Of a DNA stretch of 64,000 bases, positions 1 to 64,000 are shown one piece after another (positions within the stretch are counted from its first letter, which is position 1; each line of letters begins with the position of its first letter). The stretch comes from a phage, in sequence record PZ445498.1, one strand, 5' to 3'. Below the pieces are notes generated by a model. It searched no databases, was not told the origin of the DNA, and worked only from the letters and a program-made list of their open reading frames with translations. The position numbers were made by a program, and so were the translations under genes.

Positions 1-1317
1 ATGAAGGTCTCTAGAGATTATATTAACACCACAGATGTTATTGACTTTGGTATTGACAAACGATTTTTCCGTCTGCCAGTCTCTAGCATTCTAGCTCAAG
101 AGGGGATTACGCCTAACGCCCCTCAGGTTGCAATTATTAACGCGCTGGAAGATCCTAGACACCGTTTCGTAACTGCATGTGTATCACGTCGTGTAGGTAA
201 GTCGTTCATCGCATATACACTTGGGTTCTTAAAACTTCTGGAACCCAATGTGAAGGTGCTAGTAGTTGCACCTAACTACTCACTGGCTAACATTGGTTGG
301 TCACAGATTCGTGGTCTTATTAAAAAGTATGGATTACAGACTGAACGTGAGAACGCCAAAGATAAAGAGATTGAATTAGCGAATGGTTCACTCTTTAAAC
401 TGGCTTCCGCGGCGCAGGCTGACTCCGCGGTTGGTCGTTCATATGACTTCATCATTTTTGACGAAGCAGCGATTTCCGACGTTGGTGGTGCAGCTTTCGA
501 TATTCAGTTACGTCCTACCCTAGATAAGCCAAACTCTAAAGCTCTATTTATCTCTACTCCTCGTGGGGGTAACTGGTTCAAAGAGTTCTATGAGAAAGGA
601 TTTAACGAAACGCTACCTAATTGGGTATCTATTCATGGTACATATCGTGATAACCCACGTGCTGACCTGAACGATATCGAAGAAGCGCGTCGTACTGTTA
701 GTAAAAACTATTTCCGTCAAGAATATGAGGCTGACTTCTCCGTATTCGAAGGTCAGATCTTTGATACCTTCAATGCTATCGAGCACGTTAAAGACCTCAA
801 AGGTATGCGTCACTTCTTTAAAGATGATGAGGCTTTCGAAACATTACTTGGTATCGACGTTGGTTATCGTGACCCTACAGCAGTTCTTACTATCAAGTAT
901 CACTATGATACTGATGTTTATTACATACTAGAAGAGTATCAGCAGGCTGAAAAGACTACAGCCCAACACGCTGCTTATATCCAGCACTGCATAGATCGTT
1001 ATAATGTTGATCGTATATTTGTAGACTCCGCCGCTGCTCAGTTCCGTCAGGACTTAGCTTATGAACATGAAATCGCTTCTGCTCCTGCTAAGAAATCCGT
1101 CCTAGATGGTTTGGCATGCCTGCAAGCACTGTTCCAGCAAGGTAAGATCATCGTAGATGCTTCATGTACCTCATTGATCCACGCCTTAGCGAACTACAAG
1201 TGGGATTTCCAGGAAGGTGAAGAGAAATTATCACGTGAAAAACCACGTCATGATGCGAACTCTCACCTTTGTGACGCACTGCGTTATGGAATTTACTCAA
1301 TTTCCCGTGGGAAATAA
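1..1317 (+). CDS. terminase large subunit
   Basis: 438-aa ORF starting at the window edge; Walker A-like motif (VSRRVGKS) near N-terminus; sits directly upstream of the portal gene as in T5-like phages. Confidence 0.85.
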   Translation: MKVSRDYINTTDVIDFGIDKRFFRLPVSSILAQEGITPNAPQVAIINALEDPRHRFVTACVSRRVGKSFIAYTLGFLKLLEPNVKVLVVAPNYSLANIGWSQIRGLIKKYGLQTERENAKDKEIELANGSLFKLASAAQADSAVGRSYDFIIFDEAAISDVGGAAFDIQLRPTLDKPNSKALFISTPRGGNWFKEFYEKGFNETLPNWVSIHGTYRDNPRADLNDIEEARRTVSKNYFRQEYEADFSVFEGQIFDTFNAIEHVKDLKGMRHFFKDDEAFETLLGIDVGYRDPTAVLTIKYHYDTDVYYILEEYQQAEKTTAQHAAYIQHCIDRYNVDRIFVDSAAAQFRQDLAYEHEIASAPAKKSVLDGLACLQALFQQGKIIVDASCTSLIHALANYKWDFQEGEEKLSREKPRHDANSHLCDALRYGIYSISRGK

Positions 1318-1344
1318 ATAAGTATAGGATAGGATACTACTCAG

Positions 1345-1869
1345 TTGGTATCCCATTCCTGCATTTTAAAATCCCCTTTACAAATTCGACATGATTATGT
1401 ATACTATATTCATACAGTTGAGGAGAATACTGTGGCAGGAAATGTAAAATATAAACGTGATGCTATATCACTCATGCGAGACGGTATAAAAAGTCAATAT
1501 AAAAAAGCCGATCGCTGCGAAATCTGTGGTTGTGGTGAAGAATTAGAACTTCATCATTACCATACAGTGTCTCTACTAGTTAAAAAATTTGCTAAAGAAC
1601 TCCAATTGGATTTCACTGACGAAGAAATAGTCCTCTCAAATAGGACGGCATTCTATGAAAGATATAGGCATGAGCTAGTAGATGACACTGTTACCCTTTG
1701 TGTCCACCATCACCAACTATTACATAAGGTGTACACTAAAGAACCACCCCTTTTCTCTGCTAATAAGCAGAAGGTATGGGTTCTTAAACAAAAGGAAAAG
1801 CTACAGAATCCTCAAGAAAAGACACAAGTCAAGACTGAAACTAAATCAGGATTCGCAAGGTTCTTATAA
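1345..1869 (+). CDS. HNH endonuclease (free-standing, homing-type)
   Basis: Cys/His motifs CEICGCGEELELHHYH and CVHHHQLLH typical of HNH nucleases; alternative GTG start at 1432 has a better Shine-Dalgarno (GAGGAG). Confidence 0.7.
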   Translation: MVSHSCILKSPLQIRHDYVYYIHTVEENTVAGNVKYKRDAISLMRDGIKSQYKKADRCEICGCGEELELHHYHTVSLLVKKFAKELQLDFTDEEIVLSNRTAFYERYRHELVDDTVTLCVHHHQLLHKVYTKEPPLFSANKQKVWVLKQKEKLQNPQEKTQVKTETKSGFARFL

Positions 1870-3086
1870 TGGGTTTAAAAAGCTGGATTACTGAAAAGCT
1901 AAATCCGGGTCAACGTATTATAAGAGACATGGAACCAGTTAGTCATCGCACTAACCGTAAGCCATTTACCACTGGACAAGCCTACAGTAAGATTGAGATT
2001 CTCAACCGAACTGCTAACATGGTTATCGATAGTGCGGCGGAGTGTTCTTATACTGTCGGAGATAAATATAATATTGTCACGTACGCTAACGGCGTCAAGG
2101 CAAAGACTCTAGACACTCTCTTAAATGTACGACCTAATCCATTCATGGATATAAGCACATTCCGTAGACTTGTAGTCACTGATCTACTTTTTGAGGGTTG
2201 TGCATACATCTATTGGGATGGCACAGCACTTTACCATGTCCCTGCTGCACTAATGCAAGTAGAGGCAGATGCCAATAAGTTTATCAAAAAATTCATATTT
2301 AATAACCAGATAGACTATCGCGTAGATGAGATTATCTTTATAAAGGATAACAGTTACGTGTGTGGCACAAACTCCCAAATTTCTGGACAATCTCGTGTTG
2401 CTACAGTTATTGACTCTCTTGAGAAGCGTTCTAAAATGCTTAACTTTAAAGAGAAGTTCCTCGATAACGGCACTGTGATTGGTCTTATTCTTGAGACGGA
2501 TGAAATCCTGAACAAGAAATTGCGTGAGCGTAAACAAGAAGAATTACAACTCGATTATAATCCTAGTACGGGTCAGTCTACTGTCCTGATTCTAGATGGT
2601 GGTATGAAAGCAAAACCGTACTCCCAAATATCCTCTTTTAAAGATCTAGACTTCAAGGAAGATATCGAAGGATTTAATAAATCCATCTGTCTTGCCTTTG
2701 GTGTTCCGCAAGTGTTACTTGATGGTGGTAATAATGCTAACATTCGACCAAACATCGAATTGTTCTATTACATGACTATCATTCCTATGCTGAACAAGCT
2801 GACTAGTTCTCTTACTTTCTTCTTTGGCTACAAGGTTACTCCTAATACTAAGGAAGTGGCTGCACTGACGCCAGATAAAGAAGCTGAGGCTAAACATTTA
2901 ACCTCTTTGGTTAATAACGGTATCATGACTGGTAACGAAGCTCGTGAAGAGCTTAACCTTGAACCTTTAGATGATGAGCAGATGAATAAGATTCGTATTC
3001 CTGCTAACATTGCTGGTTCTGCAACAGGTGTATCTGGTCAAGAAGGTGGTAGACCGCAAGGCACTGCCGATGGGGATAAAGAATGA
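1869..3086 (+). CDS. portal protein (pb7-like)
   Basis: 405-aa ORF immediately after terminase and HNH genes; size and position match T5 portal; stop overlaps next start (ATGA). Confidence 0.8.
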   Translation: MGLKSWITEKLNPGQRIIRDMEPVSHRTNRKPFTTGQAYSKIEILNRTANMVIDSAAECSYTVGDKYNIVTYANGVKAKTLDTLLNVRPNPFMDISTFRRLVVTDLLFEGCAYIYWDGTALYHVPAALMQVEADANKFIKKFIFNNQIDYRVDEIIFIKDNSYVCGTNSQISGQSRVATVIDSLEKRSKMLNFKEKFLDNGTVIGLILETDEILNKKLRERKQEELQLDYNPSTGQSTVLILDGGMKAKPYSQISSFKDLDFKEDIEGFNKSICLAFGVPQVLLDGGNNANIRPNIELFYYMTIIPMLNKLTSSLTFFFGYKVTPNTKEVAALTPDKEAEAKHLTSLVNNGIMTGNEAREELNLEPLDDEQMNKIRIPANIAGSATGVSGQEGGRPQGTADGDKE

Positions 3087-3565
3087 TTGATTATGATGGT
3101 CTAAAGGCCATTTTTGGTGAAAAGCTGCCAGAATCTCATATCTTCTTTGCTACGGTTGCAGCACACAAGTTCGTTCCAAACTACGCTACTCTACGTAAAG
3201 AGTTTGGAATGACCACTGCACATACCAACCGCAAGGTTTGGAACAAGTTCAAAGAAGCATACGAAATTACTGCTCCGGTTGTTCCGGCACTAGCTTTCAC
3301 AAAGAATCTGGCTAAAACTCTAGCTGTTGATACTGGTGCAGCAATTAATCTGGGTGTAACAGTTACTGGTGGTACTGCACCATATACTTATGCTTGGACT
3401 AAAGACGGTTCTCCACTAAGTGGTGTTACTGGCCCTAATTTCAACAAAGCTACAGCTGCTGCAGAAGATGCTGGTACTTACAAAGTTGTTGTAACGGATA
3501 GTAAATCTACTTCCATTACTTCTAATGAGTGTGTAACAACTATCAACCCTGCGCCGGAGGCTTAA
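3083..3565 (+). CDS. capsid decoration protein with C-terminal Ig-like domain (pb10-like)
   Basis: 160 aa; C-terminal segment GVTVTGGTAPYTYAWTKDGSPLSGVTGPNF...AGTYKVVVTD has Ig-like signature; located between portal and protease. Confidence 0.65.
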   Translation: MIDYDGLKAIFGEKLPESHIFFATVAAHKFVPNYATLRKEFGMTTAHTNRKVWNKFKEAYEITAPVVPALAFTKNLAKTLAVDTGAAINLGVTVTGGTAPYTYAWTKDGSPLSGVTGPNFNKATAAAEDAGTYKVVVTDSKSTSITSNECVTTINPAPEA

Positions 3566-3568
3566 TAA

Positions 3569-4201
3569 ATGACAAATGCTGCTATTGACTATAACAAGTT
3601 AAAATCAGCACCGGTTCATTTAGACGCTTACATTAAGTCTATTGATAGCGAATCCAAAGAGGGTGTTATAAAAATCCGTGGATTCGCTAATACAATTAGT
3701 AAAGATCGCGCTGGTGACGTAATTCCTGCTTCGGCATGGAAAACGTCTAATGCACTTGCTAACTACATGAAAAACCCGATTATTCTTTTCGGCCACGACC
3801 ATCGTCGTCCAATCGGCAAGTGTATTGATCTTAACCCTACTGAAATGGGTCTCGAAATTGAATGCGAGATTTATGAAAGTTCTGATCCAGCTATCTTCTC
3901 ACTAATTAAAAACGGTGTACTGAAAACCTTCAGTATCGGATTCCGCTGCCTAGACGCAGAATGGGATGAAGCTACTGACATATTTATTATTAAAGATTTA
4001 GAACTATACGAAGTTTCGGTAGTCTCTGTACCTTGTAATCAGGACTCAACGTTCAACCTCGCTAAGAGTATGAATGGTCACGATTACACTGAATGGCGCA
4101 AATCTTTTACTGCAACAAGTTCTAAGGCTGTCCCAGCTCAAGAACGTAATCTTTCTGAACTAGAAAAACTTGCGATAGCTTTAGGCTACGTTAAAGAATA
4201 A
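3569..4201 (+). CDS. prohead protease (HK97-family, pb11-like)
   Basis: 210 aa; motif ILFGHDHRRPIGK resembles the HK97-type prohead protease catalytic region; directly upstream of major capsid gene. Confidence 0.7.
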   Translation: MTNAAIDYNKLKSAPVHLDAYIKSIDSESKEGVIKIRGFANTISKDRAGDVIPASAWKTSNALANYMKNPIILFGHDHRRPIGKCIDLNPTEMGLEIECEIYESSDPAIFSLIKNGVLKTFSIGFRCLDAEWDEATDIFIIKDLELYEVSVVSVPCNQDSTFNLAKSMNGHDYTEWRKSFTATSSKAVPAQERNLSELEKLAIALGYVKE

Positions 4202-4218
4202 CGGAGAATTATTTAAAA

Positions 4219-5595
4219 ATGACTATTGATATTAATAAGCTGAAGGAAGAACTTGGTCTGGGTGATCTGGCTAAATCTCTGGAAGGTCTGACTGCTGCTC
4301 AGAAAGCTGCGGAAGCTAAGCGTCTGCGTGAAGAGCAGGAAGAAAAAGAACTGGCTCGTATGAACGATCTAGTATCTAAAGCTGTTGGTGAAGACCGTAA
4401 GCGTCTGGAAGAAGCTCTGGATCTGGTTAAGAACCTGGATGAGAAGTCTAAGAAGAGCGCAGAACTGTTTGCACAGACTGTAGAAAAGCAACAGGAAACC
4501 ATCGTTGGTCTTCAGGACGAAATTAAGTCTCTGTTGGCAGCTCGTGAAGGTCGTTCCTTCGTTGGTGATAGCGTAGCTAAAGCTCTTTATGGCACTCAGG
4601 ATGCTTTCGAAGATGAAGTTGAGAAACTGGTTCTTCTGTCTTATATGATGGAGAAGGACGTATTCGAAACTGAACATGGTAAGGCTCACGTTAAAGCTGT
4701 TAACGGTTCTTCTTCCGTTTCCATGTCTAGCGAAGCATACGAAACTATCTTCTCTACCCGTATTATCCGTGACCTGCAGAAGGAACTGGTAGTTGGTGCA
4801 CTGTTCGATGAACTGCCAATGTCCAGCAAAATCCTTACTATGCTCGTTGAACCAGAAGCTGGTCGTGCTACTTGGGTAGATGCTTCCAAATTCGGTACTG
4901 ACGAAACTGTTGGTGACGAAGTTAAAGGTCAACTGACTGAAATCAGCTTCAAAACTTACAAGCTGGCTGCTAAGTCCTTCATCACTGATGAAACTGAAGA
5001 AGATGCAATCTTCTCCCTGCTGCCTCTGCTGCGTAAGCGTCTGATCGAAGCACACGCTGTTTCTATCGAAGAAGCTTTCATGTCTGGTAATGGTACTGGT
5101 CAGCCTAAGGGTCTGCTGAAACTGGCTGCTGATGATGGTGCTAAGGTTGTTACCGAAGCTAAAGCTGACGGTTCTGTTCTGGTAACTGCTAAGACTATCT
5201 CCAAGCTGCGTCGTAAACTGGGCCGTCATGGTCTGAAACTGAGCAAACTGGTACTGATCGTATCTATGGATGCTTACTACGATCTGCTGGAAGATGAAGA
5301 ATGGCAGGATGTTGCCCAGGTTGGTAACGATGCTGTTAAACTGCAGGGTCAGGTTGGTCGTATTTACGGTCTGCCGGTTGTAGTTTCTGAGTACTTCCCA
5401 GCTAAAGCTGCTTCTGCAGAATTCGCAGTTATTGTTTATAAAGATAACTTCGTAATGCCGCGTCAGCGTGCTGTTACTGTTGAACGTGAGCGCCAAGCTG
5501 GCAAACAGCGTGACGCATACTACGTTACTCAGCGTGTTAACCTGCAACGTTACTTCGAAAACGGCGTTGTATCTGGTGCTTACGCTGCATCTTAA
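4219..5595 (+). CDS. major capsid protein precursor (pb8-like, N-terminal scaffolding/delta domain)
   Basis: 458 aa; coiled-coil-rich N-terminal roughly 150 aa followed by HK97-fold-like body; strongly biased optimal codons; followed by an intrinsic terminator. Confidence 0.85.
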   Translation: MTIDINKLKEELGLGDLAKSLEGLTAAQKAAEAKRLREEQEEKELARMNDLVSKAVGEDRKRLEEALDLVKNLDEKSKKSAELFAQTVEKQQETIVGLQDEIKSLLAAREGRSFVGDSVAKALYGTQDAFEDEVEKLVLLSYMMEKDVFETEHGKAHVKAVNGSSSVSMSSEAYETIFSTRIIRDLQKELVVGALFDELPMSSKILTMLVEPEAGRATWVDASKFGTDETVGDEVKGQLTEISFKTYKLAAKSFITDETEEDAIFSLLPLLRKRLIEAHAVSIEEAFMSGNGTGQPKGLLKLAADDGAKVVTEAKADGSVLVTAKTISKLRRKLGRHGLKLSKLVLIVSMDAYYDLLEDEEWQDVAQVGNDAVKLQGQVGRIYGLPVVVSEYFPAKAASAEFAVIVYKDNFVMPRQRAVTVERERQAGKQRDAYYVTQRVNLQRYFENGVVSGAYAAS

Positions 5596-5612
5596 TACAG
5601 GCTTTTCAGCCG

Positions 5613-5643
5613 ATAAGGAGAGCTTCGGCTCTCCTTTTTTATT
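5613..5643 (+). terminator. intrinsic terminator after major capsid gene
   Basis: GGAGAGC-TTCG-GCTCTCC hairpin (UUCG tetraloop) followed by a T-run. Confidence 0.8.
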
Positions 5644-5654
5644 GGGAAAAATAA

Positions 5655-6167
5655 ATGCAAATCATCACTGTTGAAGATTATAAACTATATGGGAATTTAA
5701 AACGTCCTGATATGGAAACTCAGGTTGAGATGATGATTAAAGCTGCCAATACGCTGATTACAAGCCTTCTAGGTATGGATGATGCAGATGCGGTAGATCA
5801 ATTAATCACCACAAAACCTAGCCGTAGGAAATATTTCCTGAGTTCTCCTTCAGCCACATCTATTACAAAGATGACTATTAACGAGAATGAAATAGATACG
5901 GAACAGTTTAAACTGTATCCTGATGGTGTTATCCTCCTTAAGTTTAATCCTCCTGAAGGATATATGGATGTAGAGTATACTCAAGGTGGTTTCAATCCAA
6001 TGCCTGAAGATCTTAAACTGGCAGCATGTCTGTTAGTAGATCACTGGCATAAGCAAGATTATCGTCAAGCCAAGACTATTGGTGGTGAGACAGTTACGTT
6101 TAACAATACTAAGTCTGGTATTCCAGAACATATTCGTACAATCATCGAAGTCTATAGGAGAGTGTAA
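5655..6167 (+). CDS. head completion / head-tail connector protein
   Basis: 170-aa ORF directly after capsid gene; position in module; no diagnostic motif seen. Confidence 0.45.
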   Translation: MQIITVEDYKLYGNLKRPDMETQVEMMIKAANTLITSLLGMDDADAVDQLITTKPSRRKYFLSSPSATSITKMTINENEIDTEQFKLYPDGVILLKFNPPEGYMDVEYTQGGFNPMPEDLKLAACLLVDHWHKQDYRQAKTIGGETVTFNNTKSGIPEHIRTIIEVYRRV

Positions 6168-6934
6168 TGGCTCTTTCTGATCTAGCTAGACAAATTATTA
6201 AAGAGCAGCTAGATACTGCAGGACGATCTGAGAATAATAAGAATACTGTTGTATATACAGTTGAGACTGGTTTGAAGGATCCTACAAGAGATGGCACAGT
6301 TGCACAGGTATCTTTCAAATTCTCAAAACCAGTATCACAAGACTTATTAAATGTTAGGACAGCATCTATACTGAAGGCTGTTTCTTCTAACTTAGATCTT
6401 TCTGGTGATTTAGGCGCTCTAGAGAATTTAATTCAAGCAACCGCAGGTAAACGTTCTGCTGTTGGTAAAAAACGTTCTACCGGTAGAGTTCAGGTAAACT
6501 TTGGAGATCCTAGAGATACTGAAGATGGCTATTCAGGTGCAGTAACAGGTGCTTCCGGTCGTTTCGTATCAAATAGTAACATGCGTGCTATTCTTGAGAT
6601 AGTAGCTAAGGAATACTTAATCAAGGATATGAAAAAAGCAGGGGCACCATTGAAGTTCAGAACTGGTCGCTTTGCTAACTCCTTAAAGATTAAAGATGTT
6701 ATGTTACGTGATGCAGAAACTAGTAAAGGTGCTCCAGAGCTGAATGTGACGTATAACTATATGGTTCGTCCTTACTCTGTGTTCAACCCCGCAGTTTCTA
6801 CATATCGAAGACTTTCTCTACGACCTTACCCTGGCGCTCGAAACCCTCAAAAACTTATTGGGGAAGCAATCGCAAAAGCTGCAAGAGACCTGATTCACTC
6901 TAGATATAAAATCAAGGTTAATCAAGGAACCTAA
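6167..6934 (+). CDS. neck / head-tail joining protein (hypothetical)
   Basis: 255-aa ORF, start overlaps the upstream stop; position in structural module. Confidence 0.4.
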   Translation: MALSDLARQIIKEQLDTAGRSENNKNTVVYTVETGLKDPTRDGTVAQVSFKFSKPVSQDLLNVRTASILKAVSSNLDLSGDLGALENLIQATAGKRSAVGKKRSTGRVQVNFGDPRDTEDGYSGAVTGASGRFVSNSNMRAILEIVAKEYLIKDMKKAGAPLKFRTGRFANSLKIKDVMLRDAETSKGAPELNVTYNYMVRPYSVFNPAVSTYRRLSLRPYPGARNPQKLIGEAIAKAARDLIHSRYKIKVNQGT

Positions 6935-6937
6935 TAA

Positions 6938-7423
6938 ATGGATCACAGAACAAGTATTGCACAAGCAGTGGTTGACCGAATCGCCACACAAATGGATGGT
7001 TCACAACCTGACGAGTATTTCAATAACCTTTATGGAAACGTTTCTCGTCAAACTTATAAATTCGAGGAAATCCGAGAATTTCCTTATGTGGCAGTCCATA
7101 TCGGAACTGAAACTGGGCAGTATCTTCCCTCAGGCCAACAGTGGATGTTTTTAGAACTTCCAATCCTCGTGTATGACAAAGAGAAAACAGATATTCAAGA
7201 GCAACTTGAAAAACTCGTAGCTGACATAAAAACCGTCATTGACACAGGTGGAAATTTAGAATATACTGTTAGTAAACCTAATGGATCGACCTTCCCATGT
7301 GAGGCAACTGATATGAGCATTACCTCAGTAGCTACAGATGAGGGTCTACTGGCCCCATATGGTTTAGCGGAAATAAATGTAACAGTGAGGTATCAGCCAC
7401 CTCGTAGGGCACTTCGCAGATAA
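6938..7423 (+). CDS. tail terminator / tail completion protein (p142-like)
   Basis: 161-aa ORF immediately upstream of tail tube gene; size and position. Confidence 0.45.
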   Translation: MDHRTSIAQAVVDRIATQMDGSQPDEYFNNLYGNVSRQTYKFEEIREFPYVAVHIGTETGQYLPSGQQWMFLELPILVYDKEKTDIQEQLEKLVADIKTVIDTGGNLEYTVSKPNGSTFPCEATDMSITSVATDEGLLAPYGLAEINVTVRYQPPRRALRR

Positions 7424-7449
7424 GTTACAGATTAGGAGAATATAAATAA

Positions 7450-8859
7450 ATGTCTTTACAACTATTACGTAATACTCGAATCTTCGTGTCTACGGTTAAG
7501 ACTGGTCACGATAAGACCAACACGCAAGAGATTCTAGTTCAAGATGATATTTCTTGGGGTCAGGACAGTAACTCAACCGATATTACTGTTAACGAAGCTG
7601 GTCCGCGTCCAACTCGTGGTTCAAAACGTTTCAACGACTCCCTGAACGCAGCTGAGTGGAGTTTCTCTACTTACATCCTGCCTTACTTAGACAAGACTAC
7701 GAGTAAGCAGATCGTTCCGGACTACATGCTGTGGCATGCTCTTTCTAGTGGTAAGCCTATCAACCTAGATGGTGATACAGGTGCACACACTAACGAAACT
7801 AACTTCATGGTTAACTTTAAGGATAACGCATACCACGAACTGGCAATGCTACATATTTACATCCTTACTGATAAAGCATGGAGCTACATCGATTCCTGCC
7901 AGATCAACCAGGCTGAAGTAAACGTTGATATCGAAGATATCGGTCGTGTAACTTGGTCAGGTAATGGTAACCAGCTGATCCCTCTGGATGCTGCTCCATT
8001 TGATCCTGATACTGTAGGTATTGATGATGAAACTTACATGACTATCCAGGGTTCTTATATCAAAAACAAACTGACTATCCTCAAAATTAAGGATATGGAT
8101 ACTGGTAAGGCATATGACATTCCGATCACTGGTGGTAGCTTTACAATCAATAACAACATCACTTACCTGACTCCGAACGTTATGTCCCGTGTTAACATCC
8201 CAATCGGTTCATTTACTGGTGCATTCGAACTAACTGGTTCTCTAACTGCTTATCTTAACGATAAAGCTCTAGGTTCTATGGATCTGTACAAAGATCTAAT
8301 TAAGACCCTGAAAGTAGTTAACCGTTTCGAAATCGCTCTAGTACTTGGTGGTGAATATGATGATGAGCGCCCTGCTGCTGTTCTGGTTGCTAAGCAAGCC
8401 CACGTAAACATCCCAACTATTGAGACTGACGATGTACTTGGTACTTCTGTAGAGTTCAAAGCAATTCCTACTGATCTGGATACTGGTGATGAAGGTTATC
8501 TTGGTTTCTCTAATAAGTACACCAAAGCTACTATTGCAAATCTGATTGCAACTGGTGACGGTGGTAAAGCAGCTCCAGTAAAAGTAACAGGTATTACTGT
8601 TAAATCTGCGGGTGATGCAACTTCCGTCGAGAATAGTGCAACTCTTCAGATGACTGTAGATGTTTTACCTGCTGAAGCTACTAATAAGGAAGTAACTTGG
8701 TCTATTTCCTCTGGTACTGCTGCCACTATTGATGCAACTTCTGGGTTACTAACCGCTGATGCTTCTAAGACCGGTGCAGTTACTGTGAAAGCTGTAGCTA
8801 AAGATGGTTCTGGTGTAGAAGGTACTAAGAGCATTACAGTTACTGCTTCTGGTGGCTAA
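7450..8859 (+). CDS. tail tube protein with C-terminal Big_2 Ig-like domain (pb6-like)
   Basis: 469 aa; C-terminal VKVTGITVKSAGDATSVENSATLQMTVDVLPAEATNKEVTWSISSG...GLLTA is a bacterial Ig-like (Big_2) pattern; optimal codon usage. Confidence 0.75.
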   Translation: MSLQLLRNTRIFVSTVKTGHDKTNTQEILVQDDISWGQDSNSTDITVNEAGPRPTRGSKRFNDSLNAAEWSFSTYILPYLDKTTSKQIVPDYMLWHALSSGKPINLDGDTGAHTNETNFMVNFKDNAYHELAMLHIYILTDKAWSYIDSCQINQAEVNVDIEDIGRVTWSGNGNQLIPLDAAPFDPDTVGIDDETYMTIQGSYIKNKLTILKIKDMDTGKAYDIPITGGSFTINNNITYLTPNVMSRVNIPIGSFTGAFELTGSLTAYLNDKALGSMDLYKDLIKTLKVVNRFEIALVLGGEYDDERPAAVLVAKQAHVNIPTIETDDVLGTSVEFKAIPTDLDTGDEGYLGFSNKYTKATIANLIATGDGGKAAPVKVTGITVKSAGDATSVENSATLQMTVDVLPAEATNKEVTWSISSGTAATIDATSGLLTADASKTGAVTVKAVAKDGSGVEGTKSITVTASGG

Positions 8860-8863
8860 TTAA

Positions 8864-9763
8864 ATGTACTACTCTCTAATGAGGGAGTCAAAAGTTATAG
8901 TTGAGTACGATGGCAGGGCTTATCATTTTGATGCCCTGTCAAATTACGATATCAATACGTCCTATGAGGAATTTAAAACTCTTCGTAGGACTATACATCG
9001 TAGAACTAACTATGCTGACTCTATTATTAATGCTCAAACTCCATCTTCAATATCGCTGGCTATAAATTTTAGTAATACCCTTACTGAAGCTAACTTCTTT
9101 GAATGGATGGGCTTTGACCGAGAGGGTAACACATTCTTACTACCACTTTATAGTACAAATATTGAGCCAACAATGTTTAATATACACATAGTTAATAAAG
9201 ATAATAACTGTGTGTACTTTGAGAATTGCTATGTATCTACTGTAGACTTTTCTCTAGACAAAAGCGTTCCTATCCTAAACGTAGGAATTGAATCTGGTAA
9301 GTTCTCTGAGGTATCCACCTCTACTCCTGCTGGTTCTATTGTTCAGGGTGAAGTTATGTCATACAGTCCCCCTAGAGTATCTACCAACAGTAATGTTTTA
9401 CCAGCTCTTTTATCCGCTTCTATGTCATTCCAGCAACAATGTTCTTGGAGGGAAGATAAAAGCGTATTTGACATAAACAAAATATATAATAATAAGAGAG
9501 CTTATGTTAATGAAATGAATGCTTCGGCAACAATTGCATTTTACTACACTAAGCGATTTGCTGGTGATATGTTTTATAATATTGAACCAGAAACTGACAT
9601 ACCATTAACCATCCGGAATGGACATATTTCGATTGACTTCCCTTCAGCACGTATAACAAAACGCCTACAATTCTCGGATATATACAGAGTTGAATGGGAT
9701 GTAATCCCTACTGCAGACTCTGATCCGGTAAGAATCGACTTCTTTGGAGAAATAAAGAAATGA
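8864..9763 (+). CDS. tail-associated protein (p140-like)
   Basis: 299-aa ORF between tail tube and tape measure genes. Confidence 0.4.
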   Translation: MYYSLMRESKVIVEYDGRAYHFDALSNYDINTSYEEFKTLRRTIHRRTNYADSIINAQTPSSISLAINFSNTLTEANFFEWMGFDREGNTFLLPLYSTNIEPTMFNIHIVNKDNNCVYFENCYVSTVDFSLDKSVPILNVGIESGKFSEVSTSTPAGSIVQGEVMSYSPPRVSTNSNVLPALLSASMSFQQQCSWREDKSVFDINKIYNNKRAYVNEMNASATIAFYYTKRFAGDMFYNIEPETDIPLTIRNGHISIDFPSARITKRLQFSDIYRVEWDVIPTADSDPVRIDFFGEIKK

Positions 9764-10164
9764 TCAATTTAAAAGATATTACCCTTGAAACTCGTACTAT
9801 TGAGCTGGCTTACCCAGGTATGCCTAACTTCAAGCTGCAACTGAACTACATGTCTCGTGCTGCATCTAAGCGTGTTATCTCTTCCGCTAAGCGTGACGAG
9901 TGGGTTAACGGTACTATGATTCAAGTTCAGGACGATGATAAGTTTATTGAAGCTTTCGTTGATACTGCAATTGCTGGCTGGACTGGCTTGACTATTGGAG
10001 ACGTTGAGAAACTGATGCTTATCGAAACTGAAGCTGATCCTACTACTGAAGTTCCATTTAGTCGCGATAACGCTATCATGCTTATGCAGAACTCTGCTGC
10101 GTTTGATTCTTGGATCAACCAGACAGTGTTCCACTTAGACACTTTTCGTAGCTCAAAAGCGTAA
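9760..10164 (+). CDS. putative tail assembly chaperone
   Basis: 134-aa ORF upstream of tape measure gene; GGAG Shine-Dalgarno; position. Confidence 0.4.
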   Translation: MINLKDITLETRTIELAYPGMPNFKLQLNYMSRAASKRVISSAKRDEWVNGTMIQVQDDDKFIEAFVDTAIAGWTGLTIGDVEKLMLIETEADPTTEVPFSRDNAIMLMQNSAAFDSWINQTVFHLDTFRSSKA

Positions 10165-10225
10165 GCAGTTACTAGATGCTGTTGCCGATTTTGCTGATAA
10201 ATGCATTAAATCATCAGCATCTAAA

Positions 10226-10594
10226 ATGACAAAACAACAATATTTAATGCTTTGTGAGTCGCTAGGTATTGAACCTGATCCTAAGGCAATGCCTGTTGAA
10301 CTCGAAGATTTTCCACCTATTGTATCTACTAGTATGAATATTTATAACAGTCTTATTGACTGTTTCATACCAGGTGACTTTCCTATTTTTATAGGAAAAG
10401 ACAAAAGTGCACTAGGTGTTTTATTTGATATCTATGGGATTACTGATCCTATAGAGAAAGAGTTTGTTCTACACATCATCAATATATTTGATTCGAAAGC
10501 TGTAGATGCAGCTCGTAAGAGAGCCGAGAAGCATGGTAAACAAAATGGTCGCACTCCGAACATTAAACCGCATGCTAGATCTCGAGCTCAGTAA
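10226..10594 (+). CDS. hypothetical protein (possible tail assembly chaperone partner)
   Basis: 122-aa ORF with weak Shine-Dalgarno; its frame is open from 10139 and overlaps the end of the upstream ORF. Confidence 0.35.
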   Translation: MTKQQYLMLCESLGIEPDPKAMPVELEDFPPIVSTSMNIYNSLIDCFIPGDFPIFIGKDKSALGVLFDIYGITDPIEKEFVLHIINIFDSKAVDAARKRAEKHGKQNGRTPNIKPHARSRAQ

Positions 10595-10629
10595 AAGTTT
10601 CCTCCAATGGGCGTTCCACGATGAGGCTT

Positions 10630-10662
10630 GGCTCTGGGTGATTTGCCCAGAGCCTTTTTTAT
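10630..10662 (+). terminator. intrinsic terminator
   Basis: GGCTCTGGG / CCCAGAGCC 9-bp stem followed by TTTTTT. Confidence 0.75.
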
Positions 10663-10674
10663 TGGGAAAAATAA

Positions 10675-13600
10675 ATGACTGATAAGCTAATACGAGAACT
10701 ACTTATAGATGTAAAGCAGAAAGGGGCAACCCGTACTGCAAAATCTATTGAGAACGTTTCCGATGCGTTAGAAAATGCTGCTGCCGCTTCCGAACTGACT
10801 AATGAGCAGTTAGGAAAAATGCCCAAAACTCTTTACTCCATTGAGAGGGCAGCGGATAGAGCAGCTAAAAGCCTAACTAAAATGCAGGCTAGCAGAAGTA
10901 TGATGGGTATCACCAAATCTATAGATAGTATTGGTGCTAAGTTAGATGACCTTGCTATTGCTATGATTGAGGTATCCGATAAGCTAGAGTCTGGATTTAC
11001 ACATGTTGGTAAATCTGTTAAGGCGATGGGTAACGATGTAGCTGCTGCAACTGAAAAAGTTCAAGATAGATTATATGATACAAACCGTGTTTTGTCGGGT
11101 ACTACTAGAGGCTTCAATGATACTACCACATCCGCAGGTCGTGCTAGTCGTGCTCTAGGTAATACATCTGGTTCTGCACGTGGTGCTACTCGTGACTTCG
11201 CAGCAATGGCTAAAGTTGGTGGTTCTCTACCTCTTATGTATGCTGCTATTGCATCTAACGTGTTCGTTCTACAATCTGCATTCGAACAACTTAAGATGGG
11301 TGACCAGTTAAACCGTCTGGAGAAGTTCGGTACTATTGTAGGTACTCAAACAGGTACTCCGGTACAAACTCTAGCTAGATCTCTACAAGAGGCTGCTGGT
11401 TATGCAATCTCCTTCGAAGAAGCAATGAGACAGGCATCCTCTGCTTCTGCATATGGATTCGATGCTGAACAACTTAATAAATTTGGTCTAGTAGCTCGTC
11501 GTGCTGCTGCTGTTCTTGGTGTTGATATGACTGATGCACTTAACCGTGTAATCAAAGGTGTATCTAAACAAGAAATCGAACTTCTGGACGAACTTGGTGT
11601 TACTATTCGTCTTAATGATGCTTACGCTGACTACGTTAAACAGTTAAATGCTGCTAACACAGGTATCACATATAACGTCAATAGTCTTTCCACTTTCCAA
11701 AAGCAACAAGCATATGCTAACGCAGTAATTGCTGAATCTACTAAACGTTTCGGTTACTTGGATGACGTACTCCGTGCAACTCCATGGGAACAGTTTGCTG
11801 CTAACGCTGATGCTGCACTAAGAAAGGTTCAACAGGCTGCTGCTAAGTATTTAGGGCCGGTAATTGATTCTATTAACGCAGTATTCTATACTTCTCAAGC
11901 ATCTATCTCGGCTTCTGCTGCTAGAGCACAAGAAGAAACTAACCGTCAGATTGACCCAACTAACGTTGGTGCTGTAGCTTTAAGTCTTTTCGCTTCCGAG
12001 GAAGGATATAATAAAGCTCTTGATATGTATAAAGAGTCTCTGGATAAGCGTAATAAACTAAAGACTGAGTTTGATAAACGTATGTCCCAAGCAGATGCTA
12101 GTACTGCTGCCGCTATTAGATTAGTGGGTGAGGGAATGCCTGTTGGATTAGCTGCTGGGGGATTTGAAGTAGGGGGAGTGCGCATAGGTTCTTCCGAAGC
12201 TAACAAAAAGTTTGTAGAAGAAACCGCAGCTATGGGACTACAGGTAGCAAGGTTAGGTAAAGAAGTTGATGACTCTACTGAAAACCTTAATGCTTGGAAA
12301 TCTGCGTATCAAGCTGCTGGTGCTGCGGCTGCTAAGACTAATCCAGAATTTCAGAAGCAGATTAATCTGCAGAAGGATATGAATGACCCTGATGCGGTTT
12401 ATGACTTTAACTCCGCAACTCTGAAAGGACTGACGGAACAGCAGAAAGCATATGATCAGGCTAAGAAAACTGCTAGTGATTTAGCTAACGATATCCAGAA
12501 CATTGCCGAAAATACTAATACTGCGGCTAAAACTAGTGCATCCCTATCGGATACGATTAAGACTATTGAGTCTCTATCTGCCGGCACTGGTAAAAATGCT
12601 GATGAGTATGTTAAGAGTCTGAACTTAGGGTATAATACTCTTAGTGAGATGAAGACTGCCTCACAAGCTCTTGCTGGTTATGTAAAATTAATTAGTAATG
12701 AGACTAAAAATCAGTTAGAAGTTCAGCAAAAGATTGCCGAAGTGTACAACCAGACCAAGGATAAAGAGAAAGCACAGGAAGCGGGTAGACGTCTAGAAAT
12801 CCAACAGTTAGAAGAACAGGAAGCAGCTCTTAAGCGTGTCCTAGAAACTAACAAGGGTAACAAGGCAATTGAGAATGAAATAGCTAAGGTTCAGTTAGAA
12901 CGTATCAAAATTACTAACCAGGACATGGAAGCTCAGAAGAAAGTTAAGGACTATACGGATAAGATTCTTGGTGTTGATCGTGAAATAGCTCTCCTGAATA
13001 ACCGTACTATGACAGATACTCAATATCGTTTAGCTCAGTTGAACCTTGAACTGACTATCGAGAAAGAGAAGTATGTGTGGTACTCCAAGCAGATTGATAA
13101 GCAGAAGGAAGCTGAACAATCAAGACGTGCTCAGGCACAGATTGAGCGTGAAATCTGGAAAGCTAGGTTAGATAATATATCCAGAGTTGCAGCAAAAAGA
13201 CAGGAAGCATTTGAGAATACATTAACTGGCATGTACCCTCTAGCAGGGGAAATGCAAAAGATGGAAATGCAGTTAGAATTCTATAAACAAATGAAAGAGT
13301 TTACTAAAGGTAATGCGGATGAACAGATGCGATGGAATTCTGAGATATCAAAAACTCAAGCACAAATGTCCGCATTAGCAGCCCAAAGAAATGCTCAAAT
13401 GCAACAACAAGTAGGTTCATCTGTAGGAGCTACATATACACCTACAACTGGACTATCTGGAGATGACAAAGCTTTCGCGGATATGCAGAATAGAATGGCA
13501 TCCTATGACCAGGCTATCTCTAAACTATCCGAGCTGAACTCTGAAGCAACTGCAGTGGCACAAAGTATGGGTAACCTAACTAATGCTATGATTCAGTTCT

Positions 13601-14385
13601 CTCAGGGATCTCTGGATACTACATCTTTAGTTGCTGCTGGTATGCAAACTGTGTCTTCAATGATTCAGTATAGTGTTGGTCAACAGGTAAGTGCTATTGA
13701 TGCAGCTATTGCAGCAGAACAGAAACGTGATGGTAAATCTGAGCAATCCAAAGCTAAGATCAAGAAGTTAGAGGCTGAAAAGCTCAAGATCCAGCAAGAT
13801 GCAGCTAAGAAGCAAATCATTATCCAGACGGCAGTAGCGGTGATGCAAGCAGCAACAGCTGTTCCATACCCATTTTCTATTCCTCTGATGGTTGCGGCTG
13901 GTTTAGCAGGTGCTATGGCTCTTGCTCAAGCATCCTCTGCATCTGGTATGTCTTCTATTGGGGACTCTGGTGCTGAGACAGCTGGTTACTTAACTCTTGG
14001 AGAGCGCCAGAAGAACGTAGACGTTTCTATGTCGGCTAACGCAGGAGAACTTTCTTATATTCGAGGGGATCAAGGGATTGGTAATGCTAACTCTTTCGTA
14101 CCTCGTGCAGAAGGTGGTAATATGTATCCTGGAGTTAGTTACCAGATGGGTGAGCATGGTACCGAAGTAATCACTCCTATGGTTCCGATGAAGGCTACTC
14201 CTACTGATGAACTCAAAGGATCTTCAAAGGGTACATCGGGTAGACCTATTGTGCTGAATATCAGTACGATGGATGCGGCTAGCTTCCGAGACTTTGCTTC
14301 GAGCAACAGTGCTGCTTTCAGGGATGCCGTGGAACAGGCTCTTAATGAGAATGGAACCACCCTGAAATCACTTGGTAATTCTTAA
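10675..14385 (+). CDS. tail tape measure protein (pb2-like)
   Basis: 1236 aa; long coiled-coil/alpha-helical Ala/Gln/Lys-rich protein with C-terminal hydrophobic segment; position before distal tail and hub genes. Confidence 0.85.
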   Translation: MTDKLIRELLIDVKQKGATRTAKSIENVSDALENAAAASELTNEQLGKMPKTLYSIERAADRAAKSLTKMQASRSMMGITKSIDSIGAKLDDLAIAMIEVSDKLESGFTHVGKSVKAMGNDVAAATEKVQDRLYDTNRVLSGTTRGFNDTTTSAGRASRALGNTSGSARGATRDFAAMAKVGGSLPLMYAAIASNVFVLQSAFEQLKMGDQLNRLEKFGTIVGTQTGTPVQTLARSLQEAAGYAISFEEAMRQASSASAYGFDAEQLNKFGLVARRAAAVLGVDMTDALNRVIKGVSKQEIELLDELGVTIRLNDAYADYVKQLNAANTGITYNVNSLSTFQKQQAYANAVIAESTKRFGYLDDVLRATPWEQFAANADAALRKVQQAAAKYLGPVIDSINAVFYTSQASISASAARAQEETNRQIDPTNVGAVALSLFASEEGYNKALDMYKESLDKRNKLKTEFDKRMSQADASTAAAIRLVGEGMPVGLAAGGFEVGGVRIGSSEANKKFVEETAAMGLQVARLGKEVDDSTENLNAWKSAYQAAGAAAAKTNPEFQKQINLQKDMNDPDAVYDFNSATLKGLTEQQKAYDQAKKTASDLANDIQNIAENTNTAAKTSASLSDTIKTIESLSAGTGKNADEYVKSLNLGYNTLSEMKTASQALAGYVKLISNETKNQLEVQQKIAEVYNQTKDKEKAQEAGRRLEIQQLEEQEAALKRVLETNKGNKAIENEIAKVQLERIKITNQDMEAQKKVKDYTDKILGVDREIALLNNRTMTDTQYRLAQLNLELTIEKEKYVWYSKQIDKQKEAEQSRRAQAQIEREIWKARLDNISRVAAKRQEAFENTLTGMYPLAGEMQKMEMQLEFYKQMKEFTKGNADEQMRWNSEISKTQAQMSALAAQRNAQMQQQVGSSVGATYTPTTGLSGDDKAFADMQNRMASYDQAISKLSELNSEATAVAQSMGNLTNAMIQFSQGSLDTTSLVAAGMQTVSSMIQYSVGQQVSAIDAAIAAEQKRDGKSEQSKAKIKKLEAEKLKIQQDAAKKQIIIQTAVAVMQAATAVPYPFSIPLMVAAGLAGAMALAQASSASGMSSIGDSGAETAGYLTLGERQKNVDVSMSANAGELSYIRGDQGIGNANSFVPRAEGGNMYPGVSYQMGEHGTEVITPMVPMKATPTDELKGSSKGTSGRPIVLNISTMDAASFRDFASSNSAAFRDAVEQALNENGTTLKSLGNS

Positions 14386-14392
14386 TACTGGA

Positions 14393-14420
14393 GGAGGACA
14401 TAAAGTCCTCCTTTTCTTTA
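14393..14420 (+). terminator. intrinsic terminator after tape measure gene
   Basis: GGAGGAC-ATAAA-GTCCTCC hairpin followed by TTTTCTTT. Confidence 0.75.
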
Positions 14421-14438
14421 TGGAAAAATAAAAATTTC

Positions 14439-14467
14439 TTGATAAAATTTTCCAATCCTATTATAAT
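14439..14467 (+). promoter_or_regulatory. sigma70-like promoter (TTGATA-N17-TATAAT) upstream of distal tail protein gene
   Basis: -35 TTGATA at 14439-14444, 17-nt spacer, -10 TATAAT at 14462-14467; GGAG Shine-Dalgarno before ATG at 14494. Confidence 0.55.
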
Positions 14468-14493
14468 ATTGTTATTAAGAGGAGAAATTAACT

Positions 14494-15108
14494 ATGAGAC
14501 TACCAGACCCATACACGAACCCAGAGCTATCAGGGTTAGGTTTTGAAAGCGTTAACTTAGTAGACAATGACCCTATGATTCGTGATGAATTACCTAATGG
14601 TAAAGTTAGGGAGGTTAAGGTGTCTGCTCAATATTGGGGTATTAATATCTCTTATCCAGAATTATTCCCAGATGAATTTGCTAAATTAGACTCATTCATT
14701 CTAGATTATAAAAGAACAGGTAGCTATATTGATGTGTTATTACCACAATATGAAGCCTTCCGAGTTCGTGGTGATACTAGTGCTGTAAATATTCCTGCTG
14801 GACAAAAAGGTTCAACAGTTATTATGGACACTAAAGGTACACTTCGTGGACTGCCTAAACCAGGCGATTTATTTAAGTTGTCCAATCATCCAAAAGTGTA
14901 TAAAATCACTTCTATCAACATAGCAGGAAATACTTGGAATATAAGTGTTTACCCTGATCTATTCATTACTACTACGGGTAGTGAGAAACCAGTATTTAAT
15001 GGTATTCTATTTAGAACTAAATTAATGAATGGAGACAGCTTCGGCTCTACGTTAAATAGCAATGGTACATATACTGGTATTTCACTTTCCTTGAGGGAAA
15101 GTCTATGA
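14494..15108 (+). CDS. distal tail protein (pb9-like)
   Basis: 204 aa; first gene after tape measure; size matches T5 distal tail protein. Confidence 0.6.
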   Translation: MRLPDPYTNPELSGLGFESVNLVDNDPMIRDELPNGKVREVKVSAQYWGINISYPELFPDEFAKLDSFILDYKRTGSYIDVLLPQYEAFRVRGDTSAVNIPAGQKGSTVIMDTKGTLRGLPKPGDLFKLSNHPKVYKITSINIAGNTWNISVYPDLFITTTGSEKPVFNGILFRTKLMNGDSFGSTLNSNGTYTGISLSLRESL

Positions 15109-17954
15109 AGAAAATTCTTGACAGTGCAAGAGAGTATTTAAGAACCAATAATAAAATAAAAACTGCATGCCTTATTACTCTTGAATTGCCAAGCTCTACT
15201 GGATCAAGTTCTGCCTACATATATCTTACAGATTATTTTAGAGATGTAAGATATAATGGGATTCTTTATACATCCGGTAAGGTTAAGTCTATAACAACAC
15301 ATAAACAAAATAGAGATCTTTCCATTGGTAGTCTTTCTTTTACTATCACAGGTACTGCTGAGGATGAAGTATTAAAACTAGTCCAAAATGGTGTATCATT
15401 CCTAGATAGATCCATCTCAATCCATCAAGCGGTTATTGATGAAGAAGGTAACATTCTTCCTGTAGATCCAGACACTAATGGTCCTTTACTTTACTTCCGT
15501 GGTAAAATCACTGGTGGTGGTATTAAGGATAACATTGGTACTTCTGGAATTAGCACATCCACTATCACATGGAACTGTTCGAACCAGTTTTACGACTTTG
15601 ATAGAGTAAACGGACGTTTCACAGACGATGCTGACCATAGGGGACTTGAGATTGTTGCTGGCCAATTAGTTCCATCTAATGGTGCTAAGCGACCTGAATA
15701 TCAAGAGGACTATGGATTCTTCCACGCTAACAAGAGTATTTCTATTCTTGCTAAATATCAGGTTCAGGAAGAGCGTTACAAGTTACAGTCTAAGAAAAAG
15801 TTATTTGGTCTTTCTAGAAGCTATAGCCTAAAGAAATACTATGAGACTGTGACTAAGGAAGTTGACATCGATTTTAACTTAGCGGCTAAGTTCCTTCCAG
15901 TAGTGTATGGAACTCAGAAAATCCCTGGAATCCCCGTATTTGCGGATACTGAGCTGCATAACCCTAATATCGTATATATAGTATACGCCTTCTGTGAGGG
16001 TGAGATTGATGGATTTCTAGATTTCTACTTTGGTGATGTACCAATGATCTGTATTGATCCTAACGATAGTAAGTCTCGTACTTGCTTTGGTACTAAGAAA
16101 GTAGCTGGAGATACCATGCAACGTATTGCTTCTGGCCAATCAAGCTCTGAACCCTCTGTTCATGGACAGGAATATAGGTATAACGATGGTAATGGCGATA
16201 TACGTATCTGGACTTATCATGGTAAAACAGACCAATCTGCTGCGGATGTTCTAGTTAACATTGCAAAAGAGAAAGGTTTCTACCTACAGAACATGAATGA
16301 GAATGGACCAGAATACTGGGACTCTCGTTATAAACTGTTAGATACTGCTTACGCTATTGTTCGATTTACTATTAATGAAAACAGAACAGAAATTCCAGAA
16401 GTTAGCGCTGAAGTTCAGGGTAAGAAGATTAAGATCTATCATTCAGATGGTAGAGTAACTGCTGATAAGACTAGCTTAAATGGTATCTGGCAAACTCTGG
16501 ACTACCTAACCTCTGATCGCTATGGTGCTAATATCACTATTGATCAGTTCCCTCTCCAGCAACTTATTCAAGAAGCAGCTATTCTGGATATAATTGATGA
16601 ATCCTATCAGGTTTCTTGGCAACCCTACTGGAGATACGTTGGATGGACTGATGCTGTAGGAGAGAATAGACAAATAGTTCAAATGAATACTATTCTCGAT
16701 ACCTCTGAGTCAGTATTTAAAAACGTGCAGGGATTAATAGAGTCTTATGGAGGTGCTATCAACAACTTATCTGGTCAGTATAGAATAACTGTTGAGAAGT
16801 TCTCGAATACTCCACTGGAGATTGACTTCTTAGATACCTATGGTGATCTGGAATTGTCAGATACTACTGGCAGAAATAAATTCAACTCAGTACAAGCCTC
16901 TATATTAGATCCTGCATTAAGCTGGAAAACTAACTCCATTACATTCTTTAACTCTATATTTAAAGAACAAGATAAAGGATTAGATAAAAAACTTCAGCTT
17001 TCTTTTGCAAACATCACTAACTATTATACTGCACGTAGCTTTGCAGATAGAGAACTGAAAAAATCTCGTTACTCACGAACTCTCACATTCTCATTACCAT
17101 ATCATTTCATAGGTATTGAGCCTAACGATCCGGTTGCTTTTACATATGGTCGTTATGGTTGGGATAAGAAATACTTCCTAGTTGATGAAGTTGAAAACTC
17201 TAGAGAAGGTAAGATTAATATTACACTGCAAGAGTATGGTGAGGATGTATTCATTAACTCCGAGCAGGTTGATAATAGTGGTAACGATATCCCTGATGTT
17301 AGTAATAACGTACTGCCTCCTAGAGACTTTATGTACACACCAACACCGGGTGGACAAGTAGGATCTATTGGTAAGAATGGTGAGCTATCTTGGCTTCCTA
17401 GCTTAACTAATAACGTTGTTTATTACTCCATCGTTCATTCTGGACATGCTGATCCTTATATCGTACAGCAACTAGAAACTAATCCAAATCTACGAATGAT
17501 CCAAGAAATTATTGGAGAACCTGCTGGTTTAGCAGTCTTTGAGATTAGAGCTGTAGATATTAATGGTAGACGAAGTTCTCCTGTAACACTATCGGTAGAA
17601 CTTAACTCTGCTAAAAACTTAAGCGTCGTTAGTAATTTCAGGGTTACTAACACAGCTTCAGGAGATGCATCGGAGTTTGTAGGACCAGACGTTAAGTTGG
17701 CCTGGGATAGAATTCTAGAAGAAGATATCATTGATGGAATCTTCTACACTCTCGAAATCTACGATAACCTAGATAGTTTATTAAGAAGTGTACGAATTGA
17801 AGATCAGTATGTCTACGATTATCTACTGATATACAATAAGGCAGACTATGCTCTTCATAACGAGGATGCTCTAGGTATTAATAGGAAGTTACGCTTCCGT
17901 ATAAGAGCAGAAGGTGATAATGGCGAGCAATCTGTGGATTGGGCATCTATTTAA
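15105..17954 (+). CDS. baseplate hub protein (pb3-like)
   Basis: 949 aa; follows distal tail protein gene with overlapping start; size matches T5 pb3. Confidence 0.7.
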   Translation: MKKILDSAREYLRTNNKIKTACLITLELPSSTGSSSAYIYLTDYFRDVRYNGILYTSGKVKSITTHKQNRDLSIGSLSFTITGTAEDEVLKLVQNGVSFLDRSISIHQAVIDEEGNILPVDPDTNGPLLYFRGKITGGGIKDNIGTSGISTSTITWNCSNQFYDFDRVNGRFTDDADHRGLEIVAGQLVPSNGAKRPEYQEDYGFFHANKSISILAKYQVQEERYKLQSKKKLFGLSRSYSLKKYYETVTKEVDIDFNLAAKFLPVVYGTQKIPGIPVFADTELHNPNIVYIVYAFCEGEIDGFLDFYFGDVPMICIDPNDSKSRTCFGTKKVAGDTMQRIASGQSSSEPSVHGQEYRYNDGNGDIRIWTYHGKTDQSAADVLVNIAKEKGFYLQNMNENGPEYWDSRYKLLDTAYAIVRFTINENRTEIPEVSAEVQGKKIKIYHSDGRVTADKTSLNGIWQTLDYLTSDRYGANITIDQFPLQQLIQEAAILDIIDESYQVSWQPYWRYVGWTDAVGENRQIVQMNTILDTSESVFKNVQGLIESYGGAINNLSGQYRITVEKFSNTPLEIDFLDTYGDLELSDTTGRNKFNSVQASILDPALSWKTNSITFFNSIFKEQDKGLDKKLQLSFANITNYYTARSFADRELKKSRYSRTLTFSLPYHFIGIEPNDPVAFTYGRYGWDKKYFLVDEVENSREGKINITLQEYGEDVFINSEQVDNSGNDIPDVSNNVLPPRDFMYTPTPGGQVGSIGKNGELSWLPSLTNNVVYYSIVHSGHADPYIVQQLETNPNLRMIQEIIGEPAGLAVFEIRAVDINGRRSSPVTLSVELNSAKNLSVVSNFRVTNTASGDASEFVGPDVKLAWDRILEEDIIDGIFYTLEIYDNLDSLLRSVRIEDQYVYDYLLIYNKADYALHNEDALGINRKLRFRIRAEGDNGEQSVDWASI

Positions 17955-20012
17955 ATGATTTCGAATAATGCACCAGCCAAGATGGTCTTAAATAGTATTA
18001 TGACTGGATATACTATGGCGTATATCCAGCATTCTATCTATACCGACTACGATGTTATCGGTAGATCATTCTGGCTTAAACTTGGCGAAGAAGTGGATAG
18101 AAGAGATTTCACTGGAATCGACACTTTCTTTGTTATGATCAATAACTTAACTCCTTCAACTACCTATCAGGTTCAGGGAGCGTTTTATGACTCAATTATT
18201 GACTCAGAACTTTTAAATGCAAAAATTGGTATTAACCTCTCTAATGAAACTAACTTTAAAACAAAAGAGAAGCCAATAATTGTTGCAGCAAGATCTGAGT
18301 CAGAACCTGTGGATGTTGGGGTGGGCGCACCAATAGTTGTTGTGGAAACAACTGGTGAAGCAAGCTACTGTACTATTGAGTTAAAAAGTACAGCCACTGA
18401 AGACAGTCCATGGACTAAATATTACATTGGGGCTTTAGGTTCTACTATTAAATTTGGTGGAGTTCCTATCGGAGATTATAAGATCAGAATATCTGGTCAA
18501 GTAACTATGCCTGATGGTGTTACAGTTGATTCTTCTGGGTACTATGAGTTTCCTAATATTCTAACTGTAGCCTATAACTTTGTTCCTCCTACTGCACCTA
18601 TCGATATTGTTTTTAAAGCTGCACGAATTGCTGATGGTAAAGAACGATATGATGTTAGAATTGAGTGGGACTGGGAACGTGGTGCTGGTGCTAATGTTCG
18701 TGAGTTCTTGGTTACTTATATAAACTCCGAAGAATACGCTAAAACCGGATGGGCTAAAGCTCAAAAGATAAACGTGGGTGCTGCCAGAGCTGCAACAATT
18801 ATATCATTCCCATGGAAAGTTGAACATACTTTTAAGGTATCATCAATTGCCTGGGGACCAAATAAACAAGATATAACAGAGTCATCTCCTGTAACATTTA
18901 TTCTGAATGAAGATACTCCTCTAGATAATAGTTTTGTCAATGAGACGGGTATTGATGTTAACTATGCCTTTATTAAGGGTAGTATGAAAGATGGGGAAAT
19001 CTGGAGACAAACATTCCTAATTGATGCAGCTACTGGTGCTATTAACATTGGTCTGCTAGATGAAGAAGGTAAAGCACCTATTTCTTTTGACCCTATAAAC
19101 CGTGTTGTTAACGTTGATGGCAAAGTAATTACTAGAGATATTAATGCTGCGAACTTTATCATGACTAACTTGTCTGGTAAAGATAACCCAGCAATTTACA
19201 CTCAAGGTAAATCCTGGGGGGATAATAACTCTGGTATTTGGATGGGTATGGATAATACCTCTGCCAAAGCTAAGTTAGACATTGGTAATGCTACACAATG
19301 GATACGTTATGATGGTACTACTCTGCGTATTTCTAGTGGTGTAGTAATTGGAACACCAAATGGTGACGTAGATATTGGAACTGGTTTACAAGGTAAGCAA
19401 ACAGTATTTGTTTATAAGTTAGCAACATCTTTACCGGCCAAACCGTTAGAACAAGATTATCCACCTCCTGGTTGGTCAAAAACTCCACCTAACCGTACAG
19501 ATATGACACAAAATATCTATGCGACTACAGGTACACTTGATCCAGTTACTAACAAACTTCTTGAAGGTACTAGCTGGTCTGATGTAGTTCAATGGAGTGG
19601 TACTGAAGGTACTATAGGACATGATGGACAGCGTGGTCCTGGGATGTACTCCATGGGTATTCCTGGATTAGGCGGTTGGGATGATGGACAAGCTAACGCA
19701 TTCTTTCAAAATAACTTTGGAAAACCTCCGGTTAAATACGATGTTCTAACACAATTTAACAGTAATGCTCCACAAACAGCATTTACCCGCCAATGGAACG
19801 GGGGTGGATGGATTAACCCTGCAATGGTTCTTCATGGAAACATGATTGTTAATGGAACTGTAACTGCGGATAAGATTGTGGCAGGAAATGCCTTCTTATC
19901 ACAAATAGGTGTTAATATAATCTACGATAGAAATGCTGCGTTATCAGGGAACCCTGAAGCATACTACAAGATGAAGATAGACCTAAATAGTGGGTATATC
20001 CATATAAGGTAA
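17955..20012 (+). CDS. central straight fibre protein (pb4-like)
   Basis: 685 aa; follows hub gene; position and size. Confidence 0.6.
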
Positions 20013-20017
20013 TTATA

Positions 20018-20440
20018 ATGAGTACAGAAAACCGAGTTATTGATATTGTTGTTGATGAGAAAGTGCCTTATAGTCTTATCATGCAATTTATAGATGTTGA
20101 TGACAGTGTATATCCACCAACAGAAGTTCCTGTTAACTTAACCGGATATTCACTCCGAGGAACTATTAAATCTAGTCTAGATGAGAACGCCGAGGTTCTA
20201 GCTAACTTTAAAACTCAAGTTATTAATGCTGCTCAAGGTGCTGCTGCAATTAGTCTTTCCATTGCAGATACTACTAATATTGGTGAAAAAGCATCTAAAG
20301 AACGTGATAAGTATAACCCGAGACAACGTTTTGCTGGTTATTATGATATCCTAATGACTCGTGATGTGATTGGCTCTGAAGTCAATTCTTTCCGTATTAT
20401 GGAAGGTAAAGTATACATCAGTTATGGAGTAACTCAATAA
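20018..20440 (+). CDS. collar protein (p132-like)
   Basis: 140 aa; immediately upstream of the tail fibre gene. Confidence 0.5.
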
Positions 20441-22933
20441 TGGCACTTAAAACAAAAAATTATTGTACAGCAGATTCTTAACATAGATGATACTACAACT
20501 ACTGCTAGTAAATATCCTAAGTATACAGTAGTTTTAGGTACTTCTATTAGTTCTATTACTGCTGGTCAACTAACAGCGGCTGTTGAGGCCTCTGCTGCTT
20601 CTGCTGCGGCAGCAAAAACTTCTGAAATCAATGCAAAAACTTCTGAGACTAACGCTGAAGTTTCAGAGACTAACGCTAAAGCTTCCGAAGTAGCGGCCGC
20701 TACTTCGGCTACGAATGCTGCTACTAGCGAAACTAATGCATTAGCAAGTAAAAATGCTGCTGCTACATCACAAACAGCAGCAAAAACTAGTGAGACTAAT
20801 GCAAAAACTAGTGAGACTAATGCAAAAACTAGTGAGACTAAGGCAAAAACTAGTGAGACTAATGCAAAAACTAGTGAGACTAATGCAAAAACTAGTGAGA
20901 CTAAGGCAGCAGCATATGCAGCAGCAGCAAAAAATAGCGAGACTAATGCTGCCCTATCCGCTGCCTCTGCCTCTGAATCCAAAGGATTCAGAGATGAAGC
21001 AGAAACATTCGCTACACAAGCCTCTACATCAGCATTAGCAGCAAAAAATTCAGAAACTAATGCAAAGACTAGCGAAATTAACTCAAAAGCTAGTGAAGAC
21101 GCTGCTAAGTTAGCTCAACAAGCTGCATCAGGTAGCGCGAGTACTGCTATGCAAGCTGTGACCACAGTACAGAATCTTAAGTCCGACGTTGAGCAGTTAA
21201 AGAGCGACACGCAAACTATTAAAGACGGTGCTGTTGGAGAAATTAATACCGCTAAAACGGATGCAACAACCAGCATTACCCAGTCAAAAGACGCAGCGTT
21301 AACGGCAATAGGAAGTGCTAAATCTAGCGCGATTGGTGGTGTTAACACAGCCAAGGTTGCTGGTGTTAACGCTATTAATACTGCTAAAACTGAATCACTG
21401 AACGCAATGACACCGCTGAAAGAAGCAGCAGAAGATGCTGCGGCTTTAGCTACGCAAAAGGCTACCACAGCTACGGAACAGGCTACGTCGGCTGCTGGTA
21501 GCGCTACAACGGCAAGCGAGAAAGCTACTAACGCTACCAGTGCAGCAGATAGAGCAGAGACAGCGGCTGCATCCGCAGAACAGGTTATGCAAGCGTCTTT
21601 GAAAAAGGACCAGAACCTTAAAGACCTTACTGATAAAAGCGCGGCGCGGGCTACCTTAAACGTGCAAGGCGCAAAATGTATTACTAGCACCGCGCCGGGA
21701 GATTTCAATGCGCTATCTTCACCTGATGACAAACTAAACTTGCTGATTGCTAATAACGGCACCTGGGGTGTACAAAGCGTAGGGGGAGTTGTTAAGCCGT
21801 TAGTTATTGAACGCGGTGGCACAGGTGCAACAAACGTAAGCCAAGCAAGGAATAATCTTGGAATTGGTGAAACTGCTATACCTGTTTTTGGTGGTATTGC
21901 CCTTGATGCTAAAAATAGCACTACATCCGGTATTCTTTATTTAAGAAATAAGAATCCAGAAAGTGTTCAGATTTCATACTCAAGAATCTATAATGAAATT
22001 CAGGGTGGAGTTGCAAAGGCAACTATTCAAGTAACTAGAGAAGGTGAGGACACAAACTATTATCAGTTTGATGAAGCAGGTAACGCATTAAACTACAATA
22101 CAATAACAATAGGTAGGGGTATTGGTAATGCTCTTGGTAGTAATTCTCTTGTTATTGGTGATACTGACACTGGCTTTAAATGGGGTGGTGATGGTATTAT
22201 TCAAATTCATTGCAATAGTAGTAATATTGCTTCTTTTGATGCGAGAAATATGCACCTTAACGGACTTTTAAATATACGGCCTGTTGATAATAACGCTAAC
22301 GGCATTAGAGTTTCAGGAGCTAGAACTGGCGTCGGTAATGCGTTAATTGGTGGTTCAGTTTCTGGGGGTGCTTATATTGCATGGCGCGATAGAGCAACCG
22401 GAATACTCATAGAGGTTCCAAATCCAGATGTTGCTGTAAGCATATTCAAGGCAGTTCAATGGGGTGCTGAGTGGCTTACTGGATTTGATGTAGCAAGATA
22501 TTCATCAGGTACGACTGAATCTAGATTATTTGTTCGTGGTGCCGAATTTACATTCCACGACAATGGAATTGCATCCGCCGCTAACTGGATTAGTACTTCC
22601 GATATTAGGCTGAAGACCCAATTGAAAGAGATTAAAACGGCTAGAGAGAAGGTTAAAGCAATAAAAGGTTACACTTATTTTAAGCGTAATAATATTGATG
22701 AAGATGAACATTCTTTTTATTCTGAAGAAGCTGGTGTAATAGCTCAAGATGTGCAAACCGTTTTGCCCGAGGCTGTCTATAAGATATCTAATAGTGAATA
22801 TTTAGGTGTAAGCTATAGTGGCGTTACTGCTCTCCTAGTTAATGCTTTTAATGAACTCAATGAAGTTGTTGAAAAGCAACAGCAAGAAATTGATGAGCTC
22901 AAAGAATTGGTAAAACAGTTACTTGATAAATAA
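20441..22933 (+). CDS. L-shaped tail fibre protein (pb1-like) with C-terminal intramolecular chaperone domain; apparent frameshift near N-terminus
   Basis: Frame open from 20441 to 22933 (about 830 codons) with no start codon until 21149; ATG at 20440 is in the +1 frame and stops after 13 codons; heptad KTSETNA repeats; C-terminal SDIRLKTQ...autoproteolytic chaperone-like region. Confidence 0.75.
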   Translation, partial: WHLKQKIIVQQILNIDDTTTTASKYPKYTVVLGTSISSITAGQLTAAVEASAASAAAAKTSEINAKTSETNAEVSETNAKASEVAAATSATNAATSETNALASKNAAATSQTAAKTSETNAKTSETNAKTSETKAKTSETNAKTSETNAKTSETKAAAYAAAAKNSETNAALSAASASESKGFRDEAETFATQASTSALAAKNSETNAKTSEINSKASEDAAKLAQQAASGSASTAMQAVTTVQNLKSDVEQLKSDTQTIKDGAVGEINTAKTDATTSITQSKDAALTAIGSAKSSAIGGVNTAKVAGVNAINTAKTESLNAMTPLKEAAEDAAALATQKATTATEQATSAAGSATTASEKATNATSAADRAETAAASAEQVMQASLKKDQNLKDLTDKSAARATLNVQGAKCITSTAPGDFNALSSPDDKLNLLIANNGTWGVQSVGGVVKPLVIERGGTGATNVSQARNNLGIGETAIPVFGGIALDAKNSTTSGILYLRNKNPESVQISYSRIYNEIQGGVAKATIQVTREGEDTNYYQFDEAGNALNYNTITIGRGIGNALGSNSLVIGDTDTGFKWGGDGIIQIHCNSSNIASFDARNMHLNGLLNIRPVDNNANGIRVSGARTGVGNALIGGSVSGGAYIAWRDRATGILIEVPNPDVAVSIFKAVQWGAEWLTGFDVARYSSGTTESRLFVRGAEFTFHDNGIASAANWISTSDIRLKTQLKEIKTAREKVKAIKGYTYFKRNNIDEDEHSFYSEEAGVIAQDVQTVLPEAVYKISNSEYLGVSYSGVTALLVNAFNELNEVVEKQQQEIDELKELVKQLLDK
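20779..20904 (+). repeat. six tandem 21-bp repeats (GCAAAAACTAGTGAGACTAAT/G) encoding KTSETNA heptads
   Basis: Six near-perfect tandem copies read directly from sequence; degenerate copies extend upstream from about 20610. Confidence 0.9.
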
Positions 22934-22973
22934 AAGAAAACCCCAGTGGACAATCCACTGGGGTTTATTATTA
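22932..22973. terminator. bidirectional intrinsic terminator between convergent late and early blocks
   Basis: CCCCAGTGGA-CAAT-TCCACTGGGG 10-bp stem flanked by an A-run upstream and a T-run downstream. Confidence 0.85.
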
Positions 22974-23234
22974 TCTATTTCCGGCAATAACACCTAGATT
23001 AAATACTGCTAACATAGCACGTAAGGTAGGATCTTCCGACTTACTACACAGCTCTACGAAAGCATCTTCATTCCACTCAATTACATTACCATTTCGATCA
23101 ACTTTGAGAACCACATTATTCATGTTAGGTTCTGCAACTGCAACATGATAAGTAGTCGGTTGTTCAAAGCTACCTACCATATTAGGGTCAACAAAATTAC
23201 TTACTTCCTGAGCTTCCAAAGCCACCTTCTCCAC
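22971..23234 (-). CDS. hypothetical protein
   Basis: 87-aa ORF with GTG start preceded by GAGGAGA Shine-Dalgarno. Confidence 0.4.
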   Translation of the reverse strand: MEKVALEAQEVSNFVDPNMVGSFEQPTTYHVAVAEPNMNNVVLKVDRNGNVIEWNEDAFVELCSKSEDPTLRAMLAVFNLGVIAGNR

Positions 23235-23643
23235 GATCAGTCTCCTCTAGTTCGTCAACGATTTCAAAATGATGGGTTGAGTAGTGTGGTAGTACCACTA
23301 GCTGACAAAGTCTCTCGAAATTCTCCAGAGTTTGCATTTCAGAACCGTAGTTAAACAGGTTCATCTTAATAGTACCACGGTAGTCTGAGTCGATCACTCC
23401 TGCGGTATTTGCGATCATTAGTTTACGCTTACCTAAAGAGCTGCGAGGAACTACCAAACCAAACCAACCTCGCGGAATTTCCACCGCGACACCGGTGTCG
23501 ATCATAAGGGATTTGCCTGGTGCAATAGCACGTAAATCTGCCGCAAGGTTAGTACCAAAGAATGCACGCAGATCCATACCTGCGGCATCATCAGAACCAA
23601 TCTTCGGCATGCAATCTGGATGAGTTAGTTTAATTTTAATCAT
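23197..23643 (-). CDS. dut: dUTP diphosphatase
   Basis: 148 aa with trimeric dUTPase motifs AAGMDLRA, RSSLGKR, GVIDSDYRG and C-terminal GGFGSSG. Confidence 0.85.
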   Translation of the reverse strand: MIKIKLTHPDCMPKIGSDDAAGMDLRAFFGTNLAADLRAIAPGKSLMIDTGVAVEIPRGWFGLVVPRSSLGKRKLMIANTAGVIDSDYRGTIKMNLFNYGSEMQTLENFERLCQLVVLPHYSTHHFEIVDELEETDRGEGGFGSSGSK

Positions 23644-24515
23644 TGTCCTGCGATCTCCAAAATATCTTTCGTAAACTTATCTAATACGTCTTGACCCACA
23701 GCAGCAATAGCATCTACACAATAGGTCGGTAAATCAACCAGAATCAGATTTCGGAAAAGCAACTCCTCCGATGCGTTCAGATTCTGTATATATTTCTGTT
23801 TCCCAGGCAGAGGGAGTTGATCAATAATATCCAGAACATTACCAAATTCACGGATAATATTATAACCACGTTTTGCACCGATGCCTTCAACACCACGGAT
23901 GTTATCACCGAGATCTCCCATGATTGCTTTCAGAGAGATAAACTGATCAACATCATCAACGTTGTGGTGTTCATACATATCACGAAGATGGTATTCACGA
24001 CGTGTAGTAAAAGAGAAGCGAGAAACTCGATCTGTCAAGAGAGTATCCCAGTCACCATCGGTAGAGATCAACCAAACGTGATCATAATAATGACCAATGA
24101 GCTTAACAATATAAGCTGCCATATCATCTGCTTCTACACCACGAATAGTGAAGGTTGGAAATGTGGTTTCACACAACTCGAAAGCATCACGAAGATACTC
24201 AAAGAACTGCTCATCTAGTGCTTTCTCTTCTTCTGTACGTTGTGCATACTTTTCGTCACGGTTCCCTTTGTAATCGGGAAGATGTTCTAAACGGAATACA
24301 GACTTTCCTTTATCGCCGAGAACGATTGTAGTTCTAGCTGAATAGGATTTTGCTAAAGATTGAATTGTAGAAACATAACTTGAAGCGAATGGTTTCTTAC
24401 TATTATTATGTTTGAAGCGGAAGCCTAAGTTAGTTCCATCAACAATCATTAGGTTGCGACTAGAAGCCAGCTCAGCTTCTTCCTCTTCAATAAATTTTCC
24501 CCAGGATTTACTCAT
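23640..24515 (-). CDS. flap endonuclease / 5'-3' exonuclease (D15-like)
   Basis: 291 aa; N-terminal MIVDGTNLGFRF, YKGNRDE and GDLGDNIRGVEGIG motifs of the 5'-nuclease family. Confidence 0.85.
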   Translation of the reverse strand: MSKSWGKFIEEEEAELASSRNLMIVDGTNLGFRFKHNNSKKPFASSYVSTIQSLAKSYSARTTIVLGDKGKSVFRLEHLPDYKGNRDEKYAQRTEEEKALDEQFFEYLRDAFELCETTFPTFTIRGVEADDMAAYIVKLIGHYYDHVWLISTDGDWDTLLTDRVSRFSFTTRREYHLRDMYEHHNVDDVDQFISLKAIMGDLGDNIRGVEGIGAKRGYNIIREFGNVLDIIDQLPLPGKQKYIQNLNASEELLFRNLILVDLPTYCVDAIAAVGQDVLDKFTKDILEIAGQ

Positions 24516-24997
24516 TATTTAATTAAGTCCTCAACAGATGCGTGATGTAACCACGGTTCGAATAACCCGATTACGATTTCCATGTCTTTCTTATTTAACA
24601 CCATATGGGTACGACTCATTAAGTTGTCGACCATCGGGTCTGAGCTATCCAAAGCAATTAACCACTGTCCTCTGTCTTTCTTGAATATTAAGGCTGGTTT
24701 GGAGTTCATCTGTTCACCTTCACGGGAACACTGCTGCCACCACTTCTCTAGAGTGGATTCACCAACGTTAAATAAATTACTTGATATGTTATCATCTTTA
24801 TACCACTTAACTTCGAAGCAGTATTTACTAATGTGTCCGCTTTGTGGTGGAAGGTAGATGTCACCCTTCAGTCCATGGCTCTGGCCAAAAGCACCAGAGC
24901 CTGGAACACGTTCCCACTCAAGACCTGTACGTTCACGCAGTATATCTCTTACCTGATATTCACCACGTTTACCTTTCTCTCTACTATCTACGGCCAT
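24515..24997 (-). CDS. hypothetical nuclease-like protein (possible PD-(D/E)xK fold, D14-like)
   Basis: 160 aa; GDIY...FEVKW resembles a D-x(n)-E-x-K nuclease motif; between SbcC-like and flap endonuclease genes. Confidence 0.35.
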   Translation of the reverse strand: MAVDSREKGKRGEYQVRDILRERTGLEWERVPGSGAFGQSHGLKGDIYLPPQSGHISKYCFEVKWYKDDNISSNLFNVGESTLEKWWQQCSREGEQMNSKPALIFKKDRGQWLIALDSSDPMVDNLMSRTHMVLNKKDMEIVIGLFEPWLHHASVEDLIK

Positions 24998-25000
24998 GTT

Positions 25001-26839
25001 TTATTCTAAGTAGGAAAATCCTTCTGCATCTTTTTTGACAGTAATCTTATGGGCTAATGGATGCGTATGCCCATGAGAAACTATGATGGAATTCAGACTA
25101 TCTTCCTCATTTAATAATTCAACGAGGGTATCAAGTCCTTTCGTATCAATAAAGCTAATAACTTCGTCAAGGAACAGAAGATTAATATTAACTTTACTAA
25201 TAGATGTTAACAGCATTCGAATAGCTAACAGAGTTGCTAGGTTAATTCTACTTTGCTGACCAGTAGAGCAGTTCTCCATACTGGTACGGTTCCCCTCATT
25301 GAAGATTACTACTTGTAATTTCGTTTCATCAAGCTCAAATCCAAGTGCGAACTTACCACCCGTCATAATAGAAAGATATTTATTAATCAATTCCTCAAAT
25401 ACTTTCACACTATGCTCTAATTTATATCCTACCAGATTTTTCAATGCAGTGATCAGAATATCAAGATCAGCAACAGCTTCTGATACTCCATCCAGTTTGG
25501 ACGTTATCTCAGACATTTCTGCCTCAGCTTTCTCAATCTGTTCTAGTTTCGCTTTATATTTTGCATTGGCTAATTCGACATTTGCATTATGCTCTTTGGC
25601 AATTGCAACTTTAGAACGGCCATCAGCGATTTCCTGTTCTAATTGTCGGATTTGCACCTGTAGGATCTGCACATTGAGTTCTTCAAAAGAAGCATCACTC
25701 ATTGAATTTTTGAACTCGTCTCTAGCTGCTACTGCCTTATCCAAAGCATCCTTAGTTCTAGTATATGCAGTGTACTCGACTTGTTCTTTCTTCAACTGCT
25801 CTAGTGTAGCTTCAAGAGATTGTTTCTCTTTAAACAGAGGATCATATTCTATTCTAGCCATATCCATTGCTTTTTGAGCAGCAGTTGTATCAAGGTGAGT
25901 ACCACAAGTAGGACATTCAGTATTTGAAGCCTCTTGCTTGAACTTCTGATAACGTTTCTTGACTTCTCCCGCACGTGAGGTAACAATCGTTAGATCACGC
26001 GTAACACTTGAGATCTCTTCAGATTGGTCAGTGGGCGCAAGGAAATTTTTGAAAGGCTCGAAAGATTGTTCGGCAACTTGTACAGCTTTGTCCAAATTAC
26101 GGAGTTTAGTAATATTAGCCTCTTGTGATTTGGCTAATGCCGCCTTAATTTTCGACTCAGTAAGTTCTTGTGCTAACGGTTCTTCATCAAACTCTGGAAC
26201 TTCAACTGGCTCTTGTAAACTTCCGAGATTACCTTTTCCATTGAGGATCTTCGTAATTACAGCCATCTGGCCTTGCAAGTTACTTAACGTACTTGCCACT
26301 TCTTTACGATCAGCCTTAATAGTTTCTGACATCTCTTTATACTGTTCCTGATTAAACAGATTAACAAGAAAAGCTTTACGTGTCGCGTCGGTTGCTTTGA
26401 GGAAGTCTAGATTGGAACCTACAGATTGATAGATCAGTTTAGTGAATGTTTGGAAGTCACCACCCATAATCTCTTCAATCATCTTATATGTTTGGGTTGC
26501 TGTGTGTCCACTGATATCTTCTCCATTCTTAATCAGTGTAACCTTAGCAGTTGATTTAACTACTTTATGCAATTCATACTCATCTTCATCTTTCGAGAAG
26601 TAAGCATGCATATCATACTCTTTCTTCGGAGAACCCCAAGAGAATAAGGCGTCCTTCTTGATACCACGTGAGTTCTTGTTATAAAACAATTCCTCAATAA
26701 CAGTAGCAATAGTGGACTTCCCTAGACCGTTTCCTCCGATTAACTGAGTAACTGGATTCTTATCGAAATGAATTACGATATCCTTACCGTAAGACATAAC
26801 GTTGCTGAATTTTAGTGTCTTAATTATAATCTTTGACAT
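25001..26839 (-). CDS. SbcC/Rad50-like recombination ATPase (D13-like)
   Basis: Walker A GGNGLGKST near N-terminus, long central coiled coil, C-terminal signature/Walker B region LLFLDEVISFID; probable start at the internal ATG 26839 (MSKIIIK). Confidence 0.75.
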   Translation of the reverse strand: MSKIIIKTLKFSNVMSYGKDIVIHFDKNPVTQLIGGNGLGKSTIATVIEELFYNKNSRGIKKDALFSWGSPKKEYDMHAYFSKDEDEYELHKVVKSTAKVTLIKNGEDISGHTATQTYKMIEEIMGGDFQTFTKLIYQSVGSNLDFLKATDATRKAFLVNLFNQEQYKEMSETIKADRKEVASTLSNLQGQMAVITKILNGKGNLGSLQEPVEVPEFDEEPLAQELTESKIKAALAKSQEANITKLRNLDKAVQVAEQSFEPFKNFLAPTDQSEEISSVTRDLTIVTSRAGEVKKRYQKFKQEASNTECPTCGTHLDTTAAQKAMDMARIEYDPLFKEKQSLEATLEQLKKEQVEYTAYTRTKDALDKAVAARDEFKNSMSDASFEELNVQILQVQIRQLEQEIADGRSKVAIAKEHNANVELANAKYKAKLEQIEKAEAEMSEITSKLDGVSEAVADLDILITALKNLVGYKLEHSVKVFEELINKYLSIMTGGKFALGFELDETKLQVVIFNEGNRTSMENCSTGQQSRINLATLLAIRMLLTSISKVNINLLFLDEVISFIDTKGLDTLVELLNEEDSLNSIIVSHGHTHPLAHKITVKKDAEGFSYLE

Positions 26840-27797
26840 ATTTAGCAGCTCTAGCCAAGATTCTATCAATGTCGTCTTGAGACAGCTTTTCAACTTCACG
26901 GAAGTAAAGTTCCAGCTCGCCTAACATATCAAGATCAACAAGATTTAACTTAGCATCTTTAGTAACTCGATGGTTAATCTTTTTATCTAAGAGATCGGAA
27001 TCTTTAATAGACTTTAACTGAACGACGTCACCAGTGACTTCATAAATTACACGGTCATAGTCACTAGGCTCCATTTCCTCACCAACTCCGATTGTTTTAC
27101 GAATCAGTTGAGGTAAGTCACCAAGTTCAATCCATTCTACTTTTAATGTGTCGGTATCAACGATAAAACAACCATTTGTACCTTTTGTGCGTTCTCTGTG
27201 GAACGATGTAGTTAATGGAGATCCTGGATAAAGAAGTCTAGTAGAACCAACAGTTTGACTATTAGTATAAGAATGTAAATCGCCAGCAATTACAGTGTCA
27301 TAACAGTTATACCTCGTTAGATCAATCTCTGGTTTTACATGCGGAGGGATTTCACCACGAACATGCGTGAAACATAGTTTTGATTCAGATGGTTTCCACT
27401 TTGGTTTGTGGATTTCATCATAAGGGATAATATCAAATTCAGGAGAACGATATGGTTTAGTAATGACTTCCCAATTTCCGTTTGTTACTTTATTAATAAC
27501 TCCTGCATAATGATACAGACATGAAATAGTTTTAGTTAACATTTCATGGTTCCCTGTGAAGATCTTGCCTGGATGGTCAAGTCTTGACATGAACTGTTCA
27601 AGAAGTTCTATTTCTTCCGACGATGGGTCGGCAACATCAAGAATATCACCACCAGCAATATGCAGATCACAGTTATGATTATGGAATATGTCATTTAACC
27701 GTTCTCCTAGCATCAGGAAGCGACGCTTCTGCCATTCCTTTGGAACTTTATCTTGTCCTAATTTGATATGATGATCAGCACTAAATAGTATTCTCAT
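26820..27797 (-). CDS. SbcD/Mre11-like nuclease (D12-like)
   Basis: 325 aa; calcineurin-like phosphoesterase motifs MRILFSADHH and TGNHEM. Confidence 0.75.
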   Translation of the reverse strand: MRILFSADHHIKLGQDKVPKEWQKRRFLMLGERLNDIFHNHNCDLHIAGGDILDVADPSSEEIELLEQFMSRLDHPGKIFTGNHEMLTKTISCLYHYAGVINKVTNGNWEVITKPYRSPEFDIIPYDEIHKPKWKPSESKLCFTHVRGEIPPHVKPEIDLTRYNCYDTVIAGDLHSYTNSQTVGSTRLLYPGSPLTTSFHRERTKGTNGCFIVDTDTLKVEWIELGDLPQLIRKTIGVGEEMEPSDYDRVIYEVTGDVVQLKSIKDSDLLDKKINHRVTKDAKLNLVDLDMLGELELYFREVEKLSQDDIDRILARAAKYVKDYN

Positions 27798-27802
27798 AAG
27801 TT

Positions 27803-27830
27803 AAAAAGAAAGGGAGCCGTAGCTCCCCTT
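27803..27830 (-). terminator. intrinsic terminator/attenuator inside the replication gene cluster
   Basis: On the minus strand a GGGAGC-TACG-GCTCCC hairpin followed by a T-run, between the 27837-28610 gene and the SbcD-like gene. Confidence 0.5.
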
Positions 27831-27836
27831 GGTTTA

Positions 27837-28610
27837 TTAGTCGTCCAGATCGCTAGCAGCTTCAGCGTCGATGCCTTTCTGAGAACCAGCATCACCACCA
27901 GACTTAGCGTCACCGCCGTCTTGCTTCTCACGACCTTCCATGAAGGCAAGAATAGCTTCTTTCTGCTCTTCGTAGGACGGAACCGGGTAGGTTTCTTCCA
28001 GAGAAGGAACTTTTTCGAACTTGATGAACTCACCAGTATCATCACACATAGCTTCACCGAGGATATCAACATCAGCGGCGTGCAGTTTAGACTCAGCACT
28101 GGTAGGATCTTTCAGTTTCATCTGGAACTGCATTGCTGCGATCTGCTGTACATCGTACTCAGTATCGAAGCCTTTACCTTTCTTCTCGATAGAAATATCG
28201 ATATCGAATGGATCTGCCAGTTCAAGCTGCTTCATGATAGACTGGATGCCTTTCAGGATAGTAGCTTTAACTTCCATAACTTTCAGTTTGTTATCGGAAC
28301 GGTCGATAACGAAGGCGATGTAGTTTTTCTTCGGTTTCAGCGGAACACGATTACCATCTTTGTCCAGCTCTTTTTCGAAGAAGCCCATTTCGTGAATCGG
28401 GTCAGCTTTACCGCGAACGAAGCTCTCTTTAGTACGGTTGAAACGCAGGCACTCAAACGGAGCTGCATTACCATCTTTGTTAGTCAGCCAGTAGACATAA
28501 CGTGGAAGAACACCAGAAACGATACGAACACGAGTTACACCGTTGTTGAATTTCAGGAAGTCGATTTTATCGTTAGAACCGCCAGTAGTTTCGCCCCAAG
28601 ACTTAGCCAT
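27837..28610 (-). CDS. abundant early protein with acidic C-terminal tail (possible ssDNA-binding protein, D11-like)
   Basis: 257 aa; strongly optimal codon usage; C-terminus GGDAKSGGDAGSQKGIDAEAASDLDD resembles SSB acidic tails; function not proven. Confidence 0.35.
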   Translation of the reverse strand: MAKSWGETTGGSNDKIDFLKFNNGVTRVRIVSGVLPRYVYWLTNKDGNAAPFECLRFNRTKESFVRGKADPIHEMGFFEKELDKDGNRVPLKPKKNYIAFVIDRSDNKLKVMEVKATILKGIQSIMKQLELADPFDIDISIEKKGKGFDTEYDVQQIAAMQFQMKLKDPTSAESKLHAADVDILGEAMCDDTGEFIKFEKVPSLEETYPVPSYEEQKEAILAFMEGREKQDGGDAKSGGDAGSQKGIDAEAASDLDD

Positions 28611-28965
28611 ATTTTATTTCCTCTTTAAAGATTATCTTCGATTTATTGATTGCAATTAGTGGGTTAGTATCGATTACAGAACGTGGTATCCATACGGGAA
28701 CATATTGCATGTCCAAACTCGGATCGTTTGTAAACTTATATTCGGCATAATTTCGTAGACTTAGAATTCCTAGATATTCTGCCAGTTGTCTATTAGACAA
28801 TTTGTAAGGGTTATCAACAATAGTTGATTCATTCAAGATGAATGAAGAACCGACCAGTAGTTGGTGAGCATCAGGCTCTGCAAGCATTCTATTAAATAGC
28901 TTGACAATCAGGTCGGAGTTTCCTCTAGCTAAGAGGTAAATTCTCTCGTAATCAAAGAATTTCAT
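28603..28965 (-). CDS. hypothetical protein
   Basis: 120-aa ORF downstream of tandem early promoters. Confidence 0.4.
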   Translation of the reverse strand: MKFFDYERIYLLARGNSDLIVKLFNRMLAEPDAHQLLVGSSFILNESTIVDNPYKLSNRQLAEYLGILSLRNYAEYKFTNDPSLDMQYVPVWIPRSVIDTNPLIAINKSKIIFKEEIKYG

Positions 28966-28992
28966 TTTTGTCTCTCATCAATTTATGTATAT

Positions 28993-29022
28993 ATTATACA
29001 TTAAATCGGGAGGATTTGACAA
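28993..29022 (-). promoter_or_regulatory. early sigma70-type promoter (minus strand)
   Basis: Reverse complement gives TTGTCA-N18-TATAAT followed by ATAAATTGATGAGAG leader. Confidence 0.6.
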
Positions 29023-29093
29023 GTACAATTTTTATTTTTCTGCTTCGGACTTTCTTATCAATCCGAAACTTTCTCTCTCAAATTTATGTGTAT

Positions 29094-29122
29094 ATTATAC
29101 AATAATTATGAGCAGTTGCCAA
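29094..29122 (-). promoter_or_regulatory. early sigma70-type promoter (minus strand)
   Basis: Reverse complement gives TTGGCA-N17-TATAAT followed by ACACATAAATTTGAGAGAG leader. Confidence 0.55.
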
Positions 29123-30458
29123 ATGCAATTTTAGCTAATTGTACTGCTTTCTCCGGAGTCATAGTAATAGTTTTCCATGCATTATTGCGATACACGGCCA
29201 TACGTCCAGAAGCCTGTCTTAAACCAGTACCTCCTTTCATAATTAAATCTACAACAATCGGATCTAGTTTTCCGTCAACAATACGTTGAACGCGACCTGC
29301 TAGCTGTTCTATGAGAGATTCATTATTAATGAGACTTCCCATTATTAAACAAGATAGCTCGTTAAGAGAAATACCTTCTGAGAAGATACTCTGAGCTGCT
29401 GCAAGTACACAAGGTCCGCCCTCCGCTACATCTTTCTGGATTCTCAATCGATCATCCAAAGGAGTTGCACCTATAATCTCATAGGTTGTAACACCACGTT
29501 GTGCGAGAGCTTCTAGTATTGTTTGAATTAGTTCTGTTCTATCACTTACAAAGAGAACCTTATGCCCCATAGACACATATAAATGAGCTAGATTTATAAT
29601 AGTCTCTCGATATTCAGGATGGTTATACACATCGTTAGCACGTAATGCCCACGGTACGTTCTGGTTTCCTGATAACTCAACAGGCACGGAGTACCTATGG
29701 ATTGTGGGTGGAACAGTGTTATTGACAGGCGGACTAAAGATCTTATATCCAAAGAAATCTTTGAACATAACTTGTAGGCCATCTTTACGTTTTAACGTAC
29801 CCGATAAACCAATCTTGTAGCGAGCACACGAGATCTCTAAGAAATTAGTGAAAGTTGTAGCCACACAGTGGTGAACTTCATCAACTATAACAGTACCGAA
29901 CACCTTAGAAAGATTATTCGCATGTTTATTCACGGTTTGTATATTACTGACCACGATTGGTGGATCAATATTATACTTTCCAGAACCTATAATACCAGGC
30001 TCGAATCCAAACCATTTACGAACTTCTGCAGCCCACATTTCCCGTATGGATGTGTTGGTGCAGATTACCAGAGTTTTCTGGCCAAACTTATATGCAAGAG
30101 CTAAAGCTAGGATAGTTTTACCAAATCCGGGCTTACCATTGATAATACAAGTATCATCACACTCTTCATATATAGGGAGTTGATCTTCTTCACGCAGCTT
30201 GAACTGAGGTTCTGGTATTTTTACCGGAGCTAACGTGCGTTTATCAACTAATTCGTATTTTACTCCCTTAGCATCTAGCAAATCCAGACGCGTAATGGGA
30301 ATCCACTTAATCTCTTTAGCAACAACACCACTATTCTTATACATAATAGGGTATTTACTAGTCATTGTCTCGATGTGGTAAGTGGTTTGTTTACTACAAT
30401 AATCCCAGAGTTCATCATCGGGCTTGAAATAGGCTTTATTAGATATAACAACCTTCAT
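29106..30458 (-). CDS. SF2 DNA helicase (D10-like)
   Basis: 450 aa; Walker A GKPGFGKT, DExH box VIVDEVHH, helicase C-terminal motifs. Confidence 0.8.
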   Translation of the reverse strand: MKVVISNKAYFKPDDELWDYCSKQTTYHIETMTSKYPIMYKNSGVVAKEIKWIPITRLDLLDAKGVKYELVDKRTLAPVKIPEPQFKLREEDQLPIYEECDDTCIINGKPGFGKTILALALAYKFGQKTLVICTNTSIREMWAAEVRKWFGFEPGIIGSGKYNIDPPIVVSNIQTVNKHANNLSKVFGTVIVDEVHHCVATTFTNFLEISCARYKIGLSGTLKRKDGLQVMFKDFFGYKIFSPPVNNTVPPTIHRYSVPVELSGNQNVPWALRANDVYNHPEYRETIINLAHLYVSMGHKVLFVSDRTELIQTILEALAQRGVTTYEIIGATPLDDRLRIQKDVAEGGPCVLAAAQSIFSEGISLNELSCLIMGSLINNESLIEQLAGRVQRIVDGKLDPIVVDLIMKGGTGLRQASGRMAVYRNNAWKTITMTPEKAVQLAKIAFGNCS

Positions 30459-30952
30459 AATTTTATTCTAAGTCTAGGAATTTCAGGCTCCTCTTGATGG
30501 ACTTGGTAAATAACAGGGCTATTATTTACCAGAATATAGCTTATATAAGCTGGAACATAGGATAGTACGAATGGATATGGAACTTTGGCCACATAACATT
30601 GATAATTTCCATTATAAATTCTTGCAGAATGCAGAACTTTAGACGTGATAACATCATAGAACGTAGTTTTCTTCCAATTAATAAGATTTCCATCAGAATC
30701 TATGAACTGGCTACGCTTTGACCCAACTAATTGGGACAACATTGATATTCTACCACGAATAGGATAGAGCTTATAAGGTAATTCTTTCCGCTTCTCGAAT
30801 AGGTCTAACCTACGTTGAGAGAATGTGCCAGGCAACTTCCTGTTATCTAGCACATATTTATTATATCTTGTTGTAATTACGGAATAATCACCTTCCTGCT
30901 CAATTGATACAAACGCCCGTAAAGCATATACGGGCAATTTGAAATCAAGCAC
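30455..30952 (-). CDS. hypothetical protein
   Basis: 165-aa ORF between polymerase and helicase genes. Confidence 0.4.
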   Translation of the reverse strand: MLDFKLPVYALRAFVSIEQEGDYSVITTRYNKYVLDNRKLPGTFSQRRLDLFEKRKELPYKLYPIRGRISMLSQLVGSKRSQFIDSDGNLINWKKTTFYDVITSKVLHSARIYNGNYQCYVAKVPYPFVLSYVPAYISYILVNNSPVIYQVHQEEPEIPRLRIKL

Positions 30953-33512
30953 CGAGAATCCTTTTCACGTTATCCAGATCTTTACATACAGCAATAAACT
31001 TATCATCCTTGTACTTGCTGTGGTCTGGATGCTCTTTATCCATTGCAGCTAACTTCTTATACTCGAAATCTGCATCGAGTAATACACCCTTAACATAACG
31101 AGTATATTCATCATCATCAATACAAGCGATTGATGGGTGCTGTTTCTTCATCTTACCACAAGAGTAGTCGCGAGAACCACCTTTCTCAGAATCAGAATCA
31201 ATACCGATTGGGCAGCCAGGGATACTAATACCACGATCCTTCTGGATGTTACGAATCAGAATCTCGTTATACTGATCGATCAGATCTTCACGTACAATGG
31301 CAACCACGGAGTCGTGAACCAACATGACGATCTTCATCTCTTTTCCTAGACCCAGTGACAGGATTTCTTCATCAGCATCAATAGCACCTAACAACAGGCT
31401 ATCAGAAGATGCAGACTGAATGATTGCGTTAAATCCAGAACGGATTTCTTCACCCTGAACACCACGATCTTCGGAATGGATGTTGTGCAGACGACGCTTA
31501 CGACCAAAGTGACTATAGATGAATCCAAAGTTCTTGATCTGATCGTGGCACTTATCAATCCAACGCTTAAGCTGAGGGAACTGACCGAAGTAAGTTTCGA
31601 TATAGTCCTTAGCATCTGCAACGGTACATTCAACAAACGGTTCGCCTGTCTTAGCAGCCTGTTCCAGAAGAGCTTCGTTAACAGAATGAGCTACTTTAGC
31701 TGGGCCAGAACCATACAGAATACCGAAGGTAATTGCCTTAGCAGCCTGACGCAGAGCTGGGAACAACTTCTTAACATCACGCGGTTCACAGGTCAGTTTA
31801 AATACCATGTGTGCAATGTTTGAGTGGAAGTCAGGGTATTTATCTGGCTCATTCTTCATGTTGATAAATACTTGTTGCATATTTCTGTCACCAGACAGAA
31901 CAGCAGCGTAATAAACTTCCGCAGTTGTCAAGTCCCATGCGATTACACGATATCCCGGGGGAGCTACTACACAACCCTTGATAATAGATTCATCACGTGG
32001 TAGCTGTTGCAGGTTCAGCTTACCAGAAGAACTCAGACGACCAGAAGTAGTCATATGTTCATGGAAACCAGTACGAATGCAACCATCTGCATCAATGCTC
32101 AGAAGAATCTTCTCAACATAAGTAGAGATCAGCTTAGTCAGCTTACGAATCTCTAGCAGAGTCTTAGCAATTGGATGCTGAGTAGCCAGTTCGTTCAGAG
32201 CTTCTGCGTTTGTAGAATCTGCACCTGTATCCGTCAGTTTACCAGTTGGAGTCAAACCAACATAATCAAACAGAAGAACACGGAGTTGCTTAACAGAGTT
32301 AGGGTTAAATGCTTCGTTCTGGTCTTTTTCTAGCTGAACGACTTCTGGATAAGTATACAGTTTCTCACGAGCCTTGTTCAGATTGTGAGTTAGCTGATAC
32401 TGAGCTTCTTTCAAGCGATCAACAGAAATCGGTACACCACGATCTTCCACACGTTGCAAGAATACACAACCAGGCATCAGAACGTCATAGTATAGACTGC
32501 AAAGCTTTTCATTCTTCTCAATTTTCGGTAAGAAGAAGTTATGCAGACGCAGAGTAGCATCGGTATCTTTTGCAGCATAAGGCCACATAATATCAAATGG
32601 AATCAGATCATAGCTGAAATCCTCTTTTTTGATCTTATGTGCCTTGCAATAATCATCCTTGAACTTATCCAGTTCAAAGTCATAATCGCCCATGTCAGTA
32701 TACTTCATAGCCAGAGATTTCAAGCCGTGAGTACCACGACGTTCATCAAGAACATAGTGTTGCAACATGGTATCATGAAGTCTACGCTCTTTATGTGCTT
32801 TCTCGAAGGAAAGTCCTAGATGATAGGAGTAAAAGTGCATATCGAACTTCAAGTTATGAAAAACGATCTGATGATTCTTGCTATCCAGAATTTTCTGGAG
32901 ATAATGTACAGCTACTTCGGTGATGCTATCAGAGTCAATATAAACACCCTGATACTCTTGGTGAGACATAGAAACACCAAGAAGATAACCATCACGAGCA
33001 TACAGAGCTGAGGTTTCGGAGTCGAATGCGATAGGTCCGATAACCATATTATACACCATCTTGATGTATTCTTCAGCTTCATCTGGATCAGTAATAGGGC
33101 GATAATCACCAGCTTTTGCAATCTTCTCACGACCATTAATAATGTCATGAATACTTTCTACAGTTGCATCGAAAACTGGTTTCATTTCAGGTTTAAAGTG
33201 TAACTGAGCTGGACTAATACTTGCAATCCAATTGGCATAGCCACCATGCTCTACACGTTTACCAGTATAATCACCGATACCTTTCTTACCTGCGAAATAC
33301 AGGAAAGGTTCAGCACCGACTAGCACAACAAAATCGTAATCATTCGGATCAAACGGGTTATCTGGAGTTCCGATTGTAATATGCTTTTTCAGCAAACGAC
33401 CAGATAACTTCTCGTTACACATATGGAATACATCAACTTCCTCCCCATAAAGCTGGAAGTGTTTATCATAACGAGTGTTATTTAGAGCTTTATCAACTAC
33501 TGCAATTTTCAA
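30945..33512 (-). CDS. DNA polymerase, family A, with 3'-5' exonuclease domain
   Basis: 855 aa; Pol A motif B (KAITFGILYGSG) and exonuclease-domain acidic motifs; apparent TTG start codon preceded by AGGAG Shine-Dalgarno. Confidence 0.9.
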   Translation of the reverse strand: MKIAVVDKALNNTRYDKHFQLYGEEVDVFHMCNEKLSGRLLKKHITIGTPDNPFDPNDYDFVVLVGAEPFLYFAGKKGIGDYTGKRVEHGGYANWIASISPAQLHFKPEMKPVFDATVESIHDIINGREKIAKAGDYRPITDPDEAEEYIKMVYNMVIGPIAFDSETSALYARDGYLLGVSMSHQEYQGVYIDSDSITEVAVHYLQKILDSKNHQIVFHNLKFDMHFYSYHLGLSFEKAHKERRLHDTMLQHYVLDERRGTHGLKSLAMKYTDMGDYDFELDKFKDDYCKAHKIKKEDFSYDLIPFDIMWPYAAKDTDATLRLHNFFLPKIEKNEKLCSLYYDVLMPGCVFLQRVEDRGVPISVDRLKEAQYQLTHNLNKAREKLYTYPEVVQLEKDQNEAFNPNSVKQLRVLLFDYVGLTPTGKLTDTGADSTNAEALNELATQHPIAKTLLEIRKLTKLISTYVEKILLSIDADGCIRTGFHEHMTTSGRLSSSGKLNLQQLPRDESIIKGCVVAPPGYRVIAWDLTTAEVYYAAVLSGDRNMQQVFINMKNEPDKYPDFHSNIAHMVFKLTCEPRDVKKLFPALRQAAKAITFGILYGSGPAKVAHSVNEALLEQAAKTGEPFVECTVADAKDYIETYFGQFPQLKRWIDKCHDQIKNFGFIYSHFGRKRRLHNIHSEDRGVQGEEIRSGFNAIIQSASSDSLLLGAIDADEEILSLGLGKEMKIVMLVHDSVVAIVREDLIDQYNEILIRNIQKDRGISIPGCPIGIDSDSEKGGSRDYSCGKMKKQHPSIACIDDDEYTRYVKGVLLDADFEYKKLAAMDKEHPDHSKYKDDKFIAVCKDLDNVKRILGA

Positions 33513-33573
33513 ATTTAGTCTCCTTTTGGTAAGTAAGTATAACTTCAGTGTTTCTTCTCTAACTTACCAATAT

Positions 33574-33603
33574 ATTATACCAAATCTTTGAGCGATTCGG
33601 CAA
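33574..33603 (-). promoter_or_regulatory. candidate promoter for DNA polymerase gene
   Basis: Reverse complement TTGCCG-N18-TATAAT; followed by a 9-bp inverted repeat TTGGTAAGT / ACTTACCAA in the leader. Confidence 0.4.
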
Positions 33604-34465
33604 CTAAAATTTCAATACGTTGAGCCAACATATCGATCTCTTCTTTATTTAAGTCACCTGGGTCTTTGCCTTCTGGAAGAAGGAAGTTACCAACTACAGG
33701 TGTTAAACGCGTTTTTGTACGAATTAGCTTCGCTAGTGCTTGTGCGGCTTTATTACCAGAGGCATCATTATCTAATAGGATAACTACTACTCTTACTCCA
33801 GCAATAATGTAAGGACTGAACTTATCGGCAATGTTATCAGATGTAAACTGATGTGTACCAAAGCAGCAAGAAGCATAATCCACACCGTTATCTTCTAGAT
33901 TTAACATATCAAAGATACCTTCAACTAGAACAAGAACTGGTGTATTATATCGTACAGGAAAAATCGGTGGTGAAACTTGTTTTGGTTTTACTAAGTATTT
34001 AGGAGGGGCAGAACTGTTTATAGAACGTCCCAGGAATAGGATATTGCGTCCAACAGCATCTGTTATTGGGAATACAATTCTGCCTTCCCAGTCTGCTTGA
34101 TGTTGGAAAGCAAAATATTTCTTCAAGGTCTTAGAACTGATACCTCGGAAATCACCTTCGAAAAGGTAAGCAGATTCAGGAATTGCAAGATTCGTAGATC
34201 CATTCCTAATCTCTGAAATCTTTTTACGTACTTGTGACAATCTTGGGGACTGTCTGTACTGAGTCTCATTAAAATAATGGTAAATGCTCGGTATTCCTCT
34301 ACCGAAGCCACAGCTCAAGCAATGCATAATACCTGATTCAGGATCAATACGCAAGCTTGGGTGTTTATCATCATGATCTGGATTGAGACAACAGATGAGG
34401 ATGTCCCCACCTGTGTCTTTGTATTCAATGCCTTTCAGATCAAGTAGTTCTGTTATTCTACTCAT
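33575..34465 (-). CDS. DNA primase (zinc-binding + TOPRIM)
   Basis: 296 aa; N-terminal zinc-finger C-x(n)-H...C-x2-C (CCLNPDHDDKHPSLRIDPESGIMHCLSC) and TOPRIM-like acidic motifs. Confidence 0.8.
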   Translation of the reverse strand: MSRITELLDLKGIEYKDTGGDILICCLNPDHDDKHPSLRIDPESGIMHCLSCGFGRGIPSIYHYFNETQYRQSPRLSQVRKKISEIRNGSTNLAIPESAYLFEGDFRGISSKTLKKYFAFQHQADWEGRIVFPITDAVGRNILFLGRSINSSAPPKYLVKPKQVSPPIFPVRYNTPVLVLVEGIFDMLNLEDNGVDYASCCFGTHQFTSDNIADKFSPYIIAGVRVVVILLDNDASGNKAAQALAKLIRTKTRLTPVVGNFLLPEGKDPGDLNKEEIDMLAQRIEILVAESLKDLV

Positions 34466-35934
34466 ATATCGCTGGCCTGTTCACCTGTTGAATTTTCAGC
34501 TTTGTCTTTCTTAGCACGTTTAGGTTGAGCTGGTTTATCCTTTTCAATAGGAATAACGAACTCAGCTTCCATTTGCGCAATATCTTCCATTGCTAGGTTG
34601 GTAGTGTTATCCATTCGCAGAGTTTCCCAGTTCATCTTAGGCATAAACTTCACACTATCAGAGGAACGAGTCTTAACGAAGTCAAACATAATAGCACCTT
34701 GACCATTATCAGCTTTTGCAGCATTAAGATTAGCAGCCATATCTGCGGAATCAAGAATCCCTTTAGACATACGCGTTCTACCATCTTGGTCAATCTGATA
34801 AGGAGCAACACCAGCCACGTTATGTTTCTGGCAGATAGATTTGAAAGACGAACTAACAACCATCTGTTCTTTCCAGTCATACATGTCAATGGTCTTTGAA
34901 TCTGGAAGTCTTGTTTGGTTAATATAGTCTAGAAGAGCTACAGTAACCTTATCACCATACTTAGCAACTAGTTTATTTAATTCTACGTCAACCGTCGTAA
35001 TAGACAGTTCAGGATCGTAAACGATGATCATAGGAGTGTGAAGCTCATAGCCTTCAAGGAGTTTACTTTCCATATCATAGAAGTCACTCATTTTAGCCAT
35101 AGTGTATTGCTTAACGAAGTTATCGAAAAGCTCTTCACCACCATTAAACATCCTAGCCCTAGTTCTGGCTAATCTCAACAGAGCAGCACCTTCAAGAGTG
35201 TTGTTACGCATTGCTAATGCAGATACTCCAGCTAACATAGCCAGATTACGTCTAAACACTTCGTGCTCTTTCATCTCAATTGAGAAATATGGAGCAATGT
35301 CTCCATTCAAATATTGCTGAACCTGTATGTTTGAGCAGATAATGGATTTACCAGTACCACGCCAACCACCAAGCAGTAACGTTTCTGTGCGAGCTAAACC
35401 AATTTGAGCGTCGAACTCATTACAAATACCAAGAGCGATCAAGTTCAGTTTGGTATCTTCTTCTCTCTGGAAAATACGCATTGTGTCTGCGTTGAATACC
35501 TTTCCAGTATTCGTTACTTTCTCTTCTAATTTTAAGTGAAGGGAGGCAACTCGGTTGAGAATTTCTCCCTGATCCAGCATTGTTAAATCTTGAAGCACGT
35601 CTGTTTCTAGAAGTTTCAGGAATAGATCCTGTGTATATTCGGCTTCTAGGACTTCAAGCGCCTGTTCCATGCTCACTTCTGGAATTTGAGTGTTAGCTAA
35701 GACGACAAGAGCTTGAGAAAGGCGGGCGTTCCTATTGGCCTCAAGCATCAGTGCGTCAATGGACGGCATTGCGTTATATTTCTTATAATAATTCTGGACG
35801 GCTTGGTAAATTGAGGAGAAAGCGTCATTAAAATGATCTTTATGCAGTTTTGAGAATGTTTCCAATGCTATTTGCTTCTGTTCAGAAGCGAGAAGCATCT
35901 TCAACACTACAGCTTGCACGTTAAACAAGGTCAT
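34462..35934 (-). CDS. replicative DNA helicase (DnaB-like)
   Basis: Walker A GGWRGTGKS in C-terminal RecA-like domain; start uncertain (35934 preferred; upstream in-frame ATG at 35985 lies inside a terminator hairpin). Confidence 0.7.
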   Translation of the reverse strand: MTLFNVQAVVLKMLLASEQKQIALETFSKLHKDHFNDAFSSIYQAVQNYYKKYNAMPSIDALMLEANRNARLSQALVVLANTQIPEVSMEQALEVLEAEYTQDLFLKLLETDVLQDLTMLDQGEILNRVASLHLKLEEKVTNTGKVFNADTMRIFQREEDTKLNLIALGICNEFDAQIGLARTETLLLGGWRGTGKSIICSNIQVQQYLNGDIAPYFSIEMKEHEVFRRNLAMLAGVSALAMRNNTLEGAALLRLARTRARMFNGGEELFDNFVKQYTMAKMSDFYDMESKLLEGYELHTPMIIVYDPELSITTVDVELNKLVAKYGDKVTVALLDYINQTRLPDSKTIDMYDWKEQMVVSSSFKSICQKHNVAGVAPYQIDQDGRTRMSKGILDSADMAANLNAAKADNGQGAIMFDFVKTRSSDSVKFMPKMNWETLRMDNTTNLAMEDIAQMEAEFVIPIEKDKPAQPKRAKKDKAENSTGEQASDI

Positions 35935-35957
35935 TCTCCTTTGCACGCTTTCGTGCC

Positions 35958-35990
35958 TTCTAAATGCAAAAAGGGGAAGGAGCATAGCCC
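35958..35990 (-). terminator. intrinsic terminator after D5-like gene
   Basis: On the minus strand AAGGGGAGGG...CCTTCCCCTT hairpin followed by TTTTT. Confidence 0.55.
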
Positions 35991-36016
35991 CCTCCCCTTA
36001 GGTTTAATTTACCAGA

Positions 36017-36784
36017 TTATTCAGCAGCCGCAGCTTTTGCATCCAGTTTAGCACGCTTAGCGGCACCATCATAGTCCTTAGCAACCAGACCACGACGAGA
36101 CAGCATAGATTTAACACCGCGCTCAGACTTACCAGTTTTCTCAGCGATCTCAGCAACAGTCATGTTAGCCAGATCCAGACCTTCTAACAGATCTTCACGA
36201 GTTTTAGCACTTGAAGTTTCCTGTACCGGCATAGCAGCGATACGACCTTCACGAAGCAGGCTCAGAGCTTTACCACGGATCTGCTTAATATTGCGACCGA
36301 AGTGAGCAGCGATAGCTTCAATAGTAGCACCAGCAACAACCTGATTAACGAAATCAGTTTCTTCGTCAGGAGTGAAGGAACGAACAGCAGCAGCTTTTTC
36401 AGTTGGCTTAACAGAAGCGGTCATTTCCAGACTCAGGATCTTACCCTGTACCTGCTTAGCACCGAACTGACCACCAGCTACAGCAGCAGCGATTTCAGCG
36501 TAAGTATACTGACCAGCATGAGCGTTCAGGAAATCAACCAGTTCAGCTTCTTGTTCAGGAGTCCACGGGGATTTCTGTACTTCGTTAGCTTTCTGTACTT
36601 CGAAACCTTCTTTACGCAGCTTAGAGCCAACAGAGCGAGCGGTAACGTCTTTACCAGTCTCGGTAGCCAGTTCAGCAGCGATAGCAGCTACTTGTTCTTG
36701 AGAGATTACAGCAACACCCAGAGCAGTGGCTTTTGCTTTCAGAGACTCGGTTACACCTTCTACGTTCCAGTTCAGTTTAGACAT
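36017..36784 (-). CDS. abundant early DNA-binding protein (D5-like)
   Basis: 255 aa; strongly optimal codon usage; repeated helix-turn-helix-like modules (TVAEIAEKTGKSERGVKSMLSRRGL). Confidence 0.5.
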   Translation of the reverse strand: MSKLNWNVEGVTESLKAKATALGVAVISQEQVAAIAAELATETGKDVTARSVGSKLRKEGFEVQKANEVQKSPWTPEQEAELVDFLNAHAGQYTYAEIAAAVAGGQFGAKQVQGKILSLEMTASVKPTEKAAAVRSFTPDEETDFVNQVVAGATIEAIAAHFGRNIKQIRGKALSLLREGRIAAMPVQETSSAKTREDLLEGLDLANMTVAEIAEKTGKSERGVKSMLSRRGLVAKDYDGAAKRAKLDAKAAAAE

Positions 36785-37559
36785 TATTATTTTTCTCCAA
36801 TAGTTCTTTAATCGACAGGATTTCTATCCCATTCGTTTCGGCTTTCTTATAAGATGAGGAAGAACGTTTTGATTCATCCTCACAGATTAGGTATTTGACG
36901 TCTTTGGTAACGGACTTCTTAACCGTATATCCTAGACTTTCTAAATAGTTTGTTGCATCCGTTCGATTTGCAAAATCTTGCAAAGATCCGGTAATACAGA
37001 CCGTGATTCCATTTGGCTGGGCAACTAAATCATCAGTAATGATGATATCAGCTTTAGCACCTCGAATACCAGTTGAGAATTTCCACGGTAATTCAATAAC
37101 ATCCTTGCCTTGTGGGGAATTTAGCCAGGTTTTGTAATTTTCTCCAGCCTTGCCGTCAGCCTTCACATCGTGGAAGCTAGTGCAATTTTGGGACAGTTTC
37201 TTTGCTGCAACCTCTCCAATAAGAGGAATTCCTAAAGAACCGAGAACTGAACCAAAGTCAATGTCTCCGCGAACCTTAGTATTTAACTCGCTAATCAACT
37301 TAGTGGCAACCTTGCTACCCACAGCTCCGACCAAATCTTCTTCGGTCAGGTAAAACAGTTCTGAGATCTTAGTCAGTTCCAGCTTCTCAATAGTTTTTGG
37401 GCCAAAGCCCTTTAACTTCATTTTTGTGCAGAAGTTCTCGATTAACTTACTTGATTGCGCTGGACAGTTGGACTTATTCCTACAGAATAATTGCCCGTTG
37501 ACAAGATCTAGCTTAGAACCACAAGAGGGACATTGTGTTGGAATTTCGATTTTCATCAA
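36777..37559 (-). CDS. NAD-dependent DNA ligase, C-terminal subunit (Zn-finger, HhH, BRCT)
   Basis: 260 aa; starts with Cys4 zinc finger CPSCGSKLDLVNGQLFCRNKSNCPAQ; C-terminal BRCT-like region. Confidence 0.8.
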   Translation of the reverse strand: MMKIEIPTQCPSCGSKLDLVNGQLFCRNKSNCPAQSSKLIENFCTKMKLKGFGPKTIEKLELTKISELFYLTEEDLVGAVGSKVATKLISELNTKVRGDIDFGSVLGSLGIPLIGEVAAKKLSQNCTSFHDVKADGKAGENYKTWLNSPQGKDVIELPWKFSTGIRGAKADIIITDDLVAQPNGITVCITGSLQDFANRTDATNYLESLGYTVKKSVTKDVKYLICEDESKRSSSSYKKAETNGIEILSIKELLEKNNNV

Positions 37560-37586
37560 ATTTCTTCCTTATCAATTTATATAAAT

Positions 37587-37615
37587 ATTATAGCAAGTAT
37601 TTAAGCATTTAGCAA
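37587..37615 (-). promoter_or_regulatory. early promoter inside the ligase inter-subunit spacer
   Basis: Reverse complement TTGCTA-N17-TATAAT followed by ATTTATATAAATTGATAAGGAAG leader. Confidence 0.6.
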
Positions 37616-37679
37616 CTACAATTTTAACTAACTTTGCTTACCCTCGCCATAACTTTCTATCCCTCAACTGAATGATAAT

Positions 37680-37708
37680 AGTATATACCTAAGCGGCGAA
37701 AATGTCAA
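37680..37708 (-). promoter_or_regulatory. second candidate promoter in ligase spacer
   Basis: Reverse complement TTGACA-N17-TATACT. Confidence 0.45.
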
Positions 37709-37758
37709 TAACCACTTTATAATTCCGACATGGTAAACGGGTAGCAAAGGGTTACGAA

Positions 37759-38733
37759 TTAGTCGTATACTCGCTCTACTATACAAGGGATTACACCACC
37801 AGCACGAATCACTCGAATCTGGCAACCGATCTCTAAATCGAGAGCGTTAATATAATCAACGTTATTAAGAGTTGCTTTAACGATTGTGGCATCATCAATA
37901 ATCACCGGCTCGAAATAACCAACTGGAGTTACTTTACCAGAAGCCCCTACTTGCCATTCAACTTTAACAAGTGTGGTAATTTCGCCTTCTTCATCCTCTT
38001 TAATAGCAAATGCACCACGAGGAAATTTATTAGTCCAACCTTCACGGAAGAATTTATTGTTGTCGTTAATACGAACAACTTTACCGTCCGTCGGAATCCA
38101 TTTAAAAAAGGAACGAACATTAACAACTGTCAAGAAGTTCTCATTCTCTAGCCAAAGCATATCTTTTAAATAGGCTTCTGTAATACCGACTGTTTCCGCT
38201 GAACACTGTATACCATATGCAACGAAGATTAAACCACCTTCACCAATACGTTGCATGAAATCATCGCTGTCTTTCAGGTTAATAGCACCCGAAGCGTAGT
38301 TACGTTTGTTCTCTACTTCTTTAGTAATGAGAACTTCACCAGTGATTTGAGTTGGTACTTTTTGGGAAATAGTTTTGGGGATGTTCAGCATTTTAACATT
38401 ATGCGTTACATCATTCCCTAGAATACCGTTACCACGAGTTAACGCTTGAACAAACTCACCATTAATATATAATAGAGAAATCGCACAACCATCTAACTTA
38501 TCAGTTTCAACCTGACCAAGTGGGTTGAATGGAGCTTTATCACCACGATCGTAATAGACTTTCTGCAAAGAATACATACGATACAAATGAGGGATATCAC
38601 CTTTCGGTCCGATTTCTTCCTCTAGTGGGAATCTTTTAATCAGACGATCATATTCTTCATCGGAAATAAGACTCATTCCCTGGTAGTACGCTTCTTGACA
38701 ACGTTTAATAAAGTCTTTTACATTATTCATCAT
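37759..38733 (-). CDS. NAD-dependent DNA ligase, N-terminal subunit (adenylation + OB domains)
   Basis: 324 aa; adenylation motif KLDGCAISL (KxDG) and OB-fold region. Confidence 0.8.
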   Translation of the reverse strand: MMNNVKDFIKRCQEAYYQGMSLISDEEYDRLIKRFPLEEEIGPKGDIPHLYRMYSLQKVYYDRGDKAPFNPLGQVETDKLDGCAISLLYINGEFVQALTRGNGILGNDVTHNVKMLNIPKTISQKVPTQITGEVLITKEVENKRNYASGAINLKDSDDFMQRIGEGGLIFVAYGIQCSAETVGITEAYLKDMLWLENENFLTVVNVRSFFKWIPTDGKVVRINDNNKFFREGWTNKFPRGAFAIKEDEEGEITTLVKVEWQVGASGKVTPVGYFEPVIIDDATIVKATLNNVDYINALDLEIGCQIRVIRAGGVIPCIVERVYD

Positions 38734-38941
38734 CTGCGATTTCCATTTTGAGTTCTTTACTATACTGCGCAGCCATACCAGCTAAATCAGCAGCTTCTTT
38801 CAACCACGCATCTTTGTACGCTTTCTGGTTTGGAGTGCCGATACTATCCTGGTAATTGATTCTTGCTATGGAGAGCAAATTAAGTTTTGCTTGAATCTTT
38901 GGAAGTGTTATTATCATTGCCATAATTGATCCTCTCATCAA
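38723..38941 (-). CDS. hypothetical protein
   Basis: 72-aa ORF directly downstream of an early promoter. Confidence 0.35.
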   Translation of the reverse strand: MMRGSIMAMIITLPKIQAKLNLLSIARINYQDSIGTPNQKAYKDAWLKEAADLAGMAAQYSKELKMEIADDE

Positions 38942-38952
38942 TTTATATAAAT

Positions 38953-38981
38953 ATTATATATGAAAACTGAGTCGAAAGCAA
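38953..38981 (-). promoter_or_regulatory. early sigma70-type promoter (minus strand)
   Basis: Reverse complement TTGCTT-N17-TATAAT followed by ATTTATATAAATTGATGAGAG. Confidence 0.65.
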
Positions 38982-38992
38982 GTACATTTATA

Positions 38993-39025
38993 AAGAAAAA
39001 GCCAAGAACTAGGCATTCTTGGCTT
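38993..39025 (-). terminator. intrinsic terminator
   Basis: GCCAAGAA / TTCTTGGC 8-bp stem; T-run on the minus strand. Confidence 0.6.
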
Positions 39026-39317
39026 TGAGTTCTTCAGCTCGTTTCTGTACTTCATGCAAGACCTCTGATTCACTGAGGATTTGCGTAAAAGCGTAGAATA
39101 GCTGTGATGTAGTTTCTAGGGTATAAGGAAAAGAGAAGCCGGATTTCGTTGGAAACCACTCTCCAGTAATATCTTGGAGCCAGTAACGAATTCCCATGTA
39201 TAGATTCCCACGAAATTCAGATACGGTTAGTCTTACTTGTTCCCCCTCCTTCTCCCAAAGCATGATGGACTGGTCGTCAACGTGTCCTTCATAGTTTTGA
39301 TTTACTTGATCGCTCAT
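39009..39317 (-). CDS. hypothetical protein
   Basis: 102-aa ORF. Confidence 0.4.
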   Translation of the reverse strand: MSDQVNQNYEGHVDDQSIMLWEKEGEQVRLTVSEFRGNLYMGIRYWLQDITGEWFPTKSGFSFPYTLETTSQLFYAFTQILSESEVLHEVQKRAEELKAKNA

Positions 39318-39332
39318 TTACATATCCCAAAT

Positions 39333-39358
39333 ACACAAAAAGCCCCATATAGGGGCTA
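39333..39358 (-). terminator. intrinsic terminator
   Basis: AGCCCC-ATATA-GGGGCT hairpin with T-run on the minus strand. Confidence 0.6.
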
Positions 39359-39367
39359 ATTGGTTTC

Positions 39368-39664
39368 TTATCGGCCTACTGGAGAAGCACGATCTAACTC
39401 TGACTGGAGGCTCGTCACACGGCGAACTTTCGCAACAGGAATGAAACGGAAGCTATCATTAGTACGAGAGAAAACGAGGATTTCATCCTCTTTCGGCTTA
39501 CGGATGCGCTCACGTTTAATACGCTCAGCCAGGTATTTATCCTGAGCTGGATCAAATTCCATCGTACCCTGAAGGTACGTGGTTCCTTTCTGACGAAGTT
39601 TTTCGTAATGAAGATAAAACTCACCAAATTTTTCGCATTGAGCAATAATTTCAGCTTTATTCAT
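39368..39664 (-). CDS. hypothetical protein
   Basis: 98-aa ORF. Confidence 0.4.
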   Translation of the reverse strand: MNKAEIIAQCEKFGEFYLHYEKLRQKGTTYLQGTMEFDPAQDKYLAERIKRERIRKPKEDEILVFSRTNDSFRFIPVAKVRRVTSLQSELDRASPVGR

Positions 39665-39700
39665 AACTGTATTCCTTGTGTTGGTGGATTTATCTAAGAA

Positions 39701-40111
39701 TTACTTAGTAATAGCTCTGATAGCTTCTGCCAGATGAGCAGCTGCTTTACCGGTCAGCTTGTCGACGATCGTGTCGTCCAGGAAGTCCGGTGCTAAGCCA
39801 GCATCAGAGAATGCAGAGCGAAGATCGGAGTGAGCCTGAGCTTTGGAAGTACGAGAACCACCAGAAGCTTTTTCTCCAGTAGATGCGCTTGATTTAGAAG
39901 TAGAGCCAGCAGCTTTCTTGATATACAGACCTGCTTTGGTCAGCTTCATACGAAAACCGTTCGGAGTTACACCATTTTCCTGAGCAATTTCGCTAACAAT
40001 TTCCATGCTAACGCCCGGACGCTCATCTTCTGGGAATTGCTCCATACGAGCAACGTAGTCGGAAGACATTTTTTCGAACAGTTCATCAGTCCACTGAGTT
40101 GGAGTAGTCAT
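39701..40111 (-). CDS. hypothetical protein
   Basis: 136-aa ORF downstream of early promoter at 40170-40198. Confidence 0.4.
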   Translation of the reverse strand: MTTPTQWTDELFEKMSSDYVARMEQFPEDERPGVSMEIVSEIAQENGVTPNGFRMKLTKAGLYIKKAAGSTSKSSASTGEKASGGSRTSKAQAHSDLRSAFSDAGLAPDFLDDTIVDKLTGKAAAHLAEAIRAITK

Positions 40112-40169
40112 ATTTTTCGATTTCCTTAATTAAGAATTAAACAGAATAGTTCTTTCAAACTATGAGAAT

Positions 40170-40198
40170 ATTATATCAAGAATTACAGGATTAAGCAA
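40170..40198 (-). promoter_or_regulatory. early sigma70-type promoter (minus strand)
   Basis: Reverse complement TTGCTT-N17-TATAAT. Confidence 0.6.
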
Positions 40199-40215
40199 CT
40201 GAAATTTTTCAGTAG

Positions 40216-40491
40216 TTACTCCACCAGGCCAACAGCAAGCATATCATCAATGCTGGCAATCTCCCAATCGTCGGCAATAGCTTCGCACACTGTTAACGTA
40301 ACAACCTCACTATAGGGATAATTACCAGCTACCCAGATATGTTGGGTAACTACATCTGAGTCAGCGTCTAAAGTTATTAACACTAAGCCATTATTGTCAT
40401 TATCCCAGCTTCTACGATATAGAGTTTTTACTTCCCCATCTTTAAGCAAATCTGTTAATTTACTCACTGCGTCTTCCTTTTTCTTTATCAA
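40216..40491 (-). CDS. hypothetical protein
   Basis: 91-aa ORF. Confidence 0.35.
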   Translation of the reverse strand: MIKKKEDAVSKLTDLLKDGEVKTLYRRSWDNDNNGLVLITLDADSDVVTQHIWVAGNYPYSEVVTLTVCEAIADDWEIASIDDMLAVGLVE

Positions 40492-41164
40492 GTTTCAGGG
40501 CAGCTTTAACAGCTTCATTGACTAATGTGATTACTTCTTCACGGCTATACTTGAATCCTAAAGCCTTAACATCGACTCCCAGCTCTTGAAGGTGTTTTAC
40601 AGAAGCTAACTCGTAATTCATATAGTGAACGTTCTGTTGTTTACCTTCTGATAACAACCAAACACGGTAGCAGCCAACTGGGTTAGTCATTGCTTTCTTG
40701 ATTTCACCAATACACTGATAGCCAGGAACCCAAACAAGTTCACCAACTTCAAATTCTTCCGCCATTGCATCATCTGGAATCAACGGAGGATTCAATGGAT
40801 CAACGATATCGTTAATTCGAAGCAGGGCACCATAACGTTCAAGAACAGATTTAACCATAGCTACGGAACGATAGTTACGATCGGCAATTTCTTCAAAAGA
40901 ATCGCCAGATAAATACTGTTCAATTACGTTTGCAAGCTCAACACCTTCAATCAGTGTTCCGCGCTTCTTCTTTTTCATTTCCGCAACCTGAACCTGACGA
41001 TCTCTCCATTCTTCGATCATTCGTTCCATAGTTGGGTTAGAAGAAACACCGAGCATTTCACATGCTGCTTTCTTAGTACCACCATTCTCCAGATGTTCAA
41101 TGACCTTTTTAAAGGTTTCATCAGGGATTTCATGGATAAGTTTCTTTCTACGAGAACCAGCCAT
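40460..41164 (-). CDS. hypothetical protein with N-terminal helix-turn-helix-like region
   Basis: 234-aa ORF; segment KKAACEMLGVSSNPTMERMIEEW resembles an HTH. Confidence 0.4.
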   Translation of the reverse strand: MAGSRRKKLIHEIPDETFKKVIEHLENGGTKKAACEMLGVSSNPTMERMIEEWRDRQVQVAEMKKKKRGTLIEGVELANVIEQYLSGDSFEEIADRNYRSVAMVKSVLERYGALLRINDIVDPLNPPLIPDDAMAEEFEVGELVWVPGYQCIGEIKKAMTNPVGCYRVWLLSEGKQQNVHYMNYELASVKHLQELGVDVKALGFKYSREEVITLVNEAVKAALKLDKEKGRRSE

Positions 41165-41196
41165 ATTTAAAACTCCTCTCTCAAATTTATGAATCT

Positions 41197-41225
41197 ATTA
41201 TACAGAAAATTTTTGCAAGATGCAA
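41197..41225 (-). promoter_or_regulatory. early sigma70-type promoter (minus strand)
   Basis: Reverse complement TTGCAT-N17-TATAAT followed by AGATTCATAAATTTGAGAGAGGAG. Confidence 0.55.
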
Positions 41226-41233
41226 GTAAATTT

Positions 41234-41467
41234 TTAGGATTCTTTGAGCAAAGAAGCAAGCTCAGCATAGACTTTATCTAACTCAAAGCCAATGCGAAGA
41301 GACACACGAGTCTTCCGTTGTTTAAGTAACCATATGGAGACGTTAGGGATGCCAGCGAGACGAGGTGGTACAACCCTACATAGTTTCTCCGCGGTATCGT
41401 AAACAGAAGTTTTACGTTCTTTTACTGGAAACTTCCTTGTTTCCCACTTTTTATTCTTCACTGTCAT
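41234..41467 (-). CDS. hypothetical protein
   Basis: Start placed at internal ATG (MTVKNKK) preceded by GGGAG. Confidence 0.35.
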   Translation of the reverse strand: MTVKNKKWETRKFPVKERKTSVYDTAEKLCRVVPPRLAGIPNVSIWLLKQRKTRVSLRIGFELDKVYAELASLLKES

Positions 41468-44240
41468 TTCTAGCTCCCAATTCAGCAAGAGCTTCCTCAT
41501 GCATCTGACGTTCTTCATCTGTCATAAACTTAACTGGAATCGGCATACATTCGATCTTACAGTAAGTTCTGTACCAGTCCACAATCTTTTCCGTATCCAG
41601 ATCTTTACCGATACCCATCATGCCAAGATACATACGGGCATATTTTGGGTTAGCGCTCTGACCTGTCTTAAGGAAGAAATCCTTCTTCTTATTCTTAAGA
41701 GCTTCGATAAACGGTTTGATTGTTACATTTGAACACTTCTTGATATCTTCCCAAAACATGTCGTGCATCTTATGGAAGAATGCAGCTCTATCGTTTGGTT
41801 TATCCTTGATATACTGTTCAACGTGTTCCACTGTTACATCTTTAATAGAATCCAGATGATAATAGCGAACCAGAAGTAACTTGGCTTCATAGGCATCTGC
41901 ATGACGTGGTGCGCAATATTCAGGAGTTGAGTACAAAATAGCTTTGATTCGCTCTTCTGTATACTCTTTGCCTGCACCTTCGATAGTTCCCCAGCTTTCA
42001 CTGAAAATATCAATAGTTGCACCCTGATCAAGTAGATAATAACGCAAAGTACTAGTATAGTTTCTAGATTCCAGCTCACGACGACGTGCGTACAGTTGTT
42101 GGGCTAACTCAATCCAACCTTCGTCAATATTATACTGCTCGGAACCGGCAGAAAATCCACTCGTAGATTTATCAATAAAATAATAAATGTTCTGAGCACC
42201 ACGGTCGCGCCTGATTGCTTGAAAACGCATGTTTGGCGCTTGGTTTGAGGTTCTAGTGATTACGAATACGTTATCAAAATAGTTAAAGTCAACACCACTC
42301 GTTACAGATGGACTACATAATAAACAATCAATCTGTTGATCAATTAGCTCATTAGTTGTATAATCCAGAATACGTCGGATATCTACATCAGACGTAGAGT
42401 TTGAGTGAATTTCTTTAACTAACGCACCAGTATTACGACGTAATGCCATTCCCTTCTCATTCAGTTCATCCGGGCCACAGTCAGATACTAGGATTGATTT
42501 CTCCCCCATCTCTAAAGATGTTTGAAGTGCAACCCAAATACTGGATTCATCAGGGAATTCATAAGCATGAGCTTTCGCCAGCATTTTACGGTGGTGATTA
42601 TAAAATGCGACTGGTTTATCAAAATCAATCAAAGAACCATAGGCTTCAATCGTTTCTGCACTGATATCACCATCGGATAAGATAACAGTTTTAGCAGTAA
42701 TAAGGATATCACGAAGAACCTGAATACATTCACGACGGTTTTTAACAACCGGAGCGAATAACAGATCATTCATTACTGCGTCACATTCATCAATAAAGAT
42801 CGTATCAATCTGACCCACAAAGCTCTTGAACTTATGGATAGAGTGAATAGTTGAAGACATACGATCAATGGCACCACGTTTGAAGTTCAGCATATCAACT
42901 GACTTATCATACTGACCAGCACCGAATTTCTTCGCGTTAGAAGATACAAGTGCCCTAGTATTTGTGATTGCAATAAAGTTTCCTGGAAGAACACCTGCAT
43001 CTAGCCACTTAGTTACTGCGGTAGTTTTACCCGTACCAAGACTTGCCTTAACAAATGTTAAATGTCCTTTTGGTGGTACAATGTTAATTTTCAGGTATGG
43101 AACTTCTGGTGGAGAATCTGTGTCTAGACGTTTTAATGGTACACCTTTTAAGTTTGGTGGAATCTCACGTTTGGAGTTATTTACAAAGGCTTTGAGAGCC
43201 TGCTTACGACCGTTATTAAAGTAATCTTGAATATTACGACTATTATCTTTAGTCGTAATATACTCAGATAAAGCTGGTTTAATCTCACGTTCTAACCACG
43301 TAAAGTCAACACCATCTTCTAACGCTCTGTGATAAAGTTTTGGGATAATACGCAGGTACACTCCATCCTCAGCTTCTTCTAGTTCGCTGATGGTTTCTTC
43401 CACTTTATCAGATGCAGCCTTCTTGCCTTTAATTTGATCAAGTAAGGAGTAGAACTCTTCTTTAAACTCACCTCTAGTTGTCTCAAAGTCAACTAGGTTA
43501 TTAGGTAGATTCACCTTCGAACCCTTAACATACACAAGGCGTGGTTTATTCTCCGCTTTAAACGGATCGACTATACCATCATCAAATAAGGGATCTGCGA
43601 AATAGTGAAGCTGAACAGAAGAATAATAAGCTAAGTCAGCAATATCAAAGCCATACTTTTGCTTACTACTGTCATTGATAGATGTAAATAAGAACTTTAA
43701 CTGTCCCTGCGTTACCTTGACATTAGATTCTAGCATTAAGTGCATTCGGATACCTGGTTTTAATCCAGCCGAAGACGATGCATGGGCAATAAACCCTGCA
43801 TCAAGAGGAAACATATCCTCACTAATACTATTCAACATCTTAATAATATGACGTGCCATGCCAACAAGATTAAACTTGTCATAGCCACCAGTATCTACAA
43901 TACCATCCACGTCCATAGCAATAATATGACTAGGATTGGATACGTTAAAGTTTCCCCTGGTACGACGCACATTATCTTTTGGAGCTAAACATTTACCACG
44001 AATAGCTACAATATGCGGGTCTTTGGTAAGACGACGCATGATAGGTAACATTTCAGCAAGGTTTTGCGGGTCAAGTTCTTCAAGTACATCAAATTTGAAG
44101 GGCATGGAAGCTGGTTTACCTTCTGGATGCTCTTTAGAGAATCGCTTTGCAAAGGTGTAATCTTCCACTTTGATCTCTTTCCAGATGCCAGTGGCTTTAT
44201 CTCTGGAAAATCCTGCGTGACCTTGTAGGATTGAGAACAC
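41451..44240 (-). CDS. replication origin-binding-like protein / P-loop NTPase
   Basis: Walker A LGTGKTT and Walker B IFIDECD; start placed at GTG 44240 with AGGAG Shine-Dalgarno rather than the upstream ATG at 44363. Confidence 0.55.
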   Translation of the reverse strand: MFSILQGHAGFSRDKATGIWKEIKVEDYTFAKRFSKEHPEGKPASMPFKFDVLEELDPQNLAEMLPIMRRLTKDPHIVAIRGKCLAPKDNVRRTRGNFNVSNPSHIIAMDVDGIVDTGGYDKFNLVGMARHIIKMLNSISEDMFPLDAGFIAHASSSAGLKPGIRMHLMLESNVKVTQGQLKFLFTSINDSSKQKYGFDIADLAYYSSVQLHYFADPLFDDGIVDPFKAENKPRLVYVKGSKVNLPNNLVDFETTRGEFKEEFYSLLDQIKGKKAASDKVEETISELEEAEDGVYLRIIPKLYHRALEDGVDFTWLEREIKPALSEYITTKDNSRNIQDYFNNGRKQALKAFVNNSKREIPPNLKGVPLKRLDTDSPPEVPYLKINIVPPKGHLTFVKASLGTGKTTAVTKWLDAGVLPGNFIAITNTRALVSSNAKKFGAGQYDKSVDMLNFKRGAIDRMSSTIHSIHKFKSFVGQIDTIFIDECDAVMNDLLFAPVVKNRRECIQVLRDILITAKTVILSDGDISAETIEAYGSLIDFDKPVAFYNHHRKMLAKAHAYEFPDESSIWVALQTSLEMGEKSILVSDCGPDELNEKGMALRRNTGALVKEIHSNSTSDVDIRRILDYTTNELIDQQIDCLLCSPSVTSGVDFNYFDNVFVITRTSNQAPNMRFQAIRRDRGAQNIYYFIDKSTSGFSAGSEQYNIDEGWIELAQQLYARRRELESRNYTSTLRYYLLDQGATIDIFSESWGTIEGAGKEYTEERIKAILYSTPEYCAPRHADAYEAKLLLVRYYHLDSIKDVTVEHVEQYIKDKPNDRAAFFHKMHDMFWEDIKKCSNVTIKPFIEALKNKKKDFFLKTGQSANPKYARMYLGMMGIGKDLDTEKIVDWYRTYCKIECMPIPVKFMTDEERQMHEEALAELGARNDSEE

Positions 44241-44736
44241 AACAATACTCCTATGTTGGTTATTCGGATATCTTTCTTTAGGACTATTCAAAAGAATAGA
44301 ACAACTATTACTACCATTTACACAAACATTAATCATCATCAAGCAGTATGAATAAGTTATCATACCTCAGTGCTGCGCTCTCTTAACTCTTATCCAGATC
44401 AGAACCTAGGTCATTGGCCGCTAAGCCGATTCTGATTGCCCTCACTATCCTATTGGTAGGTGGCTACTGGACGTGTCACCATTCGCTGCTCTTTTCGTTC
44501 GCACCCCCATATAAAGCTCTGCCTATATAACGAGCTAAATATGCACGGTTTGGATTTACCTTTCCGAATTCAGGGTACGCAGATCACTTAATTGATAATT
44601 AACTAATGCAGTATAAACACTAGTAATAGTTAAAACAACCCTTAATGGGGCAGCCTAACTGTTCCGTATTGCGGATTGTAAACAAGAAAAATTAGCAAAA
44701 TCAATTTTTACTAATGTCTCTCAATTCAATATAAAT

Positions 44737-44765
44737 ATTATATCAAGATTTTGAGCATCCTGCAA
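44737..44765 (-). promoter_or_regulatory. early promoter about 490 nt upstream of the origin-binding-like gene
   Basis: Reverse complement TTGCAG-N17-TATAAT followed by ATTTATATTGAATTGAGAGA leader. Confidence 0.55.
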
Positions 44766-44856
44766 GTAAAATTTTTCCGAAGGTGCTATCAGTGTCTTTG
44801 AGCACAGAGAAAACCGAGCCAAAATGACTCGGTAATCAGGATTGGGCTAACGAAAA

Positions 44857-45252
44857 TCAATCATCATTTAGACCTGGGACATAGATCCCAATGCGATTTA
44901 ATTGACCTTTAGCTTCTTCGAGAATATCTTCGGTGTACTCCCAAATATCATCTTCTACTTGCAAAAGATAAGGGGATTCACCAGTTTCGGGGTCACGTGT
45001 AATGGCTAAGCCACGTGAATGGAATATAGAGAAGTTGAGGGCAACAATCAAGCCCATGCTGGACAATTCATTCCAGTCAGCTTCCCAACCATCATCTTCA
45101 TCTTCGTCCACAAATACACCTACACTAGGGTCTGTTACAGAAGTAAACGGAAATGTTACACTAACCTTGTCAACCCCCAACCAACGTGCAAGGAGCCCCT
45201 CAGCACGCTCTACCAAACTAGGATCTATCTGACGCCAAAATACTTGTTCCAT
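44857..45252 (-). CDS. hypothetical protein (tandem paralog A)
   Basis: 131 aa; shares W.EL..MGL..ALN...F....TGE.P......D.W.Y..E.....L.R.G...PGL pattern with the adjacent gene. Confidence 0.45.
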   Translation of the reverse strand: MEQVFWRQIDPSLVERAEGLLARWLGVDKVSVTFPFTSVTDPSVGVFVDEDEDDGWEADWNELSSMGLIVALNFSIFHSRGLAITRDPETGESPYLLQVEDDIWEYTEDILEEAKGQLNRIGIYVPGLNDD

Positions 45253-45261
45253 TCTGCCTCC

Positions 45262-45690
45262 TTAAGCAGTTAAACCTGGGATCATATACCCGAAACGACG
45301 AAGTTTCTGAATCCCCTCATTTACTTCCTCGGGCGAATATGACCAGCCATCACGTTCATTTACCTGGAAAGCAGGAGCTTCACCAGTGCGATAATTTACA
45401 ATAAGACGGTGATTTGCAGGCATAAACAGCTTATGATTCAAGGCAAAAACCAGACCCATTTCATCGAGTTCTTTCCAGTCTACAATCTCTTCTACTCCCT
45501 CCCCTAAATCCACGCTAACTCCAATACACGGAGCTTCCTCTAGCGGGCCTTTAAAGGATAAGAAGATATCGTTATTCTCACACCAAATCTTGAGCAGATT
45601 GATGGTTTCATTATACATACCATTAGGGAGAGAGCGCCAGAAGTTGAGAAGCATAGGATTTACCTCTTTCATGAAAATATTATTGAACAT
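45262..45690 (-). CDS. hypothetical protein (tandem paralog B)
   Basis: 142 aa; paralogous to 44857-45252. Confidence 0.45.
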   Translation of the reverse strand: MFNNIFMKEVNPMLLNFWRSLPNGMYNETINLLKIWCENNDIFLSFKGPLEEAPCIGVSVDLGEGVEEIVDWKELDEMGLVFALNHKLFMPANHRLIVNYRTGEAPAFQVNERDGWSYSPEEVNEGIQKLRRFGYMIPGLTA

Positions 45691-45692
45691 GC

Positions 45693-46232
45693 TTATACCT
45701 TAAGTTTCTGAAGAGCCTTACACATTTCAAGATTTGGACTAAACTCCAGCATATAGCTGATAGCGTTTAAATCTTGAAGGTTTATTCCAGTCCTGCCGTT
45801 TACAATAACAGAAGGAAATTGATACATCATAGCACCAGCATCATCTAGGACACACCAATGCTTGAGCTTATATTTTTCTACAAAACGTAAAACAGAATTA
45901 CCCCGAGATAAACCACCTCCAGTAAAGTCTGTTGTACCAAGAAAACGATCGATCAAACCGAGTCCGGTCATAATCTGAACGTTCTCCATTTCATTTCGTA
46001 CAGAAAACCATGAAGATACCCCAACAATCATTATTGGGGGTGGCTTAAGAAAGTTCTGAAAAGCCTGGAGTAATGGCTTGTAAACCCAATCACCACCAAA
46101 GAATAGCTTCTCACTATCTGGAGCATGATGGTGAGAGATGCTCGAATTGAGCACCCCATCAATATCCAGGAAAATCACAGGAGTATTACTTATTTCCACC
46201 AGTAGCATCCCACGTCCAGACTTTAACTTCAT
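45693..46232 (-). CDS. HAD-superfamily phosphatase-like protein
   Basis: Motif I FLDIDGVLN (DxDG[TV]); start probably at an internal Met. Confidence 0.5.
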   Translation of the reverse strand: MKLKSGRGMLLVEISNTPVIFLDIDGVLNSSISHHHAPDSEKLFFGGDWVYKPLLQAFQNFLKPPPIMIVGVSSWFSVRNEMENVQIMTGLGLIDRFLGTTDFTGGGLSRGNSVLRFVEKYKLKHWCVLDDAGAMMYQFPSVIVNGRTGINLQDLNAISYMLEFSPNLEMCKALQKLKV

Positions 46233-46371
46233 CAGTAAAAGGAACTGGAACCTTCAATTCACCTTTACCCCACATAACAGATAGGAACAGAGAATAAATG
46301 GTAATCATACCGATTAGGTTGACAAACCATACTAGACCTTTCCAGATACCCTTAAAAATCTTCTTCACCAT
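46186..46371 (-). CDS. small membrane protein
   Basis: 61 aa from ATG 46371 with GGAGGGAG Shine-Dalgarno; one hydrophobic helix (LVWFVNLIGMITIYSLFLSVMW). Confidence 0.4.
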   Translation of the reverse strand: MVKKIFKGIWKGLVWFVNLIGMITIYSLFLSVMWGKGELKVPVPFTDEVKVWTWDATGGNK

Positions 46372-46534
46372 ATTCTCCCTCCTTAATAAGGAACTCTTTC
46401 CATTCTGCTGTATCCTCATAGATAACGCAGAAATCATCACTCTTCCATGAGAAGTCATCAGTAGCAAATTCGAAACGGTAGCACCAACTACCATCTGGCC
46501 ATATTAAAAGATCACACATGCTTTTCTGGGACAT
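46352..46534 (-). CDS. small hypothetical protein
   Basis: 60 aa from ATG 46534 with GGAGGGA Shine-Dalgarno. Confidence 0.35.
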   Translation of the reverse strand: MSQKSMCDLLIWPDGSWCYRFEFATDDFSWKSDDFCVIYEDTAEWKEFLIKEGEYGEEDF

Positions 46535-47363
46535 AAATATTTCCCTCCATAAAAGCTTCAACTTGATCAATAAAGTGTTTATTACCAAAAACTTCGGCAG
46601 CTCCAGCACGCCATACAGTAACACCACGTTTCTCATACTCAAGCTGTTCGTCATAACGAACTTGTGGGTTAACAACCATCATCTTAGTTCCACGACATAC
46701 AGCAGGAAATAATTCCCAGTTGAAGTTGATAACTTGGTTACTACAACCCACCACAATAACCATGTCATTGCTAGTAAGAGTATCAAACAGGTTGATTTGA
46801 CCCATGTACCACGGAGCTGTCTCACCAAAGAACACCACGTTTGGTTTTACCCATTCGTAATCTTCAGGGGCAATCGCAGTATACCCAACATCTTCGATGA
46901 TTTGATTGCGACCCTGACGATAGATCACCTCTTTCAAGTACCCGTGAGCGTGAATTATTTCATCACGAGGGATACCAGCACGTTCCAGAAGGTCATCAAC
47001 GTTAGTAGTGAAGTTCTTCACGCTATCCGCACCATAACGCTGGAACCATTCTGCAATTCGCAGATGGGCAATGTTAGGCTCAACAGTCTGTAGTTCCTGA
47101 CGACGCATGTTGTAGAACTCATGAGTCTTGAGATACAGATCGTTACCATCTTCATCAATGCCAGGGAAACGAGCACTGAAGTAGTTAGGATCATCTTCAC
47201 CACAGAAGCGACGGAAGCCAGCTTCAAAGTTAGGCAAGCTACATACTTCCTCTAGATCGTACTCATCCCACAAGGATTTCCCACTAGCAGTATCAGTACG
47301 GAAAGCACGAACACCACTATCTACACTCAAACCTGCACCACTAACAACGATTAGTCTACGCAT
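46512..47363 (-). CDS. Sir2-family (sirtuin-like) NAD-dependent protein, lacking zinc-ribbon cysteines
   Basis: 283 aa; sirtuin motifs GAGLSVDSGVRAFR, TTNVDDLLERAG, HAHG, VVFFGE and VVGCS align with bacterial CobB; no Cys-x2-Cys pairs between HG and VVFFGE. Confidence 0.75.
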   Translation of the reverse strand: MRRLIVVSGAGLSVDSGVRAFRTDTASGKSLWDEYDLEEVCSLPNFEAGFRRFCGEDDPNYFSARFPGIDEDGNDLYLKTHEFYNMRRQELQTVEPNIAHLRIAEWFQRYGADSVKNFTTNVDDLLERAGIPRDEIIHAHGYLKEVIYRQGRNQIIEDVGYTAIAPEDYEWVKPNVVFFGETAPWYMGQINLFDTLTSNDMVIVVGCSNQVINFNWELFPAVCRGTKMMVVNPQVRYDEQLEYEKRGVTVWRAGAAEVFGNKHFIDQVEAFMEGNIYVPEKHV

Positions 47364-47557
47364 TATACGATTCCTTGCTTGAATCCTTCGATGATATTTT
47401 GGAGCAGAATTGCTTCTTCTGGGCGAACCTTCTCTTGCTTAATAAGCATATCCAAACCAGCAATACAGGTAGCTACTCCAGCATTATACCCAGCATTCCA
47501 CTGCTCCATAAGCATATTTTCTAAATTACTTTTTAGATTCTGATTCAAGAAGTCCAT
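47363..47557 (-). CDS. hypothetical protein
   Basis: 64 aa from internal ATG with GGAGGA Shine-Dalgarno. Confidence 0.3.
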   Translation of the reverse strand: MDFLNQNLKSNLENMLMEQWNAGYNAGVATCIAGLDMLIKQEKVRPEEAILLQNIIEGFKQGIV

Positions 47558-47729
47558 AAAGTTTTTCCTCCAATTCCATAATACGATTTTCGTAAGAAGC
47601 ACGCAGCTTCTCGATGGACAAAGCACGAACTGTAACTTCATCTGAATTGATCGCTAGCTGAGCTAGATCTTCTGTTTCCATACGTCCGTTGTAAATTAAG
47701 CGATATTTAAGATGTTTTACGTTTTTCAT
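47526..47729 (-). CDS. hypothetical protein
   Basis: 67-aa ORF. Confidence 0.3.
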   Translation of the reverse strand: MKNVKHLKYRLIYNGRMETEDLAQLAINSDEVTVRALSIEKLRASYENRIMELEEKLYGLLESESKK

Positions 47730-47738
47730 TCTTGTTCC

Positions 47739-48020
47739 TTAGTTCTGTACTGTAAATTCATTCTTATCACAGTGAGCATAATAATACCCATACATACGAT
47801 AAATTTTCACAGCCTTAGTAGACCCCTTCGATTCTTCATAATCAATCCAGAGCCACTTGTCTTTACCTACATAATGTACCCGAAACTTCTTAACTTTCTT
47901 ATCATTCCATGTTGCAACAACACGACGATAATCAAATCCGCCCAACCAATCTAGAGCCTTACGTTCTTCACTAGGCTCTCCAAGATAGGAAACATCTACT
48001 TTCGGAAGCAATTCGCTCAT
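47739..48020 (-). CDS. hypothetical protein
   Basis: 93-aa ORF downstream of promoter 48049-48077. Confidence 0.4.
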   Translation of the reverse strand: MSELLPKVDVSYLGEPSEERKALDWLGGFDYRRVVATWNDKKVKKFRVHYVGKDKWLWIDYEESKGSTKAVKIYRMYGYYYAHCDKNEFTVQN

Positions 48021-48048
48021 AGCTTTCTCCTCTCAAATTTATAAATCA

Positions 48049-48077
48049 ATTATACATAAGTTTTAGCTCGAAAGCAA
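48049..48077 (-). promoter_or_regulatory. early sigma70-type promoter (minus strand)
   Basis: Reverse complement TTGCTT-N17-TATAAT followed by TGATTTATAAATTTGAGAGGAG. Confidence 0.65.
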
Positions 48078-48085
48078 ATAAAATA

Positions 48086-48118
48086 AAAGCCAGATCGACT
48101 AGCGACCTGGCTGATTCA
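48086..48118 (-). terminator. intrinsic terminator after nrdD
   Basis: AGCCAG...CTGGCT hairpin followed by TTTTATTTTATTT on the minus strand. Confidence 0.6.
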
Positions 48119-49993
48119 TTATTTAGCTCTTACATCTGCATGCTTGATTCGTCCCATAACCTCATGCTGTTTACCTGGGTTAAATGGGCGTGCACCTGGA
48201 TTACCAAGGTACCCACAAACACGACGTGTTACCTCAAGAGTCTCAGGATCATGGTTGCCACAAATTGGGCATTTAAATCCATCTTCAGAAGCAATTGTTT
48301 CGCCTAAGAATCCACACTCACCACAAGAATCAACTGGAGTATTAATACCAAAGTAGTGAACTTTACTTGCAGCATAGTTAATTACCCATTCTAGGGCATC
48401 TGGGAATTTCTTCATGTCAGGTAATTCCACGTAGGAAATGCACCCACCAGAAGCAATAGGAGTAAAGTTAGACTCATAATCAAATTTCACATTTGGAGCA
48501 ACCTTACGTTCTACATCAAGGTGATGGGAGTTAGTGTAATATCCTTTAGCCAGAATATCCTCATGCTCTGGGAAGTACTCACGGTCTAGACGACAGAAGC
48601 GATCACACAGAGATTCAGATGGTGTAGCATACAGACTATAACCTAACTGAGTCTCTTCCTTCTTCTGATCAGCACGATCACGCATATATTGTAGCACACG
48701 TTGAACGAACTTGATACAAGACTCAGACATTGTATCTACATCTTTACCAAACATGAGCTGCAACATTTCGTGGCAACCAATATATCCTAGAGATACGGAA
48801 GCACGCTTGTAGAAATGATCAAATACATATTCATCTGGCCCCAGACGTAATCCAAAGGCTCCTGACATATAGAGGATGGGCGCAGCTTTAGCTTGAATGT
48901 ATTTTAAGCGATCAACCCTCCACTCCAATGCTTTTAACGCGGTATCCACACGCAGCTCAAGCAGATCGAAGAATAGATCAATATTTCCTTCCGCTTCGAT
49001 AGCGATTCGAGGAAGGTTTACGGAAACAACGCCTAAGTTGTTACGACCAGAAGTTTCACCATCTTCCGCAGCAGCCAGGAATGAACGACAGCCCATAGAG
49101 ACTTTGTAGTCTCCCGTAACTTCTACAACCTTATCATAACTGATGTAGTCAGGATACATACGTTCAGCAGTACATTTCATAGCTAACTTCTTGATATCAT
49201 AGTTAACATCACCAGGTTTCATGTTTACGCCATCACGCAAAACAAATACCAGTTTAGGGAAGATAGCTGTACGTTTATTGATACCCAAACCATCCATACG
49301 CACTTCTAGGATTGCTTTCTGTACAAGACGTGCTTCCCAAGAAGTTCCTAGACCAAACCCAAAGGTAATAAACGGACTTTGACCATTAGAGTTGAACATC
49401 GTATTGATTTCATACTCCAGGCCCTGACAGGCATCGTAAACTTCTTTCTCAGTCATTTCCGTAGCCATTACAGATGCTTTGGCTTCATCCTTAGTCCAAC
49501 GTTTTGCAAACGCATGATTCTTATCATAAGACTTACGAACATAAGGAGCCAGTACTTCATCTAATCGGTCTACAGAAGTACCACCATATTGATGGGAGCT
49601 AACCTGAGTAATAATCTGAGCTGTAATAGCAGCCGCAGTAGTAATGGAGTTTGGCGTACTGATTTCAGCATTACCAACCTTCATACCGTTTTTCAACATA
49701 TCTTCCAAAGCAACCAGGCAACAGTTAGTCATACCTAATGCAGCGTAATCAGCATCATGGAAGTGAATATCACCAATCATGTGAGCATTTCGAATCTGGA
49801 TTGGCATTTCTTCCAGAATCAGATATTTACTCAATTCCCCTGCAAGCATATCCCTTTGTGTAGGGAAACGTTCTGAGGGCTTATTGGCATTATTAAACAG
49901 CAGCTCTTCATCTGCTGAACCTTCGATAATTTCTTTGCAGTTTCGAATTAAGGACTGCATTCCTTTATATTTTAGTTCTTCATTGCGATTCAT
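48119..49993 (-). CDS. nrdD: anaerobic ribonucleoside-triphosphate reductase (class III)
   Basis: 624 aa; C-terminal glycyl-radical motif RVCGYLG preceded by a Cys cluster (CGECG...CPICG). Confidence 0.85.
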   Translation of the reverse strand: MNRNEELKYKGMQSLIRNCKEIIEGSADEELLFNNANKPSERFPTQRDMLAGELSKYLILEEMPIQIRNAHMIGDIHFHDADYAALGMTNCCLVALEDMLKNGMKVGNAEISTPNSITTAAAITAQIITQVSSHQYGGTSVDRLDEVLAPYVRKSYDKNHAFAKRWTKDEAKASVMATEMTEKEVYDACQGLEYEINTMFNSNGQSPFITFGFGLGTSWEARLVQKAILEVRMDGLGINKRTAIFPKLVFVLRDGVNMKPGDVNYDIKKLAMKCTAERMYPDYISYDKVVEVTGDYKVSMGCRSFLAAAEDGETSGRNNLGVVSVNLPRIAIEAEGNIDLFFDLLELRVDTALKALEWRVDRLKYIQAKAAPILYMSGAFGLRLGPDEYVFDHFYKRASVSLGYIGCHEMLQLMFGKDVDTMSESCIKFVQRVLQYMRDRADQKKEETQLGYSLYATPSESLCDRFCRLDREYFPEHEDILAKGYYTNSHHLDVERKVAPNVKFDYESNFTPIASGGCISYVELPDMKKFPDALEWVINYAASKVHYFGINTPVDSCGECGFLGETIASEDGFKCPICGNHDPETLEVTRRVCGYLGNPGARPFNPGKQHEVMGRIKHADVRAK

Positions 49994-50020
49994 TATACCC
50001 TCCTTCTCTAACTAAGACTA

Positions 50021-50049
50021 CTATTATAACTCATTAGAAGGCGGATGTC
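50021..50049 (-). promoter_or_regulatory. consensus sigma70 promoter for nrdD
   Basis: Reverse complement TTGACA-N17-TATAAT; AGGAGG Shine-Dalgarno before the ATG. Confidence 0.7.
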
Positions 50050-50102
50050 AACAATATTTTACTATAAAGTTCTGTAACATGATCTGAGTCAAAAAATTTT
50101 AT

Positions 50103-50131
50103 TTGCCAACCTCTATTAAAAATAGTATAAT
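50103..50131 (+). promoter_or_regulatory. sigma70-type promoter (distal, divergent from nrdD)
   Basis: TTGCCA-N17-TATAAT. Confidence 0.5.
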
Positions 50132-50242
50132 CACGCGCCCGTGTACGCGATATAAAATGATTATCTAGTACCATACATCTCCCAATAAAAGCAAGCAAAT
50201 TTTTTATTTAAATGCAATATCATAGGCTTATTTAAAATTGTA

Positions 50243-50271
50243 GTTGCTTTCTCCCGTATATATTGGTATAA
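50243..50271 (+). promoter_or_regulatory. early promoter upstream of phoH
   Basis: TTGCTT-N17-TATAAT. Confidence 0.6.
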
Positions 50272-50345
50272 TATATTTGTAAGTTGATAAACAAGATCTT
50301 TTTGTTGATCCTCTGTTAGCGAAGTACACTATAGGAGTGTTATTT

Positions 50346-51098
50346 ATGGGAAAAGCACGTCAAAAAAGAGAGAACCGCAATGGTTCAAGAAAGCGTGGCA
50401 ACAAGTATGAGAGTAACGTAATTCAAGCAGATTTCTCTGGTGATTACGCCAATCCAGTTGCTAAATCCCTAGTTGGTAAAAACCGTGAGCAAAAATCATA
50501 TATCAATATGATCAAGAACAACACAGTGACTGTGGGTATTGGTGAACCAGGTACTGGTAAAACCTTTATTCCGTCCGTTCTTGCAGCTCAGGAACTCGTA
50601 GACATTCACTCAGATATTGAGCAAGTGATCCTCGTGCGTCCGAACGAACCTCTAGGTAAATCTCTTGGTATGCTCCCAGGTGATCTGGCAGAAAAGCTAG
50701 AGCCTTGGTTGGAACCAATAGCCGATGGCATGAAATGGTCAATCGGTGATCACGCCTACAAAGGATATGTCGAACGTCAGAAAATTAAATTCCTGGCTAT
50801 CGAACATGCCCGTGGCCGAACTTTCAACAACTCCTATGTAATTGTCGATGAAGCTCAGAATATCTCCGTTGAAGCAATGATCTGTCTCTTGACTCGTGTA
50901 GGACAAGATTGTCGTTTAATTATCTGTGGGGATATAGCTCAGAAAGACATCAAGGGTGATTCAGGTCTAGCACTTCTTATGGAAGTCTATGAGAAGTACG
51001 AAAACTCTCCTTTCTCTATGATCGAACTGATCGACAACGTTCGCTCACCAGAGTCTAAAGCATTCTACGATATCTTTAAGGATATGGGGAAGGTGTAA
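50346..51098 (+). CDS. phoH: PhoH-like ATPase
   Basis: Walker A GEPGTGKT and Walker B VIVDEAQN; start at ATG 50346 with AGGAG Shine-Dalgarno. Confidence 0.8.
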   Translation: MGKARQKRENRNGSRKRGNKYESNVIQADFSGDYANPVAKSLVGKNREQKSYINMIKNNTVTVGIGEPGTGKTFIPSVLAAQELVDIHSDIEQVILVRPNEPLGKSLGMLPGDLAEKLEPWLEPIADGMKWSIGDHAYKGYVERQKIKFLAIEHARGRTFNNSYVIVDEAQNISVEAMICLLTRVGQDCRLIICGDIAQKDIKGDSGLALLMEVYEKYENSPFSMIELIDNVRSPESKAFYDIFKDMGKV

Positions 51099-51099
51099 T

Positions 51100-51342
51100 A
51101 TGGGAAACGTCGTACATCTGCACCGCAAAACTAAGATCCACCGTACTTCATTGAGTGCTGCTAATATGATTACACGTAAGGAAGGGGAAGAAAGTCCTAA
51201 GACTACCCTAGCGTGGAAAATTGTAGCCTCTAATCCAAATCGGCCTTTCAACTATAATGAACTGAGTACTTCTATAGACATTCTTATGGCTAAGGAAATA
51301 CGACAGAAACTAACTGATATGACCGATAAACTTAAATGGTAA
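51100..51342 (+). CDS. hypothetical protein
   Basis: 80-aa ORF translationally coupled to phoH; followed by a terminator. Confidence 0.4.
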   Translation: MGNVVHLHRKTKIHRTSLSAANMITRKEGEESPKTTLAWKIVASNPNRPFNYNELSTSIDILMAKEIRQKLTDMTDKLKW

Positions 51343-51349
51343 GACAGAC

Positions 51350-51383
51350 GAGCCTGGGTATGAAAATATCCGGGCTCTTTTTA
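51350..51383 (+). terminator. intrinsic terminator
   Basis: GAGCCTGG...CCGGGCTC stem followed by TTTTT. Confidence 0.6.
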
Positions 51384-51398
51384 TCTGTAAAATTGTAC

Positions 51399-51427
51399 TT
51401 GCAAAATGACTCAAAACAAAGTAGAAT
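51399..51427 (+). promoter_or_regulatory. early promoter upstream of nrdA
   Basis: TTGCAA-N17-TAGAAT; the ORF-track start at 51406 falls inside this promoter. Confidence 0.55.
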
Positions 51428-51465
51428 ATCTCCTAAATCCTGATAACTACAAAAAGGAAAGCCAA

Positions 51466-53799
51466 ATGAGCCATCGTATAGAAAAAGTAATTAAACGTGA
51501 CGGTACTGTTCAGGACTTTGCTCCTGAAAAACTCAATGATTGGGCTGCATGGGCATGTAAAGATACTGACGTAAGTTGGTCTGCCGTAGTTATGGCTGCC
51601 CTGAAAAATCTACCCAAAGGTGTTGTAGACTCCGATACACTCCAAGATGTGTTAATTAAAGCCGCTGAAGGTCTTATAAAAGACAATCCAGCATATGATA
51701 CTGTAGCAAAGGAATTACGTCTTGCGCAGATGCGTAAACGCCTATATGATTCCTTCGAACCACCTTCTCTGCGTTTCTTCCACGATCATATGGTTCGTGT
51801 TGGCGCTTGGGAAGACATGAGTGCATGGATTAGCGATGATCAGTTTGATGCTCTGAATCAAGTTATTGATCATGATCGCGATCGTTTATTCACTAGTGGT
51901 GGACTGAAACAGTTCTTCGACAAGTATTCCCGTCGTAATATTGCAACTGGTGAAATTTATGAAACTCCGCAGTTTGCCTACATGGGTATGGCAATGGCGA
52001 TGTTATCTCAACCTAACTGGACAATTCTAGATGCAATCGACCTCTACAATGCAATGTCGCTCCACAAAATCAACGTTCCTACGCCGCCACTGGTTGGTCT
52101 GCGCTCTAGTGACCGTGGATTTGCTAGTTGCTGCCTCGTGGATTCCACTGACACGCTGGATTCAATCGACACAGCCGAGCACATCGTCTTCAAAATGGTC
52201 GCAGCCAGAGCGGGAATCGGGTATCATCTTGAAAGCCGATCAATTGCTGATCCGGTGCGAAATGGGGCATTCCCGCATTCCGGAAAACTGCCATATTATC
52301 GACACATTGACCGATCAGTAAAAGCTAACACTCAGCAAACCCGTGGCGGTTCTGCTACTGTGTCTTATCCATACTTCGATCCTGAAATCATTCAGTTGAT
52401 GCAGGTTAAGCAGCAACGTGCTACAGACGAGAATAAAATCGATAAGATGGATTACTCTCTGAGCTTTAACAACCTTCTATTAAAACGTTACCTGAAAAAC
52501 GAAGATATTACGCTAATGTCCTACTTCTACGCACCAGAAGTTCATGAAGCGTTTTATGGCGAAGATGAGGCTAAGTTTGAAGAAATCTACGTGGCAGCGG
52601 AGAAACGTGTGGCTTCTCTTACAAAGATCGACCACGAAGGAAAAACAATTCCAGCAGCTCCTAGAATCTCTGCAAAAGAAATCCTAGATACTTGGTTACG
52701 TATCCGTATGGAAACAGGGCGTATGTATGCTCATCACATTGGTGAATCTAACCGTCATGGTAACTTCCTTGACCCGATTCGTATGACCAACCTATGTGTT
52801 GAAATTACTCAGCCAACCAGGCCATTCCATCACATTACGGAGCTGTATAAGACCCAAGATCAGTTAGATGATATGCGTCCAGAAGATATTGGCGAAGTAT
52901 CTCTGTGTAACTTAGGTGGAGTTGTACTAGGACGCATGGAATCTCTGGCTGAATGGGAAAAAACTTGCTACATTCTTCTGAAATTCGTTGATACCATCAT
53001 TGAAATTCAGGACTATCCGTTCCCTACTATGGAATACACGGCTAAGAAGCGTCGTAACGTAGGTATTGGTCTGATGAACGCAGCAGGTGCAATGGCAGCA
53101 GAAGGTCTGGCTTACGAAGGTGAAGAAGCCCGTAACTGGATTCACCGTGAAGCTGAGAAACTTTCTTACTTCCTGCATAAAGCCTCTGTACGTCTGGCTA
53201 AAGAACAAGGTGCATGTGACTGGTTTAATCGTACTAAACCATCCAAGGGGACTCTGGTAATCGACACGTATAAGAAAACTGTTGATGAACTGGTAACTGT
53301 AGATCTAGAAATGGATTGGGAATCTCTGCGTGCAGATATTCTGAAATATGGTATGCGTAACTCTGTTCTGACTGCTCAGATGCCCGGTGAAAGTTCCTCT
53401 GTACTGCTAGGTGTTACTAACTCTATCGAACCGCCTCGTAAGATTGTATCTATCAAGGGTAGTGCAGTGAATAAAGTAATTGCAATTGCTCCAGGTGCAA
53501 CTGATTGGGATACATTAATGAGTTATAAACTGGCTTATGATGTAGATCGTATCGAGTGGGTCAAATGGGTAGCAACCATGCAGAAATTCTTCAGTCAGTC
53601 TATAAGTACGAATATGTACTATGACTACACCAAGTTTGAGAATGAAATTATTCCTGGCCCAGTAGTAGTTCGTGATTTCATGACTGCTGTTAAGTACGGT
53701 TGGAAAACTTTCTACTATGCAAACTTTAACACCGAGAATGGTGGTGGTGCAGGGGAAGAAACTGCTGCTGGATGCGCATCTGGTGGTTGTCAATTATAA
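51466..53799 (+). CDS. nrdA: ribonucleoside-diphosphate reductase, large subunit (class Ia)
   Basis: ATP-cone-like N-terminus, catalytic Cys-containing core, C-terminal Cys pair (CASGGCQL); start at ATG 51466 (MSHRIEKV) after AAGGAAA. Confidence 0.9.
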   Translation: MSHRIEKVIKRDGTVQDFAPEKLNDWAAWACKDTDVSWSAVVMAALKNLPKGVVDSDTLQDVLIKAAEGLIKDNPAYDTVAKELRLAQMRKRLYDSFEPPSLRFFHDHMVRVGAWEDMSAWISDDQFDALNQVIDHDRDRLFTSGGLKQFFDKYSRRNIATGEIYETPQFAYMGMAMAMLSQPNWTILDAIDLYNAMSLHKINVPTPPLVGLRSSDRGFASCCLVDSTDTLDSIDTAEHIVFKMVAARAGIGYHLESRSIADPVRNGAFPHSGKLPYYRHIDRSVKANTQQTRGGSATVSYPYFDPEIIQLMQVKQQRATDENKIDKMDYSLSFNNLLLKRYLKNEDITLMSYFYAPEVHEAFYGEDEAKFEEIYVAAEKRVASLTKIDHEGKTIPAAPRISAKEILDTWLRIRMETGRMYAHHIGESNRHGNFLDPIRMTNLCVEITQPTRPFHHITELYKTQDQLDDMRPEDIGEVSLCNLGGVVLGRMESLAEWEKTCYILLKFVDTIIEIQDYPFPTMEYTAKKRRNVGIGLMNAAGAMAAEGLAYEGEEARNWIHREAEKLSYFLHKASVRLAKEQGACDWFNRTKPSKGTLVIDTYKKTVDELVTVDLEMDWESLRADILKYGMRNSVLTAQMPGESSSVLLGVTNSIEPPRKIVSIKGSAVNKVIAIAPGATDWDTLMSYKLAYDVDRIEWVKWVATMQKFFSQSISTNMYYDYTKFENEIIPGPVVVRDFMTAVKYGWKTFYYANFNTENGGGAGEETAAGCASGGCQL

Positions 53800-53808
53800 T
53801 AAAAACAA

Positions 53809-53836
53809 GGAGATCTTCGGGTCTCCTTTTTCTTTG
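53809..53836 (+). terminator. intrinsic terminator after nrdA
   Basis: GGAGATC-TTCG-GGTCTCC hairpin followed by TTTTTCTTT. Confidence 0.8.
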
Positions 53837-53845
53837 AAATTTTAC

Positions 53846-53874
53846 TTGCTAATCGCTACCAGATTTGCTATAAT
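53846..53874 (+). promoter_or_regulatory. early promoter driving the HNH endonuclease gene
   Basis: TTGCTA-N17-TATAAT. Confidence 0.65.
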
Positions 53875-53898
53875 ATCTCTATATTAAGGAGATATACT

Positions 53899-54417
53899 GT
53901 GAAACCTCAACTAACAAAAGAATTTCTAGAGAAATATCTAGAACTCAGAGAAGATACTCTCTATTGGAAGCCAAGAGAGACTAATAAAGGTGGATTTAAT
54001 ACTAGATTTGCTGGAAAACCTGTAGGAGCCGTCAATGGAAATGGCTACCTATGCTTCCGACTTAACGTGGAAGGTTATAGATGGGAATTAAGAAATCATG
54101 TAGTAATCTTCTGTCTCTATTATGGATATTACCCAACTAAGACAGTAGACCATAAAGATACAAATAAACTTAATAACCATCCTTTAAATCTACGAGAATC
54201 AACCGATGCTGGTAATGCCCAAAATAGGGGAGCCGGTAAAAACAATACCCATGGACATAAAAACCTAGAGCCTCTTAGTTCAGGAAACTGGAGGGTTAGG
54301 ATAACACACAACGGTACTGTTTACAGATCTTCCGCAATGCCTCTAGAAAAAGCTCTAGAACATAGAGATATTAAACTTAAAGAATTTCATGGCGAATACG
54401 CTAATAATGGAGAATAA
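53899..54417 (+). CDS. HNH homing endonuclease inserted between nrdA and nrdB
   Basis: 172 aa, GTG start after AGGAG; motif GYRWELRNHVVIFCLYYGYYPTKTVDHKDTNKLNNHPLNLR typical of HNH_3-type homing endonucleases. Confidence 0.7.
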   Translation: MKPQLTKEFLEKYLELREDTLYWKPRETNKGGFNTRFAGKPVGAVNGNGYLCFRLNVEGYRWELRNHVVIFCLYYGYYPTKTVDHKDTNKLNNHPLNLRESTDAGNAQNRGAGKNNTHGHKNLEPLSSGNWRVRITHNGTVYRSSAMPLEKALEHRDIKLKEFHGEYANNGE

Positions 54418-54420
54418 TTA

Positions 54421-55566
54421 ATGACAACCTTACTAAATCTGAACTGGAATCCTGATTCTGAAGAGCTATTTCTCGGAGATGCCCTGGGAGTAGCAGACTA
54501 TGTTCGTGTTGCTCATCCAGAGCTAGAACGACTCGCACTATTACAGAGGAGCCAGTTTTGGACTGAAACTGAAATCAGTCTAGAAAGTGACAAAAAGCAA
54601 TGGCCTAATCTTCCAAGAGAAATACAAGAAATCACTCTGCTGAACTTAGCTTGGCAGGTTCAAACAGATTCTTTCATTAGTCGTGCTCCTGAGGCAGCTA
54701 TTATGCCACTTGTAAGCCGTCCTGAATTGGAAGGTATGCTCAAGCAGTGGAGCTACTTCGAAGATCTGCATAGCCGTGCATATAGTAACATTATTCGTAA
54801 CGTTCTGACTGATCCAGCAGAATTTATTGATTCTGTAACTAAAAACCAAGAAGCATTTGCACGTATCGCAGATTCTGTTGAACTGTTTGATGAATTGTAT
54901 CTGTTAGGCCAGTATTTCCTTGCAGTACGTGATCATCGTGGTGATAATACTTATCCAGAAACTGAGTTCCCTGAAGTTAAACGTGAAACTCAGGCTAAAC
55001 TGTTAGACGCTTACTTTGCAATCTACGGTCTGGAAGCAATGCAGTTCTACGCATCCTTTGCATGTACCTTTGCTCTAGCAGAGAACGATATTCTGCAAGG
55101 TATTGCTAAGAACCTGCAATTAATCGCTAAAGATGAAGCTCTACATACTCAAATGTCTAAAGCTATCATCCAGATTATGTTCCAGCAGTTTGATAAAGAT
55201 CTGGTAGATGAAGCATTAGCTAAAGCACCAACACAACTCCTAAAAACTCTGAAAACTGAGATTGAATGGGGTCACTTTATCTTTAAAGGCCGTAGTCTGA
55301 TTGGTTTGAACGCAGAACTGCTTGAAGAATACCTTTACTTTGTAGGACGTAACGCATTTATGCACATTGGTGTAGAATGGCCAAGCCACTTACCTGTAAT
55401 TACTAAGAACCCTATTCCGTGGATTATGAACTGGCTGGATACTACTTCCTTACAGCCTGCCCCACAAGAAATCCAGATTGGTGCAGCATATCGTGTGGGT
55501 CAGGTAACTGAAACTTCTGCTGATACCCTGAAAGATCTGGGTAACGAATTTGAGGGCATGTTCTAA
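54421..55566 (+). CDS. nrdB: ribonucleoside-diphosphate reductase, small subunit
   Basis: 381 aa; di-iron ligand motifs (E..H) and FYASF radical-site region. Confidence 0.85.
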   Translation: MTTLLNLNWNPDSEELFLGDALGVADYVRVAHPELERLALLQRSQFWTETEISLESDKKQWPNLPREIQEITLLNLAWQVQTDSFISRAPEAAIMPLVSRPELEGMLKQWSYFEDLHSRAYSNIIRNVLTDPAEFIDSVTKNQEAFARIADSVELFDELYLLGQYFLAVRDHRGDNTYPETEFPEVKRETQAKLLDAYFAIYGLEAMQFYASFACTFALAENDILQGIAKNLQLIAKDEALHTQMSKAIIQIMFQQFDKDLVDEALAKAPTQLLKTLKTEIEWGHFIFKGRSLIGLNAELLEEYLYFVGRNAFMHIGVEWPSHLPVITKNPIPWIMNWLDTTSLQPAPQEIQIGAAYRVGQVTETSADTLKDLGNEFEGMF

Positions 55567-56096
55567 TGATAGCAGCAATCTATGCAACTGGGCCGAATGG
55601 GGAGTTCGGCCTCAATGGTAAACTCCCTTGGGGTTCTTTCAAAGAAGAACTAAATACTTTCTATGCTACTTTGGATTCTCTAGCACCTGATAATATTATT
55701 GTAGGAGCAGGAACTTGGTTAGCCTTCCCTGAGACTCTGCAAAAAAGAATACTAGGAGATTCTGACCTATTTATTTATGCAAATAGACCACTACCTAACT
55801 CTGTAGGATCAGCTACACGCATAAGCAACATTGGATACCGTCTGCCTGATTTTCTCAAGGAAGAGGTAACTGTAGTATTAGGGGGAGCAACTCTGCTTCT
55901 TGAAATGTATGTCAAAAATCATCTAGATATGGCGTATATCTCTACTATTACTTCAGCCACACCATTATCTGCTGATGTACATCTGCATCATCATATTACT
56001 TTAACTAATTCAATGGCAACTAGAATGGACTATGTGGCAGGACAGAATGCAGATAAAACGCTTTCATTCTTACAAGAATTGGTGATATTTAAATGA
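55566..56096 (+). CDS. frd: dihydrofolate reductase
   Basis: 176 aa; N-terminal [22 protein letters not shown] matches the DHFR signature. Confidence 0.8.
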
Positions 56097-56947
56097 AGCA
56101 ATATATTGAAACTGGAAAACGTATTCTTGAAGAGGGTGTATGGGTAACGAATCCTAGAACAGGGGTTCGTTGCCTAACCATTATTGATGCAGACTTTACC
56201 TTTAACGTAGGAGCAGGAGAACTGCCGCTAGTAACTACTCGTAAAGCATTTGCTAAACAAGCAATAATGGAAATGATCGGATATCTCCGTGGGTACGACT
56301 CAGCAGCACAATTCCGCGCTATTGGTGTTAATACATGGAATGCTAATGCAAATGAAAATATTGCCTGGCTAGGTAATCCATTCCGTAAAGGCGAGGATGA
56401 TATGGGACGAGTTTATGGTGTTCAAGGACGTCATTGGACTAATTCTGATGGTATGGTATTTGATCAGTTAGCCAAAGTCTATCATAATTTGAAAAGAGGG
56501 ATTGACGATCGTGGAGAAATTTTAACTTTTTGGAACCCTGGGGAATTTCGTAAAGGATGCCTACGTCCATGTATGCATACCCATCAATTCTCTATTTTAG
56601 GTGATACACTATACCTAAACTCTTTCCAGAGGTCTAATGATTTCTTGCTGGGCCAAGTATTTAATATGGTGCAATGCTATGCACTTCTAGCTATTATGGC
56701 ACAGATTACAGGTCTTAAGCCAGGTATTGCTCGTCAAAAGATTATTAATCTTCATATCTATGAAGATCAGTATAATGTTCTGATGGAGCACAAGCAATTC
56801 GATCGTGAACCTTTTGCACCTCCTACTTTAGAAATCAATCCAAATATTAGAACTTTGGATGATGTATTAACGTGGGTAAGTAAGGATGATTTTACTGTTC
56901 GTGGCTATGAACACCATCCTGCTATTGCATATCCATTTACGGTGTAA
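56093..56947 (+). CDS. td: thymidylate synthase
   Basis: 284 aa; catalytic-Cys region [11 protein letters not shown] and downstream [14 protein letters not shown] pattern resembling ThyA. Confidence 0.8.
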
Positions 56948-56950
56948 CAT

Positions 56951-57304
56951 ATGTTAATTATACTATTATTTGTCATATTCTTTCTAAAACATTTTATGGC
57001 CGATTATCCACTCCAAACACCATATATGCTAAGAAAGACGCATAAAATAGGGTGGAAACTTCCATTATTAACCCATTCGCTAGTACATGCTGGATTAACA
57101 TTTGCAATTCTAATCCTATTCACATCACCAGGAATGTCTATAGCTTTAGCTATTATGGAATTAATTCTACACTTTATTATAGATTATTGGAAAGCACAAC
57201 GCTGTAAATACGCTATAAGCGATGCTAAGTTTTGGATAGCTTTAGGATTTGATCAGTTACTACATTATCTGACATACGCCCTAATAATCTTGATTATAAT
57301 CTAA
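56951..57304 (+). CDS. integral membrane protein (hypothetical)
   Basis: 117 aa with 3-4 hydrophobic helices. Confidence 0.45.
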   Translation: MLIILLFVIFFLKHFMADYPLQTPYMLRKTHKIGWKLPLLTHSLVHAGLTFAILILFTSPGMSIALAIMELILHFIIDYWKAQRCKYAISDAKFWIALGFDQLLHYLTYALIILIII

Positions 57305-57310
57305 TTCAAA

Positions 57311-57335
57311 TAGCCCTTCGGGGCTATTATATTTA
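57311..57335 (+). terminator. intrinsic terminator
   Basis: AGCCC-TTCG-GGGCT hairpin followed by ATTATATTT. Confidence 0.6.
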
Positions 57336-57343
57336 AATTTCAT

Positions 57344-57372
57344 TTGCTTACTGAGTGAAATTCAAATATAAT
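57344..57372 (+). promoter_or_regulatory. early promoter
   Basis: TTGCTT-N17-TATAAT. Confidence 0.65.
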
Positions 57373-57402
57373 ATACTTCTAATTTGACAGAAGGATTTAA
57401 TA

Positions 57403-57981
57403 ATGACAGCCATAGTAGCATTTAAATATAAAGATAAAGTATACTTAGCTGGTGATCGTATGGGTTCTAATGGCTATACGAAACTGCTGGTTAAAAATCC
57501 GAAAGTATTCAAAATCTCTGATGATTTGTACTTCGGATACACTAGTTCCTTCTACATGGGACAATTACTAGAGCATAGCTTTACTGTACCACCACGTTTA
57601 GCAGATATTTCTGATGATAAATATTTATACACGGAAATAGTACCTAAATTACGTGATATGTTTAACCAGAAAGATTTTGGCGAAAAGAAAAATGAAAAAT
57701 ATGCTGAACCTAATCTGGGACAATTTATTATGCTCTACAAAGGAAGAATCTTTATTTTCCAATCTAATGCTTCTATTCTAGAAGTTGAATATGCCGGTGT
57801 AGGCTGTGGAGGAGAAGATGTACTTTCCAGTATTCGTACAGGTTTAGCTATTGCGGATTGTCGAGCCACAGATTTAGATGTAGATGATATATTTGAAATC
57901 ATTGATCTGGCTTTTACGCATTGTGCAGATTATATGTGTGGTGTATCTTCTCAACATGATGTTTTAGTAATTGGAGAATAA
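57403..57981 (+). CDS. HslV/proteasome-beta-like (Ntn-hydrolase) peptidase homolog
   Basis: 192 aa; N-terminal MTAIVAFKYKDKVYLAGDRMGSNG parallels HslV [20 protein letters not shown] (Thr right after Met); later GVGCGG parallels HslV GSGG. Confidence 0.5.
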   Translation: MTAIVAFKYKDKVYLAGDRMGSNGYTKLLVKNPKVFKISDDLYFGYTSSFYMGQLLEHSFTVPPRLADISDDKYLYTEIVPKLRDMFNQKDFGEKKNEKYAEPNLGQFIMLYKGRIFIFQSNASILEVEYAGVGCGGEDVLSSIRTGLAIADCRATDLDVDDIFEIIDLAFTHCADYMCGVSSQHDVLVIGE

Positions 57982-57983
57982 AT

Positions 57984-58253
57984 ATGTCTATTCTTTTATC
58001 TGCTCTAGAAGCAAAACAAAATACTATTGCTAGCATTAAAAAGGAAGTAATTGACCTAGAATCACTTATTGCCGTAGAGATTGACAAAGCTATTAAAGAT
58101 AAAGAATTTAATTGTCACATCCAGGGATTAACTGAATACTCAGAAAACGCTAGAAATAGCGTCATGCAAAAACTTAGCAAACTAGGTTATGTTGTGGAAG
58201 CTAAGTATGAGCAACGTGAAGGTTTTTGGCTTGAAATTGATTGGAGCAAATAA
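57984..58253 (+). CDS. hypothetical protein
   Basis: 89-aa ORF. Confidence 0.4.
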   Translation: MSILLSALEAKQNTIASIKKEVIDLESLIAVEIDKAIKDKEFNCHIQGLTEYSENARNSVMQKLSKLGYVVEAKYEQREGFWLEIDWSK

Positions 58254-58729
58254 TGTCGGTTTTCCACATATATACAGATGGTGCATGTAAAGGCAATCCT
58301 GGTTTAGGTGCGTGGGGATTCGTTGTCTATAATGATAATGATGATCGTATTGGCTCTAAATCTGGCTTCAGCCCTAAAACTACTAATAACGAAATGGAAC
58401 TTACTGCAATTGTAGAAGTTCTTCGTTGGTCTACTAAGAAAGATAATCGTCCAGTAATTATCTACACTGATTCTGCTTACTGCAAAAATGGTATGGAAAG
58501 CTGGATGTGGTCTTGGCAGAAGAAAGGCTGGAAGAAGGGAGATGGTGAAACTCCTCTTAATCTAGAACTCTGGCAAGAAGCATTTAAACTAACTCAACAG
58601 TATATTAACTTCCATGATACCAATCCAACCTTTGTTAAGGTTAAAGGTCACTCAGGTATTCGTGGTAATGAAGAAGTTGATGCTCTATGCAATACTGTAA
58701 TTACTGAGCAAGAACTTGCTGAGATGTAA
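58241..58729 (+). CDS. rnh: ribonuclease H (RNase HI-like)
   Basis: 162 aa; YTDGACKGNPGLGAWGFV and downstream acidic catalytic residues. Confidence 0.8.
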   Translation: MEQIMSVFHIYTDGACKGNPGLGAWGFVVYNDNDDRIGSKSGFSPKTTNNEMELTAIVEVLRWSTKKDNRPVIIYTDSAYCKNGMESWMWSWQKKGWKKGDGETPLNLELWQEAFKLTQQYINFHDTNPTFVKVKGHSGIRGNEEVDALCNTVITEQELAEM

Positions 58730-58749
58730 TAAATAATTTAAAAATTCAC

Positions 58750-58778
58750 TTGCTTAAAGCCCTCGAATTTAGTATAAT
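58750..58778 (+). promoter_or_regulatory. early promoter
   Basis: TTGCTT-N17-TATAAT. Confidence 0.65.
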
Positions 58779-58805
58779 ATTCGTATTGAAAGTGAGGAGG
58801 GCTTT

Positions 58806-59084
58806 ATGCGAATTTACAACTCAAATTCATTAGGATTTAAACCTTTGAGAAAACGCGCACAATCTCCGCGTCAGATCAGAAAGGCAAATATTGGTGAGCC
58901 AGAAACTAGGCTTCCACCACCTCCGGAGCAGCGTCTAGTTTATCTAGATGAAGAATTAGCCGAAAGGGAACGCAAAGCTCAAGAAGAAATTGAGCGCAAG
59001 AAACTGTGTACTGCTCCTGCATATAACAAGGGTGGTTATCAGTACGTTTCCAGTGAGGAACAAGCTAAGATGATCGGCAGATAA
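58806..59084 (+). CDS. hypothetical protein
   Basis: 92-aa ORF with GAGGAGG Shine-Dalgarno. Confidence 0.4.
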   Translation: MRIYNSNSLGFKPLRKRAQSPRQIRKANIGEPETRLPPPPEQRLVYLDEELAERERKAQEEIERKKLCTAPAYNKGGYQYVSSEEQAKMIGR

Positions 59085-59100
59085 TTTTTAAAAAATTCAT

Positions 59101-59129
59101 TTGCTAAACGCTTCAAAATTTCGTATAAT
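59101..59129 (+). promoter_or_regulatory. early promoter
   Basis: TTGCTA-N17-TATAAT followed by ATATCTCATAAATTGATCAACAAAAAGGAAA. Confidence 0.65.
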
Positions 59130-59167
59130 ATATCTCATAAATTGATCAACAAAAAGGAAAACAAATA

Positions 59168-59683
59168 ATGGCTAAGCAGAAAAACGCAAAAACTCAGGCA
59201 GCTCCGGCAGTTAAAACTTTCGCTCAGACCGAAGCCAATCGTAAGGCTCGTCTGGAACGTCATCTGCGTAAGCATCCTACTGATGCTCAGGCTCAGACTG
59301 CCCTGAAGTCTGCGGCTCCGGTTCGCCAGAAGCCGAAGGCCAAGAACTCTACTCGCGCAACTGCTAAGCAGGTTGTGTTCATCAAGGGTGAAGGTCATAA
59401 GTCTGTACCTGTAACTCTGAGCTTTAACGGCGGTGCTGAGATGTTCGCCCGCAACGGTATGGCTCTGAAAGACTACGAAAAAGCAGTCAATCAGAAGCGT
59501 AAGCCAATGGCTGACGTAATGCGTGAATCCCGTGGACAGTTTGGCTCCGTTAAACCGAATATTTTCGGTGTAGAGTATAGCCGTGACAACGTTCGCGCTC
59601 TGTGCTACGGTATCGGTATTAAGTTTACTGGTGCTTCTGATCGTAAATCCGCTAAACCTACTCGTAAGCGTAAAGCGAAGTAA
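59168..59683 (+). CDS. highly basic, highly expressed hypothetical protein
   Basis: 171 aa; Lys/Arg-rich; strongly optimal codon usage. Confidence 0.45.
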   Translation: MAKQKNAKTQAAPAVKTFAQTEANRKARLERHLRKHPTDAQAQTALKSAAPVRQKPKAKNSTRATAKQVVFIKGEGHKSVPVTLSFNGGAEMFARNGMALKDYEKAVNQKRKPMADVMRESRGQFGSVKPNIFGVEYSRDNVRALCYGIGIKFTGASDRKSAKPTRKRKAK

Positions 59684-59744
59684 TGATTGAGGGGGCGAAA
59701 GCCCCATATACTAACTCTTTCTCTGACTAATCAAGGATATTTTT

Positions 59745-59960
59745 ATGTTCTCTAAGAAACCACGTTCCGTTACTGAAATCGTTGCTTCCTTTACCACTAT
59801 TACTGATGAACTTCAAGCTCGTATTGAAGCTGACCAGAAAACTGCTGCTGATATTCAGAAACAGCAGGAAGAACTCGCTCTGAAACTGGCTGAAACCAAT
59901 AAGAGTGAAAAATCTGCTCAAACTATTAAGGAAAATATCCTTAAACTGCTGGGCAAGTAA
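59745..59960 (+). CDS. hypothetical protein
   Basis: 71-aa ORF. Confidence 0.4.
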   Translation: MFSKKPRSVTEIVASFTTITDELQARIEADQKTAADIQKQQEELALKLAETNKSEKSAQTIKENILKLLGK

Positions 59961-60001
59961 TTTAAATCAGGGGGCGAAAGCCCCTCTTATTTGGAGAAAC
60001 T

Positions 60002-60214
60002 ATGCGTAACTTCGTTGCAAAGAATGATTTTAACCGTGCTAGCACTCACAAGTCTGCTAGAGACTACACTCGTCTTTCTAAACATGAGCTTCTAGAAGAG
60101 ATCATGGAAGAAAACTGGGATGTTAACGAAAATGGAACAGACCTGTTTGAAGAAGAGGAACTTCCTCTGAAAGACCCCAAACAGTGGGAGTCTATTAAAG
60201 AGACAGCTCTTTAA
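60002..60214 (+). CDS. hypothetical protein
   Basis: 70-aa ORF with GGAG Shine-Dalgarno. Confidence 0.4.
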   Translation: MRNFVAKNDFNRASTHKSARDYTRLSKHELLEEIMEENWDVNENGTDLFEEEELPLKDPKQWESIKETAL

Positions 60215-60244
60215 TAGTTTTCTACAACAATAAAGGACATAATT

Positions 60245-60946
60245 ATGAAATTCAAGCCCTTTGGTATGCTGGACATTGAATCTCTAGGTACTCCAGGAAA
60301 TTGCGGTACTACTCATATTGCAATGCCTTCTTTCGCTTTTGTAGCTATGCACGGAATTGATAAAGATCCTGATCTGGTATTCGTTACTCTAGACGTTCAA
60401 GATCAGCTTAATGCGGGTGCTAAGGTAACTGCCTCTACTATTGCATTCTGGATGGATCAAGCTAAAAACAGTCCATCTGCGCTCCATATTATGGAGGCTC
60501 TGAACGGTCGCAATCCAAAACTGATTGCCTTCCGTGATGGTAAGCATCACTGCACTAATGATGTAGGCTCCAATTACGCTGCCTTCTCTATGGCTCAGAA
60601 CATTATGGAATTGTCTCTAGGAGATAATGCTCTGTATTACGGCAATGGCCCAGAGTTTGATATGACTATCTACTCTGCAAATACGTTCCATGCCGGAACC
60701 CATGAAGAAATAGTTCCGTGGAAATTCTGGAACTTAGGTAACGTTCGATCTTTCCGTAATCAGTGGATGCAAGCTGGTTATACTTATAAAGATCTAGAAG
60801 CCGAAGGTGCTAGCTGGGCAAAAGCTAAAATGGAAAAGATGGACACCATTCGTTATGGAATCTATCCTGTGAAGCATGATCCAGCATTTGATGCTTTAGT
60901 TGAAAGTTATTGTGTAGCCGTCATGATCGAAAAAATCAAAATTTGA
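60245..60946 (+). CDS. DEDDh-type 3'-5' exonuclease-like protein
   Basis: 233 aa; Exo I motif LDIESLG and Exo III-like H-x4-D (KHDPAFDALV). Confidence 0.45.
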   Translation: MKFKPFGMLDIESLGTPGNCGTTHIAMPSFAFVAMHGIDKDPDLVFVTLDVQDQLNAGAKVTASTIAFWMDQAKNSPSALHIMEALNGRNPKLIAFRDGKHHCTNDVGSNYAAFSMAQNIMELSLGDNALYYGNGPEFDMTIYSANTFHAGTHEEIVPWKFWNLGNVRSFRNQWMQAGYTYKDLEAEGASWAKAKMEKMDTIRYGIYPVKHDPAFDALVESYCVAVMIEKIKI

Positions 60947-60947
60947 T

Positions 60948-60976
60948 TTGCTTTCAGCTCCAAAATTCTGTATAAT
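60948..60976 (+). promoter_or_regulatory. early promoter
   Basis: TTGCTTTCAG...TTCTGTATAAT then ATATTCATAAATTTGAGAGAACAA; matches the architecture I recall for T5 early promoters. Confidence 0.7.
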
Positions 60977-61016
60977 ATATTCATAAATTTGAGAGAACAA
61001 CAAAAGGAAAATAATT

Positions 61017-61199
61017 ATGCCAGTATCTAAAAACGTCCGTAAAAATGGTAAAGTAGCAAAACGTAACCTGGGTCTGCGTCGTATGGCTGAGCGTCAGTCC
61101 GGCATCCAGAAAATCTTTAATGTGCTGAATCGCGCCAACCCGAATATTGATAACAGTTCTGATACTGTTCTGCGCACTCTGCTGGCAATCGGTCTGTAA
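61017..61199 (+). CDS. hypothetical protein
   Basis: 60-aa ORF. Confidence 0.4.
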   Translation: MPVSKNVRKNGKVAKRNLGLRRMAERQSGIQKIFNVLNRANPNIDNSSDTVLRTLLAIGL

Positions 61200-61251
61200 T
61201 AGACTGTTTTTTAAAACAAATTCAAATCTCAAACTTCATATAAGGAAGCAA

Positions 61252-61893
61252 ATGATGACTACTCGTATCTCTAAAACTCGTGCTCTGGCAACTATCAAGT
61301 CTCTGGAATCTAAAATCCGTAAAGCTACTGAACAACAGCTTTTGATTGCTGTTGGTGAAGGTAAAGACAAGAATCAAGTTGTCGTTGGTGCTGCAATCGA
61401 AGTAGATGCTCTGTCTACTCGTATTAAAACTGATTTCCAGTCTCTGCTGGATATGATGACCCAGCGTGATCAGCTGAAAGCAGCGCTGATCAAGAGCAAT
61501 GCTGAAACTGTTGTAGAGATCGGTTCCCGCTCTATGACTGTTGCGGAAGCAATCGAAGCTAAGCGTTCTATGGAACTCAAAGCTCAGTTGCTGGCTAACA
61601 TGCGTAAGCAGTTCCATGCTGCTACTGTTAAGTTTAACACTCAGAAGGCTCAGTTTGATGCCAAGTATGAGCGTTTGCAGGATACCATGGCTACCCGCGA
61701 CAAGAAGACTTCCGAGGATGAAGTTAAGATGCAGCTTAACCTGCTGGAACTCAAGAACACTCCATTCCTGATCGATCCGCTGGAGCTGGAAAAGCTGATC
61801 AAGCAACACGACGAAGAATACCAGGACTTTGCAACCAACGTTGACTTTGTTCTGTCTGAGTCCAACGCCTCTACTTTTATCGAAGTAGAGTAA
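61252..61893 (+). CDS. hypothetical protein (highly expressed)
   Basis: Start at ATG 61252 after AAGGAAG; optimal codon usage. Confidence 0.45.
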   Translation: MMTTRISKTRALATIKSLESKIRKATEQQLLIAVGEGKDKNQVVVGAAIEVDALSTRIKTDFQSLLDMMTQRDQLKAALIKSNAETVVEIGSRSMTVAEAIEAKRSMELKAQLLANMRKQFHAATVKFNTQKAQFDAKYERLQDTMATRDKKTSEDEVKMQLNLLELKNTPFLIDPLELEKLIKQHDEEYQDFATNVDFVLSESNASTFIEVE

Positions 61894-62273
61894 TAATTTA
61901 AAAGACTAGTAAATCGGTAGACGAAAGCCCAAGCATCTTACCTCGCAGCAGCGGTTGAAATACGAGGTTAAATAAGACCGCTGACCATACTATAAAGTAT
62001 AATCTATTGGAGATTATGTTTATTACACCAGCCTCTTAAGCTGAACTGTAAAAACGGTCGTTGGTAGTACCAACACAACTTCAAAGATCAACGCTCAAGT
62101 ATGAAAGCTGAAAAGTTAAAAGCACTCAAACTTCTAACCTTCTAAAGCTAAAAGATGCAAAGTATTCGTTGATGATTCAAACCCTAGATCAAAGGTACAT
62201 GGCTCATAAGATATGGCCTGTGGCGCCTCTAGGCTGTTTATCGGTTTACTAGTCTCTCAATTTAAAAATGTAT

Positions 62274-62302
62274 TTGCTAATTAGTTTAGTTTTCTATATA
62301 AT
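62274..62302 (+). promoter_or_regulatory. early promoter
   Basis: TTGCTA-N17-TATAAT followed by AAATTGATGAGA. Confidence 0.65.
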
Positions 62303-62332
62303 ATATTTTTAAATTGATGAGACGAGGCTATT

Positions 62333-62650
62333 ATGATTTTTCATATTCTAATTGATGATGTTCGTGACCTACATGGGATGGATATTATCATTCGAACCCC
62401 CGAAGCCGCTATTGAGTTTCTGAATACAACCGATACCACCGGACATTTCGTTTATATGGATAACGATCTGGCTGTAGATGGTATGGAAGGTTATCAAATT
62501 CTTCGTTTACTCCTAAAATTTGGTCAGAGACCCAAGAAAGTGGTACTAGTAACCTCGAACCCAGTAGCTAAAGAGACCATGCGTAATGATCTCTTAGACG
62601 AAGGGTATCAAGAAAGCCCTAATCGTATTGAGTACGATTGGCCGGAGTAA
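62333..62650 (+). CDS. CheY-like receiver-domain-like protein (stand-alone)
   Basis: 105 aa; ILIDDV (acidic pocket), VYMDNDLAVDGMEGYQIL (phospho-acceptor-like D followed by GM.G), VVLVTS (conserved Thr/Ser position). Confidence 0.4.
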   Translation: MIFHILIDDVRDLHGMDIIIRTPEAAIEFLNTTDTTGHFVYMDNDLAVDGMEGYQILRLLLKFGQRPKKVVLVTSNPVAKETMRNDLLDEGYQESPNRIEYDWPE

Positions 62651-62655
62651 ATAAA

Positions 62656-63105
62656 ATGAAGGCAGCTTTGCTTTTAATAGCTGCCCTAACCTATAGCTTC
62701 AATAGTCATGCGACCTACGACTCAAAGCAGATTGATTGCATTGCAAAAAATATCTACTTCGAAGCACGAGGTGAGGGCACTAAAGGAATGATCGCAGTTG
62801 CACAGGTTACTAAAAACCGTGTTAACTCTGGTACTTTTCCTGATTCTTACTGTAAAGTAGTATATCAGTCTAACCAGTTCTCTTGGGTGGCCAAGAGACC
62901 AAAAGTTGATAAAACCGATGAGGCTTGGCAAGTTGCTAAGAATTTAGCTAGAGTGATATACTACGTTGATTTACCACAAGATCCAACACATGGAGCGTTA
63001 TACTTCCATAGTGGTAAAGATAAACCGTACTGGACAAAGAAGTTTAAGAAAACAACGAAGATTCAAGGCCATACGTTTTACAAGCCTGTGGTTAAGAAAA
63101 CTTAA
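62656..63105 (+). CDS. SleB-like cell wall hydrolase with N-terminal signal peptide
   Basis: Start at ATG 62656 (MKAALLLIAALTYSFNSHA signal-like); Hydrolase_2 pattern NIYFEARGE...AVAQVTKNR...GALYFHS. Confidence 0.6.
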   Translation: MKAALLLIAALTYSFNSHATYDSKQIDCIAKNIYFEARGEGTKGMIAVAQVTKNRVNSGTFPDSYCKVVYQSNQFSWVAKRPKVDKTDEAWQVAKNLARVIYYVDLPQDPTHGALYFHSGKDKPYWTKKFKKTTKIQGHTFYKPVVKKT

Positions 63106-63113
63106 AAAATTCG

Positions 63114-63142
63114 ATTGCTTAAAGCCTTAAATTTCTGTATAA
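63114..63142 (+). promoter_or_regulatory. early promoter
   Basis: TTGCTT-N17-TATAAT followed by AACTGTATAAATTGATGAGAGG. Confidence 0.65.
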
Positions 63143-63154
63143 TAACTGTATAAA

Positions 63155-63346
63155 TTGATGAGAGGAAAGCGAACAATGAAAACCTTAGTAATTATTGGTG
63201 TTAACACTCACGGTATTCGTACTACGAAAACAGTTAAAACTACTAACGTTGCTGAAATTACTACAAATCCTAAGAAGTTTGATTTCGCCAAAGTCTCAGC
63301 AGTTATGACAGAACAATCTTTTAACCAAGCACTGGGAATTAAATAA
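63155..63346 (+). CDS. hypothetical protein
   Basis: 63-aa ORF. Confidence 0.4.
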   Translation: MMRGKRTMKTLVIIGVNTHGIRTTKTVKTTNVAEITTNPKKFDFAKVSAVMTEQSFNQALGIK

Positions 63347-63789
63347 TGGAAGAGAATATTCTAGATGTTTTGCGTAGGGCTTTGCAGGAATCCAAGTTTA
63401 ATGGTTCTGATAAAGAAGTAGCTAAAAGCTACCAGACCATAATCGGAGATCTTCAGCGTGTTGATAAAGACTTCATTACTTCTGAACAGTTTGTATCTTA
63501 TCTAAAAGCTCAACTGAAAAGCATTAATCAGACGAAAGCTAAACTTCACGGTCAAGACCTTGATAATTATAGCTTGCAGTCTGCTCAGTATGAATATATA
63601 CTGAACAAATGGTTACAGCAGTATCTGCCGCCTCAGTTATCTGATTCTGAGATTCGCAAATACTTTGCAGAATTAGTTAAGTTGAATCCTGGGATTACAA
63701 AAGGTATGCTGATGAAAGCGATTAAGGAAGAGTTTCCTGGTCGTTACGACGGTGGCATTGCTGCTCAGGTTGCTGGCGAATTTAATTAA
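63346..63789 (+). CDS. GatB/YqeY-domain-like protein
   Basis: 147 aa; C-terminal GITKGMLMKAIKEEFPGRYDGGIAAQVAGEF resembles the YqeY-family C-terminal motif. Confidence 0.45.
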   Translation: MEENILDVLRRALQESKFNGSDKEVAKSYQTIIGDLQRVDKDFITSEQFVSYLKAQLKSINQTKAKLHGQDLDNYSLQSAQYEYILNKWLQQYLPPQLSDSEIRKYFAELVKLNPGITKGMLMKAIKEEFPGRYDGGIAAQVAGEFN

Positions 63790-63797
63790 AAATTGAT

Positions 63798-63826
63798 TTG
63801 CTAAACGCCTCAAAATTCTGTATAAT
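63798..63826 (+). promoter_or_regulatory. early promoter followed by at least 170 nt with no ORF
   Basis: TTGCTA-N17-TATAAT followed by AGATTCATAAATTAGAGAACAG; no start codon with Shine-Dalgarno before the window end. Confidence 0.6.
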
Positions 63827-64000
63827 AGATTCATAAATTAGAGAACAGCGAGCCGATTACGCTGAGTGAGTTTAGTGATTCCTACTAGGATAGCTATTCC
63901 ACTGAATAGAGTCGGTGAGTTTAGAATGATCACCTGTTAGAGTTCCGAGTCCAGTCCGGTATATCCGGCCAAGTGACTAGAGTAACGAATATAGGTTCGA

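What the first reader, a model, noticed from the sequence alone, without database searches (positions are those of the whole stretch)
46512..47363. Phage-encoded Sir2 (sirtuin) homolog without the zinc-ribbon cysteines
The 283-aa protein carries the core sirtuin motifs (GAGLSVDSGVRAFR, TTNVDDLLERAG, HAHG, VVFFGE, VVGCS) in the order seen in bacterial CobB. The roughly 33-residue segment between the catalytic His and VVFFGE, where canonical sirtuins have the Cys4 zinc module, contains no cysteine. Zinc-less Sir2 domains are typical of NAD-degrading effectors in bacterial defence systems. A phage copy could deacylate or ADP-ribosylate host proteins, or manipulate NAD pools during takeover.
Basis: partly seen in the sequence, partly recalled or inferred. 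Interest (0 to 1): 0.65.

Follow-up and report, generated by a model that had tools for sequence, protein, structure and literature searches.

The report
Zinc-less sirtuin of T5-like phages
This is the already annotated Sir2-like gene of T5-like phages: a real sirtuin that has lost its zinc-binding cysteines, resembles protein-deacylating sirtuins rather than bacterial NAD-destroying defence enzymes, and sits beside predicted RNA-end-repair genes, but its substrate has never been tested.

Summary
Window 46512..47363 (minus strand) encodes a 283-aa Sir2-family protein (Pfam SIR2 E=6.6e-22; phrog_2162 E=2e-108). All quoted motifs are present, and the 34 residues between HAHG and VVFFGE contain no Cys or His.

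The window is a T5-like Epseptimavirus, 99.4% identical to phage SuperGirl. The gene is annotated "Sir2-like / NAD-dependent deacetylase" in hundreds of phage genomes. Loss of the zinc ligands in phage Sir2/CobB was published in 2016, and an RNA-repair role for this phage sirtuin clade was predicted in 2022.

I reproduced the published gene-neighbourhood signal:
- The gene shares a terminator-bounded block with a HAD_SAK_2 phosphatase.
- In other phage families its homologs sit beside RNA ligase, cREC, a kinase and Nudix.
- Only zinc-less viral sirtuins show this context (47 of 68 loci against 0 of 12).

The best guess is an NAD-dependent enzyme in RNA-end healing (confidence 0.4). Protein deacylation is the main rival (0.33). 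I found no experimental data. The feature is already known and of moderate-to-low interest.

The parts
46512..47363 (-). Sir2-family (sirtuin) gene, 283 aa, standalone catalytic domain
   Evidence: ORF; Pfam SIR2 E=6.6e-22; phrog_2162 E=2e-108; AF2 pLDDT 94, pTM 0.91; closest folds are CobB, Sir2Af1 and Sirt5
47298..47339 (-). NAD-binding loop GAGLSVDSGVRAFR (aa 9-22)
   Evidence: Coordinates checked. G9, G11 invariant; A10, S13, S16, G17, F21, R22 at least 90% conserved in 136 relatives
47124..47225 (-). Variable insertion in the small helical domain (aa 47-80), of variable length among relatives and with lower model confidence
   Evidence: Gapped in most homologs; mean pLDDT 81-86 in this region
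47103..47114 (-). YNMR = the YxxR motif (Tyr84, Arg87) typical of class III sirtuins (Sirt5, CobB)
   Evidence: Aligned to CobB FYNARR. F, Y, N, R, R at least 95% conserved in close homologs. Replaced by YNTL in the jumbo-phage versions
46995..47009 (-). TTNVD (aa 119-123): the nicotinamide-pocket motif with the canonical Gln replaced by Thr
   Evidence: T119, N121 invariant, D123 at least 90% conserved. A non-Gln residue at position 120 co-occurs with loss of the Cys4 site (43/15 against 9/76, Fisher p=4e-15)
46941..46952 (-). HAHG with the catalytic His140
   Evidence: H140 and G141 invariant in 136 relatives; aligned to the CobB catalytic HG
46839..46940 (-). Remnant of the zinc module (aa 142-175): no Cys, no His, predicted as a beta-sheet
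   Evidence: 0 Cys, 0 His. Strands at residues 141-150, 153-158 and 172-176 with pLDDT about 98. Relatives with 4 Cys have CxxC...CxxC here
46821..46838 (-). VVFFGE substrate/NAD loop (aa 176-181)
   Evidence: F179 and E181 at least 90% conserved
47363..47641 (-). Small upstream ORF (92 aa as the longest ORF; annotated as 64 aa, 47363..47557, in SuperGirl). Its stop overlaps the Sir2 start (TAATG)
   Evidence: phrog_5827, unknown function; found only in T5-likes
46352..46534 (-). Small ORF (60 aa) overlapping the Sir2 3' end by 23 nt
   Evidence: SuperGirl bas29_0052; homologs only in T5-likes, directly after Sir2
46186..46371 (-). Small ORF (61 aa) between Sir2 and the HAD gene
   Evidence: SuperGirl bas29_0051; phrog_11166
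45693..46232 (-). HAD_SAK_2 phosphatase ('Swiss Army Knife' RNA-repair HAD family). The start is either 46232 or 46199
   Evidence: Pfam PF18143 E=6.7e-18. DIDGVLN motif I. Present within about 1.3 kb downstream of the Sir2 start in all 28 HAD-carrying T5-like loci sampled
45262..45690 (-). DUF7415 protein (142 aa), acidic
   Evidence: Pfam PF24187 E=8.8e-37; always follows the HAD gene
44857..45252 (-). Second DUF7415 paralog (131 aa), very acidic (pI 4.05)
   Evidence: HMM hit; pI
48088..48112 (-). Terminator-like hairpin after nrdD; upstream boundary of the Sir2 block
   Evidence: 10-bp stem plus T-run; consensus scan only
44813..44833 (-). Terminator-like hairpin after the second DUF7415 gene; downstream boundary of the block
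   Evidence: 9-bp stem plus T-run; consensus scan only
62333..62650 (+). cREC_REC (cyclic-phosphate-processing receiver-like) protein, 15 kb away. It is the same family that sits next to Sir2 in other phage families
   Evidence: Pfam PF20274 E=6e-15

Best explanation
SHOWN:
- The gene encodes a standalone sirtuin of a clade that appears restricted to phages. The clade branched from CobB/Sirt5-like (class III) sirtuins.
- It kept every residue needed to bind NAD+ and cleave off nicotinamide: GAGxS, FR, Asn121, Asp123, His140 and the FGE loop.
- It lost the Cys4 zinc site, while the beta-sheet of that module is retained in the model.
- It changed the canonical TQN motif to TTN.
- It lies in a block of early genes bounded by two terminator-like hairpins, together with a HAD_SAK_2 phosphatase and two DUF7415 proteins.

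INFERRED (most likely, following Iyer, Burroughs and Aravind 2022):
- The enzyme uses NAD+ as an ADP-ribosyl donor in an RNA-end (probably tRNA-end) healing pathway.
- After a metal-independent host nuclease leaves a 2',3'-cyclic phosphate, a cyclic phosphodiesterase opens it. The candidate is the cREC protein at 62333..62650.
- The sirtuin then removes a resulting 2'-phosphate the way Tpt1/KptA does. The phosphate oxygen attacks C1'' of NAD+ and nicotinamide leaves. The His140-activated ribose 2''-OH then attacks the phosphorus and releases ADP-ribose 1'',2''-cyclic phosphate. This mirrors the two chemical steps of sirtuin deacylation.
- The HAD phosphatase removes remaining terminal phosphates or processes the ADP-ribose product.
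- No RNA ligase was detected in T5-likes. The healed 3' end would therefore have to be repaired by host enzymes, for example the CCA-adding enzyme.

No substrate has been tested experimentally.
For: Enzyme competence:
- Pfam, PHROG and PDB matches.
- Invariant G9, G11, H100, T119, N121, H140, G141 and G206 across 136 relatives.
- AF2 model with pLDDT 94.

Context in the window:
- HAD_SAK_2 lies about 300 bp downstream of the Sir2 stop, within one terminator-bounded block.
- A cREC_REC protein lies at 62333..62650.

Context elsewhere, verified by Pfam:
- Vequintavirus: RNA ligase (Rnl1 type), cREC, Sir2, with a divergent kinase and a metallophosphoesterase.
- Mydovirus: phosphoesterase, RNA ligase, cREC, kinase, Sir2.
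- Jumbo Asteriusvirus: Sir2, Nudt16-like Nudix, cREC.
- Distant zinc-less viral sirtuins (29-38% identity) are also next to HAD_SAK_2, and the one contig of these checked (L082) also carries a Thg1-like tRNA repair enzyme nearby.

Counts over 80 IMG/VR loci: 47 of 68 zinc-less sirtuins have such a neighbour within 10 kb, against 0 of 12 zinc-containing ones.

Co-loss: phage DT57C lost Sir2 and the HAD gene together through deletions.

Neofunctionalisation signal: the TQN to TTN change co-varies with zinc loss.

Congruent biology: the closest genome carries about 30 tRNA genes, the NAD-restoring NARP3 gene pair and an NAD-dependent ligase (PMC13464706).

Published prediction: PMC9503650, section 3.7.3.
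Against: - There is no biochemical evidence for any sirtuin acting on RNA. The HAD_SAK_2 and cREC family names are themselves computational predictions.
- No RNA ligase was found or annotated in the T5-like genome, and its 'polynucleotide kinase' has no Pfam support.
- The protein and its clade are acidic (query pI 4.8, net charge -16; clade mean pI 5.2). That is unusual for an RNA-binding enzyme.
- The hydrophobic residues that line the acyl-lysine tunnel in CobB are kept (Val122, Val176/177, Phe178/179, Val211).
- Every nearest solved structure is a protein deacylase.
- The YxxR Arg is not kept in the jumbo-phage versions that share the RNA-repair context. It therefore cannot be a universal phosphate-binding residue.
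- Some T5-like and phAPEC8-like loci keep Sir2 without any recognised RNA-repair neighbour.
- The lineages in the 47/68 against 0/12 count are not independent.
Confidence: 0.4

Rival explanations
1. It is an ordinary NAD+-dependent protein lysine deacylase of the CobB/Sirt5 type (deacetylase or desuccinylase, given the YxxR motif). Early in infection it would remove acyl groups from host or phage proteins such as the translation, transcription or metabolic machinery. Zinc loss would be a purely structural simplification.
For: - The YxxR motif of desuccinylating class III sirtuins is at least 95% conserved in close homologs.
- The catalytic His, the FGE loop and the hydrophobic tunnel residues are retained.
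- An acidic surface suits basic, lysine-rich substrates.
- This is the reading proposed for the Vibrio phage homologs (PMC5107563).
Against: - Scores are far below every NCBIfam CobB cut-off (92 against 243 bits), so it is not a CobB ortholog.
- The Gln of TQN is replaced by Thr throughout the clade. That Gln is mutated in the Sirt5 Q140L entry 8z56 listed; that the mutation impairs catalysis is my own inference.
- The substrate-side VxP motif is VIN.
- The host already has CobB.
- The conserved neighbours are nucleic-acid-end enzymes, not protein-modification genes.
Confidence: 0.33
2. It is an NAD+ hydrolase or a protein/small-molecule ADP-ribosyltransferase used in takeover or counter-defence. 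It would lower or redirect host NAD+, or make or destroy ADP-ribose-derived immune signals.
For: - Zinc-less Sir2 domains are common among defence NADases (general knowledge).
- Other viral sirtuins sit next to NAD salvage genes such as NAMPT and NMNAT-Nudix (L067, L072).
- Neighbours such as Nudix and cREC have also been proposed to process ADP-ribose derivatives (PMC7824862).
- The Sir2 allele is swapped or fast-evolving relative to its flanks, as is often seen for conflict genes.
Against: - No PADLOC hit, and no match to any Pfam family other than SIR2.
- No adjacent sensor, HerA, SLOG, pAgo or Macro partner.
- The NAD-salvage-linked viral sirtuin in L072 (NAMPT and NMNAT-Nudix) is zinc-containing, not of this clade, although the one in L067 (NAMPT only) is zinc-less.
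- The phage depends on NAD+ (NAD-dependent DNA ligase) and its closest relative carries the NAD-restoring NARP3 pair. Bulk NAD+ destruction would therefore be self-defeating.
Confidence: 0.15
3. It is a decaying or dispensable accessory gene with little function in this phage.
For: DT57C carries a deleted, chimeric remnant of sir2 and the HAD gene and was isolated as a viable phage.
Against: - The gene is full length and intact in about 913 of 980 phage records.
- Catalytic residues are invariant from 29% to 99% identity.
- It is translationally coupled within an operon.
Confidence: 0.05

Closest known systems
E. coli CobB and other class III sirtuins (Sir2Af1, human/zebrafish SIRT5)
   Same: - Same motif order.
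- Catalytic His, nicotinamide-pocket Asn and Asp, FGE loop and the YxxR motif are all present.
   Different: - Only about 27% identity.
- Far below the CobB equivalog cut-offs.
- No Cys4 zinc site.
- TQN changed to TTN, and VYP changed to VIN.
- A 34-residue insertion in the small domain.
- Phage-encoded and linked to phosphatase and RNA-end genes.
Phage 'RNA-repair' sirtuin clade of Iyer, Burroughs and Aravind 2022 (PMC9503650, section 3.7.3; T5-like type example Escherichia phage SP15); phrog_2162
   Same: This protein is a member. It is a standalone phage sirtuin with a HAD 'Swiss Army Knife' phosphatase neighbour and no Macro partner. Homologs sit next to RNA ligase, cREC, a kinase and Nudix.
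   Different: Nothing differs in architecture.
- the correlation of zinc loss and TQN to TTN with that context;
- the DT57C natural double loss;
- the allele discordance with T5.
Sir2/CobB of Vibrio 'schizoT4' phages (KVP40, phiSt2, phiGrn1, ValKK3), Skliros et al. 2016 (PMC5107563)
   Same: Phage sirtuin lacking the zinc ligands. That paper lists T5 as carrying a homolog.
   Different: Only 31-35% identity to the window protein. It has TANVS in place of TTNVD and INP in place of VIN. The neighbours differ: DUF7275, MazG.
Tpt1/KptA RNA 2'-phosphotransferase
   Same: Proposed functional analogy only. Both would use NAD+ in a two-step chemistry: an oxygen nucleophile attacks C1'', then the ribose 2''-OH attacks the electrophilic centre. 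Both occur in a comparable genomic company of RNA ligase, kinase and cyclic phosphodiesterase.
   Different: Unrelated fold (ADP-ribosyltransferase fold against Rossmann sirtuin fold). There is no experimental link.
Defence-associated Sir2 NADases (ThsA, DSR1/2, Sir2-HerA, SPARSA; Pfam SIR2_2)
   Same: Sirtuin superfamily fold without a zinc ribbon; NAD+ as substrate.
   Different: - No PADLOC hit and no match to any Pfam family other than SIR2.
- No sensor or partner domains.
- Encoded by a virulent phage.

Membership tests
Sirtuin superfamily (Pfam SIR2, PF02146) | Significant match to the family profile above the curated cut-off | tested here: met
   78.7 bits against a cut-off of 24, E=6.6e-22
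Sirtuin superfamily (Pfam SIR2, PF02146) | Rossmann-type NAD-binding fold with the GAGxS...SGxxxFR loop | tested here: met
   [not shown]
Sirtuin superfamily (Pfam SIR2, PF02146) | Catalytic His (HG) and nicotinamide-pocket Asn and Asp (xNxD) | tested here: met
   H140, G141, N121 invariant; D123 at least 90% conserved in 136 relatives
Sirtuin superfamily (Pfam SIR2, PF02146) | Cys4 zinc-binding module between the catalytic His and the FGE loop (canonical deacylase sirtuins) | tested here: not met
   0 Cys and 0 His in aa 142-175; 0-1 Cys in all 121 sequences (query plus 120 close homologs)
Sirtuin superfamily (Pfam SIR2, PF02146) | NAD+-dependent catalytic activity | not testable with these tools
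   Requires an enzyme assay
CobB / class III sirtuin deacylases | Score above the NCBIfam CobB / NAD-dependent deacylase cut-offs | tested here: not met
   Best is 91.9 bits against a cut-off of 243; the other models score 38-75 bits against cut-offs of 221-395
CobB / class III sirtuin deacylases | YxxR motif that recognises acidic acyl groups (Sirt5 Y102/R105, CobB Y92/R95; residue numbers from general knowledge) | tested here: met
   Y84 and R87 aligned to CobB FYNARR; at least 95% conserved in close homologs
CobB / class III sirtuin deacylases | Canonical TQNxD motif (Gln contacting the nicotinamide ribose) | tested here: not met
   TTNVD here and in nearly all loci of this clade (TTNID in one)
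CobB / class III sirtuin deacylases | Lysine deacylase activity on protein substrates | not testable with these tools
   Requires peptide or protein assays
Defence-type Sir2 NADases (ThsA, DSR, Sir2-HerA, pAgo-Sir2) | Match to defence-system Sir2 profiles | tested here: not met
   No PADLOC family at E up to 1; the only Pfam family matched is SIR2
Defence-type Sir2 NADases (ThsA, DSR, Sir2-HerA, pAgo-Sir2) | Closest structural neighbours are defence Sir2 domains | tested here: not met
   [not shown]
Defence-type Sir2 NADases (ThsA, DSR, Sir2-HerA, pAgo-Sir2) | Fusion or operon with a sensor or partner (SLOG, HerA, pAgo, long C-terminal sensor) | tested here: not met
   Standalone 283-aa domain. 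The neighbours are small ORFs, HAD_SAK_2 and DUF7415
Phage RNA-repair-associated sirtuin clade (Iyer et al. 2022) / phrog_2162 | Phage-encoded standalone sirtuin matching the phage family profile | tested here: met
   phrog_2162 E=2e-108, full length; 980 phage records; only one relative, 33% identical, in 185,579 species genomes using close-relative patterns
Phage RNA-repair-associated sirtuin clade (Iyer et al. 2022) / phrog_2162 | Conserved neighbourhood with RNA-end-processing genes (HAD_SAK in T5-likes) and no adjacent Macro domain | tested here: met
   HAD_SAK_2 E=6.7e-18 downstream in the same block; seen in all 28 HAD-carrying T5-like loci; no Macro hit among the neighbours
Phage RNA-repair-associated sirtuin clade (Iyer et al. 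2022) / phrog_2162 | Predicted 2'-phosphate removal from RNA with NAD+ | not testable with these tools
   A prediction only; no experimental paper found
SirTM (macrodomain-linked ADP-ribosylating sirtuins) | Operon or fusion with a Macro domain | tested here: not met
   [not shown]

The most novel reading that the evidence does not exclude
The zinc-less, TTN-type phage sirtuins would be the first sirtuins whose physiological substrate is RNA rather than protein. They would be NAD+-dependent 2'-phosphotransferases, functional analogues of Tpt1/KptA on a different fold. Together with HAD_SAK_2, cREC and Nudix partners they would heal tRNA ends cut by host anticodon or acceptor-stem nucleases, and so act as a counter-defence module. 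The swapping of Sir2 alleles between otherwise near-identical T5-like genomes would then reflect an arms race.
Probability: 0.3. Interest if true: 0.75.

Novelty: already known. Interest (0 to 1): 0.33.

Why it matters
The gene itself is ordinary at the annotation level. It has a PHROG, a "Sir2-like" label in hundreds of T5-like, rV5-like, phAPEC8-like, KVP40-like and jumbo phage genomes, and a published functional prediction.

It still matters for three reasons:
- No phage sirtuin of this clade has been characterised experimentally in the literature I could search.
- NAD+ is now recognised as a central battlefield between phages and bacterial immunity. T5-like phages also carry the NAD-restoring NARP3 pair and an NAD-dependent ligase.
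- The two leading hypotheses, protein deacylase and RNA 2'-phosphate remover, are cleanly separable with simple assays on a small soluble protein from tractable BASEL phages.

Confirmation of the RNA hypothesis would extend sirtuin chemistry to nucleic acids.

Tried and rejected
- PADLOC scan for defence-type Sir2: no hit.
- NCBIfam: only sub-threshold CobB hits, so CobB orthology is rejected.
- Literature searches for experimental work on phage or T5 sirtuins found only genome announcements, one in-silico study and two comparative-genomics papers. A search for zinc-less sirtuins was uninformative.
- The search for related loci on bacterial genomes failed with the alignment. With the single protein it found one 33%-identical hit. 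This supports phage restriction, but the patterns used only detect close relatives.
- An RNA ligase was looked for in the T5-like genome with an HMM built from the rV5-like and Mydovirus ligases, and with Pfam on the larger hypothetical proteins. None was found.
- The idea that the YxxR Arg is a conserved phosphate binder is rejected. Jumbo-phage versions in the same context have YNTL.
Surface electrostatics around the cleft and any docking could not be done, and only whole-protein charge was computed.
- phAPEC8-like and Vibrio contexts gave no recognisable RNA-repair neighbour, only a recurrent DUF7275 protein.
Full report
**1. The observation**

Window 46512..47363 holds an ATG-started ORF of 283 aa on the minus strand. 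The 34 residues between HAHG and VVFFGE contain no cysteine and no histidine.

The match to the sirtuin family is far beyond chance:
- Pfam SIR2 gives E=6.6e-22, 78.7 bits against a cut-off of 24.
- phrog_2162, 'Sir2 (NAD-dependent deacetylase)', gives E=2e-108 over the full length.
- E. coli CobB (1s5p) gives E=5e-17.

The only corrections are the strand and the segment length (34 residues, not 33).

**2. Where the window comes from, and what was already known**

The region is 99.4% identical to Escherichia phage SuperGirl (BASEL Bas29), an Epseptimavirus of the Demerecviridae, that is, a T5-like phage. In SuperGirl and in hundreds of related records the gene is annotated 'Sir2-like protein / NAD-dependent deacetylase of SIR2 family'. 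A tblastn search finds homologs in 980 phage records: T5-likes, Vequintavirinae, phAPEC8-like phages, Klebsiella phages, Vibrio KVP40-like phages and jumbo phages.

Two papers bear directly on the finding:
- Skliros et al. 2016 (PMC5107563) modelled the Sir2/CobB of Vibrio phages. They reported that it and the KVP40 homolog lack the zinc ligands, and listed T5 among the phages carrying the gene.
- Iyer, Burroughs and Aravind 2022 (PMC9503650, section 3.7.3) stated that most viral sirtuins form a distinct clade. They predicted that it acts in RNA repair, like KptA/Tpt1. For T5-like phages (type example SP15) they cited a neighbouring 'Swiss Army Knife' HAD phosphatase.

Seven full-text searches turned up no experimental characterisation of any phage sirtuin of this clade. 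The library does not cover most subscription journals.

**3. What kind of sirtuin it is**

An AlphaFold2 model built from a 136-sequence alignment is confident (mean pLDDT 94, pTM 0.91). The former zinc module is predicted as three strands (residues 141-150, 153-158 and 172-176) at pLDDT about 98.

The structural neighbours are classical sirtuins:
- Foldseek against the PDB returns only classical sirtuins in the top 50. They are led by E. coli CobB (E about 3e-15, target-normalised TM 0.78-0.83, 27% identity), Sir2Af1 and SIRT5.
- PADLOC gives no hit.

NCBIfam CobB models match, but far below their cut-offs (92 against 243 bits). The protein is therefore a divergent offshoot of the CobB/Sirt5-like (class III) sirtuins. 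It is neither a CobB ortholog nor a defence-type NADase.

Residues conserved across relatives:
- Invariant: G9, G11, H100, T119, N121, H140, G141, G206.
- At least 90% conserved: A10, S13, S16, G17, F21, R22, F83, Y84, P96, N97, D123, P174, F179, E181.

The class III YxxR motif (Y84, R87) is at least 95% conserved among close homologs. The machinery for NAD+ binding and nicotinamide cleavage is intact.

**4. Zinc loss in context**

In the exhaustive search of 1.84 billion representative proteins, 1,719 match at E<=1e-3. The nearest representatives are mostly zinc-less (0-1 Cys) and carry TTNVD. More distant ones carry CxxC...CxxC and the canonical TQNxD.

A non-Gln residue in the TQN position and the lack of zinc co-occur strongly (43/15 against 9/76, Fisher p=4e-15). 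The sequences are related, so this is not a phylogenetically corrected test. The consensus sequences of the zinc-less and zinc-containing groups are otherwise almost identical.

Zinc loss is thus a derived change within one family. It is accompanied by a change at a residue that contacts the nicotinamide ribose in canonical sirtuins. This is compatible with altered chemistry but does not prove it.

**5. Gene neighbourhood**

In the window, the Sir2 start overlaps the stop of a small upstream ORF (TAATG), and its 3' end overlaps a small downstream ORF by 23 nt. Two small ORFs further on lies a 179-aa protein (45693..46232) that matches Pfam HAD_SAK_2, 'HAD domain in Swiss Army Knife RNA repair proteins' (E=6.7e-18). 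Two acidic DUF7415 paralogs follow it.

Terminator-like hairpins lie at 48112-48088, after nrdD, and at 44833-44813. They bracket exactly this block, which suggests a single transcription unit. This rests on a consensus scan only. A cREC_REC protein, the family proposed to open cyclic phosphates, lies at 62333..62650.

I then checked the published neighbourhood claim independently:
- In Vequintavirus WalterGehring the order is RNA ligase (Rnl1 type), cREC, Sir2, with a divergent kinase and a metallophosphoesterase and a tRNA cluster 5 kb away.
- In a Mydovirus the order is phosphoesterase, RNA ligase, cREC, kinase, Sir2.
- In the jumbo phage A4 the order is Sir2, Nudt16-like Nudix, cREC.

I also ran iterated HMMs over 80 IMG/VR loci:
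- 47 of 68 zinc-less sirtuins have a HAD_SAK_2, cREC, RNA ligase, kinase or Nudix gene within 10 kb.
- None of the 12 zinc-containing viral sirtuins does.
- A separate zinc-less lineage (L082, L083, L086) is only 29-30% identical to the query and still carries TQNVD. It also sits next to HAD_SAK_2, and in L082, the one contig of the three where I checked, near a Thg1-like tRNA repair enzyme.
- Some viral sirtuins are instead next to NAD salvage genes. The zinc-containing L072 has NAMPT and NMNAT-Nudix. The zinc-less L067 has NAMPT.

The lineages are not independent. Even so, the recurrence across at least four phage families with different partner enzymes is a solid guilt-by-association signal.

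**6. Natural loss and allele exchange**

Phage DT57C carries two deletions. Together they remove the 5' part of sir2 and fuse its C-terminal part to the C-terminus of the HAD gene. Both genes were therefore lost together in a phage that was still isolated as viable. This chimera explains why phrog_18062, labelled 'Sir2', matches the HAD C-terminus. That in turn explains why several RefSeq records label the HAD gene as a second Sir2.

Between the window and phage T5 (L036), the flanking genes are 88-94% identical: nrdD 88.8%, HAD 88.7%, primase 93.6%. Sir2 is only 52% identical. Sir2 proteins of T5-like, phAPEC8-like, rV5-like and Mydovirus phages are all 49-71% identical to one another regardless of phage family. 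The small flanking ORFs are mosaic. The sirtuin has evidently been exchanged among virulent enterobacterial phages, or it evolves faster than its neighbours.

**7. Mechanism**

What is shown is an intact, NAD+-competent, zinc-less, apparently phage-restricted sirtuin, co-organised with a predicted phosphatase. The acceptor substrate is inferred, not shown.

I rank the RNA-end-healing model first (confidence 0.4), because of the neighbourhoods and the clade-specific TQN to TTN change. The chemistry is plausible. In deacylation the acyl oxygen attacks C1' of NAD+, and the His-activated ribose hydroxyl then attacks the carbonyl carbon. In Tpt1 a 2'-phosphate oxygen and then the ribose 2''-OH do the same at phosphorus.

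The points against this model are serious:
- No sirtuin is known to act on RNA.
- T5-likes have no detectable RNA ligase.
- The clade is acidic (query pI 4.8, net charge -16).
- The hydrophobic tunnel residues and the YxxR motif of deacylases are retained.
- The YxxR Arg is absent in jumbo-phage versions that share the same context.

A conventional protein deacylase is therefore a close rival (0.33). An NADase, ADP-ribosyltransferase or signal-processing role is less likely (0.15). The fold is closest to deacylases, there is no partner or sensor, and the phage itself depends on NAD+: it has a split NAD-dependent DNA ligase, and its closest relative carries the NARP3 NadR-like and PnuC-like genes just beyond the window's end (PMC13464706).

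**8. Verdict**

The feature is real but already known at the level of annotation, family (phrog_2162), zinc-less state (published for relatives) and predicted role.

- zinc loss and the TQN to TTN change track the RNA-repair neighbourhood;
- the block appears to be bounded by terminators;
- DT57C is a natural joint loss of Sir2 and the HAD gene;
- the Sir2 allele is discordant with its flanks.

Interest is moderate to low (0.33). The open and readily testable question is the substrate.

Noticed in passing
window 45693..46232 (-): The HAD_SAK_2 phosphatase gene is labelled 'Sir2 (NAD-dependent deacetylase)' in several RefSeq phage records. The label comes from phrog_18062 (92 aa), which matches only the HAD C-terminus. 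That PHROG label appears to derive from the chimeric sir2::HAD remnant of phage DT57C, so this is a propagated mis-annotation.
   Followed up: yes
window 62333..62650 (+): A 105-aa cREC_REC protein (Pfam PF20274, E=6e-15), annotated only as hypothetical in SuperGirl. In other phage families this family sits directly beside the Sir2 gene.
   Followed up: partly
window 44857..45252 and 45262..45690 (-): Two tandem, very acidic DUF7415 paralogs (pI 4.05 and 4.73) always follow the HAD gene in T5-like phages. They persist next to Sir2 even where the HAD gene is absent (L011, L012, L020). Function unknown.
   Followed up: partly
window 46512..47363 compared with L036 (phage T5) 10001..10801: The divergence is discordant. 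Sir2 is 52% identical between this Epseptimavirus and T5, while the flanking nrdD, HAD and primase are 88-94% identical. Sir2 proteins of T5-like, phAPEC8-like, rV5-like and Mydovirus phages are all 49-71% identical to each other, and the small flanking ORFs are mosaic. This suggests allele exchange or accelerated evolution.
   Followed up: partly
L089 (phage DT57C) 2468..2740: DT57C carries two deletions that destroy sir2 and fuse its C-terminal part to the HAD C-terminus. It is a natural joint loss of both genes in a viable phage.
   Followed up: yes
L003 2793..3734 (phAPEC8), L004 2815..3576 (Vibrio ValKK3), and 8 IMG/VR loci: A DUF7275 protein (with a clear DUF7277 domain in phAPEC8, only a sub-threshold one in ValKK3) recurs 2-4 kb upstream of Sir2. 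It does so in phage lineages whose Sir2 has no recognisable RNA-repair neighbour. Function unknown.
   Followed up: no
window 50023..50051 (-) and 50103..50131 (+): Back-to-back promoter-like sites between nrdD and the PhoH-like gene. One matches the sigma-70 consensus perfectly (12 of 12, TTGACA-17-TATAAT) and the other matches 11 of 12. This looks like a divergent early promoter pair.
   Followed up: no
L088 8683..10417 (SuperGirl 67282..69016, about 1.7 kb beyond the window's end): The closest genome carries homologs of the NAD-restoring NARP3 pair: a NadR-like protein (CTP_transf_like plus AAA_28) and a PnuC-like NMN transporter. A cluster of about 30 tRNA genes begins just upstream of the pair and extends downstream of it. 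The phage thus both consumes and rebuilds NAD+.
   Followed up: partly
L067 8057..9490, L072 6943..9767, L075 9721..11195: More distant viral sirtuins sit next to NAD salvage genes: NAMPT in L067 (zinc-less) and NAMPT plus NMNAT-Nudix in L072 (zinc-containing). In L075 (zinc-containing) the neighbours are DUF4326 and a nucleoside 2-deoxyribosyltransferase-like protein. This context differs from that of the T5-like clade.
   Followed up: partly
window about 36393..38346 (-) (from SuperGirl coordinates 37971..39924): The NAD-dependent DNA ligase is encoded as two separate subunit genes (A and B). It is another NAD+ consumer in the same early region. The window coordinates are inferred from the offset to SuperGirl and were not checked directly.
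   Followed up: no

What the first reader, a model, noticed from the sequence alone, without database searches (positions are those of the whole stretch)
48119..49993. Class III ribonucleotide reductase NrdD with no activase gene visible
nrdD is clearly present (glycyl radical motif RVCGYLG) and carries the best consensus promoter in the window (TTGACA-N17-TATAAT, AGGAGG). No radical-SAM activase (Cys-x3-Cys-x2-Cys NrdG-like) is found among neighbouring ORFs, which are small proteins without Cys clusters. The phage enzyme may depend on the host activase, or the activase lies outside the window. The phage also encodes aerobic NrdAB.
Basis: partly seen in the sequence, partly recalled or inferred. 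Interest (0 to 1): 0.4.

Follow-up and report, generated by a model that had tools for sequence, protein, structure and literature searches.

The report
T5-like phage NrdD lacking its activase
This T5-like phage carries an intact, strongly expressed anaerobic ribonucleotide reductase gene but no gene for the enzyme that switches it on, so it most likely borrows the host's activase; the gene arrangement was already reported for T5-like phages in 2013.

Summary
Window 48119-49993 (-) encodes a complete class III ribonucleotide reductase catalytic subunit, NrdD. It has every catalytic and radical-site residue, the only perfect sigma-70 consensus promoter in the window, an AGGAGG ribosome-binding site and an intrinsic terminator.

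The window is from a T5-like phage (Demerecviridae, Epseptimavirus), about 97% identical to phages BD13 and SuperGirl. No NrdG-type radical-SAM activase is present:
- in any frame of the window;
- in the complete genomes of those two relatives;
- within about 10 kb of nrdD in 39 T5-clade viral contigs.

In contrast, 31 of 42 more distant phage nrdD loci have nrdG just downstream. So "the activase lies outside the window" is very unlikely.

The orphan gene is functional by evolutionary criteria. dN/dS is 0.02-0.05, and the perfect promoter is conserved across genera. Its activase-facing C-terminal domain is more host-like than that of T4, which encodes its own NrdG.

The best explanation is activation by pre-existing host NrdG in anaerobic cells. 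This is inferred, not shown.

The nrdD-without-nrdG arrangement in T5, EPS7 and SPC35 was published in 2013 (Dwivedi et al.), so the finding is ordinary and already known.

The parts
48119..49993 (-). nrdD: class III (anaerobic) ribonucleoside-triphosphate reductase catalytic subunit, 624 aa, without an ATP-cone. Key residues: C91; M300 and C302 (in MGCRSF); N318/N319; zinc-site Cys 557, 560, 575 and 578; radical Gly594 in RVCGYLG.
50023..50051 (-). Perfect sigma-70 consensus promoter TTGACA-N17-TATAAT, 29 nt upstream of the nrdD start codon (T5 early-promoter type).
   Evidence: the only perfect match in the window; a perfect promoter is also upstream of nrdD in T5, BD13, Proteus phage Stubb and Klebsiella phage Shiner, with diverged spacers
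49999..50004 (-). Shine-Dalgarno sequence AGGAGG, 5 nt before the ATG at 49993.
48088..48112 (-). Intrinsic-terminator-like hairpin (10 pairs, 6 of them G-C) followed by TTTATTTTAT. It starts 6 nt after the nrdD stop codon, so nrdD looks like a single-gene transcription unit.
   Evidence: the alignment to BD13 resumes at window 48024, so the hairpin is retained there
47739..48020 (-). 93-aa ORF of unknown function (phrog_7953) directly downstream of nrdD. It was tested as a possible NrdG relic and rejected.
47363..47729 (-). Two further small ORFs of unknown function (67 aa, phrog_5236; about 65 aa, phrog_5827). Together with the 93-aa ORF they form an indel (47365-48023) that is absent from phage BD13, so they are not obligatory partners of NrdD.
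46512..47363 (-). Sir2-like protein, the next conserved gene downstream of nrdD in T5-like phages. It is not an activase.
50103..50131 (+). Divergent near-consensus promoter (TTGCCA-N17-TATAAT, 11 of 12) facing phoH and nrdAB.
50337..51098 (+). phoH-like ATPase, the first gene of the divergent rightward unit.
51406..53799 (+). nrdA: class Ia reductase large subunit, with an ATP-cone.
54421..55566 (+). nrdB: class Ia reductase small subunit.

Best explanation
The gene is a functional class III ribonucleotide reductase catalytic subunit of the formate-dependent E. coli/T4 type, without an ATP-cone. It belongs to a T5-like phage.

Proposed mechanism:
1. Host RNA polymerase transcribes nrdD early, as a single-gene unit, from a perfect sigma-70 promoter.
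2. The protein is inert until a glycyl radical is placed on Gly594.
3. The phage encodes no activase. The radical is therefore installed by host NrdG, the radical-SAM enzyme that uses S-adenosylmethionine and reduced flavodoxin. NrdG is already present in cells that were growing anaerobically when infected.
4. NrdG acts catalytically and the radical lasts many turnovers. The phage therefore only needs to supply the abundant, rate-limiting catalytic subunit. Lacking an ATP-cone, that subunit should escape dATP feedback inhibition.
5. This sustains dNTP supply for phage DNA synthesis in anoxic gut-like conditions. NrdAB does the same job in air.

Shown here: gene integrity, promoter and terminator, absence of an activase gene, purifying selection, and the clade-wide orphan state. 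Inferred: activation by host NrdG, formate as reductant, and the physiological role.
For: Integrity of the gene:
- It passes all family models and conserves the radical Gly, both active-site Cys, the Met and Asn, and the four zinc-site Cys.

Absence of an activase:
- No CX3CX2C motif in any frame of the window.
- An NrdG HMM finds nothing in the window or in whole SuperGirl and BD13. The control sequences T4 and Dax NrdG, which were also used to build the HMM, score 1e-84 and 1e-89.
- 0 of 39 viral contigs with NrdD at least 60% identical have nrdG within about 10 kb. Among contigs at 57% identity or less, 31 of 42 have it, always 0-4 kb downstream on the same strand.
- Record counts in the phage collection agree. 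Salmonella phages: 397 records with NrdD against 126 with NrdG, a gap of 271; 275 Salmonella records are T5-like. Escherichia phages: 1055 against 928, a gap of 127; 131 are T5-like.

The orphan gene is under selection:
- dN/dS is 0.02-0.05 at dS 0.2-1.0.
- A perfect TTGACA-N17-TATAAT is kept upstream of nrdD in Epseptimavirus, T5, Novosibvirus and Sugarlandvirus although the spacers differ.
- No downstream neighbour is conserved across genera.

Compatibility with the host activase:
- The C-terminal zinc plus glycyl-radical domain has been conjectured to contact NrdG (PMC4493059).
- In that domain all four T5-like lineages are 64% identical to E. coli NrdD, against 53% in the core.
- T4, which has its own NrdG, shows the reverse: 48% against 60%.
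- At sites where E. coli agrees with only one of the two phage proteins, it sides with the T5-like protein 14:3 in the C-terminal domain. In the core the count is 63:97 (Fisher p = 0.0013).

Other support:
- E. coli K-12 carries nrdG next to nrdD.
- Close relatives also encode a GrcA-like glycyl-radical protein with no activase. That is a second protein that would need a host activase.
- The literature says the glycyl radical survives many cycles (PMC4493059) and that phages often carry only the rate-limiting steps of a pathway (PMC3653736).
Against: - No experiment shows that host NrdG activates a T5-like NrdD.
- From my memory of Young et al. 1994 (PMID 7961708, not held in the library), T4 NrdD expressed in E. 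coli needed T4 gene 55.9 (nrdG). If so, cross-activation by host NrdG is not automatic.
- The C-terminal domain is generally the better-conserved part of NrdD. Dax, which has its own NrdG, is 77% identical to E. coli there. The domain pattern therefore shows compatibility with host NrdG, not dependence on it, and it rests on one orphan lineage and one comparator (T4).
- T5-type phages degrade host DNA early (textbook knowledge, not tested here). Only NrdG made before infection would then be available.
- The true remainder of this phage's genome is not available; the best database match is about 97.5% identical.
Confidence: 0.75

Rival explanations
1. The activase gene exists but lies in the part of this phage's genome outside the 64-kb window.
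For: The window covers only about 58% of a 110-120 kb genome, running from the terminase gene to just before the tRNA region. The exact source genome is not in the phage collection.
Against: The complete genomes of SuperGirl and BD13, about 97% identical to the window, have no NrdG HMM hit. Per-genus record counts imply that essentially all T5-like Salmonella and Escherichia phages lack NrdG. Where phages do have nrdG, it sits 0-4 kb downstream of nrdD. Dwivedi et al. 2013 also list T5, EPS7 and SPC35 among phages with class I and III genes, and state that many phages have only nrdD with nrdAB (PMC3653736).
Confidence: 0.02
2. A phage-encoded activator that is not a recognisable NrdG or radical-SAM protein, one of the many hypothetical proteins, generates the glycyl radical.
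For: More than half of the T5-like genes have no known function. A small CX3CX2C-containing protein lies next to the GrcA-like gene in relatives.
Against: - Every glycyl-radical-enzyme activase characterised so far is a radical-SAM enzyme with a CX3CX2C cluster (general knowledge).
- The 99-aa CX3CX2C protein (phrog_4499) has no Pfam or NCBIfam match. At 99 aa it is shorter than NrdG (154 aa), the small end of known activases. Its homologs occur in Rhizobium, Psychrobacter, Acinetobacter and Erwinia phages.
- The genes next to nrdD differ between genera, and an indel removes three of them in BD13.
- The weak NrdG-like match in the 93-aa neighbour is not conserved within its own family, and hhalign gives probability 0.1%.
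Confidence: 0.04
3. Another host glycyl-radical activase, for example PflA, activates the phage NrdD instead of NrdG.
For: Enteric hosts carry several such activases. Relatives of this phage also encode a GrcA-like protein whose natural activase would be PflA.
Against: The radical loop TRRVCGYLG matches E. coli NrdD exactly in the RRVCGYLG stretch. The zinc domain typical of NrdD is retained. Activases are generally specific for their own enzyme (general knowledge). This was not tested here.
Confidence: 0.06
4. The orphan nrdD is a decaying or non-catalytic remnant that is never activated.
For: - Dwivedi et al. 2013 stated that it was unknown whether incomplete RNR gene suites in phages are functional (PMC3653736).
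- The reference T5 sequence has an in-frame 50-codon deletion that removes the conserved RASVSLGYIG segment.
- One viral contig has a disrupted ORF at the same place.
Against: - dN/dS is 0.02-0.05 over dS up to about 1.
- All catalytic, zinc-site and radical-site residues are invariant across lineages that are only 60% identical.
- The perfect promoter is conserved across genera.
- 37 of the 39 T5-clade viral contigs carry a full-length ORF.
Confidence: 0.04

Closest known systems
Bacteriophage T4 NrdD/NrdG (class III RNR; solved structures 1H78, 1H79 and related)
   Same: A phage-encoded NrdD without an ATP-cone. It is about 50% identical and has the same active-site Cys/Met/Asn, C-terminal zinc ribbon and glycyl radical loop. 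It sits alongside phage class Ia NrdAB.
   Different: T4 encodes its own activase NrdG about 0.6 kb downstream of nrdD and has a group I intron in nrdD. The T5-like phage has neither. T4's C-terminal domain is less host-like than that of the T5-like protein: 48% against 64% identity to E. coli NrdD.
E. coli / Salmonella NrdDG operon
   Same: 52-54% identity over the catalytic core and 64% in the C-terminal domain. The RRVCGYLG radical loop is identical.
   Different: The host NrdD has an N-terminal ATP-cone of about 95 aa and is co-transcribed with nrdG. The phage gene lacks both and has its own consensus sigma-70 promoter and terminator.
nrdD-only RNR gene sets of T5, EPS7 and SPC35 as catalogued by Dwivedi et al. 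2013 (PMC3653736)
   Same: Identical arrangement: nrdD, then a divergent promoter region, then phoH, a small ORF, nrdA and nrdB, with no nrdG. The window is a member of this group.
   Different: Nothing material. This window adds an HNH endonuclease between nrdA and nrdB and a three-ORF indel downstream of nrdD.
Vibrio-infecting Demerecviridae (Thalassavirus, e.g. phage Dax)
   Same: The same phage family, with nrdD beside the replication-origin-binding protein gene.
   Different: Dax NrdD is 724 aa with an ATP-cone. It is closer to E. coli NrdD (57%) than to the T5-like NrdD (52%). An NrdG homolog (gp77, 57% identical to E. coli NrdG, with CX3CX2C present) lies three genes downstream. This looks like an independent acquisition.
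Autonomous glycyl radical cofactor GrcA/YfiD and its T4 homolog Y06I
   Same: A precedent (from memory: Wagner et al. 2001) for a phage-encoded glycyl-radical protein that is activated by a host activase, PflA. Relatives of this phage carry such a GrcA-like gene.
   Different: It is a different enzyme family and a different activase, and in relatives the gene lies outside the region this window covers.

Membership tests
Class III RNR catalytic subunit NrdD | Sequence match above curated thresholds to NrdD family models | tested here: met
   Pfam NRDD 574 bits (cutoff 26.2) and Gly_radical 81 bits. NCBIfam NF006732 840 bits (cutoff 657) and TIGR02487 589 bits (cutoff 326).
Class III RNR catalytic subunit NrdD | C-terminal glycyl radical motif RVCGYLG with the radical glycine | tested here: met
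   Residues 591-597, G594. Invariant across window, Stubb, Shiner, phA11, Dax and E. coli.
Class III RNR catalytic subunit NrdD | Active-site cysteines and Asn of the E. coli/T4 formate-type enzyme (T4 C79, C290, N311; Met preceding the Cys) | tested here: met
   C91 (TNCCLV), M300 and C302 (MGCRSF) and N318/N319 (GRNNLG) are aligned and invariant. Assignment to the formate type rests on homology and remembered literature.
Class III RNR catalytic subunit NrdD | C-terminal four-cysteine zinc site | tested here: met
   C557, C560, C575 and C578 are invariant.
Class III RNR catalytic subunit NrdD | N-terminal ATP-cone (present in most but not all NrdD proteins; not strictly defining) | tested here: not met
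   No ATP-cone Pfam hit in NrdD, whereas NrdA has one. The alignment starts at E. coli residue 113, as for T4 NrdD.
Class III RNR catalytic subunit NrdD | Ribonucleotide reduction dependent on a glycyl radical | not testable with these tools
   Only indirect evidence: dN/dS 0.02-0.05.
Complete class III RNR system (NrdD plus cognate NrdG encoded together) | A radical-SAM activase NrdG (CX3CX2C, about 150-190 aa) encoded in the same genome, usually adjacent | tested here: not met
   No CX3CX2C motif in the window. No NrdG HMM hit in the window, in whole SuperGirl or in whole BD13. 0 of 39 T5-clade loci have one within about 10 kb.
NrdG (tested for the 93-aa ORF 47739-48020) | Profile-level homology to NrdG and the cysteine cluster | tested here: not met
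   Best HMM hit is E 0.16 over 24 residues. The matched motif is not conserved in the ORF's own family. hhalign probability is 0.1%. The protein has one Cys only.
Strong sigma-70 (T5 early-type) promoter | Consensus -35 and -10 hexamers with 17-nt spacing upstream of the gene, conserved in relatives | tested here: met
   12 of 12 match, unique in the window. Conserved in T5, BD13, Stubb and Shiner. Actual transcription was not tested.

The most novel reading that the evidence does not exclude
The T5-like NrdD may not be activated by host NrdG. Instead an unrecognised phage-encoded factor, not a canonical radical-SAM protein and hidden among the hypothetical genes, would generate the glycyl radical. 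Alternatively the protein could have a conserved role that does not need the radical. Either would be a new way of generating or using a glycyl-radical enzyme.
Probability: 0.04. Interest if true: 0.8.

Novelty: already known. Interest (0 to 1): 0.22.

Why it matters
If host NrdG does activate the phage enzyme, T5-like phages split a two-component radical enzyme system between virus and host. The virus supplies the abundant catalytic subunit, which lacks the feedback-sensing domain. The host supplies the catalytic activase, its iron-sulfur cluster assembly and its reductant.

This predicts that anaerobic replication of these widely used therapeutic and biocontrol phages depends on host nrdG but not on host nrdD. 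That would be a concrete, testable host-dependency factor in the gut.

It is a modest point. The gene arrangement has been in the literature since 2013, and the explanation is the obvious one.

Tried and rejected
1. NrdG relic. The best, non-significant NrdG HMM hit fell on the 93-aa ORF directly downstream of nrdD (VGKDKWLWIDY against NrdG PGKDIWVWTGY). I rejected it for four reasons:
- the motif is replaced by RKGFGHVTIDY in the ORF's own homologs;
- hhalign gives probability 0.1% and E 0.5;
- the ORF lies in an indel that is absent from BD13;
- it has no Pfam or NCBIfam match.

2. Mini-activase. A 99-aa protein with a CX3CX2C motif lies next to the GrcA-like gene in BD13 and SuperGirl. I rejected it for these reasons:
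- it has no Pfam or NCBIfam hit;
- it belongs to phrog_4499, of unknown function;
- homologs occur in phages of Rhizobium, Psychrobacter, Acinetobacter and Erwinia.
The other CX3CX2C occurrences lie in short stop-to-stop segments of 28-134 aa or in a small zinc-ribbon protein (DUF7695).

3. Finding the exact source genome so that its remainder could be scanned. The best record is only about 97.5% identical.

4. Literature on cross-activation of phage NrdD by host NrdG. Young 1994 and Torrents 2001 are not held. Phrase searches found nothing relevant.

5. An Rfam scan of the whole window gave no hits.

6. dS is saturated for the 60-73% identical lineages, so dN/dS is informative only within the groups that are at least 92% identical.
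Full report
**What the window is.** The 6 kb around the finding is 98% identical to Escherichia phage SuperGirl. It matches 555 phage records, mostly T5-like phages of Salmonella, Escherichia and Klebsiella. Aligned over its whole length, the window is 96.5% identical to SuperGirl and 97.2% identical to Salmonella phage BD13. Both belong to Demerecviridae, Markadamsvirinae, Epseptimavirus. The window runs from the terminase large subunit gene through the structural and replication genes to just before the tRNA region. That is roughly 58% of a genome of 110-120 kb. The exact source genome is not in the phage collection; the best record is about 97.5% identical.

**Checking the observation.**
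- The ORF at 48119-49993 (-) encodes 624 aa.
- It matches Pfam NRDD (4.6e-172) and Gly_radical (8.1e-23).
- It passes two NCBIfam equivalog cutoffs: NF006732 at 840 bits against 657, and TIGR02487 at 589 bits against 326.
- It is 54% identical to E. coli NrdD and matches the solved T4 NrdD at E 5.9e-175.
- In a multiple alignment the functional residues are all present and invariant. These are C91, M300 and C302, N318/N319, the four zinc-site cysteines (557, 560, 575, 578) and Gly594 within RVCGYLG.
- The protein lacks the N-terminal ATP-cone of the host enzyme, as T4 NrdD does.
- The promoter TTGACA-N17-TATAAT at 50051-50023 (-) is a 12-of-12 match and the only perfect one in 64 kb; 0.12 are expected by chance.
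- AGGAGG sits 5 nt before the ATG.
- A terminator-like hairpin with a T-run begins 6 nt after the stop codon, so nrdD looks like a single-gene unit.
- NrdA (with an ATP-cone) and NrdB are on the divergent arm after phoH.

**Is an activase really absent?**
- *In the window.* No Cys-x3-Cys-x2-Cys motif occurs in any of the six frames. I built an HMM from the NrdG proteins of E. coli, T4 and Vibrio phage Dax. It found nothing significant in the window.
- *In complete genomes of close relatives.* The same HMM found nothing in the complete SuperGirl genome or the complete BD13 genome, whose NrdD is 100% identical in protein. The two phage NrdG proteins used as controls scored 1e-84 and 1e-89; they were also training sequences.
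- *Around nrdD in other phages.* I collected 81 nrdD loci from viral contigs, with up to 10 kb of flank on each side. All 39 loci whose NrdD is at least 60% identical to this one lack nrdG. Of the 42 at 57% identity or less, 31 have nrdG, always on the same strand and 0-4 kb downstream. Six of the 11 exceptions have less than 3 kb of downstream flank.
- *In record counts.* The phage collection tells the same story. Salmonella phages: 397 records with NrdD against 126 with NrdG, and 275 records are T5-like. Escherichia phages: 1055 against 928, and 131 are T5-like.

It cannot be formally excluded for this exact phage.

**Two leads that failed.**
- *The 93-aa ORF.* The top NrdG HMM hit, though not significant (E 0.16), was the 93-aa ORF immediately downstream of nrdD. 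That is where nrdG sits in other phages. The matched motif is not conserved in that ORF's own small family. Profile-profile comparison gives probability 0.1%. The ORF also lies in a 659-bp indel with two other small ORFs that BD13 lacks entirely.
- *The 99-aa protein.* A 99-aa protein with a CX3CX2C motif lies next to a GrcA-like gene in relatives, outside the region this window covers. It has no family annotation beyond phrog_4499. Its homologs occur in phages of Rhizobium, Psychrobacter, Acinetobacter and Erwinia.

Neither protein is an activase candidate.

**Is the orphan gene functional?**
- dN/dS between the window's nrdD and relatives is 0.02-0.05 at dS 0.2-1.0.
- The T5-like NrdD proteins of Epseptimavirus/Tequintavirus, Novosibvirus (Proteus phage Stubb, 73%), Sugarlandvirus (Klebsiella phage Shiner, 62%) and a second Markadamsvirinae allele (phA11, 60%) are closer to each other than to any outgroup, which are at most 54% identical. 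They share the synteny nrdB-nrdA-phoH, then the divergent promoter region, then nrdD. None has nrdG nearby.
- A perfect TTGACA-N17-TATAAT sits 22-29 nt upstream of nrdD in T5, BD13, Stubb and Shiner even though the spacers have diverged.
- The genes downstream of nrdD are not conserved between genera. There is thus no hidden conserved partner next to it.

The orphan state is therefore old, stable and under selection. That argues against a decaying remnant.

**How it most likely works.** The radical must come from somewhere, and every enteric host carries nrdG beside nrdD (for E. coli K-12). Aurelius et al. describe the glycyl radical as stable for dozens of cycles. They conjecture that the zinc domain contacts NrdG (PMC4493059).

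I compared that C-terminal domain (69 residues) with the catalytic core:
- All four T5-like lineages are 64% identical to E. coli NrdD in the C-terminal domain, against 52-53% in the core.
- T4, which brings its own NrdG, is 48% identical there, against 60% in the core.
- At sites where E. coli agrees with only one of the two phage proteins, it sides with the T5-like protein 14:3 in the C-terminal domain. In the core the count is 63:97 (Fisher p = 0.0013).

This fits a protein constrained to remain a substrate of the host activase. The evidence is not specific, however. Dax, which has its own NrdG, is 77% identical to E. coli in this domain, and only one orphan lineage and one comparator are available.

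Close relatives also encode a 122-aa GrcA-like glycyl-radical protein with no activase. This is a second case where a host activase, there PflA, would be needed. From memory, the T4 homolog Y06I behaves this way.

My model is as follows. The phage makes large amounts of NrdD that lacks the ATP-cone and so should escape dATP feedback. It makes this from an early sigma-70 promoter. In cells that were already anaerobic, pre-existing host NrdG, flavodoxin and S-adenosylmethionine install the radical, and formate serves as reductant.

The main counter-argument, again from memory, is that T4 NrdD needed T4 NrdG when expressed in E. coli (Young et al. 1994; not held). Cross-activation therefore has to be shown experimentally.

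**Comparison with what is known, and novelty.** Dwivedi et al. [quoted passage not shown] They describe the phoH-containing RNR region of SPC35, EPS7 and T5. They add that it was unknown whether incomplete gene suites are functional, and that phages often carry only rate-limiting steps (PMC3653736). The gene is routinely annotated in hundreds of T5-like genomes.

Within Demerecviridae, the Vibrio-infecting Thalassavirus phage Dax has a host-like NrdD with an ATP-cone plus an NrdG three genes downstream. That is apparently a separate acquisition.

The finding is thus a correct reading of an already documented arrangement. What this analysis adds is evidence that the orphan gene is under strong purifying selection, that its perfect promoter is conserved, that the orphan state is clade-wide, and that the activase-facing domain is host-like. 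I found no paper in the held library that tests or explicitly proposes host-NrdG dependence. The experiment is easy and still open, but the expected answer is unsurprising.

**Verdict.**
- Observation: confirmed.
- Interpretation: partly supported. Host dependence is likely; an activase outside the window is very unlikely.
- Novelty: already known.
- Interest: low to moderate.

Noticed in passing
L018 (phage T5 reference, 121750 bp) 10001-11725; corresponds to window nrdD codons 388-437: The reference T5 NrdD carries an in-frame 150-bp deletion. The window sequence has TGATCA at both breakpoints, which suggests deletion between short repeats. The deletion removes the conserved RASVSLGYIG segment and probably inactivates the enzyme. 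Four records fall in the matching 80-90% identity band. This would fit relaxed selection in aerobic laboratory culture.
   Followed up: partly
L023 (IMGVR_UViG_2974674535, 120120 bp) about 11194-11290: A 97-bp inverted duplication of adjacent nrdD sequence is inserted at the same spot as the T5 deletion and truncates the ORF to 440 aa. It could be an assembly artefact or a recombination or endonuclease hotspot around the SLGYIG-coding region.
   Followed up: partly
window 53899-54417 (+): A free-standing HNH_3 homing endonuclease (172 aa, GTG start) lies between nrdA and nrdB. The segment 53877-54411 is absent from both BD13 and SuperGirl. The same insertion site is described for T5 and AKFV33 in PMC3326045.
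   Followed up: partly
window 47365-48023 (-): A 659-bp indel carries three small ORFs of unknown function (93, 67 and about 65 aa; phrogs 7953, 5236 and 5827). It is present in SuperGirl. In BD13 it is replaced by one unrelated 72-aa ORF.
   Followed up: yes
outside the window; BD13 92826-93194 (L028 42826-43194) and SuperGirl 78319-78687: A 122-aa GrcA/YfiD-like autonomous glycyl-radical protein (RVSGYAV motif; Pfam Gly_radical 4.6e-18; GrcA models at about 118 bits, below their cutoffs). It is a second glycyl-radical protein in these phages with no phage activase. It might help keep host pyruvate formate-lyase active and so maintain formate supply for NrdD; that is speculation.
   Followed up: partly
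BD13 93276-93575 (L028 43276-43575): A 99-aa basic protein with PCICSCWMCGNPRK (which contains CX3CX2C), assigned to phrog_4499. It is widespread in unrelated phages, including Erwinia, Rhizobium, Psychrobacter and Vibrio phages. It is probably a small metal-binding protein of unknown function.
   Followed up: partly
L032 (Salmonella phage phA11), L042-L047, L054: Markadamsvirinae carry two deeply diverged nrdD alleles, about 97% and about 60% identical in protein to the window. The second is closer to the Klebsiella Sugarlandvirus gene (72%). This indicates allele replacement by recombination, and both alleles lack nrdG.
   Followed up: partly
L056, L057 (76-77 kb contigs), L061, L071: Other phage lineages have nrdD 52-55% identical to this one and no nrdG within their flanks (about 10 kb downstream, 6.8 kb for L071). 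Orphan nrdD is therefore not unique to T5-like phages.
   Followed up: no
window 20629-22900: The lateral tail fibre region is the only long stretch of the window that does not align, or aligns at only 89%, to both BD13 and SuperGirl. It is probably a host-range cassette.
   Followed up: no
window 44857-46232 (-): Two tandem paralogous DUF7415 proteins (131 and 142 aa) and a HAD_SAK_2 domain protein (179 aa) lie between the Sir2-like gene and the replication-origin-binding protein gene. Their function is unknown.
   Followed up: no

What the first reader, a model, noticed from the sequence alone, without database searches (positions are those of the whole stretch)
53846..54417. HNH homing endonuclease with its own promoter inserted between nrdA and nrdB
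A 172-aa HNH_3-type endonuclease (DHKDTNKLNNHPLNLR) sits precisely between the two ribonucleotide reductase subunit genes, behind a TTGCTA-N17-TATAAT promoter and after the nrdA terminator. Intergenic nrd insertions are classic homing sites in T-even phages. A second free-standing HNH gene (1345-1869) sits between the terminase and portal genes. Both are likely mobile and variably present among relatives.
Basis: partly seen in the sequence, partly recalled or inferred. Interest (0 to 1): 0.45.

Follow-up and report, generated by a model that had tools for sequence, protein, structure and literature searches.

The report
Homing endonuclease gene between nrdA and nrdB
This is an ordinary selfish "homing" nuclease gene that has copied itself into the gap between two nucleotide-synthesis genes of a T5-like phage; it is already annotated in sister phages and borrows the neighbouring gene's promoter rather than carrying its own.

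Summary
ORF 53899-54417 (+, GTG start, 172 aa) is a real HNH_3 endonuclease gene. It lies between nrdA and nrdB of an Epseptimavirus (T5-like) phage, after a terminator and a TTGCTA-N17-TATAAT promoter.

The homing-endonuclease reading is supported:
- The site is polymorphic. Of 27 sampled T5-like genomes, 15 are empty and the others carry one of five HNH lineages that share only 31-44% identity.
- Only 34 of about 530 phage records carry this allele.
- A near-isogenic phage, KKP_3822, differs from the window only by a swapped endonuclease gene and its immediate flanks.
- An exact 886-bp tract (the gene plus 260 bp of nrdB) is shared with phages whose backbones are 94-98% identical.
- dN/dS is 0.01-0.04.
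- The model shows an I-HmuI-like HNH core with a C-terminal AP2-fold domain.

Two claims fail:
- The promoter is not the gene's own. Every empty site has the same promoter 31 nt upstream of nrdB, so the gene sits in the nrdB 5' leader and its 3' end supplies the nrdB ribosome-binding site.
- The "second HNH" (1345-1869) is the conserved T5 sciA nicking-endonuclease ortholog, present in essentially all relatives, and is not mobile.

The identical gene is already in 18 public records, several of them annotated "homing endonuclease". Interest is low.

The parts
51406..53799 (+). nrdA, class Ia ribonucleotide reductase large subunit. Its last ~100 bp (53700-53794) carry the haplotype otherwise seen in carriers of the Eps7/F-TflVI-type endonuclease.
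   Evidence: Pfam ATP-cone, Ribonuc_red_lgN and Ribonuc_red_lgC. 53700-53799 is 100% identical to phage 1-23 but 70-84% identical to other type-A carriers.
53807..53836 (+). Intrinsic terminator after nrdA (AAGGAGATC-TTCG-GGTCTCCTT followed by a T-run). It is also present in empty-site genomes.
53846..53874 (+). Sigma-70-type promoter TTGCTA-N17-(TG)nTATAAT. This is the resident nrdB promoter, not part of the insertion.
   Evidence: The identical element lies 31 nt upstream of the nrdB ATG in all 17 empty-site loci.
53873..53895 (+). Weak hairpin (AUAUCUCU / GGAGAUAU) that would sequester the endonuclease SD only in read-through transcripts from nrdA. Its 5' arm lies upstream of the expected start site of the adjacent promoter. 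This is an inferred feature.
   Evidence: dG -7.5 kcal/mol, z -1.85, so not significant on its own. Comparable stems occur in diverged type-A (EH7) and most type-VIII leaders; the DT571/2 type-VIII leader did not fold it.
53899..54417 (+). Free-standing homing endonuclease gene ('type A'), 172 aa, GTG start. N-terminal I-HmuI-like beta domain (aa 1-65). HNH/beta-beta-alpha-Me core (aa ~66-110) with D84, H85, N97 and N106. C-terminal AP2-fold DNA-binding domain (aa ~120-168).
   Evidence: Pfam HNH_3. PDB profile hit to I-HmuI 1U3E at 1.1e-6. AF2 model with pLDDT 95.9. Foldseek hits to I-HmuI and to AP2 domains 7ET4, 7ET5 and 5WX9. dN/dS 0.01-0.04.
54409..54412 (+). GGAG Shine-Dalgarno for nrdB, embedded in the last codons of the endonuclease gene (AAT GGA GAA TAA tta ATG). 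The native nrdB leader and SD of empty sites are absent.
54421..55566 (+). nrdB, ribonucleotide reductase small subunit, co-transcribed downstream of the endonuclease gene.
   Evidence: Pfam Ribonuc_red_sm.
53795..54680 (+). Tract with no substitutions against SLAM_phiST45 and IrmaTschudi (one T-run indel at 53826 against IrmaTschudi); it extends to 54767 against BSP22A. Backbones are 94-98% identical elsewhere. Interpreted as the transferred or co-converted segment.
   Evidence: Mismatch maps.
54452..54651 (+). Ten nrdB nucleotide positions (54452, 54454, 54458, 54489, 54586, 54587, 54624, 54627, 54639, 54651) fixed in all type-A carriers (and in phage 1-23) and absent from 31 other genomes. 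Candidate region for the target site and for self-immunity.
1432..1869 (+). sciA ortholog (T5-type nicking site-specific endonuclease, CxxC/HH zinc-HNH-like). Conserved core gene between terL and portal. The ORF is listed from TTG 1345, but the homolog starts at the GTG equivalent to 1432.

Best explanation
The ORF encodes a functional free-standing homing endonuclease of the HNH_3 + AP2 type. It has an I-HmuI-like N-terminal domain and catalytic core, followed by a C-terminal AP2-fold DNA-binding domain. It resides in the nrdA-nrdB spacer of a T5-like (Epseptimavirus) phage.

Shown:
- The gene sits immediately downstream of the -10 box of the resident nrdB promoter.
- It has replaced the native 31-nt nrdB leader.
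- Its own 3' end supplies the nrdB Shine-Dalgarno, with the stop codon 3 nt before the nrdB ATG. It is therefore co-transcribed with nrdB from the nrdB promoter.
- The site is polymorphic, the allele is rare, and the allele is embedded in a sharply bounded identical tract inside otherwise diverged backbones.

Inferred mechanism: during mixed infection the enzyme recognises the endonuclease-less (or differently occupied) allele of a co-infecting relative. It most likely acts within the first ~230 bp of nrdB or the nrdB leader. It probably nicks one strand, as I-HmuI and T4 MobE do. Recombinational repair from the carrier genome then copies the gene plus about 0.1-0.3 kb of flanking sequence into the recipient. 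The carrier's own nrdB 5' polymorphisms would protect it from self-cleavage. The weak GTG start, and possibly an SD-sequestering hairpin in read-through transcripts, would keep expression low.
For: Identity and fold:
- HNH_3 match above the Pfam cut-off.
- Profile hit to I-HmuI at E 1.1e-6, with D84/H85/N97/N106 aligned to its DH...N...N motif. These residues are invariant or >=90% conserved in 95 homologs.
- AF2 model at pLDDT 95.9 with a beta-beta-alpha element at 82-109.
- Foldseek top hit I-HmuI, plus plant AP2 domains at 1.7-2.8 A for the C-terminal domain.
- 27 of 120 homologs carry precomputed Pfam AP2 + HNH_3.

Mobility signature:
- 15 of 27 unbiased IMG/VR T5-like loci are empty. The remaining 12 carry five HNH lineages, including one copy of this allele.
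- In the phage collection, this allele is in 34 records, the T5 F-TflVIII type in 75 and the Eps7 type in 43, out of ~531 records with the nrd region.
- KKP_3822 is 98-100% identical to the window over 12 kb except 53700-54750, where it carries the F-TflVIII-type gene.
- There are no substitutions (a single T-run indel at 53826 in IrmaTschudi) across 886-973 bp around the gene against phages that are 94-98% identical elsewhere.
- The gene is 95.6-97.3% identical in TrudiGerster and ZJUN2, where backbones are 87% and 77% identical.
- Ten nrdB positions are fixed in carriers.
- A 74%-identical homolog occupies the same nrdA|nrdB position in more distant metagenomic phages.

Function maintained: dN/dS 0.01-0.04.

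Resident promoter.

Precedent: T4 MobE lies between nrdA and nrdB, depends on upstream transcription, and nicks the 5' region of T2 nrdB (PMC2790892). Homing endonuclease genes are the main source of differences among T5-like genomes (PMC10644984).
Against: - No biochemical or genetic evidence exists for this allele. Cleavage or nicking, the target site and the direction of transfer are all inferred.
- Identical tracts and mosaic flanks could arise from ordinary homologous recombination between co-infecting phages without nuclease stimulation.
- Strong purifying selection at dS~1 is somewhat unexpected under a simple invade-then-decay homing cycle.
- Phage 1-23 carries the type-A-linked nrdB haplotype without the type-A gene. 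The ten positions are therefore linked markers, not proven immunity determinants.
- The hairpin is not statistically significant.
- Pfam AP2 does not hit this protein by sequence, even at E<=10.
Confidence: 0.85

Rival explanations
1. The gene is a stably inherited, domesticated protein, for example an AP2-type DNA-binding regulator of the nrd operon or a nuclease used in phage DNA metabolism. On this view its patchy distribution reflects ordinary recombination and gene loss, not active homing.
For: - Very low dN/dS over large synonymous divergence.
- Tight integration into nrdB expression, with a shared promoter and supply of the nrdB SD.
- A 74% homolog at the same site in distant relatives shows a long association with the locus.
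Against: - Over half of relatives do without any gene at this site and keep an intact nrdB leader.
- Five lineages sharing only 31-44% identity occupy the same 100-bp spacer. This is hard to explain by a host function.
- The catalytic D-H...N...N residues are intact.
- Sharply bounded identical tracts and a near-isogenic gene swap are the classic homing and co-conversion signature.
Confidence: 0.07
2. The endonuclease is primarily a weapon in phage-phage competition (marker exclusion). It damages co-infecting relatives' essential nrdB region and so favours the carrier genome as a whole. Gene conversion would be a by-product.
For: - Sustained purifying selection.
- Several incompatible endonuclease lineages with lineage-linked flanking haplotypes at one essential locus.
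- The BF23 paper notes that homing nucleases dominate the differences among T5-like phages.
Against: This reading is mechanistically the same as homing and cannot be told apart from it in silico. No data exist on burst composition in mixed infections.
Confidence: 0.06
3. The gene is an inactive relic. It would be a once-mobile endonuclease that no longer cleaves and persists only because removing it would disrupt nrdB translation signals.
For: - The insertion replaced the native nrdB leader and SD, so simple deletion would be costly.
- T4 offers a precedent in the defunct I-TevIII, which persists near mobE.
Against: - The ORF is intact in all eight carriers analysed, with dN/dS 0.01-0.04 rather than ~1.
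- Catalytic residues are conserved.
- Eighteen records have 100% identical copies in diverged backbones, which indicates recent spread.
Confidence: 0.02

Closest known systems
The same gene in sister Epseptimaviruses (BSP22A, SH9, S116, SE24, IrmaTschudi/Bas28, SLAM_phiST45 and others)
   Same: The 519 nt are 100% identical in 18 GenBank/RefSeq records and at least 99% identical in 30. The gene is always between nrdA and nrdB. Several records annotate it 'homing endonuclease', 'putative homing endonuclease' or 'H-N-H-endonuclease'.
   Different: The last ~100 bp of the window's nrdA carry a different haplotype, that of Eps7-type carriers. No listed record exceeds 97.8% identity over the 4.2-kb nrd region. 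None of these copies has been characterised experimentally, as far as the searched literature shows.
Phage T5 F-TflVIII ('nicking homing endonuclease', as annotated in T5, DT57C and DT571/2)
   Same: - Same insertion point, directly after TATAATAT of the nrdB promoter.
- Same size (171 vs 172 aa).
- Same HNH_3 plus C-terminal architecture.
- Non-ATG start codon and a similar SD-containing leader.
   Different: - Only 31-32% amino-acid identity, so a separate lineage.
- It keeps a recognisable remnant of the native nrdB leader, whereas the window allele replaces it entirely.
- The 'nicking' label is a GenBank annotation. No paper on F-TflVIII was found.
Phage T4 MobE
   Same: - A free-standing HNH homing endonuclease gene between nrdA and nrdB.
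- It has no promoter of its own and is expressed from neighbouring transcription.
- It nicks the 5' region of nrdB of the endonuclease-less phage T2.
- It co-converts flanking markers (PMC2790892).
   Different: - No detectable sequence similarity.
- 141 aa and a different HNH subfamily, with no AP2-fold domain.
- MobE is co-transcribed with the upstream nrdA. The window gene uses the downstream gene's promoter and sits in its leader.
I-HmuI (Bacillus phage SPO1, PDB 1U3E)
   Same: It is the closest solved structure. The N-terminal beta-sheet DNA-binding region and the HNH core align (profile E 1.1e-6; Foldseek E 2.4e-4 over 168 columns) and the DH...N...N motif is conserved. I-HmuI is a strand-specific nicking enzyme (from established knowledge).
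   Different: - I-HmuI is intron-encoded and ends in a helix-turn-helix domain.
- The window protein is free-standing and ends in an AP2-fold domain.
- About 21% identity.
Eps7 F-TflVI-type endonuclease at the same spacer
   Same: An HNH_3 endonuclease between nrdA and nrdB in 43 phage records. It is 37% identical over 141 aa.
   Different: It is inserted upstream of the nrdB promoter, where it replaces the nrdA terminator with its own and leaves the native promoter and leader intact.

Membership tests
HNH / His-Me finger endonucleases (Pfam HNH_3, PF13392) | Significant match to the family profile above the curated threshold | tested here: met
   41.4 bits against a cut-off of 24.8, E 1.1e-10, residues 67-107. 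PHROG_99 E 2e-40.
HNH / His-Me finger endonucleases (Pfam HNH_3, PF13392) | Beta-beta-alpha-metal fold with the catalytic His and the Asn/Asp metal ligands | tested here: met
   The AF2 model (pLDDT 95.9) has strands 82-85 and 98-101 and helix 103-109. D84, H85, N97 and N106 align with the DH...N...N motif of I-HmuI. H85 and N97 are invariant, and D84 and N106 are >=90% conserved, in 95 homologs. Foldseek hits I-HmuI and I-PpoI.
Free-standing homing endonuclease genes | Presence/absence polymorphism at a fixed genomic site among close relatives | tested here: met
   15 of 27 sampled T5-like loci are empty. The allele is in 34 of ~531 records and always lies between nrdA and nrdB.
Free-standing homing endonuclease genes | Co-conversion of flanking sequence with the gene | tested here: met
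   An 886-973-bp substitution-free tract sits inside backbones that are 94-98% identical. The near-isogenic KKP_3822 differs only in 53700-54750. This is a sequence signature, not an observed transfer event.
Free-standing homing endonuclease genes | Target site in the gene-less allele, and a resistant variant in the carrier | tested here: inconclusive
   Ten carrier-specific nrdB positions at 54452-54651, and the native leader replaced. Phage 1-23 shares the haplotype without the gene, and no cleavage site is known.
Free-standing homing endonuclease genes | Site-specific endonuclease or nickase activity and super-Mendelian inheritance in crosses | not testable with these tools
   Requires biochemistry and phage crosses.
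HNH-AP2 homing endonucleases | AP2 DNA-binding domain C-terminal to the HNH domain | tested here: met
   By fold: Foldseek matches to Arabidopsis TEM1 AP2 (7ET4/7ET5; probability 0.99-1.00, rmsd 1.7-2.8 A over 54-62 columns) and to AtERF96 (5WX9). 27 of 120 homologs carry Pfam AP2 + HNH_3. By sequence: Pfam AP2 does not hit this protein itself, even at E<=10.
T4 MobE family | Sequence homology to MobE | tested here: not met
   BLASTP against T4 MobE gave a best score of 18.5 bits, E 0.04 for the pairwise comparison. This is an analog, not a member.
T5 F-TflVIII orthologs | Close sequence relationship to F-TflVIII at the same site | tested here: not met
   Same insertion point but 31-32% identity, whereas true F-TflVIII copies are 94-100% identical to each other.
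Mobile homing endonuclease (claim made for ORF 1345-1869) | Presence/absence polymorphism among relatives | tested here: not met
   517 records cover at least 80% of the terL-ORF-portal query. The ORF is the 81%-identical ortholog of Gostya9 sciA, annotated 'nicking site-specific endonuclease'.

The most novel reading that the evidence does not exclude
The nrdA-nrdB spacer of T5-like phages may be an arena of endonuclease turnover. At least five HNH-AP2 lineages, sharing only 31-44% identity, use two insertion registers within about 100 bp. They appear to replace one another at already-occupied sites: the window carries the nrdA-3' haplotype of one lineage next to the gene and nrdB-5' haplotype of another. 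Three of the lineages have captured the nrdB promoter and now supply the nrdB translation signals. Simple loss would then be costly, a form of regulatory entrenchment. That could explain the unusually strong, long-lasting purifying selection, instead of the expected invade-and-decay cycle.
Probability: 0.3. Interest if true: 0.4.

Novelty: already known. Interest (0 to 1): 0.2.

Why it matters
It matters little as a discovery. Homing endonuclease genes at ribonucleotide reductase loci are textbook cases (T4 mobE, I-TevIII, Aeh1 mobE), and this exact gene is already deposited and annotated in sister phages.

It has practical value in three ways:
- It corrects the annotation logic. The promoter belongs to nrdB, and the terL-adjacent "HNH" is the conserved sciA nickase.
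- It flags this locus as a recombination boundary when comparing or engineering T5-like therapeutic phages.
- It offers a convenient natural system for studying competition between homing endonucleases. The site has empty alleles, five endonuclease lineages and near-isogenic pairs, and some carriers are in the BASEL collection (IrmaTschudi, TrudiGerster).

Tried and rejected
- Single-sequence AlphaFold gave a useless model (pLDDT 39.6). It was replaced by a prediction using a 95-sequence alignment.
- Pfam at E<=10 did not detect AP2 in this protein or in the four other spacer lineages. A PDB sequence-profile search found only I-HmuI. The AP2 assignment therefore rests on fold comparison and on homologs' Pfam annotation.
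- The first protein search with the single sequence returned only 3 hits, so a profile search was needed.
- The SD-sequestering hairpin is not significant (z -1.85; 10 of 200 shuffles fold as well). I keep it only as a weak inference.
- I looked for carrier-specific fixed differences in the nrdA 3' end for types A, VI and VIII, and in nrdB for type VIII. None was found. Only type A (together with phage 1-23) has fixed nrdB differences.
- An HMM search for paralogs of the gene across all ORFs of the window found none.
- Homology to T4 MobE was tested and rejected.
- A literature search for 'F-TflVIII' returned no paper. The 'nicking' label for the T5 allele is therefore a database annotation only.
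- I considered that the promoter was brought in by the element. This is rejected because it is present, identical, in all empty sites.
Full report
**Context.** The window comes from a T5-like phage of the family Demerecviridae, genus Epseptimavirus. The 4.2-kb nrdA-nrdB stretch matches 531 phage records. The best are Salmonella phages SLAM_phiST45, SE19 and SE24 and Citrobacter phage YZU-L1, at 97-98% identity. No listed record is identical. The local gene order is nrdD (-), phoH-like, a small ORF, nrdA, the finding, nrdB, frd and thymidylate synthase.

**Observation check.**
- ORF 53899-54417 is on the + strand, starts with GTG, encodes 172 aa and contains VDHKDTNKLNNHPLNLRE.
- It matches Pfam HNH_3 above the curated cut-off (E 1.1e-10) and PHROG_99 'HNH endonuclease' (E 2e-40).
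- Upstream lie the nrdA stop codon (53797-53799), an intrinsic terminator (stem 53807-53828 plus a T-run), a TTGCTA-N17-TATAAT promoter with a TG extended -10 (53846-53874), and an AAGGAG Shine-Dalgarno 7 nt before the GTG.
- The stop codon (54415-54417) is 3 nt before the nrdB ATG (54421).
- The ORF is under strong purifying selection. dN/dS is 0.01-0.04 against three diverged copies, with dS up to 1.06. It is a real, functional gene.

**What the protein is.**
- A profile built from nine spacer-type endonucleases hits only I-HmuI (PDB 1U3E) among solved structures, at E 1.1e-6. The hit covers the N-terminal beta region and the HNH core. D84, H85, N97 and N106 align with the DH...N...N motif of I-HmuI.
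- In a 95-sequence alignment of homologs, H85 and N97 are invariant, and D84 and N106 are at least 90% conserved.
- An AlphaFold model built on that alignment is confident (pLDDT 95.9, pTM 0.86). It shows a beta-beta-alpha element at residues 82-109 and a C-terminal three-strand-plus-helix domain at 123-167.
- Foldseek against the PDB returns I-HmuI first (E 2.4e-4), then I-PpoI. For the C-terminal domain it returns plant AP2 domains: TEM1 (7ET4/7ET5, rmsd 1.7-2.8 A) and AtERF96 (5WX9).
- Pfam AP2 does not hit this protein by sequence. However, 27 of 120 homologs carry precomputed AP2 + HNH_3 annotations.
- The architecture is therefore the known HNH-AP2 homing-endonuclease type, with an I-HmuI-like front end.
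- It has no detectable similarity to T4 MobE.

I applied it in four ways.
1. *Unbiased sample.* I fetched 27 T5-like genomes from IMG/VR using NrdB as the query. Of these, 15 have an empty spacer, 5 carry the T5 F-TflVIII type, 2 the Eps7 F-TflVI type, 2 a 78%-identical relative of the Eps7 type, 2 a fourth type ('D'), and 1 the window's type ('A'). All five lineages are HNH_3 proteins of 160-172 aa that share only 31-44% identity.
2. *Phage collection.* Type A is in 34 records, one copy each. Eighteen copies are 100% identical and 30 are at least 99% identical. The F-TflVIII type is in 75 records and the Eps7 type in 43, out of ~531 records with the nrd region. Every type-A copy lies between nrdA and nrdB (35 records cover at least 80% of the nrdA-gene-nrdB query).
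3. *Near-isogenic swap.* Salmonella phage KKP_3822 is 98-100% identical to the window across 12 kb, except 53700-54750. There it carries the F-TflVIII-type gene (48-58% nucleotide identity) with diverged immediate flanks.
4. *Transferred tract.* The window has no substitutions against SLAM_phiST45 or IrmaTschudi from 53795 to 54680 (886 bp; one T-run indel at 53826 against IrmaTschudi), and none against BSP22A to 54767. Their backbones are 94-98% identical elsewhere. At that divergence, 18-50 mismatches would be expected in the tract.

Two further observations fit. In TrudiGerster and ZJUN2 the gene is 95.6-97.3% identical while the backbones are 87% and 77% identical. A 74%-identical homolog occupies the same nrdA|nrdB position in more distant metagenomic phages, so the lineage is site-faithful.

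Together these are the standard in-silico signatures of intronless homing with co-conversion.

**A mosaic detail.** The left edge of the identical tract is sharp, at 53794/53795, in the last codons of nrdA. To its left (53700-53794) the window is 70-84% identical to the other type-A carriers but 100% identical to phage 1-23, which carries the Eps7-type gene. Conversely, phage 1-23 shares the window's nrdB-5' haplotype. The locus therefore looks like the product of one endonuclease lineage replacing another at an already-occupied site.

**The promoter claim is wrong.**
- All 17 empty-site loci contain the same terminator and the same TTGCTA-N17-TATAAT promoter. It is followed by a 31-nt leader (ATTCCTGAAATAGTGAGAAAGAGGAAAATCA) and the nrdB ATG. 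The promoter is therefore the resident nrdB promoter.
- Types A, VIII and D are all inserted directly after TATAATAT, at or just before the expected transcription start.
- Type A replaces the whole native leader and ends ...AAT GGA GAA TAA tta ATG. Its last codons thus provide the GGAG Shine-Dalgarno for nrdB.
- Type D overlaps the nrdB ATG with its own stop codon.
- Type VIII keeps a remnant of the native leader.
- The Eps7 type and its relative use a different register. They sit between the nrdA stop and the promoter, replace the terminator with their own, and leave the promoter and leader intact.
- The gene is thus co-transcribed with nrdB from the nrdB promoter. This parallels the promoterless T4 mobE (PMC2790892), except that MobE uses upstream nrdA transcription.

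**Expression control (inferred).**
- The GTG start (TTG in the T5 type) suggests weak translation.
- A hairpin at 53873-53895 pairs AUAUCUCU with GGAGAUAU and would occlude the SD.
- Its 5' arm lies upstream of the expected start site of the adjacent promoter. It could therefore form only in read-through transcripts from nrdA.
- It recurs in the diverged EH7 copy and, as a 6-bp stem, in most F-TflVIII leaders; the DT571/2 F-TflVIII leader did not fold it.
- It is thermodynamically weak and not significant (dG -7.5, z -1.85). I report it only as a possibility.

**Likely target (inferred).**
- Ten nrdB positions between 54452 and 54651 are fixed in all eight type-A carriers (and in phage 1-23) and absent from 31 other genomes. 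They persist even in ZJUN2, whose nrdB 5' end is otherwise diverged.
- They change NrdB residues 10-15 (NPDSEE against DHTN(A/K/P)D) and residues 21, 24, 56 and 80.
- T4 MobE nicks nt 122-126 of T2 nrdB, and its recombination point maps to the nrdB 5' end.
- By analogy, the type-A target most likely lies in the nrdB leader or the first ~230 bp of nrdB, and the carrier polymorphisms confer self-immunity.
- I-HmuI and MobE are both nickases (MobE; I-HmuI from established knowledge), and the T5 allele is annotated 'nicking'. A strand-specific nick converted to a break at replication is therefore the most likely chemistry.
- None of this is shown.

**The second gene.**
- ORF 1345-1869 lies between terL (1-1317) and portal (1869-3086).
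- It has a CxxC...HH...CxxHH zinc-HNH-like pattern. Its hits are PHROG_3497 (unknown function, 3.7e-68) and a weak HNH PHROG (2e-5). It has no Pfam hit.
- It is 81% identical to Gostya9 sciA, annotated 'nicking site-specific endonuclease'. The Gostya9 start corresponds to the GTG at 1432.
- 517 phage records cover at least 80% of the terL-ORF-portal query, and many annotate the ORF as a nicking endonuclease.
- The sci genes are the late-region genes held responsible for the characteristic single-strand interruptions of T5 DNA (PMC3517423). Terminase-adjacent HNH proteins are a widespread conserved class (abstract of PMC3592412).
Some relatives do carry extra DNA at this junction (spans of 2.2-2.5 kb against 1.8 kb, with annotated 'endonuclease' or 'HNH endonuclease'). 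Those are additional insertions that the window lacks.

**Comparison and novelty.**
- The closest known entities are the identical gene in sister Epseptimaviruses (several already annotated as homing endonuclease), T5 F-TflVIII (same insertion point, different lineage), T4 MobE (functional analog, not a homolog) and I-HmuI (structural relative).
- The published view is that homing endonuclease genes are the main source of differences among T5-like genomes (PMC10644984).
- The finding is therefore already known in kind and in sequence.
- The modest additions here are the resident-promoter correction, the five-lineage and two-register census of the spacer, and the evidence for lineage replacement.

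**Verdict.**
- It is an ordinary, previously annotated free-standing HNH-AP2 homing endonuclease. Confidence in that reading is 0.85.
- Interest is 0.2.

Noticed in passing
window 1345-1869 (probable true start 1432): The terL-portal ORF is the ortholog of T5-group sciA, annotated 'nicking site-specific endonuclease', and is conserved in essentially all T5-like phages. It has a CxxC/HH/CxxHH zinc-HNH-like motif but no Pfam hit.
   Followed up: yes
L009 (KKP_3822) 3498-3986; the equivalent window position ~51343-51405 is empty: The near-isogenic phage KKP_3822 carries a further 162-aa HNH_3 endonuclease gene immediately upstream of nrdA, which the window lacks. A similar 162-aa HNH_3 gene sits upstream of nrdA in metagenomic contigs L041-L043. 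The nrd operon is a multi-site endonuclease hotspot.
   Followed up: partly
L007 (ZJUN2) 1808-2671 and L008 (EH7) 1919-2587; absent from the window next to nrdD (48119-49993): Two type-A carriers have a GIY-YIG-family or 'putative endonuclease' gene abutting nrdD. This is another variably present nuclease in the same neighbourhood.
   Followed up: no
L004 (vB_SenS_SB6) 956-1282 and 1254-1736: There is a partial tandem duplication of the Eps7-type endonuclease gene. A truncated 109-aa N-terminal copy is followed by the intact 161-aa gene.
   Followed up: partly
L035 (IMGVR_UViG_2974662754): The Eps7-related endonuclease is C-terminally truncated and the first ~18 codons of nrdB are out of frame or contain stops. 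The cause could be a sequencing error or real damage at the homing site.
   Followed up: no
L041-L043, gene 688-3924: In metagenomic T5-like contigs that carry the 74% homolog, nrdA encodes 1078 aa instead of 797. About 300 aa are inserted and split the Ribonuc_red_lgC barrel at about profile position 72/73. This could be an intein, but no intein Pfam domain was found at E<=0.001.
   Followed up: partly
L029/L030, start of the type-D endonuclease: The type-D gene's ATG lies only 6 nt after the TATAAT of the nrdB promoter (TATAATATCTATATG). This implies a leaderless or nearly leaderless mRNA. Its stop codon overlaps the nrdB ATG (AAATGA).
   Followed up: no
window ~56800-58000 (ORFs 56951-57304 and 57403-57981): This segment downstream of thymidylate synthase is present in KKP_3822 and IrmaTschudi. 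It is wholly or partly missing or replaced in SLAM_phiST45, BSP22A, 1-23, ZJUN2, EH7 and (from ~57400) TrudiGerster. It is another indel polymorphism of unknown nature.
   Followed up: no
terL-sciA junction in relatives (one search hits H174, H184-H186, H188-H190, H195): Several relatives have 0.15-0.75 kb of extra DNA between terL and portal, some of it annotated 'endonuclease' or 'HNH endonuclease'. True insertions therefore do occur at this junction, but the window has none.
   Followed up: no
window 50023-50131: Back-to-back near-consensus sigma-70 promoters lie in the nrdD/phoH divergent intergenic region: TTGACA-17-TATAAT on the - strand and TTGCCA-17-TATAAT on the + strand.
   Followed up: no
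L002 (DT571/2) 980-1210, - strand: GenBank annotates an antisense 'putative H-N-H-endonuclease P-TflVIII' ORF inside F-TflVIII. BSP22A likewise annotates a 93-nt antisense 'H-N-H-endonuclease' inside the type-A gene instead of the real 519-nt ORF. These look like legacy mis-annotations.
   Followed up: no
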